20,000 nucleotides of DNA from an uncultured virus (IMG/VR IMGVR_UViG_3300025879_000018) (lineage: Duplodnaviria > Heunggongvirae > Uroviricota > Caudoviricetes > Crassvirales): IMG/VR virus record IMGVR_UViG_3300025879_000018. One strand, given 5' to 3'. The first letter of the stretch is position 1, and every line of letters begins with the position of its first letter. Of this stretch, positions 1 to 20,000 are shown piece by piece. The notes beneath the pieces are model-generated. The model was not told where the DNA came from. It saw nothing but the letters and a program-made list of their open reading frames with translations, and made no database searches. The position numbers and the translations under genes are program-made.

Positions 1-15
1 CACTCTATATTCAAG

Positions 16-3000
16 ATGTATCAGAACTCTTATGCCGAACTTGAGTTATCGCCTTCTAGAGATTTAGCTAAAGAAGATATAGAGTTTGTTGCTTTCGGCA
101 GACTACTACAAGAGTCTATTGACCGTGTACTTACTGGAGCTATAGACGGAAACTACGCTCAGTTTGCTCAAGATATGCAAAAAGCTTTCTCTGATGTTGT
201 GTCGGAAAAAGGAACTCAGCCTTCAGCTAAAAACAGCAAGAATGAGTTTTATGTAGATATTATGCCATTCGGTGAGGACTTTGTTCCAGCGCTAAAATCT
301 ATGTTTGTTGATAAGAAGATTGAGTTCCAAGAGTCTCTAAAAAGAGGGAAGGATTTAGCAAAAGACATCATAGATAGGTTTGCGGACATACTTGGAAATA
401 GAGCGAATCAAGATGCTGTAAATGAAAAGAAAGCTCTTGATATGATTATTGCTATTGAAGCAGAAAGGTTAAACATTCTTGACTGGATTGCCATTCATAC
501 GCAGGGTGAGTTTGAACACCCTGCAATGCAAATGATTATAAATGGTCAAGGCTTGCCTTCTATACACGAAAACTACGAATATGTAGCTGATGAATTAGGA
601 GGATTCTATGTATCTCTGCATAATGTAATATCAGACCCATCTTCATTAAGAACTATTGAGAAAGCATATTTTAACGAGGGTGTTAAGCTAAGTGAAGACC
701 AAGAAATAGTTCTTGATGTAATAAAGAATTACTCGGCTCAAGTGTCTGATGGTTTCAGAAAAACTCTTTTTGATACAGATAACAAGGTATTCAAGCCAAT
801 GGTTATGAATTTCTTATCTGATGTTTCATCTGGTTTAAATTTCCAAGAAGTAGCTATTGCACTTGGAATTGATTCTGCCATAGTTTCTACGAGTAAAGAA
901 AGTGACGGAGCGATGGAATTAATTAGAGAGGCTTCGTTCAAAGCACTTGGAGGTAGCCGAGAGGGTTTAGCTTCCAATATTTCATTCTTCTTAGAAAATA
1001 ATGTATTCGAAAAAGTAGTTGATGCACTTCCTGCTCTTATAGATATGATTCCTGTAGTGGATTCAGATATAAGTGGAAAAGTAAGAAATATGTCTAACCC
1101 TGTGGAAGCACTGAATGTTGTTACAAAGGAAGCAGGGTGGATTAAAGCGAACGAAGCATTCAGAAAAAGAATACCGTACAAGGAACTAAAGAGTAAGATA
1201 GAAAGTATACATCCTAAAGGTCTTCCAGAAGGACTTGATATACTTATGAATGAATCCACTGTGCTTGAAATATCTGTAAATATGGATTCTAATGGATTAT
1301 TAGAAGTTGCATATGGATTCGAGTATAAAGCGAATGGAGGCATTCAAGAATATGCAGATTATCCAAACAACTGGCGCATAGGCAATATAACTATGCCTTT
1401 AGTATTTGACGCTGTGGCTGAGGTATCTGGAATAACAAATGCTAAAGGAATTACGTTCAGAGCAGTAGAAAATGCCGCAAGTAAAAATATTCCAGAGAAA
1501 CACTACCCTACATCTCAATTAGAAAGTCTCAAGTCAAGAAAACAGCTTAGACATAAACGTAGAGGTCTCAACAATCTTGCTGCTTTCAGTAAAGGTAAAA
1601 TTGTAAACGCAAGAAAAGGTAGAGAGGTTGCTTTTTATTTTGAAGATGGAGACAACGATAACGTAGTTTATATCACGAAAGATGAAAGAATATTAAGTAT
1701 TGCAAGTACACTTTTAGACCTTGAAGGCAGAAGTGGAACTCCAGTAGCTGAACTTCTAGGTAGAAAGATACAAGAAAACAGAGAGGTATTCAAGCTGTTT
1801 AAGGATGGTGAGATTAAAGTTAAAGAGAAATCTTTCTCAAAAGAAGGCGCTTATATGCGAAGCGTTTGGAACGAGGCTGATAAGATTAACTCTATATCTT
1901 ATGTATTTGAAAATGCAGAAACGATAGAGAACACAGGTGTCTTGTCTTCTACATTTGAAAACAGCCAGAAGTATGTTTCTCCTGCCGTGATTAGAGAATC
2001 ACTTGCAGAAGGAGTTACTGGTGAGGAAGCTCTTGATGCTGTTGACAATATGTTTGCCGCTTCCGAGCAGCACATCATTGACGCTTCTAAAAGTAAAAAG
2101 TGGAACTGGAAGTATATCACTTCTAGAAAAGCTTGGGTAGACAGAAACGCAGCTCTTAAAAAGGCTATGGCTAATGGATTCTCTCAGTATATCTCTGCGT
2201 TAAACGTGAATCGTGCTGGAGCTACTTCTTACGCAGATAGAAGATTCCGTAAAGTAAGCAAGGAGATTTACGGAAAGATTACTAATTCAGAAAGAGAGTA
2301 TTTAGACCAATACATCTTTATGAGACGTGTTATTGATATTGATAACACTTGGATTGAACGTAAAGCTGTTTACACTTCTAGACTTGAGTTAGAGATTAGT
2401 CAGATAGAATACTACGAAAGAGAATTAGCCGCTGCTAAAGAAGCTGGAGATAAGGCATTGATAAAAGAAATCGAGGCTGACATTAAAGAATCTAAAGGCA
2501 AGGTTAAATACTTTGAGTCTCAAGTACAGAAATACGCAGAGACTCCTGCTCACCCAACTTATGGTGATGTAGAGATGAACAAGGATGCTGCTCAGAAAGC
2601 TTTAGATAAACTTGCTGCTAAAATTCCATCTGAAACTATGGCTCTTATCGAGGAAAGAGCTGATAAGTATTTTGACACGTACAAGCAGTTACTTCAAGAA
2701 CAGTACGAAGAAGGGTTGATTGACCTAGAAACAAGAGACAGGTTCATTAACAACGATTACTCTCCAAGACAATTCTTGTCTAAGATGTTTGGAAATGTAG
2801 ATGACGTTGTGTTCCAGCAGGCTGGAGGTCTGAATCAACCTCAGATTCAGTCCATAAGAAGTGGTGCAGACACAGGTATCTTTACAGATACTGAGTATAT
2901 GCTTGACTTAAGCTTTAGAGCTTTGGAAAACAAAAAGGCTAAGAACAAGCTATTCAAGGAAATGCACAAAGAGGCTAAAAGAAAAGGCTTTGAAAACATC

Positions 3001-5085
3001 GCTTCTGGACAGTTTATTCGTGAGGGTAACGCTAAAAAAGACAAGAGCGGAAAGATTAAGCTCGATGGATTCGGAAATCAAGTACTGGAAGCTGCTGACA
3101 AGAACTTTGTTAATGTGTATTATAGAGAAGGTGGTAAGCTACGTGGATTCCAGATTCATAAAGACTACCATTCTCAGCTTATAGGTATTAAAACCTATAT
3201 GCTTCCTCCTAGAGTTAGGAATGTGATTAGATGGGTGTCTGGTACGCAGATTGTAAAAGCGACAGCTACAGCACTTAACCCATTCTTTGCTATTACAGGT
3301 ACACTTCGTGGATTCCGAGAGGTGACCAGAGGTCGGGGTATTTATGACAAATACAGATTCCTGCCGTTGATGAACGCTATGGTGTTTGTTGATTTTGTTA
3401 AATCTAGTAAGGATGCTGTATTGAATACAGACTTGGTAGAAGAGTATTACAAGTACGGTGGCGGTATGTCTTTTATGACTACTCAAGGAAAGCCAGACAA
3501 ACTTTATCAAAAGAAAAGAAAGTTTGGTATAGACTTCCTTCAAAGAAGAGGCATAAGCTTAAATCCATTTAATGCATTGGCTTTTGCTGGTGAGAAAGCA
3601 GAGCTTGCACTGCGATTAGCTATCTATCAGAGAACTAAGCAAAATCTGCAAGAATCGATGCCAGATGCTACTCAAGATGAGATTAATTCTATTGCAGCTT
3701 CAGAGGCAAGATTGATTGCAGACTTTGCTCAAGGTGGTGAGCTTTCTTCTGAGCTAGACGTATTTAAGCCATACTTAAACGCTTCTATTCAAGGTACTAG
3801 AGCTTCTTATGATTATATGAGAAAAAATCCTTATAAGTTCTTCGAGAAGCAAACGCAAGCTTATGTATTAAACACAGCTCTAGCTATGTTTGCTAGAATG
3901 ATGTTATGGGATGATGAAGAAGATAAAGACTGGTACGGAAACATATCTCCTTGGATTCTAGAGAGATACAATGTCATACCAACTGGTTTAAAAAACAGCC
4001 TAGGAGAACCTATTACTATTAGAATTCCAAAGGTTCACCAGTTCTTGATGTTTGATTCTTTATCAGAGATTACTGCAAAGAACCTTACATACGTTATGAA
4101 GGATAAGGAAGCTCCGAAAGATGACTTGAATCCAGACGGTGATGCTTGGTTCTTCTTAGAGTCTCTTACAGCTTCATTCCCAGCTGGAGAATTCATTCCT
4201 GTTTCAGACATAAGAAAAGGTAGAAATGTAGTAACGGCTATTGGTCAAAGAATGTTTGGCGCTATCCCTATAGCAGGGGCGTTAACTGCTTATAAAGGAA
4301 ACTATGATTTGTTTAGAGATAAGATAATCTCTTATACTAAAGACGAGGTTATGCCTTATGCTGAAGGATACAAGGACAAGAATGTACACGACATATACAA
4401 GTTCTTTGGTGAAATCACAGCTGGATTAGGAAGAGGTTCTATCTCTCCTTCAAGAGCTGAGGTTGCTGTAGAAAAGATTATTGGTTCAGAGTCAACGCTA
4501 TTAACAGCATTACTGTATCAACTTACAGATAAGTTTATTACTCTTAAGGAAGAGAAACAGGGGATTACGCCAGAAAAAGCTAATAAGGAATTTAAAAACC
4601 TGTTTGGTTTTGGTAAGTCTTTCTTGTACACCATTCCTAAGGATGCTTATAAAGAGAAGTCTGACATAGAAGAGTTAATCAATATGGAGGCTATGACCAC
4701 TCACTACAAGATTAAGAAAGACATTAGACTTGCAGCTGAGAAGTATACTCTTGACGAGCTTAGAGTTATGGGAGAATCGGGTAAACTTCCTAAAGAAGTT
4801 ACCGAATTCATTAATTCTATAGATGAACCTATGCCTGTCAAGAAGTATTATTTAAAGTACTTTAAAAACGTAGCTATGGGCAATGCTGTTGATGACGATT
4901 CTTATTTCCATATCAAGAATGCTAAAACACCAAAAGCAGAGATGGAATTATTCTTTCATTACTTCGGAGACCCATCTGAATTAACTAGAGATGAAAAAGT
5001 AGAGATTCAACAGAATCTACAATTGATAGGATATCAGTTTAGCGAACAGACTAAATCTTACTATCCGAAAATGAAACAAAATTAA
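16..5085 (+). CDS. Giant virion-associated/ejection protein with C-terminal LPD38-like domain (probably 5'-truncated)
   Basis: 1689 aa ORF. The frame is open back to base 1 (CAC TCT ATA TTC AAG ATG), so the real start probably lies upstream of the window. C-terminal motifs DFAQGG...PYLNASIQG and WYGNISPWILERYNVIPTG...IRIPKVHQF resemble the LPD38 region of large polyvalent phage proteins. Lies directly before the lysis genes. Confidence 0.7.
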   Translation: MYQNSYAELELSPSRDLAKEDIEFVAFGRLLQESIDRVLTGAIDGNYAQFAQDMQKAFSDVVSEKGTQPSAKNSKNEFYVDIMPFGEDFVPALKSMFVDKKIEFQESLKRGKDLAKDIIDRFADILGNRANQDAVNEKKALDMIIAIEAERLNILDWIAIHTQGEFEHPAMQMIINGQGLPSIHENYEYVADELGGFYVSLHNVISDPSSLRTIEKAYFNEGVKLSEDQEIVLDVIKNYSAQVSDGFRKTLFDTDNKVFKPMVMNFLSDVSSGLNFQEVAIALGIDSAIVSTSKESDGAMELIREASFKALGGSREGLASNISFFLENNVFEKVVDALPALIDMIPVVDSDISGKVRNMSNPVEALNVVTKEAGWIKANEAFRKRIPYKELKSKIESIHPKGLPEGLDILMNESTVLEISVNMDSNGLLEVAYGFEYKANGGIQEYADYPNNWRIGNITMPLVFDAVAEVSGITNAKGITFRAVENAASKNIPEKHYPTSQLESLKSRKQLRHKRRGLNNLAAFSKGKIVNARKGREVAFYFEDGDNDNVVYITKDERILSIASTLLDLEGRSGTPVAELLGRKIQENREVFKLFKDGEIKVKEKSFSKEGAYMRSVWNEADKINSISYVFENAETIENTGVLSSTFENSQKYVSPAVIRESLAEGVTGEEALDAVDNMFAASEQHIIDASKSKKWNWKYITSRKAWVDRNAALKKAMANGFSQYISALNVNRAGATSYADRRFRKVSKEIYGKITNSEREYLDQYIFMRRVIDIDNTWIERKAVYTSRLELEISQIEYYERELAAAKEAGDKALIKEIEADIKESKGKVKYFESQVQKYAETPAHPTYGDVEMNKDAAQKALDKLAAKIPSETMALIEERADKYFDTYKQLLQEQYEEGLIDLETRDRFINNDYSPRQFLSKMFGNVDDVVFQQAGGLNQPQIQSIRSGADTGIFTDTEYMLDLSFRALENKKAKNKLFKEMHKEAKRKGFENIASGQFIREGNAKKDKSGKIKLDGFGNQVLEAADKNFVNVYYREGGKLRGFQIHKDYHSQLIGIKTYMLPPRVRNVIRWVSGTQIVKATATALNPFFAITGTLRGFREVTRGRGIYDKYRFLPLMNAMVFVDFVKSSKDAVLNTDLVEEYYKYGGGMSFMTTQGKPDKLYQKKRKFGIDFLQRRGISLNPFNALAFAGEKAELALRLAIYQRTKQNLQESMPDATQDEINSIAASEARLIADFAQGGELSSELDVFKPYLNASIQGTRASYDYMRKNPYKFFEKQTQAYVLNTALAMFARMMLWDDEEDKDWYGNISPWILERYNVIPTGLKNSLGEPITIRIPKVHQFLMFDSLSEITAKNLTYVMKDKEAPKDDLNPDGDAWFFLESLTASFPAGEFIPVSDIRKGRNVVTAIGQRMFGAIPIAGALTAYKGNYDLFRDKIISYTKDEVMPYAEGYKDKNVHDIYKFFGEITAGLGRGSISPSRAEVAVEKIIGSESTLLTALLYQLTDKFITLKEEKQGITPEKANKEFKNLFGFGKSFLYTIPKDAYKEKSDIEELINMEAMTTHYKIKKDIRLAAEKYTLDELRVMGESGKLPKEVTEFINSIDEPMPVKKYYLKYFKNVAMGNAVDDDSYFHIKNAKTPKAEMELFFHYFGDPSELTRDEKVEIQQNLQLIGYQFSEQTKSYYPKMKQN

Positions 5086-5103
5086 ATTTAATCATATAAT
5101 ACT

Positions 5104-5349
5104 ATGAAGAAACTTAAAACAATGATTATGGGATTCGGAGAAATCTTTAAGAATGACAACGCATACAATGAGAAAACCGTTATTGGTTTTCTCTCATTTG
5201 CAGTAATGGTATTAGTGATGATTGCTGATGTAGTCAGTGGCGCTATGGGTAAAGACTTAGTGATTAATGAATTTACTTACAATTCTTTTGTAATAGTGAC
5301 TCTTGGTAGTTTTGGTATCGCAGGTCTGGAGAAATTCGCTAAGAAATGA
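5104..5349 (+). CDS. Putative holin (two transmembrane segments)
   Basis: 81 aa with two hydrophobic stretches (VIGFLSFAVMVLVMIADVV; SFVIVTLGSFGIAGL) and a basic C-terminus. ATGA-coupled to the putative endolysin. Confidence 0.6.
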   Translation: MKKLKTMIMGFGEIFKNDNAYNEKTVIGFLSFAVMVLVMIADVVSGAMGKDLVINEFTYNSFVIVTLGSFGIAGLEKFAKK

Positions 5350-5834
5350 CAAGAGGTATGGAGCTAGAGGTATTAAGATTCAGTAGTCAAGAGGACAGCA
5401 CCAATGGACTATTATTTGACGTTACAGGAGGAAAGAGAAGATTTCTGTGTTACACCCTTGAAGATGAATACAGAGAAGAAAAGGTTATGGCAGAGACAAG
5501 AATCCCTGCTGGAACATATCGCATTACTCTTCGTACGACTGGAGGATTTCACGGAAGATATTTAAAGAAGTATGGGGAGATGCACAAAGGAATGTTATGG
5601 GTACGTGATGTGCCTAATTTTGAGTATATCCTTATTCATACTGGTAATACTGATGAACACACTGCTGGGTGTCTCATTGTTGGTGATAGTCAACAAACGA
5701 ATTTTGGCGATAGCGATGGTTTTATTGGCTCGTCTGGTAATGCGTATAAAAGAATTTACCCTGCTATTGCTGAAGCGTTGGAGAAAGAGGAATCGGTAAG
5801 TATAACATATGTAGACTTTGATACGGTAGAATGA
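5346..5834 (+). CDS. DUF5675-family protein, putative endolysin (L,D-transpeptidase-like)
   Basis: Signature CYTLED...IPAGTY...VPNFEYILIHTGNTDEHTAGCLIVG with the conserved His/Cys pair. Sits between the holin-like and spanin-like genes. Confidence 0.8.
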   Translation: MTRGMELEVLRFSSQEDSTNGLLFDVTGGKRRFLCYTLEDEYREEKVMAETRIPAGTYRITLRTTGGFHGRYLKKYGEMHKGMLWVRDVPNFEYILIHTGNTDEHTAGCLIVGDSQQTNFGDSDGFIGSSGNAYKRIYPAIAEALEKEESVSITYVDFDTVE

Positions 5835-6256
5835 AATGGCTGGTAAAATTAACTCTCGTGCTGTCATTAACGAGTTGCAGCGCTCAATGGCACTTGAAGA
5901 AAGCGGTGCAAAAAGACCCATTAATTCTGGTAAAAGACACGTTGATTGTGAACGACACGGTTGTCAGCCCACCTGTGGCTATCACGGATACTGTGATTAT
6001 GAAGCAACACGATACTATTACTCTAGTAAAGGACAGACTGAGCGTGAAAATAGTAAAAGTGAACGACACGATTACTATAGACGCAATATGCGACTCGGAT
6101 ACGATTATTAGAGTTATAGAAGTTCCTTACGATAAAATCGTTTATGTTGAAAAAGAAAAACCACTACAGATTATACAGAGATATGCTTTGTATTTACTTT
6201 TAGTCATTATTGGCATAAAGGTAATTCAACGTATAGCTGATAGGTATATTCTGTAA
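5831..6256 (+). CDS. Lipoprotein with C-terminal TM helix; putative unimolecular spanin
   Basis: Signal peptide II with lipobox LTSC (Cys16), V/I/T-rich beta-type middle, and C-terminal TM YALYLLLVIIGIKVI. Third gene of the lysis cassette. Confidence 0.6.
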   Translation: MKWLVKLTLVLSLTSCSAQWHLKKAVQKDPLILVKDTLIVNDTVVSPPVAITDTVIMKQHDTITLVKDRLSVKIVKVNDTITIDAICDSDTIIRVIEVPYDKIVYVEKEKPLQIIQRYALYLLLVIIGIKVIQRIADRYIL

Positions 6257-6257
6257 T

Positions 6258-6371
6258 ATGGCAAAAAAGAAAAGGGAAAAGAGTACTAACGAGAAACGTC
6301 AGTATTGCGACATAGCACCAAAAGAATGTGATGGTTCTTGTGGTTGTAGAAAAAGAAAAGGGGGCAATTAA
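6258..6371 (+). CDS. Small basic Cys-rich protein (37 aa, not in ORF track)
   Basis: ATG at 6258, one base after the preceding stop. Translates MAKKKREKSTNEKRQYCDIAPKECDGSCGCRKRKGGN*. The stop falls in the terminator loop. Confidence 0.4.
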   Translation: MAKKKREKSTNEKRQYCDIAPKECDGSCGCRKRKGGN

Positions 6372-6379
6372 GCCCCCTT
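6349..6379 (-). terminator. Intrinsic terminator at the convergence of the two arms (possibly bidirectional)
   Basis: Perfect 8-bp stem AAGGGGGC-aattaa-GCCCCCTT (6358-6379). On the minus strand it is followed by a T-rich tract (TTCTTTTTC). Confidence 0.8.
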
Positions 6380-6458
6380 CCCAAACCAATGTAAACCAAG
6401 TGCTAGTCTTTCCTAGCAGTCAAGAAAAATTTGGAATATAACCTAATACACTTCAAAT

Positions 6459-6809
6459 CTAATATCTAAATCCATTAAATCCTATTATATGTAGAAAAGT
6501 TTCTACTAAATGGGCAATTCTTTTTGAGCGCGTGGCTATGACTATCCTGTACCCAGTTGTATTTCTTTTCTCTTTCGTTTTATGGGCGTTTATTCTTCTA
6601 TTAAGATTGTAAGTCATACCTATGTAATTATGCTTAGGCAGATAGTAAACCACATACTTATCTCGTAGTTTTTTATTTGGCCCATGCTTATCATAGTCTT
6701 TCTTACAAGGTTTGCAATATCTAGCAGCTCCCGATTCTCTTCTGTTATCTCTGTGAAAATCAGATAGAGGTTTATCTAATTTGCATTTACTACAAATCTG
6801 ACGCTTCAT
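6459..6809 (-). CDS. GIY-YIG family nuclease with N-terminal CxxC...CxxC zinc-binding domain
   Basis: CSKC...CKPC, then YVVYYL...NYIGMTYNLNRRINAH with a downstream Glu (HLVE), matching the GIY-YIG pattern. Confidence 0.7.
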   Translation of the reverse strand: MKRQICSKCKLDKPLSDFHRDNRRESGAARYCKPCKKDYDKHGPNKKLRDKYVVYYLPKHNYIGMTYNLNRRINAHKTKEKRNTTGYRIVIATRSKRIAHLVETFLHIIGFNGFRY

Positions 6810-7002
6810 CTGCTGCGCTTTGAATTAATTCTAATTCTTGACGAATATTTGTCAAGAACCTTTGTTTAATAGCTTTGATTTCATCTGGAGATGCCTTGGG
6901 TTCTCCTTCGTCAGTATGACAAGCTTCGTAAAGCTCATCTAACAGGTGGTGCGCATTTAAGCACGACAAGTTGTAAAGTTTAGATAATTCTTCTAGTGTC
7001 AT
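6790..7002 (-). CDS. Hypothetical protein
   Basis: 70 aa ORF with ATGA overlap to the upstream gene, in operon orientation. Confidence 0.65.
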   Translation of the reverse strand: MTLEELSKLYNLSCLNAHHLLDELYEACHTDEGEPKASPDEIKAIKQRFLTNIRQELELIQSAADEASDL

Positions 7003-7409
7003 CTTGAGTTTAGGTATTTCATAATTTCATCTACTTGACCTTTGTTCTTTGGAATAAACAAAGCGTGGTCAGACATACCTGCACTCATTAAGTAACCCAT
7101 AAACAGCTTCCACCTAAGCGGAAACGAATCGTTAGCTCTAACGAATCCTTTTGTCTCTATAAAGACTTTTTCTTTCGGTAAGTAAAAATCTGGCTTATAC
7201 TTAATAGGTAAAACTTTTTTACCTGTAGCATTCACTAGCTCCTTGTTTCTTGGAACAGACTTAAAGTAGTCGGAGGGGTATGTAAACCCCTCCACAAGGA
7301 CAAACTCTTGCTCATAGTCAAATTTGTACTTATGTTGCTTAAGAGAATCACCGCAGTACTTCTCCAATCCGCTCCTGTATATACCAAAAGATTTTTTCTT
7401 CTTAGCCAC
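6999..7409 (-). CDS. T7 endonuclease I-like Holliday junction resolvase (PD-(D/E)xK)
   Basis: YRSGLE...FDYE...YKPDFYL...FIETKG matches the endonuclease I pattern. GTG start. Confidence 0.8.
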   Translation of the reverse strand: MAKKKKSFGIYRSGLEKYCGDSLKQHKYKFDYEQEFVLVEGFTYPSDYFKSVPRNKELVNATGKKVLPIKYKPDFYLPKEKVFIETKGFVRANDSFPLRWKLFMGYLMSAGMSDHALFIPKNKGQVDEIMKYLNSR

Positions 7410-7469
7410 ATACCTAATTTAAGGGAAAAATGCAACATTTTTATTAATAATTTTTACATTTACTAACAA

Positions 7470-9293
7470 TTAGAAAGCGGTGTTTGGGTCAACTATCTGT
7501 GTCTGAATAACATCCACAGGATTATCTAGAATGCTTTTAAACAAAGGCTTTCCGTAAGCATCAGTAAATCCGCTTTGAGATAAATTCATTTGAAATCTCA
7601 ATGGGTCATCAACACTACTAGGCTGTCCGCCTGTCTCTGTCTCACGTATTTTTCTGACGTGAAACTCTACTGTCCTGCGGTCAACTGGGTCATTTGCCTG
7701 CACTTTTCTATGCAGGGTCACAAAATCATCACTGCGGTTCACGAATTTGCCGCCTCCTTCAGTATCCTCCGCATAAGGAGCTACTGGCAGACCATCCGCT
7801 CCTTTTCTACGCTGGGCTTCAGTAACTGCGTGCATATTTAGCCACACTGCAATCTGATGGTTGTTTGCGAATGTCAAGAACTCAGACGATGCCTCATAGT
7901 GATACTCGTGGGTTGATAGCCCACTGCGTTCACTCATATCAATACGCAACGAGTTGTAAGGGTCTATAAAGTAACCTTTGAATCCATCTTTAGCCAACAG
8001 CTTTTCTCCAAATATGATAAGGTCATAGTAGCTGTATACCTGCTTGTTGCTAATCAATACAAAGTGTTCTGATACCCATTCGTAAACAATCTTACGCTGA
8101 GCATAAGACATATCCTTGAGAGGCATATTTGCAGCAAATGTCATCAGCTTCATTTTGATTGATGCTGTTCTGTTTTCTGAGGAATATATAATCCATTTCC
8201 ATCCGTGACGAACTGCTGAGTTTACTATGAGGTATAGGGCGAATGTAGTCTTACCTACATTCGAGTGACCGTTGAGGATAGTAAAGTTAGGCTTGTATCT
8301 CCAATACTCATCCAACAGTTTTGAACCTGTATCTAGTCCCAAGTCTATCTTTCCTTCAGCGTAATCACAAATCCATCTAAAGTCCTCATCATCTGAAGAT
8401 ACGAATGACATATCCCCATCGTTAATAAGCATCTCACGCTTAGCTTTATCCTCTTCATCTATGATTTCGTGGATAGGCATTTGCTTACCCTTTGATAAAC
8501 CATCTGCGATGGTTGCCATAGGGTCATAATGAGAGTCGTAATCTCTCTTGGCGAATTCACGGAACAATACACGTACAACTTCATCCTCTTCCATACGACC
8601 AGCAGAAATATATCCACCACATAGTATAGAAGCCTTGAGAAGCGTGTTGTGTCTATGACCATCTTCTGCCCTCCTAACCATACGAGCAGCAAGGTTAAGC
8701 TTCATATAGTCGGTGAAGACATAATCTTCGTTAACCTCAACCTTTGTAGCCTCGTGGTCTGTTATAAAGTTAGAGAAGACCTTAGCGTCCATCTGTACAA
8801 TCAGCTGAGGGTCGTAAGATTCAAAGCAAGCACGAGACAGATTCTTTCCTGTGCCATCTACCTCAAGACCATAGCTTCTTTCAAAGTACTTCTCTAAGGC
8901 TCTAAAGTGGTCTTCGTGCCTTTCTGTGTTACTTATTCGGACAAGGGCTTTAACTCCATTACCCGAAGGAGAAATCCAGCAAGAGAATATATAATCATCG
9001 GTAGCTAAAGTTCTTTTTACTGAATCGACATCTACATTATCGAGGTCTATAACTATGAACCCAGAGTGTTCAAATATATCGTCATCTTTTCGGGACGAAA
9101 ACGTACCCGAAAAAAGAACTACAGGAAGCTGTTTCTTTAATCCTTTATCTCCAGTAATTCGTAGTTGCTCAACAAGCTCTTGAGAGTTACCTCTCTTAAT
9201 GTTTTTGATAGCATCCCCTAGAGATATGTATTCGGGGCTATCGGTCTCCCATATATTGTGGAAGCAGGTTACTTGGATTTCATTGGGGTTCAT
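7470..9293 (-). CDS. Primase-helicase fusion: BT4734/VirE_N-type AEP + PriCT-like + SF4 (DnaB/Twinkle-like) helicase
   Basis: N-terminal KKQLPVVLFSGTF...SGFIVIDLD...WISPSGNGVK...R.CFESYDP. Middle GHRHNTLLKAS. C-terminal Walker A GHSNVGKTT, YSSEN, Walker B FIDPYN, and KIR arginine finger. Confidence 0.85.
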   Translation of the reverse strand: MNPNEIQVTCFHNIWETDSPEYISLGDAIKNIKRGNSQELVEQLRITGDKGLKKQLPVVLFSGTFSSRKDDDIFEHSGFIVIDLDNVDVDSVKRTLATDDYIFSCWISPSGNGVKALVRISNTERHEDHFRALEKYFERSYGLEVDGTGKNLSRACFESYDPQLIVQMDAKVFSNFITDHEATKVEVNEDYVFTDYMKLNLAARMVRRAEDGHRHNTLLKASILCGGYISAGRMEEDEVVRVLFREFAKRDYDSHYDPMATIADGLSKGKQMPIHEIIDEEDKAKREMLINDGDMSFVSSDDEDFRWICDYAEGKIDLGLDTGSKLLDEYWRYKPNFTILNGHSNVGKTTFALYLIVNSAVRHGWKWIIYSSENRTASIKMKLMTFAANMPLKDMSYAQRKIVYEWVSEHFVLISNKQVYSYYDLIIFGEKLLAKDGFKGYFIDPYNSLRIDMSERSGLSTHEYHYEASSEFLTFANNHQIAVWLNMHAVTEAQRRKGADGLPVAPYAEDTEGGGKFVNRSDDFVTLHRKVQANDPVDRRTVEFHVRKIRETETGGQPSSVDDPLRFQMNLSQSGFTDAYGKPLFKSILDNPVDVIQTQIVDPNTAF

Positions 9294-9307
9294 ATTGGTT
9301 TATTTAA

Positions 9308-9655
9308 TTAAGTTCTTGTTTGATGGTATCCACTGTGATTAAATCCCTCGACTTCTAAAATGGTTTCTTGCCATTCTCTTAGATGAGGCTCTTCTTTCTC
9401 ATCATCGAGTGCAATCTTAAGTAAAATTAAATAACCAATCAAGTCCTTGACGTTATCTTCTCCATATCCACGAAAACCTTGAGTCTTTATACGCATAAGC
9501 TTGTCATCAATCCTTGCGCATAAATTTTCAACAGCATCCCCATTAGCAAAAACATTTGCTGGCTCAAGAGCTGAATCTCCGTAGCTCTCATTCTTTTCGA
9601 TTAGCAAATCAATAACCTCTTGACCTACTCTTCTAATCTTCTCCTGTGTCGTCAT
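9308..9655 (-). CDS. Nmad1/DUF1599-family protein (nucleotide-modification-associated, alpha-helical)
   Basis: LLIEKNESYGDS...RIDDKLMRI...EDNVKDLIGYLILL signature. Confidence 0.75.
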   Translation of the reverse strand: MTTQEKIRRVGQEVIDLLIEKNESYGDSALEPANVFANGDAVENLCARIDDKLMRIKTQGFRGYGEDNVKDLIGYLILLKIALDDEKEEPHLREWQETILEVEGFNHSGYHQTRT

Positions 9656-10133
9656 ATTTAATTAAATTATAAGATTTACAATTTTGTATATCTGAAAGAT
9701 AAATCTTGGATAAAACATCTTTTCTATTTGCTCTCTGATAAAGTTTTAAATAGCAATTGTATTTGTCAGTAAAAACTGGTTCTATTATATTTTTGCAAAC
9801 ATCCAACAGTTCTTTTCTGTCGACCATACAAAAACCTCCAAGCTCTTTCATTTCAAAGGCTATAAACTCTGCTTCTCCATACATCCATCCTAAATTACCG
9901 TGTACGTTTTTAAACTCAATCCAAATTAGATTTGGGTTGTTTCCTCCTTTAACGTCTACTGACGTCTTAGTTCCATCTGGTCTAGTTATATAGAAATCTA
10001 TGTGTTTATATATATCTACATTACTAGGTGTTTTAACAGTGGTGTATCCAATAGATTTACAGGATAAAACAAAAAGCTCCTCTGTTATTTTACCTTTAGA
10101 CCAAGAATCCCGATATCTTTCTTTGCTTACCAT
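9633..10133 (-). CDS. Putative PD-(D/E)xK nuclease-fold protein
   Basis: G..TEELF...HIDFYI...SVDVKG...WIEFKN...GWMYG pattern. Confidence 0.6.
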   Translation of the reverse strand: MVSKERYRDSWSKGKITEELFVLSCKSIGYTTVKTPSNVDIYKHIDFYITRPDGTKTSVDVKGGNNPNLIWIEFKNVHGNLGWMYGEAEFIAFEMKELGGFCMVDRKELLDVCKNIIEPVFTDKYNCYLKLYQRANRKDVLSKIYLSDIQNCKSYNLIKYDDTGED

Positions 10134-10381
10134 TTATAATCTTCTACCCATAAGGGTGTTTTCTCTCCCATCATCGCACCGAAGATGTTGAACTCAGCAA
10201 ACTCTATTGCCTCATCAGCACCCATACCATCACGCTTCATAAGTATGTCAACTACTAGGTTACGAGAGTAAACTACCTTCCAGAGGTTAGGTTCAAATCC
10301 TATGATGGCTTTGTCTAAGCCATCCGCAAACATTACATCTTCAGTGTATGCGAAGTCTTCTTCTATTCTTTCCCTTAGCAT
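10127..10381 (-). CDS. Conserved phage hypothetical protein
   Basis: ADGLDKAIIG...VVYS...GM..DEAIEF.EFNI.GA.MGEKTP, a pattern I recognise from aquatic phage proteins. Confidence 0.7.
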   Translation of the reverse strand: MLRERIEEDFAYTEDVMFADGLDKAIIGFEPNLWKVVYSRNLVVDILMKRDGMGADEAIEFAEFNIFGAMMGEKTPLWVEDYKW

Positions 10382-10384
10382 CTC

Positions 10385-10684
10385 TTAGTCTTTTATAAAA
10401 ACACCATCAACAGTCTTGCCTGTTCTTTTTGAAATCACTGCGTATGCTTTAGCTAGACATATAACTGGGTCTATACCTAGCTGTTCCGACAGAATAATAA
10501 GTGTAACCAAGGTATCACCCATTGCATCTTCAATCTCTGGCATATCGTTCTTAGCGATACCGCTAGATAGTTCACCTACTTCCTCGATTACTTTAAGGAA
10601 TTGTTTACTTACGTTTCCTGCCACCAACAAATCTTTGTTGTCTGCCCATACTTTTACTAATTGCTGTAGTTGTTCAAATTTCAT
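10385..10684 (-). CDS. mazG: MazG-like NTP pyrophosphohydrolase
   Basis: KQFLKVIEEVGELS...EIEDAMGDTLVTLIIL (EExxE...ExxD-type metal site) and C-terminal RTGK. Confidence 0.85.
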   Translation of the reverse strand: MKFEQLQQLVKVWADNKDLLVAGNVSKQFLKVIEEVGELSSGIAKNDMPEIEDAMGDTLVTLIILSEQLGIDPVICLAKAYAVISKRTGKTVDGVFIKD

Positions 10685-10685
10685 A

Positions 10686-10748
10686 TCAATCTTTTTCTAT
10701 TCCGTTATCTTCTTTGTCTCGGTTGCATAATGCTATTATGTCTTTCAT
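10686..10748 (-). CDS. Possible 20-aa mini-ORF
   Basis: MKDIIALCNRDKEDNGIEKD* fills the gap between neighbours almost exactly and has an AAAGAG-ATG start context. Confidence 0.3.
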   Translation of the reverse strand: MKDIIALCNRDKEDNGIEKD

Positions 10749-10752
10749 CTCT

Positions 10753-10926
10753 TTATTTTATTACTCGTTTTGATACCGTGTCAAAGATTTGATAATCCTC
10801 GTAATGTTCTCTTAATCCTCTAATACGGTCTTTAGCCTCTTCTAGTGTGTCAAAACTATCAATCATATCATCCATACCTCCTTGTGGGTAGTAAACGTAA
10901 AATGCAAATAGTAAATACCGTTTCAT
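10753..10926 (-). CDS. Hypothetical protein (57 aa, not in ORF track)
   Basis: MKRYLLFAFYVYYPQGGMDDMIDSFDTLEEAKDRIRGLREHYEDYQIFDTVSKRVIK*. Starts 2 nt after the upstream stop. Confidence 0.7.
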   Translation of the reverse strand: MKRYLLFAFYVYYPQGGMDDMIDSFDTLEEAKDRIRGLREHYEDYQIFDTVSKRVIK

Positions 10927-10928
10927 CT

Positions 10929-11144
10929 CTATTCTTTGTTAAATCTTTTCATCCATTGCCCATAGGCACTATCGGGATGTATCTCTTCTTTATACTTCTC
11001 TGCTGCTTTCAGCAAAGCCTCGTTCGGCTCTTGGTTAATCACATCTGTCTTCTCAAGCGTATCCTTCAGTATCACATTCCAAGCATACTTATCCTTGTCT
11101 GCTTCCCATAGCTTCTCGTACATCTCCAGTAGTATCTCTCTCAT
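10929..11144 (-). CDS. Hypothetical protein, MREILLEMYE family copy 2
   Basis: Start reassigned from 11180 to 11144, because the paralog at 11883 starts with the same MREILLEMYE and both follow the junction motif. Confidence 0.7.
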   Translation of the reverse strand: MREILLEMYEKLWEADKDKYAWNVILKDTLEKTDVINQEPNEALLKAAEKYKEEIHPDSAYGQWMKRFNKE

Positions 11145-11289
11145 TTCTCTTGGTGTTAAAGATTTCTTCATAAACTTCATTGAGTAACATCGCCCAAATC
11201 TGCATCTCCTCTTTTTCAGTTACTATTGGAGTATACTCACATCTCTCAAGTTTTTCTGCTACTTGGTTTAATAATTCTAATCTTGTCAT
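11089..11289 (-). CDS. Hypothetical protein (C-terminus probably extended by a 1-nt deletion in the junction motif)
   Basis: ATGA-coupled to the upstream gene. Reads ...EIFNTKRNE..., where an intact motif would give ...FNTKEK*. Confidence 0.6.
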   Translation of the reverse strand: MTRLELLNQVAEKLERCEYTPIVTEKEEMQIWAMLLNEVYEEIFNTKRNERDTTGDVREAMGSRQG

Positions 11290-11711
11290 CTCTCTTTGGT
11301 TTTAAAGGTTTTTGTTTGCTGCACCATATGCAAAGCAAGTGTCATAAACTGCTTCACCTGTTCTTCATTTGGAAGGTTACTATCCCATTGAATATAACGG
11401 ATGTGTTCAAATGTATCACACCCACTGCAACTGCCATAATATACCTCAGTAAATATATAGTCGGTTAGTGAGGGCTGATAAGAGCTACTGCAAAGTATAA
11501 ATATCTGAGTACCTTGATAGTCTCCATCATCAATGCATTTGTATCTATCCCAATCCCATTCTTTATAACCATAGCTTTCTAATGGTTCAGTAACTACCAA
11601 ACCAAACAGCTTCTTGTAAATCTGCTCATAAGACTCAGGCATATTATTCGTTAGCCATTCCTCAAGAAGGTGCTTGCGCTCTTCCCATTGTTTTACAAAT
11701 TCTAAAATCAT
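11286..11711 (-). CDS. Hypothetical protein with YGSCSGCD motif
   Basis: 141 aa with IDDGDYQGT and YYGSCSGCD motifs. Begins and ends inside junction-motif copies. Confidence 0.8.
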   Translation of the reverse strand: MILEFVKQWEERKHLLEEWLTNNMPESYEQIYKKLFGLVVTEPLESYGYKEWDWDRYKCIDDGDYQGTQIFILCSSSYQPSLTDYIFTEVYYGSCSGCDTFEHIRYIQWDSNLPNEEQVKQFMTLALHMVQQTKTFKTKER

Positions 11712-11757
11712 TTCTCTTTTGTGTTAAAGGTTAATGTTCATTTAAAGACACAAAACC

Positions 11758-11883
11758 CTATTGTTCTGTATCATCTTTGGTCTCTAATTTCTCAAGCGTG
11801 TCCTTCAGTATCACATTCCAAGCCCACTTGTCTTTGTCAGCGTTCCAAAGTTGCTCGTACATCTCCAGTAATATTTCTCTCAT
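11758..11883 (-). CDS. Hypothetical protein, MREILLEMYE family copy 1 (41 aa, not in ORF track)
   Basis: MREILLEMYEQLWNADKDKWAWNVILKDTLEKLETKDDTEQ*. 29 of the first 32 aa are identical to copy 2. Confidence 0.7.
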   Translation of the reverse strand: MREILLEMYEQLWNADKDKWAWNVILKDTLEKLETKDDTEQ

Positions 11884-11904
11884 TTTTCTTTTGTGTTTAA
11901 GGTT

Positions 11905-11994
11905 TGCGCCTACTTTTATATGTGTGCGCCTATAATTGTAAGGTTATACCCTTACTTTGTGTACCATATCGTCAACTTATACCCTTACTTTGTG
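11905..11994. repeat. Intergenic direct repeats: TTATACCCTTACTTTGTG x2 and TGCGCCTA x2
   Basis: Exact 18-mer at 11944-11961 and 11977-11994 (period 33). Exact 8-mer at 11905-11912 and 11925-11932 (period 20). Confidence 0.9.
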
Positions 11995-12006
11995 ACAATT
12001 TAAGGT

Positions 12007-12141
12007 TCATCGTTGTGAGGATTTGCGCTCACAATACCTTGCCCACATCTTCGCTACCCAAGCCCTTCTCTGTTGCTTGTTTGGGTACACTTTCTTTAGT
12101 CTCGCATTTGCAATGCGTAGGAATTGATTCATCCTGTTCAT
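12007..12141 (-). CDS. Small basic hypothetical protein (44 aa, not in ORF track)
   Basis: MNRMNQFLRIANARLKKVYPNKQQRRAWVAKMWARYCERKSSQR*. ATGA overlap with the upstream gene. Confidence 0.6.
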   Translation of the reverse strand: MNRMNQFLRIANARLKKVYPNKQQRRAWVAKMWARYCERKSSQR

Positions 12142-12719
12142 ATTAAATTCTTTACTCTTGCTAATTCTTTTTCTAACTTTTTATTTCTATCGTGTATATC
12201 ACGATTGTGCTTCTTTAGAAAGTCGTTCTCAAGCTTTATTCTATGAGGGTTTTCTAATCCGTCTACCTCATCTTTTAGCTTGTTGTAGTCCACTATCTTT
12301 CTTCTGAGCTTAGAGGATACTTCTATGAGCCTGCTTCTAAGAACATTTAGCTCAAATATCTCGTCCACCTCTCTTTGCATACCACCCTTATCAAGAATTA
12401 CCTGTAGGTTGTTTTTGATTTCGCTGTATATCTTATGATACGATGGGAGATAGTTGAGATTTGACTCGTGATTACGAACAGCGTGTAAAACCGTTGCGTG
12501 GTCTTTATTTATTATACCTCCAATCGTAGCATAAGCAAATCCTGTAACATCTCTACAAGCAACAAAGAATGCGTGCTTTATCGCTATGTTTGGTCTCTGC
12601 CTGTTGTCTTGGAATTGATATTTTTTAGAATAATCTTTCCAAAATTGCAATACAGCAACATACTCATTTGATACAGCTGCAAAATGCTTATAGTTAATTC
12701 TATTTACTTGTTTATTCAT
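12138..12719 (-). CDS. DnaA domain IV (Bac_DnaA_C)-like HTH protein with coiled-coil tail
   Basis: TGFAYATIGGIINKDHATVLHAVRNH parallels the DnaA signature SLxxIGxxFGGRDHTTVLHA. No AAA+ domain. Heptad-rich C-terminus. Confidence 0.75.
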   Translation of the reverse strand: MNKQVNRINYKHFAAVSNEYVAVLQFWKDYSKKYQFQDNRQRPNIAIKHAFFVACRDVTGFAYATIGGIINKDHATVLHAVRNHESNLNYLPSYHKIYSEIKNNLQVILDKGGMQREVDEIFELNVLRSRLIEVSSKLRRKIVDYNKLKDEVDGLENPHRIKLENDFLKKHNRDIHDRNKKLEKELARVKNLI

Positions 12720-12981
12720 TATGTATATCCTCCAATGTTGACTGAATAATTTTGTCTACACCTCTTTGTATCTGCATCATAAGGAATTCATCAGTCTTTC
12801 CGATTTGCTCTATATGAGGACTGACAAACCTCTCTAACTTTTTTTCTAAGTTGTTCATTAGCTGCTTAACGTCTCTTTTGTATATAGCAGTTCCCTTGAG
12901 TTCATCCATCTGCTCAAGTGTTGCTTGCATAAGCAGTATAAGTTTAACTGCCTTTCTGAATCTGATTATGTCTTCCTCCAT
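12712..12981 (-). CDS. Hypothetical helical protein
   Basis: 89 aa ORF overlapping its neighbour by 8 nt, in operon orientation. Confidence 0.7.
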   Translation of the reverse strand: MEEDIIRFRKAVKLILLMQATLEQMDELKGTAIYKRDVKQLMNNLEKKLERFVSPHIEQIGKTDEFLMMQIQRGVDKIIQSTLEDIHNE

Positions 12982-13123
12982 TGTATTTAATTAGTTCTAT
13001 CACATTCCACCAATAATCTTTCTCTTTGTATGGTGCTAGTTCTAAGCACTGAGTCGCTTGTAGTATAGCCTCTGACTCGTTGTATTTATTAAGAAAATAC
13101 AGAGCTTTGGCAGAACTAGTCAT
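12944..13123 (-). CDS. Hypothetical protein (59 aa, not in ORF track)
   Basis: MTSSAKALYFLNKYNESEAILQATQCLELAPYKEKDYWWNVIELIKYNGGRHNQIQKGS* fills the otherwise empty gap and overlaps both neighbours. Confidence 0.6.
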   Translation of the reverse strand: MTSSAKALYFLNKYNESEAILQATQCLELAPYKEKDYWWNVIELIKYNGGRHNQIQKGS

Positions 13124-13322
13124 CTAAAGAATCTTTTATAAGCCTACCAATCTTCTCCTCATCCAAGTGCTGAATCTTTCGCAGCTTTTGTCGCTCTTTA
13201 ACCTTTGCTCTTTCGTAATCAGATTTAGAACAATCTGTACCTAAGTTTTGGAACAGATTTGCGTTCTGCTCAAGGACACAGTCTATGACCTTCTTGTGTT
13301 CGGGGTTGTTGTGGTAAGCCAT
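13116..13322 (-). CDS. Hypothetical protein
   Basis: 68 aa ORF, tightly packed with neighbours. Confidence 0.7.
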   Translation of the reverse strand: MAYHNNPEHKKVIDCVLEQNANLFQNLGTDCSKSDYERAKVKERQKLRKIQHLDEEKIGRLIKDSLDD

Positions 13323-13326
13323 ATTA

Positions 13327-13521
13327 TTAAAATTTAAGTAATCGTAATCTTCTTTCGTATTTTCTAATTAGATTTCCCATACTATCTAGGCGCTTATCAA
13401 CTCCGTTGTGAAACCCAGTAGCTGAAGAACTAACAACAGTGTTTATAATATCCCAGTGCAAGTCAGAGATATATCTCTTAGTGTAACGCAGATGCATCTG
13501 CTTTCTTAAATACTTTTTCAT
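13327..13521 (-). CDS. Hypothetical basic protein
   Basis: 64 aa ORF, tightly packed with neighbours. Confidence 0.65.
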   Translation of the reverse strand: MKKYLRKQMHLRYTKRYISDLHWDIINTVVSSSATGFHNGVDKRLDSMGNLIRKYERRLRLLKF

Positions 13522-13816
13522 CGTGCTTTTTTGATAACATTCTTAGTCTTATTGATTGAGCAACTCTAAAGTTTTCGTTGTAGTCAAACTGGGTCAACAG
13601 CTTCTCGTTATGCTTTTTAGAGGCATAACGAATGTTATTCGTGTCTTTTATAGAGAACAGGTCTCTCAAGTCATACATAGAAGCTTCTTCAATGAAAGCG
13701 TTAATGAATGCCTGTCTCTTGTTTGTGTTAACTCTGTCTGACTTGTCATCGATACTACCAACTACATTGGTGTATCGCTCTAGTGCGTACTCAAGGTCTT
13801 TAATCTTGAACTCCAT
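13478..13816 (-). CDS. Hypothetical protein, possibly a divergent DnaA domain IV-like HTH
   Basis: RVN..KRQAF...KD....YA..KH...Y spacing parallels RPN..KHAF...KDHATVLHAVRNH...Y of 12138-12719. Confidence 0.55.
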   Translation of the reverse strand: MEFKIKDLEYALERYTNVVGSIDDKSDRVNTNKRQAFINAFIEEASMYDLRDLFSIKDTNNIRYASKKHNEKLLTQFDYNENFRVAQSIRLRMLSKKHDEKVFKKADASALH

Positions 13817-14012
13817 ATCCGATTAGTTTTTTATCTAAAATCTTTAGTATTAAAATATCTCCTTGTTTAGATTTACCATATACAGCATCCTTAACTCTGT
13901 TAACTGTAATAGGTCTGCGGTTTAGGTCTGCAACATTTTCTCCCTTACTAACGATTTCAATCTCTCGTCTCATTGTCGATTTTCCCTTTTTGTAGCTTAC
14001 TAATAGCTTCAT
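13800..14012 (-). CDS. Hypothetical basic protein
   Basis: Part of ORF 13800..14045. The start is more likely at 14012 (MKLLVSYKKG) or 13973. Confidence 0.55.
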   Translation of the reverse strand: MKLLVSYKKGKSTMRREIEIVSKGENVADLNRRPITVNRVKDAVYGKSKQGDILILKILDKKLIGYGVQD

Positions 14013-14433
14013 CAGATAAATCGGCATCGTCCAGTTTGTTGACACTTATCTCGAATTTACGTTTGATTACAGGAATAAGTTCAGACATTAAAAATCTGTC
14101 CTTGTTATTCTTCATTAGCATACAAGCGTCTTCCGTCTTCAGTACTACACAATTGTTATTAGGCTTGTTCCAAATACAAAGCACAGCATAGTCTGAGTTA
14201 CCAAGAGATTCCGTCTCAATACAATCAGTATTGACGTATGGTATATTTTCTTTTATGTAAAAGTTGGTAAAATATATTTCGAACTTGACTTTACCCTTGG
14301 TTTTAGGTGAAATAAATTCTGCATATGGAGGATTTAGGGACTCACACTTGAGTCCCCAATCCAAAGCCATATACATTCCAATAGCGTTACTCCAATTCTT
14401 GGACATCTCGCCTTGGAATCCCTGCTTATCCAT
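13957..14433 (-). CDS. Hypothetical protein
   Basis: 158 aa with a TAATG 1-nt overlap to the upstream SSB-like gene. Confidence 0.65.
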   Translation of the reverse strand: MDKQGFQGEMSKNWSNAIGMYMALDWGLKCESLNPPYAEFISPKTKGKVKFEIYFTNFYIKENIPYVNTDCIETESLGNSDYAVLCIWNKPNNNCVVLKTEDACMLMKNNKDRFLMSELIPVIKRKFEISVNKLDDADLSDEAISKLQKGKIDNETRD

Positions 14434-14720
14434 TAGAATGGCAATCCGTCTGCTTGAGCAGCGTTAGAATTGTTAGCAGGAGCTGTTGTGTTTCCAGAGC
14501 TAGGGTCATAGACCTTAATCATATTGTAAGCCTTACCAGCCTTGCTCATTCCAGATACAGCAGTAAGGTACACACGACCTTGCTTTCCTTCTTTACCTTG
14601 AGTAGCGTAGCGCTTCAAGTCTTCCAATTCTGAAAGAGTTAATGAAAAGCGAGACTCAATACGTGGAGTTTCGCAGTAACCCACTAGCGGTGAGTTGTTG
14701 TTGTTTTGATTTTGTGACAT
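14433..14720 (-). CDS. Putative single-stranded DNA-binding protein
   Basis: Small beta-rich core, N/A-rich flexible linker and terminal DGLPF resembling the SSB C-terminal tip. Downstream of ERF and the exonuclease. Confidence 0.6.
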   Translation of the reverse strand: MSQNQNNNNSPLVGYCETPRIESRFSLTLSELEDLKRYATQGKEGKQGRVYLTAVSGMSKAGKAYNMIKVYDPSSGNTTAPANNSNAAQADGLPF

Positions 14721-14727
14721 TTTAAAA

Positions 14728-15549
14728 TCAGATTAAATTAAACAATGCAAAGGTGTTCGTATCCTTTGTTGGGTTTGAGAGCCATCTATCGATGTTCTCG
14801 ATTGCAGACCAAAACTTCCGTTCTCCACTTGCGATGGTAGACTCTGAAGCTTTGTAAACGGCACACAGGTAAGGCTTTGACTTTTGTTGACAAACCCAAT
14901 AAAAGGTGTCAATTCCTAACACTGCGGTGTAGATGTAAGCTTGAATGTCATAGTTGTAACTATTGACATCGTACTTAAATCCACTTATAGAGCGAGTAGT
15001 TTTGCTATCTGAGATGAATCCATCTCCTAGTACATCAAGAAACCCTCTCACAGGTATCTCTCCTATCCATCCGTTAATCTCGTACTGAGCATCTCCAGTT
15101 AGATAGTCTCGAACCATTTTAATTTCGCCAGTCTCGGTATCGAGTACTTCGGAGTTGTCGAGGCGGAGAATCATATTCTCAGCCATCGACATATCCTCCT
15201 CAGAGACTATGAGTTTACCCGAATCTTCCGCTTCCTTTTGTTGTGTCGCCACAGCCTCTTTATAGGCTTTGGAAGACCTAGGATTCTTATAGTCTTTGCT
15301 TAGCGCTGAGACTATCTCAGCATCGTCTAACACATAAAACTGTTCGTGAGCCTTCTCTGGTTCAAGGAGTAGACAATCGTATAGTTTACCAAAGGACAGC
15401 GCAGGAGAATCCTTTCGGAGCAGACCCCTCATATACAATTCAAACAGCTTCATATCTTGGTCACGAGAGCCATCCGCAGCATACTTGAGAGCGGAGTACG
15501 AAACATACCCCTTACCTGTTACCTCTTGTAATCTAAGTGCAAAGTCCAT
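14728..15549 (-). CDS. PD-(D/E)xK exonuclease (RecE/exonuclease VIII, DUF3799-like)
   Basis: SYSALK...ALSFGKLYDCLLLEP...VRGFLDVL...ISDSKTT...YDIQAYIY. Confidence 0.8.
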   Translation of the reverse strand: MDFALRLQEVTGKGYVSYSALKYAADGSRDQDMKLFELYMRGLLRKDSPALSFGKLYDCLLLEPEKAHEQFYVLDDAEIVSALSKDYKNPRSSKAYKEAVATQQKEAEDSGKLIVSEEDMSMAENMILRLDNSEVLDTETGEIKMVRDYLTGDAQYEINGWIGEIPVRGFLDVLGDGFISDSKTTRSISGFKYDVNSYNYDIQAYIYTAVLGIDTFYWVCQQKSKPYLCAVYKASESTIASGERKFWSAIENIDRWLSNPTKDTNTFALFNLI

Positions 15550-16127
15550 TACTTAACGAATTTCTTGAGTGCGCCTAGTTGTTTCTCAGAGAAAGTACTT
15601 CCGTACTTACTTTCGATTTGAGAATAAGCTTGTTTTTTGTCTTTAGCAGACTTTAAGTAATCAATACACTTTTGGAATGCATCAGAAGTAGGAGAAGCTG
15701 TAGAATTAGAAGTTGATTGTGAACTAGTACTCTTTCCGTGAGTGTTGGTGGCATCAGCATCCTTGGTATCGTCAATCAAGAACATACCATTGAGTGCATA
15801 CTTTCTAGCATATGAGCTAGAACTACCATAAGACTGAGCGATATCCATACCCTTACGATTAGGGTCTATCCCTGCTTGTGCTGAAGCATAAATGCTATCA
15901 GCACCATCAGTAACTACTACGGTTGCATTGATAAACACAGCTCCGCCTACCTCCATAACCTCATCGGTTACACGCATAGACAAACCATTGCTTGCAAGTA
16001 AAGGCTTAACAGATTCTAAGATGTCCTCAGCTGAGCGGTAAGCATACTTACCAAAGCTGTTATATTGCCCCTTAGGAGCTTTTAGTTCTGACTGCACTTT
16101 GATAAGTGCTTTGTTTAATTTTTCCAT
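15549..16127 (-). CDS. erf: ERF-family single-strand annealing protein
   Basis: LKAPKGQYNSFGKYAYRSAEDILESVKPLL...AQSYGSSSSYARKYALNGMFLIDDTKDAD, the ERF signature. Confidence 0.92.
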   Translation of the reverse strand: MEKLNKALIKVQSELKAPKGQYNSFGKYAYRSAEDILESVKPLLASNGLSMRVTDEVMEVGGAVFINATVVVTDGADSIYASAQAGIDPNRKGMDIAQSYGSSSSYARKYALNGMFLIDDTKDADATNTHGKSTSSQSTSNSTASPTSDAFQKCIDYLKSAKDKKQAYSQIESKYGSTFSEKQLGALKKFVK

Positions 16128-16172
16128 TTGGTTGAATTGAATTTAAGGCAAGTTAAAAAATAATTTCAGTAA

Positions 16173-16586
16173 TCAAAGAGTTTTTCGATAAAAAATTCTT
16201 TCGGGCATTGTTCCGTAGTACCAAGAGGTAACACCACAAAGCCATAGCTCTTCGCCAGTATCAGCGTGTTCGTAGTCAGCGCCATCTCCGAAGGGGTCTT
16301 CCTTAGTCTTTATTAGTATCTCTGCTTCATCGAAATGTTCTAGAGATACGTGAAGGGTAACATCGTTCCTATCCCAAGACCTCAAGCTCTCAAGCAAATC
16401 ATCAGCACCCTCTACCATCTCTAGATTCCACTTGCCACCCTTCCATTCTGGAAGGTCGACATACCATCTACCATTATGTTCTTTGTAGAATCTAAACTCT
16501 CTTGTAGTCTTACCTAAGTGAGACGGCAAGAGAGAGATGATGAATGATTTGATACGCTTGTAAATATTTTTGATTTTTGTTTGCAT
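16173..16586 (-). CDS. DUF6717-like protein
   Basis: FYKE..GRWYVDLPEW...LEMVEGADDLL...LWLCGVT..YYG.MPERIF. Confidence 0.6.
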   Translation of the reverse strand: MQTKIKNIYKRIKSFIISLLPSHLGKTTREFRFYKEHNGRWYVDLPEWKGGKWNLEMVEGADDLLESLRSWDRNDVTLHVSLEHFDEAEILIKTKEDPFGDGADYEHADTGEELWLCGVTSWYYGTMPERIFYRKTL

Positions 16587-16623
16587 ATGTTTAGAATCTG
16601 TATTTATTATATAATTATCTATC

Positions 16624-16668
16624 TATTATATATCATTATCCCTTAGGGGGATAATGATTTATATAATA
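16624..16668. repeat. AT-rich inverted repeat/hairpin
   Basis: ATCATTATCCC (16632-16642) pairs with GGGATAATGAT (16648-16658). The stem extends through TATTATAT/ATATAATA past a 2-nt bulge. Confidence 0.85.
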
Positions 16669-16672
16669 TTAT

Positions 16673-16828
16673 CTAATAAGGGGGAGTTCGTTTACGTCTA
16701 AGTATAAATACTCTGTTGCCAACCTTGAATACCATAGAGCGCCCATTCACTCTTACTGAGTGAACAGGCACGCCTAGTACTTTTGTCTTAGAAGACAAGA
16801 AGGTATACAGCTTAGAAGGAATCAACAT
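16673..16828 (-). CDS. Possible small basic protein
   Basis: 3' part of ORF 16673..16906. The ATG at 16828 overlaps the end of the DUF932 gene by 17 nt. Confidence 0.35.
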   Translation of the reverse strand: MLIPSKLYTFLSSKTKVLGVPVHSVRVNGRSMVFKVGNRVFILRRKRTPPY

Positions 16829-17705
16829 TGATAAACTCTTGAAGAGTATTGGTATCAACCATCTTGAGTACCTCATTGTACCCAATGTTAGACAGCTTGT
16901 AACCACCGCCTACCATAAGGTAGGTGTTCTTAGCATCTACATCTCTCGGAGCTGCTACGTGGTTAGTGTAACGAGTCACTGCATTGAACAAAGACCATAG
17001 AGTCTTGCCGTGTGTATTGACCTCAGTAACAAGGGAATCAGCAAAGCTCTGCACTTGGTTTGACTTGCGAGTTGACACACTATCTTCGGGTGCATCAAGG
17101 CTTACCTTGAACATAGCACGGATGGTGCGGTCAACAGCCTCGTCAGTCAACGTAGTTGCATCGAAAGCTTTGTAAGTCTGAATCAAATTGAACTCCTCAC
17201 GGATAGCATCTTGTAGCTGTGATATACTCACTGAGATACTTGACTCTGCATTACGAGTGTGGCGGTGTTTAGACTTCATCTCCTTAAGGGTACGATAGAA
17301 TCCGTTGCTACACACTAACACTTTGTTAGCTACGCCAAAGGCGATAGATGTAGAGCCATCGTGAGAGTTCATAGCTGTGATAAATCTCTTGATATTAGAA
17401 GCACCTACACGTTCTTGCTCAAGCTCTGCTTGTAGGTATATCTTTTTACCACCTTGTAAAGAGCCACCATTAGTGATAGGGATACCTGCTACGTCAGTAA
17501 GCTCGACCATACGCTCCACAAGTTGGGAGTTCTGATAAGGTGTGTAACGCTCACCTGCTGTACCCAACCAAGCGTTGTTGTCATTACGGAAGATGCCGTA
17601 GCTCTCAGTAGGTAAACCATCCTCAGATACGAGAGGTTTCTTTTCTACTGACCAATTAAGTCCTGTCGATTGAAGGACATCGAAAGTTTTTTGAAAGTTA
17701 TCCAT
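16812..17705 (-). CDS. DUF932-family (TIGR03299-like) phage/plasmid protein
   Basis: GLNWSVEKKPL...RYTPYQN...GSLQGGKKIYLQ...NSHDGS...VCSNG...HRHT...TLWSLFNAVTRY. Start reassigned to ATG 17705, because the longer TTG start overlaps the promoter. Confidence 0.85.
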   Translation of the reverse strand: MDNFQKTFDVLQSTGLNWSVEKKPLVSEDGLPTESYGIFRNDNNAWLGTAGERYTPYQNSQLVERMVELTDVAGIPITNGGSLQGGKKIYLQAELEQERVGASNIKRFITAMNSHDGSTSIAFGVANKVLVCSNGFYRTLKEMKSKHRHTRNAESSISVSISQLQDAIREEFNLIQTYKAFDATTLTDEAVDRTIRAMFKVSLDAPEDSVSTRKSNQVQSFADSLVTEVNTHGKTLWSLFNAVTRYTNHVAAPRDVDAKNTYLMVGGGYKLSNIGYNEVLKMVDTNTLQEFINVDSF

Positions 17706-17738
17706 AAGATTGAATTTAATTTGGCGTTGTTGCCGTTG

Positions 17739-17770
17739 CAAATATATAATTATCGAAGTGCCGATGTCAA
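17739..17770 (-). promoter_or_regulatory. Bacteroidetes sigma-ABfr-type promoter (-33 TTG / -7 TAnnTTTG)
   Basis: Minus strand TTG (17770-17768), 21-nt spacer, then TATATTTG (17746-17739), ~34 nt upstream of the DUF932 ATG. Confidence 0.75.
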
Positions 17771-17836
17771 GCAATCAGTCATATTTTTTTTCGTAAAAAT
17801 AGCTAACTGCTTGATTATCAGCGAGAAAAATTTTAT

Positions 17837-18070
17837 CTAGATTGAATCGAAGTAGCGTTGAAACATAGTGCCAGCGTCCTCGTCAAGCTCGGATGCACAC
17901 ATCATAATCTCCATAGGCACACCATTCTCGTGCTGTAACCCCTCCTCCACAAACAAAACCTTTTCGGGTTCAGAGTCTCCGTGTGAGCGGAAGCTCACCT
18001 CAATCTCTTCTAGATTGTTTCCTTGCATATGTAACTCTACAAGGAACATCATTAAGTCATTAGCCGTCAT
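17837..18070 (-). CDS. Small acidic hypothetical protein
   Basis: 77 aa, E/D-rich, in the early-gene cluster. Confidence 0.7.
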   Translation of the reverse strand: MTANDLMMFLVELHMQGNNLEEIEVSFRSHGDSEPEKVLFVEEGLQHENGVPMEIMMCASELDEDAGTMFQRYFDSI

Positions 18071-18072
18071 AG

Positions 18073-18549
18073 TTATTTATTTATATTTACTTTTAATAAT
18101 CTATCTGCATAGATATTGCAGGTTTTACCTGCTGTAGCTATCTCTACATAGTTCTCTGCGTGGCTATGGATATCACATATGAATGTAACATCGCCACGTC
18201 TTACTCCAAGGTCTTCAAGACCTTCAGCGTCAACTATGACTACCTCATCACCCTCCTCCAAAGGAGTGTCGAACTTATCATTAGCCTTGACCTCTCTGAT
18301 GATGGTCATACCATCAAAGAATAGGCTAGGGTATTCGCCAGATTCTCCTACGAACCCACACTGATAACACTTGCTATCGAGTCCATTGTCTATGAACTGA
18401 ACCGTACCACAGTTACCACAAGTAACTAAGTCATAGCCTAGCTTGTTTGCGACAGCCTCAGCTATTGTAATTTGATTCTTAGCAAGTGTCTCTCCCTTGC
18501 TCCAAGTATTGTTACGTTGTCTAGTTATTACTTTGCTTGTTGTTTTCAT
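18073..18549 (-). CDS. Zinc-ribbon (CxxC...CxxC) protein with possible SH3-like C-terminal domain
   Basis: CGNCG...CYQCG motif and PLEEGDEVVIV...GD...IYADRL. The start at 18549 gives an ATGA overlap with the upstream gene. Confidence 0.7.
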   Translation of the reverse strand: MKTTSKVITRQRNNTWSKGETLAKNQITIAEAVANKLGYDLVTCGNCGTVQFIDNGLDSKCYQCGFVGESGEYPSLFFDGMTIIREVKANDKFDTPLEEGDEVVIVDAEGLEDLGVRRGDVTFICDIHSHAENYVEIATAGKTCNIYADRLLKVNINK

Positions 18550-18929
18550 ATTCTGTTTTCTTTTATCCAATTGAAACTTTTATCGATTACTTTCATTATC
18601 TCTTCACTAGTCCAAAACTTTTTCTCCTCATCGGAGATGGGTACTTTGTGAAAGATATCTTCTCTCCATTGTCTACTAGGTGGGTGGTACACACCATTTT
18701 TATCCCAATAAGCAAAGTCAAGTACATCACCACCATCAGCGAGTTCAAAGTCGTAGTAGCTTAGATAGTTATCTAACTCCTCTATGTCTACTCGCTCTAT
18801 GTCGAGTAGCCAACTTGACTCATCGTAAGAGTCTTCCCACTCTATACTATTTATAGTACCATCTTCATTGACACATAGTGTGCCGTGGCTACTGATAAAA
18901 TCCATAGGTATTAATTCTTTATTTGTCAT
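18546..18929 (-). CDS. Acidic hypothetical protein
   Basis: 127 aa, D/E-rich, ATGA-coupled. Confidence 0.75.
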   Translation of the reverse strand: MTNKELIPMDFISSHGTLCVNEDGTINSIEWEDSYDESSWLLDIERVDIEELDNYLSYYDFELADGGDVLDFAYWDKNGVYHPPSRQWREDIFHKVPISDEEKKFWTSEEIMKVIDKSFNWIKENRI

Positions 18930-19114
18930 AGTCCTTTTTCTTTGAGGTAAAGCTCACCGCACGTTGCGATAAGGTCGTCTACGTTAATAGTAAATGTTCC
19001 ACATTCCTCTAGATTCTCACGAGCCTCTTGCCCAATTTGAGATTCTAAGTCGTATTGGTCTTGGTCGCTACCGCTGAAGTACCACGCCAAGAAATCTGCT
19101 TTGTCTATATTCAT
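18926..19114 (-). CDS. Acidic hypothetical protein
   Basis: 62 aa, ATGA-coupled on both sides. Confidence 0.7.
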   Translation of the reverse strand: MNIDKADFLAWYFSGSDQDQYDLESQIGQEARENLEECGTFTINVDDLIATCGELYLKEKGL

Positions 19115-19347
19115 AGCTCAGTTTCTTTTATTATAAATTGTTGGTCAGTATTTCCGTTCGACATAAAGCAAAAGTAAAGTTCATCTAAGTCTTTCTCAGA
19201 GCTATATGTTAAGCCGTACGTTCTAAAAAAGTCGAAAGCCAATTGATTTTTAAGATTGATAGCTTCACTATAGGACTTAAATGTCCATACATTTACATCG
19301 CAATCTCTCTCGATGATTTGTACTAGTGTAAATACTTTCATAGTCAT
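19111..19347 (-). CDS. Hypothetical protein
   Basis: 78 aa, ATGA-coupled to the downstream gene. Confidence 0.7.
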   Translation of the reverse strand: MTMKVFTLVQIIERDCDVNVWTFKSYSEAINLKNQLAFDFFRTYGLTYSSEKDLDELYFCFMSNGNTDQQFIIKETEL

Positions 19348-19378
19348 TGAAAATTTAAGAGGGGGTCTAAGCCCCCTC
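19348..19378 (-). terminator. Probable intrinsic terminator/attenuator
   Basis: GAGGGGG-cttaga-CCCCCTC stem (19359-19378) followed by TTAAATTTTC on the minus strand, just after the stop at 19387. Confidence 0.65.
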
Positions 19379-19386
19379 GTTATTAA

Positions 19387-19977
19387 TTACTTGTCGTAGT
19401 TAAGTTTAGCACTTACCATTACCTCAAGGCTATCAGCGAACTGCTGAATAGCTGTGTGAATCATAGACTCAACAGCATCTTGACTAATGCCACGTCCACC
19501 TTGATTCTCAATCTCCTCAGAGATTAGTTGGTGCATACCATCTCGGTCTGCAATCTTCTCGGAAACAGTTTGAGCAAGGATGTCTATGTCAAGGGCATCA
19601 GTAATTTGCTCTTGAAGTGCGGAGTAGTCTAAATGCTCTGCAATAGACTCAGAATCAAAGTAAGCGGCAACATCCGATAAGTCGATGTAACGAGCTAAGT
19701 CATCTTTGTCTATGTGGTAGGCTATGTCTGAGGTGTCCAAATTTTCTACTAAATCGTACATATCTACGGAACAAGCAAGGTCTTCGTAGCTGAAATTATC
19801 CTTAGCAATTTCATTCCAATCGGTATCCTCAAGGATTGACAAGGCACTGCGTAGTTTACCTATGTCTTGATTGTTGTCTTGTAATAACTTACGTAGGTTA
19901 AAGTTATCGTTGCGTAGAATCTCTACCTCTGATTGGATTTTGTCAAGACCCAAGAACTTAATGATTGCGTTTTTCAT
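19387..19977 (-). CDS. Acidic protein with N-terminal coiled coil and 9-residue tandem repeats
   Basis: 196 aa with repeated DxxD[LIV]Axx[ILF] units. Confidence 0.8.
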   Translation of the reverse strand: MKNAIIKFLGLDKIQSEVEILRNDNFNLRKLLQDNNQDIGKLRSALSILEDTDWNEIAKDNFSYEDLACSVDMYDLVENLDTSDIAYHIDKDDLARYIDLSDVAAYFDSESIAEHLDYSALQEQITDALDIDILAQTVSEKIADRDGMHQLISEEIENQGGRGISQDAVESMIHTAIQQFADSLEVMVSAKLNYDK

Positions 19978-20000
19978 TTGTTTGAAATTTAAATGTTGAT

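What the first reader, a model, noticed from the sequence alone, without database searches (positions are those of the whole stretch)
11142..11905. Gene-cassette array delimited by a ~25-nt start-codon-supplying repeat (integron-like, no integrase seen)
Seen: four copies of AAACCTTTAACACCAAAGAGAAATG(A), spaced 145, 422 and 172 nt apart, each ending exactly in the ATG of the next small gene. The terminal ATGA can also act as the stop for the previous gene, as in ...KTFKTKER* at 11286. The copies at 11709 and 11881 follow non-coding DNA, with in-frame stops just upstream, so the motif is conserved at nucleotide level and not for a peptide. Weaker look-alikes occur at ~10924-10948 and ~10746-10760. 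Known: Bacteroidetes initiate translation from A-rich, SD-less leaders. Inference: the motif is a portable translation-coupling and recombination junction that lets small genes be inserted, deleted and shuffled while staying expressed. This could be driven by microhomology and the phage's own ERF/exonuclease.
Basis: partly seen in the sequence, partly recalled or inferred. Interest (0 to 1): 0.8.

Follow-up and report, generated by a model that had tools for sequence, protein, structure and literature searches.

The report
Start-codon junction block shuffling phage genes
A nearly invariant 26-letter stop-and-start sequence sits in front of several small genes of this marine phage and of well over a hundred related virus fragments, and it marks the exact seams where such genes have been swapped between phages.

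Summary
There are four copies of AAACCTTTAACACNAAAGAGAAATG(A) at 11142-11905, each ending in a start codon, plus two decayed copies at 10924 and 10746. It is not a generic start signal. No other gene start in the window has it, and ten larger contigs hold 1-8 copies in one short cluster on one strand.

The block is widespread. In those, 146 of 152 copies are followed directly by ATG. Conservation ends sharply at both edges of the block. It follows coding DNA in two frames as well as non-coding DNA.

Flanks reassort at it. Among 156 contexts, 66 pairs share only the upstream side, 68 only the downstream side and 2 share both. Homologues of the window's own cassettes elsewhere end at the block copies.

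It is not an integron: no integrase was seen in the window and there is no attC-like structure. The closest analogues are the T4-type PeSL cassettes and the mycobacteriophage start-associated sequences.

A sister allele (AACCTTTAAATCAGAATAAGATG) is equally common and was never found in the same loci as the first.

Recombination at the block is well supported. Its role in translation, and the enzyme that does the exchange, are inferred. An earlier scan note (e1-6153674) describes a similar element on other DNA; I could not check whether it is the same one.

The parts
11881..11905 (-). Junction block copy 4, the first in the direction of transcription. It follows the non-coding leader and ends in the ATG of the 41-aa ORF.
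11709..11733 (-). Junction block copy 3. It lies after a 24-nt non-coding spacer and ends in the ATG of the 141-aa ORF.
   Evidence: 39.1 bits. DNA homology to L022 stops at 11732 and homology to L290 starts at 11744.
11286..11311 (-). Junction block copy 2. It encodes the tail ...KTFKTKER of the 141-aa ORF. Its ATGA is the stop of that ORF and the start of the next.
   Evidence: 40.0 bits. Homology to L290 ends at 11286 and homology to L008 begins at 11311.
11142..11166 (-). Junction block copy 1. It has one substitution and one deleted A, so the upstream ORF misses the ATGA stop and runs on for 17 codons. It ends in the ATG of the 71-aa ORF.
   Evidence: Homology to L008 ends at 11141. A contig of run X2 covering 11122-11750 is identical to the window, with no gaps (table 8).
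10924..10948 (-). Decayed block copy (AAAGATTTAACAAAGAATAGAGATG) before the 57-aa ORF.
   Evidence: 15.2 bits, at the shuffle maximum. Homologues of the 57-aa ORF in L290 and L159 carry the canonical block. Homology to L290 begins at 10949.
10746..10770 (-). Strongly decayed block copy before a 20-codon ORF.
   Evidence: 6.9 bits, not significant alone. Homologues of the 20-aa ORF in L041 (95% identity) and L056 are led by the canonical block.
11758..11883 (-). Cassette ORF c41 (MREILLEMYEQLW...), a paralogue of c71.
   Evidence: D1; 97.6% identical copies in L022 and L078; no Pfam or PHROG family.
11286..11711 (-). Cassette ORF c141 (phrog_12588, function unknown).
   Evidence: Homologues: L290 (83%, led by the canonical block) and L291/L292 (66%, led by the sister allele).
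11089..11289 (-). Cassette ORF c66. It is the read-through form of a 49-aa gene and overlaps c71 by 56 nt.
10929..11144 (-). Cassette ORF c71 (MREILLEMYEKLW...). The start at 11144 is the homologous one. An in-frame ATG at 11180 lies inside c66.
10753..10926 (-). Cassette ORF c57 (phrog_1411, function unknown).
10686..10748 (-). Cassette micro-ORF c20 (MKDIIALCNRDKEDNGIEKD). Its stop lies one base before the MazG start codon.
11906..12006 (-). Non-coding leader in front of the array. It holds two copies of CACAAAGTAAGGGTATAA and two copies of TAGGCGCA. The TAGGCGCA-...-TAGGCGCAA part directly precedes the first block in 7 other contigs as well. It is a candidate early promoter, operator or origin, but the function is not shown.
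   Evidence: D8; upstream cluster 46: 8 members, 8 different downstream genes; only weak sigma-70-like matches.
12007..12141 (-). 44-aa basic ORF (p44), the last gene before the array. Homologues lie upstream of block arrays in 19 of the 124 contigs found with the block, and in 5 primase relatives.
   Evidence: It is also present in L127, which has no block, so it is not tied to the block.

Best explanation
The repeat is a conserved stop/start gene-junction block, about 26 nt long: WA-ACCTTTAACACCAAAGAGA(A/G)-ATG-A. It lies in the early, accessory-gene region of uncultured marine phages that probably infect Flavobacteriaceae.

Anatomy of the block:
- It holds a TAA in the frame of the coming ATG and a TGA overlapping that ATG, so upstream reading frames are closed in two of three frames.
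- It provides an unstructured, A-rich leader without a Shine-Dalgarno sequence.
- It provides the start codon of the next small gene.

It is the only sequence shared by dozens of otherwise unrelated small genes. Because of this it is the seam at which these genes are exchanged, inserted, lost and duplicated by homologous recombination, within and between co-infecting phages. The result is one hyperplastic cassette array per genome.

Shown here:
- The block's sharp edges and its fixed fusion to ATG.
- Its occurrence after coding DNA (two frames) and non-coding DNA.
- Its restriction to one cluster on one strand.
- The reassortment of its flanks.

Inferred:
- That exchange is by homologous recombination between short identical blocks, with crossovers inside the block.
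- That the block serves translation initiation or re-initiation.
- Which recombinase acts.
For: (1) Spread and link to ATG. The 23-mer pattern ending in ATG hits at least 124 viral loci and 166 copies. The 21-mer without ATG hits at least 126 loci. Of 152 distinct copies, 146 are followed by ATG and 138 by ATGA; two of the six exceptions still abut an ATG one base nearer the block.

(2) Sharp edges. Information content is about 0 outside positions -2 to +23 in 156 copies.

(3) Conservation is of nucleotides. Of 134 copies, 55 close an upstream ORF at the TGA, 19 at the internal TAA, 2 are read through, and 58 follow non-coding or short-ORF DNA. The A after ATG is kept in 55 of 57 copies in non-coding contexts as well.

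(4) Diverse cargo. There are 108 complete downstream ORFs, median 57 aa, in 52 blastp clusters. Upstream ORFs of the two alleles pooled fall into 29-34 clusters. Of 16 representatives, 14 have no Pfam family and 13 have no PHROG.

(5) Reassortment. Among 156 distinct contexts, 2 pairs share both flanks at 80% or more, 66 share only the upstream flank and 68 only the downstream flank. Of 26 upstream-flank clusters with two or more members, 25 are joined to two or more different downstream genes. Pairwise identity falls from about 0.9 to about 0.3 exactly at the block edges. Variants at -3/-2 travel with the upstream flank. Variants at +19 and +24/25 travel with the downstream flank.

(6) The window's own cassettes. 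DNA homology blocks to L022, L290 and L008 begin and end within 12 nt of block copies. L290 has c141 directly followed by c57, while the window has c66 and c71 between them.

(7) The syntenic relatives L126 and L127 (79-85% primase identity) carry different genes in this slot.

(8) One cluster per genome. Ten larger contigs hold 1-8 copies, all on one strand and within 1-2 kb. A reversed-pattern control gave 0 hits.

(9) Contig ends lie within 150 nt of the block in 24 of 79 loci, against 2.3 expected. In run X2, contigs identical to the window have depth 40-51 on the backbone but 12.9 on the contig 11122-11750, which ends at block copies 1 and 3.

(10) It is not a host signal. There are only 14 hits in 596 Gb of prokaryote genomes. 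Nine are followed by ATGA; four of these are in Flavobacteriaceae or Flavobacteriales MAGs, and several of the rest are on short, probably misbinned contigs.
Against: - There are no expression, ribosome or transcript-end data, so the translational role rests on position alone.
- The block matches only some of the positive determinants reported for Flavobacterium johnsoniae. A at 0, -3 and -12 match; positions -6 and -13 are G and C (PMC6847099 section 15). Generic start-site preferences therefore do not explain its near-invariance.
- Close relatives fill the same slot with genes that lack the block (L127: 0 copies), so the block is not needed for expression there.
- The flank-sharing classes use my own 80%/40-nt thresholds, and these thresholds partly shape the identity profile.
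- Only 4 junction contexts recur letter for letter in two contigs, so most junctions are seen once, in metagenome assemblies.
- The joints in the laid contigs have sides of 31 nt or less, and the repeat itself can produce them.
- Much of the 5' half of the block doubles as the last codons (..ETF..) of one abundant small-protein family, so part of its conservation may be coding.
Confidence: 0.7

Rival explanations
1. The block is only an expression signal: a translation-initiation or coupling element, or the binding site of a phage or host factor on the mRNA, like the start-associated sequences of cluster K mycobacteriophages. On this view, breakpoints sit at it only because recombinants that damage it are lost. 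It does not itself promote exchange.
For: - Fixed fusion to ATG in 146 of 152 copies.
- Near-invariance across very different contigs of 4-212 kb, which is more than homology for recombination would need.
- All copies of an array share one allele, and alleles A and B never mix: 0 of 124 and 0 of 123 loci. A lineage-specific trans factor would produce this pattern.
- The block is predicted to be unpaired.
Against: - The slot is expressed without the block in close relatives (L127).
- There is no significant complementarity to a Flavobacteriales 16S rRNA: -13.0 kcal/mol against -13.5 +/- 2.0 for shuffles.
- The rate of one-sided flank sharing (134 pairs against 2) needs very frequent exchange at exactly this place.
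- Variants inside the block segregate with the nearer flank, which suggests crossovers inside the block.
Confidence: 0.15
2. The block is simply the conserved 3' end of one abundant family of small phage proteins (MKTPMQELIE/MKQTAVEWL ... AKEMEKEQI ... YYNETF) together with the start of the next gene. Its many copies come from tandem duplication and descent of that family, not from a portable junction.
For: - 16-19 of 51 distinct upstream ORFs for allele A, and 69-71 of 77 for allele B, belong to this family.
- 20 of 108 downstream ORFs also belong to it, so tandem paralogues exist.
- Weak upstream signal of TACTACAACGAA (YYNE).
Against: - For allele A, the remaining 32-35 upstream ORFs are unrelated to the family, and the upstream ORFs of both alleles pooled fall into 29-34 clusters.
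- 58 of 134 copies follow non-coding DNA, and 19 close a different reading frame.
- The block also follows tRNA 3' ends (L006, L102) and p44 homologues (L075, L090).
- Information content drops to about 0 upstream of -3.
- This explanation may well describe the origin of the block, but not its present distribution.
Confidence: 0.07
3. The block is the target of a site-specific enzyme, such as an integron-type or other recombinase, or a homing endonuclease whose double-strand breaks trigger local gene conversion. Exchange would then be enzyme-directed rather than driven by homology.
For: - Free-standing HNH/NUMOD4 endonuclease genes are among the cassettes (L021, confirmed by Pfam and PHROGs; L089, by its N-terminal sequence).
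- The window encodes an HNH/EndoVII-like and an endonuclease I-like protein.
- The seam is very precise.
Against: - There is no integrase or recombinase family among the 30 window ORFs scanned.
- There is no inverted repeat or hairpin of the attC kind.
- Variants within the block segregate partly with each flank rather than switching at one fixed point. This is thin evidence.
- The endonuclease cassettes are rare.
Confidence: 0.05
4. The block acts at the DNA level as a promoter or operator, such as a stoperator-like repressor site or a promoter for leaderless transcripts.
For: It is asymmetric, in one orientation and repeated through an early region, like the stoperators mentioned in PMC3203893. 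The first copy lies just downstream of a conserved leader that has repeated boxes.
Against: - There is zero spacing variation to the ATG.
- Many copies overlap upstream coding sequence.
- Nothing is conserved where a -33/-35 element would lie.
- There is no match on the sense strand to the Bacteroidetes -7 consensus TAnnTTTG. That consensus is recalled from memory, not tested against a model.
- Sigma-70-like matches in the region are at the level of shuffles: 11 found against 8.2 +/- 2.9.
Confidence: 0.03
5. The reassortment is an artefact of chimeric metagenome assembly across a short repeat.
For: Most junction combinations are seen in a single contig. Contigs often break next to the block.
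Against: - The block is 26 nt, which is shorter than reads and shorter than the final k-mers of common assemblers (my own knowledge).
- Four junctions recur letter for letter in separate contigs.
- A Logan contig of run X2 bridges copy 2 with 0 differences from the window.
- Assemblers break at the arrays rather than joining across them.
Confidence: 0.02

Closest known systems
PeSL (promoter-early stem-loop) cassettes of T4-type phages (Arbiol et al. 2010, PMC2839356; Comeau et al. 2014, PMC4122927; abstracts and outlines read)
   Same: Both are short conserved regulatory sequences repeated between small non-essential genes of unknown function in hyperplastic regions. Insertions, deletions and replacements between related phages map to them, and they serve as points of exchange between otherwise unrelated sequences.
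   Different: PeSLs are a sigma-70-like early promoter plus a terminator stem-loop, and they act on transcription. The block here is about 26 nt, has no stem-loop and no conserved promoter geometry. It is fused to the start codon and often overlaps the end of the upstream gene. PeSL mini-circles were shown physically; nothing comparable could be tested here.
Start-associated sequences (SAS/ESAS) of cluster K mycobacteriophages (Pope et al. 2011, PMC3203893; passages of section 15 and figure legends read)
   Same: Both are asymmetric short repeats in one orientation, restricted to the non-structural part of the genome. Both lie immediately upstream of start codons, mostly ATG, of genes from different families, and sometimes contain the stop of the upstream gene. 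Both are virtually absent from host genomes, have lineage-specific variants, and have an unknown function with a suspected role in translation.
   Different: SAS is 13 bp (GGGATAGGAGCCC), contains a Shine-Dalgarno core and sits 3-7 bp from the start. The block here is about 26 nt, has no Shine-Dalgarno sequence, and abuts and includes the ATG(A). In the passages I read, SAS was not described as a recombination seam. Here, flank reassortment is the main finding.
Boundary or linker sequences of lambdoid phages, part of the modular theory (recalled: Susskind and Botstein 1978; Juhala et al. 2000; Clark et al. 2001; not read here)
   Same: Both involve short conserved sequences at gene boundaries, proposed as sites where homologous recombination joins unrelated modules.
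   Different: As I recall, those sequences are few, weakly conserved and disputed. Here one block is nearly invariant in more than 150 copies, and the seam is resolved to within about 26 nt.
Integron gene-cassette arrays (IntI, attI, attC; features recalled)
   Same: Both are arrays of small, mostly promoterless accessory genes in one orientation, separated by a recurrent junction element.
   Different: No tyrosine recombinase was seen. The junction is conserved in sequence, not in folded structure, and it is 26 nt rather than the 57-141 nt imperfect palindromes of attC. It also supplies the start codon. Exchange is best explained by homology.

Membership tests
Integron cassette array | An IntI-type tyrosine recombinase gene next to the array | tested here: not met
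   Pfam and PHROG scans of 30 window ORFs found no integrase or recombinase. Only the 20-kb window was scanned, not the whole genome, which is not held.
Integron cassette array | attC sites: imperfect inverted repeats that fold as single-strand hairpins, conserved in structure rather than sequence | tested here: not met
   No inverted repeat spans the junctions. Folds of the four junctions have z-scores of +0.49, -0.02, +2.24 and -1.73. The sequence is nearly invariant.
PeSL regulatory cassettes (T4-type phages) | Composite of a strong sigma-70-like early promoter and a terminator stem-loop | tested here: not met
   There is no stem-loop. Nothing is conserved upstream of -3. Promoter-like hits are at shuffle level.
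PeSL regulatory cassettes (T4-type phages) | Located in hyperplastic regions of small non-essential genes, with indels and replacements between relatives mapping to the motif | tested here: met
PeSL regulatory cassettes (T4-type phages) | Formation of circular cassette DNAs by exchange between neighbouring motifs | not testable with these tools
   Only assembled contigs of public runs could be laid. One 'goes back' joint (11904 to 10864) has a 31-nt side and is not reliable.
Start-associated sequences (cluster K mycobacteriophages) | Short asymmetric repeat within a few bases of start codons, in one orientation, in the non-structural region | tested here: met
   146 of 152 copies abut ATG. All copies lie on one strand in one cluster in 10 of 10 contigs. 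In the window the array lies between replication genes.
Start-associated sequences (cluster K mycobacteriophages) | The consensus 5'-GGGATAGGAGCCC with a Shine-Dalgarno core, 3-7 bp from the start | tested here: not met
   The sequence is different, there is no GGAGG core, and there is no spacer. The element works like an SAS but is not a member of that family.
Start-associated sequences (cluster K mycobacteriophages) | Virtual absence from host genomes | tested here: met
   There are 14 hits of the 21-mer in 596 Gb, with one genome per species. Nine of them have ATGA, and several of those are on short, probably misbinned contigs. The host itself is only inferred.

The most novel reading that the evidence does not exclude
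The block and its sister allele are the cis-sites of a dedicated, lineage-specific cassette system of marine Bacteroidota phages. Each allele would be read by its own trans-acting factor, such as a nuclease that nicks or cuts it, or an RNA-binding protein that loads ribosomes on it. On this reading the block both licenses expression of any small gene placed behind it and actively promotes its capture and exchange. It would be a recombinase-free functional counterpart of the integron. The mutually exclusive alleles would define separate exchange pools.
Probability: 0.2. Interest if true: 0.85.

Novelty: new variant of a known kind. Interest (0 to 1): 0.66.

Why it matters
Phage accessory genes are the largest pool of genes of unknown function, and it is poorly understood how they move between genomes while staying expressed. 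Here a single 26-nt block, fused to the start codon, marks the seams of exchange for at least 52 families of small genes in well over a hundred uncultured marine phage contigs. A second, mutually exclusive allele does the same in another set of contigs.

This gives three things:
- A concrete, mutable sequence with which short-homology shuffling can be tested in Flavobacteriaceae phages.
- A candidate SD-independent start or re-start signal for hosts whose ribosomes ignore Shine-Dalgarno sequences.
- A practical marker for finding hyperplastic regions, and for explaining contig breaks, in marine viromes.

Tried and rejected
- **Whole genome of the window:** none is held.
- **DNA similarity to cultured phages:** 5 kb of the window gives no match. 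The block gives one weak 22/24 match in a Flavobacterium psychrophilum phage. The sister allele gives none, although the low-complexity filter may hide short hits. A member of the YYNETF protein family gives no match by tblastn.
- **rRNA complementarity, on the model of an 'epsilon'-type enhancer (that resemblance is recalled):** not better than shuffles, either over the whole 16S rRNA or at its 3' tail.
- **Rfam:** no hit at E <= 1.
- **RNA structure:** none.
- **p44 as the trans factor:** it is present in L127, which has no block, and is nearly absent from allele-B loci. Dropped.
- **ERF as the necessary driver:** found in 3 of 10 contigs.
- **Joints and loose ends in laid contigs:** many end at block copies (11141-11151, 11286, 11310-11313, 11703-11708, 11897). 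However, every side is 31 nt or less, and a repeat produces such joints by itself. They were not used as evidence of deletions or circles. Stretches without cover in runs X3-X5 were not interpreted.
- **Earlier notes of this scan:** sequence look-ups found nothing. Word look-ups found e1-6153674, whose motif I could not compare.
- **Literature:** 0 papers hold either motif string. Searches for flavobacterial or Cellulophaga phage junction motifs gave nothing relevant. Subscription journals are not covered.
- **Fuzzy-regex scan:** it missed the copy at 11881, so the PWM scan replaces it.
- **Not run:** the metagenome-contig scan, structure prediction and complex prediction. None would have changed the reading.
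Full report
**1. Observation**

The window's genes from 6459 to 19977 run on the minus strand. There are copies at 11881-11905, 11709-11733, 11287-11311 and 11142-11166, and each ends in the ATG of an ORF.

The three ungapped copies are found with up to 3 mismatches, against 0 in any of 200 shuffles. They score 30-40 bits with a PWM built from copies in other contigs, where the shuffle maximum is 15.6. The fourth copy has one substitution and one deleted A.

The ATGA at 11286-11289 ends the 141-aa ORF (...KTFKTKER*) and starts the next ORF.

- The ORFs after the copies at 11142 and 11881 are paralogues (MREILLEMYE...), so for that pair the similarity runs 102 nt at 86%.
- The deleted A makes ORF 11089-11289 run 17 codons past its ancestral stop. 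Its homologues in L008 and L068 are 49 aa and end ...TFNTKER*/...TFKTKEK*.

**2. Setting**

The region is a phage early/replication module. In order of transcription it holds:
- DUF932
- DUF6717
- ERF (15549-16127)
- a PD-(D/E)XK exonuclease (14728-15549)
- small ORFs
- a DnaA-C-like HTH protein (12138-12719)
- a 44-aa ORF
- a 101-nt leader containing two kinds of direct repeat
- the array
- MazG (10385-10684)
- three ORFs
- primase-helicase (7470-9293)
- endonucleases

Leaders lack Shine-Dalgarno sequences. The nearest cultured phages by primase infect Maribacter, Flavobacterium, Cellulophaga, Nonlabens and Tenacibaculum, at 34% identity or less. A marine Flavobacteriaceae host is therefore an inference.

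**3. Not a generic start signal**

None of the other roughly 30 minus-strand and 4 plus-strand gene starts in the window carries the block. In ten larger contigs that hold it there are 1-8 copies. All are on one strand and inside one 1-2 kb cluster, and the reversed pattern gave 0 hits. In two contigs rated complete, the cluster straddles the contig ends.

**4. Spread and anatomy**

The 23-mer pattern with ATG matches at least 124 viral loci and 166 copies.

To avoid forcing the ATG, I rescanned with the 21-mer alone. This gave at least 126 loci and 152 distinct copies. Of these, 146 are followed at once by ATG and 138 by ATGA. Two of the six exceptions still abut an ATG one base nearer the block.

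Across 156 copies the information content is about zero outside positions -2 to +23, so the block is about 26 nt with sharp edges.

It contains TAA in the frame of the ATG, and TGA overlapping the ATG. Of 134 copies with enough upstream DNA:
- 55 close a long upstream frame at the TGA, adding the tail TFNTKEK/R
- 19 close another frame at the TAA
- 2 are read through
- 58 follow non-coding or short-ORF DNA

The A after ATG is kept in 55 of 57 non-coding cases too. Conservation is therefore of nucleotides.

Downstream there are 108 complete ORFs, median 57 aa, in 52 clusters. Of 16 representatives, 14 have no Pfam family and 13 have no PHROG. One is an HNH/NUMOD4 homing endonuclease.

In 596 Gb of prokaryote genomes the 21-mer occurs 14 times. 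Nine of these have ATGA. They lie in Flavobacteriaceae, Flavobacteriales and Saprospiraceae MAGs or on short, probably misbinned contigs. Neither the block nor its sister allele is found in 50,697 cultured-phage records.

**5. Seams of exchange**

Among 156 distinct 103-nt contexts, 2 pairs share both flanks at 80% or more, 66 share only the upstream flank and 68 only the downstream flank. Four contexts recur letter for letter in two contigs. With 100-nt flanks the figures are 1, 53 and 60 among 142 copies.

Of 26 upstream-flank clusters with two or more members, 25 are joined to two or more different downstream genes, and the same holds in reverse. For example, the leader ...TAGGCGCA-N13-TAGGCGCAA precedes eight different genes in eight contigs, the window included.

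Mean identity of one-sided pairs falls from about 0.9 to about 0.3 exactly at the block edges. My thresholds shape part of this profile, but not its sharpness. Variable positions at -3/-2 go with the upstream flank, and +19 and +24/25 go with the downstream flank. This fits crossovers inside the block, but the data are thin.

The window's own cassettes behave the same way:
- DNA homology to L022 covers 11933 to 11732.
- Homology to L290 covers 11744 to 11286, and then 10949 to 10758.
- Homology to L008 covers 11311 to 11141.
- L290 has c141 directly followed by c57, where the window has two more cassettes in between.

Syntenic relatives with 79-85% primase identity carry other genes in this slot. 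L127 has none of the cassettes and no block. L126 has one MREILL gene with a decayed leader and one canonical block before an unrelated 156-aa gene.

Contig ends lie within 150 nt of the block in 24 of 79 loci, against 2.3 expected.

Four marine or estuarine runs were laid as contigs. In all four, summed depth at 11757-11990 is many times the depth of the backbone. In run X2, contigs identical to the window have depth 40-51 on the backbone but 12.9 on the piece 11122-11750, whose ends fall at block copies 1 and 3. The joints listed in that call have sides of 31 nt or less, and I do not rely on them.

**6. What it is not**

- **Integron:** no recombinase among the 30 ORFs scanned, no inverted repeat and no fold.
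- **Promoter of the known kinds:** nothing is conserved where an upstream element would lie, and sigma-70-like hits are at shuffle level.
- **Known RNA family:** no Rfam hit.
- **Sequence complementary to 16S rRNA:** -13.0 kcal/mol against -13.5 +/- 2.0 for shuffles.
- **Generic optimum for Flavobacterium translation:** the published positive determinants are A at 0, -3, -6, -12 and -13. The block has A at 0, -3 and -12, but G at -6 and C at -13 (PMC6847099, abstract and section 15 read).

**7. A sister allele and a possible origin**

Homologues of the 141-aa gene in L291/L292 are led by AACCTTTAAATCAGAATAAGATG, and so are the next genes. Its flanks reassort in the same way: 1 pair shares both, 19 share only the upstream side and 24 only the downstream side, among 124 copies.

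The two alleles were never found in the same loci: 0 of 124 and 0 of 123 loci. Their neighbourhoods also differ.

Both alleles overlap the last codons of one abundant family of small viral proteins (MKTPMQELIE/MKQTAVEWL ... AKEMEKEQI ... YYNETF). This family accounts for 16-19 of 51 upstream ORFs for allele A and 69-71 of 77 for allele B. It has no Pfam or PHROG family, and the atlas returns only viral hypothetical proteins. The block may have arisen from the 3' end of this family. That remains speculation.

**8. Mechanism**

Shown: a fixed stop/start block that is the only shared sequence between unrelated small genes, that lies in one array per genome, and at which flanks reassort.

Inferred:
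- Exchange is homologous recombination between identical 26-nt blocks in co-infecting or resident phages. Phage annealing proteins are reported to favour recombination between short or diverged sequences (PMC3945230, title and start of abstract seen only).
- The block provides an open, A-rich start and, through the TAA/TGA, hands terminating ribosomes on to the next gene.

ERF is present in the window, but in only 3 of 10 larger block-bearing contigs, some of them incomplete. It is therefore not shown to be the driver.

**9. Comparison and novelty**

In function, the closest known systems are the PeSL cassettes of T4-type phages (PMC2839356 and PMC4122927, abstracts read). In position, the closest are the start-associated sequences of cluster K mycobacteriophages (PMC3203893, passages read). 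The block meets the hyperplastic-region and breakpoint features of PeSLs but not their promoter-terminator make-up. It meets the positional features of SAS but has a different sequence, a different length and no Shine-Dalgarno core.

No paper in the library holds either motif string. Subscription journals are not covered.

It may be the same or a sister element. I could not compare the sequences.

I class the finding as a new variant of a known kind.

Noticed in passing
window 11089-11289 and 11142-11166: A one-base deletion in the A-run of junction copy 1 removes the ATGA stop. The 49-aa gene therefore becomes a 66-aa ORF overlapping the next gene by 56 nt. A contig of public run X2 covering 11122-11750 is identical to the window with no gaps, so the deletion is unlikely to be an error peculiar to this assembly.
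   Followed up: partly
window 11906-12006: The leader before the array holds two copies of CACAAAGTAAGGGTATAA (33 nt apart) and two copies of TAGGCGCA (21 nt apart). The TAGGCGCA pair recurs directly before the first block in 7 other contigs, each time with a different first gene. It is a candidate early promoter, operator or replication origin next to a DnaA-C-like HTH gene.
   Followed up: partly
L291/L292 3001-3981; L296-L418: A sister junction allele, AACCTTTAAATCAGAATAAGATG, occurs in at least 123 viral loci. It shows the same flank reassortment and was never found in a locus that also holds allele A. A possible third variant (AACCTTTAA-ACAACAAGAACA-ATG) was seen 7 times.
   Followed up: partly
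L001 1384-1602, L018 3454-3732 and many other loci: There is a very abundant family of 70-100-aa viral proteins with conserved ends (MKTPMQELIE or MKQTAVEWL ... AKEMEKEQI ... YYNETF) and variable middles. Its members are often in tandem, and its last codons form the 5' half of the junction block. It has no Pfam or PHROG family.
   Followed up: partly
window 11757-11990 in runs X2-X5: Summed contig depth over the MREILL gene start, the block and the leader is 80-750. The phage backbone has depth 5-50 in runs X2-X4 and lower, patchy cover in X5. So this short segment is shared by many co-occurring phages in four marine or estuarine metagenomes.
   Followed up: no
L006 about 2975-3023; L102 about 275-323: The block directly follows what looks like the 3' end of a tRNA gene (GGTTCGAGTCC...), so tRNA genes can also be neighbours in these arrays.
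   Followed up: no
L021 525-1022; L089: Free-standing HNH/NUMOD4 homing-endonuclease genes occur as block-led cassettes. L021 was confirmed by Pfam and PHROGs. L089 was judged only from its N-terminal sequence.
   Followed up: partly
window 10686-10748: A 20-codon ORF (MKDIIALCNRDKEDNGIEKD) ends one base before the MazG start. Its ...ALCNRD..(Y/N)GIE(N/K)D motif recurs as a block-led micro-ORF, or as the C-terminus of longer ORFs, in at least 7 other loci.
   Followed up: partly
window 1-5085: A 1,689-aa plus-strand ORF has no Pfam or PHROG match. It is followed by a DUF5675 gene and is probably a large virion or tail protein.
   Followed up: no
L126 8240-8290: In the closest relative that has an MREILL gene, the block seems to have lost about 9 nt, including its ATG, between AGAGA repeats. 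The gene now starts at a new upstream ATG (MTQREILL...).
   Followed up: no
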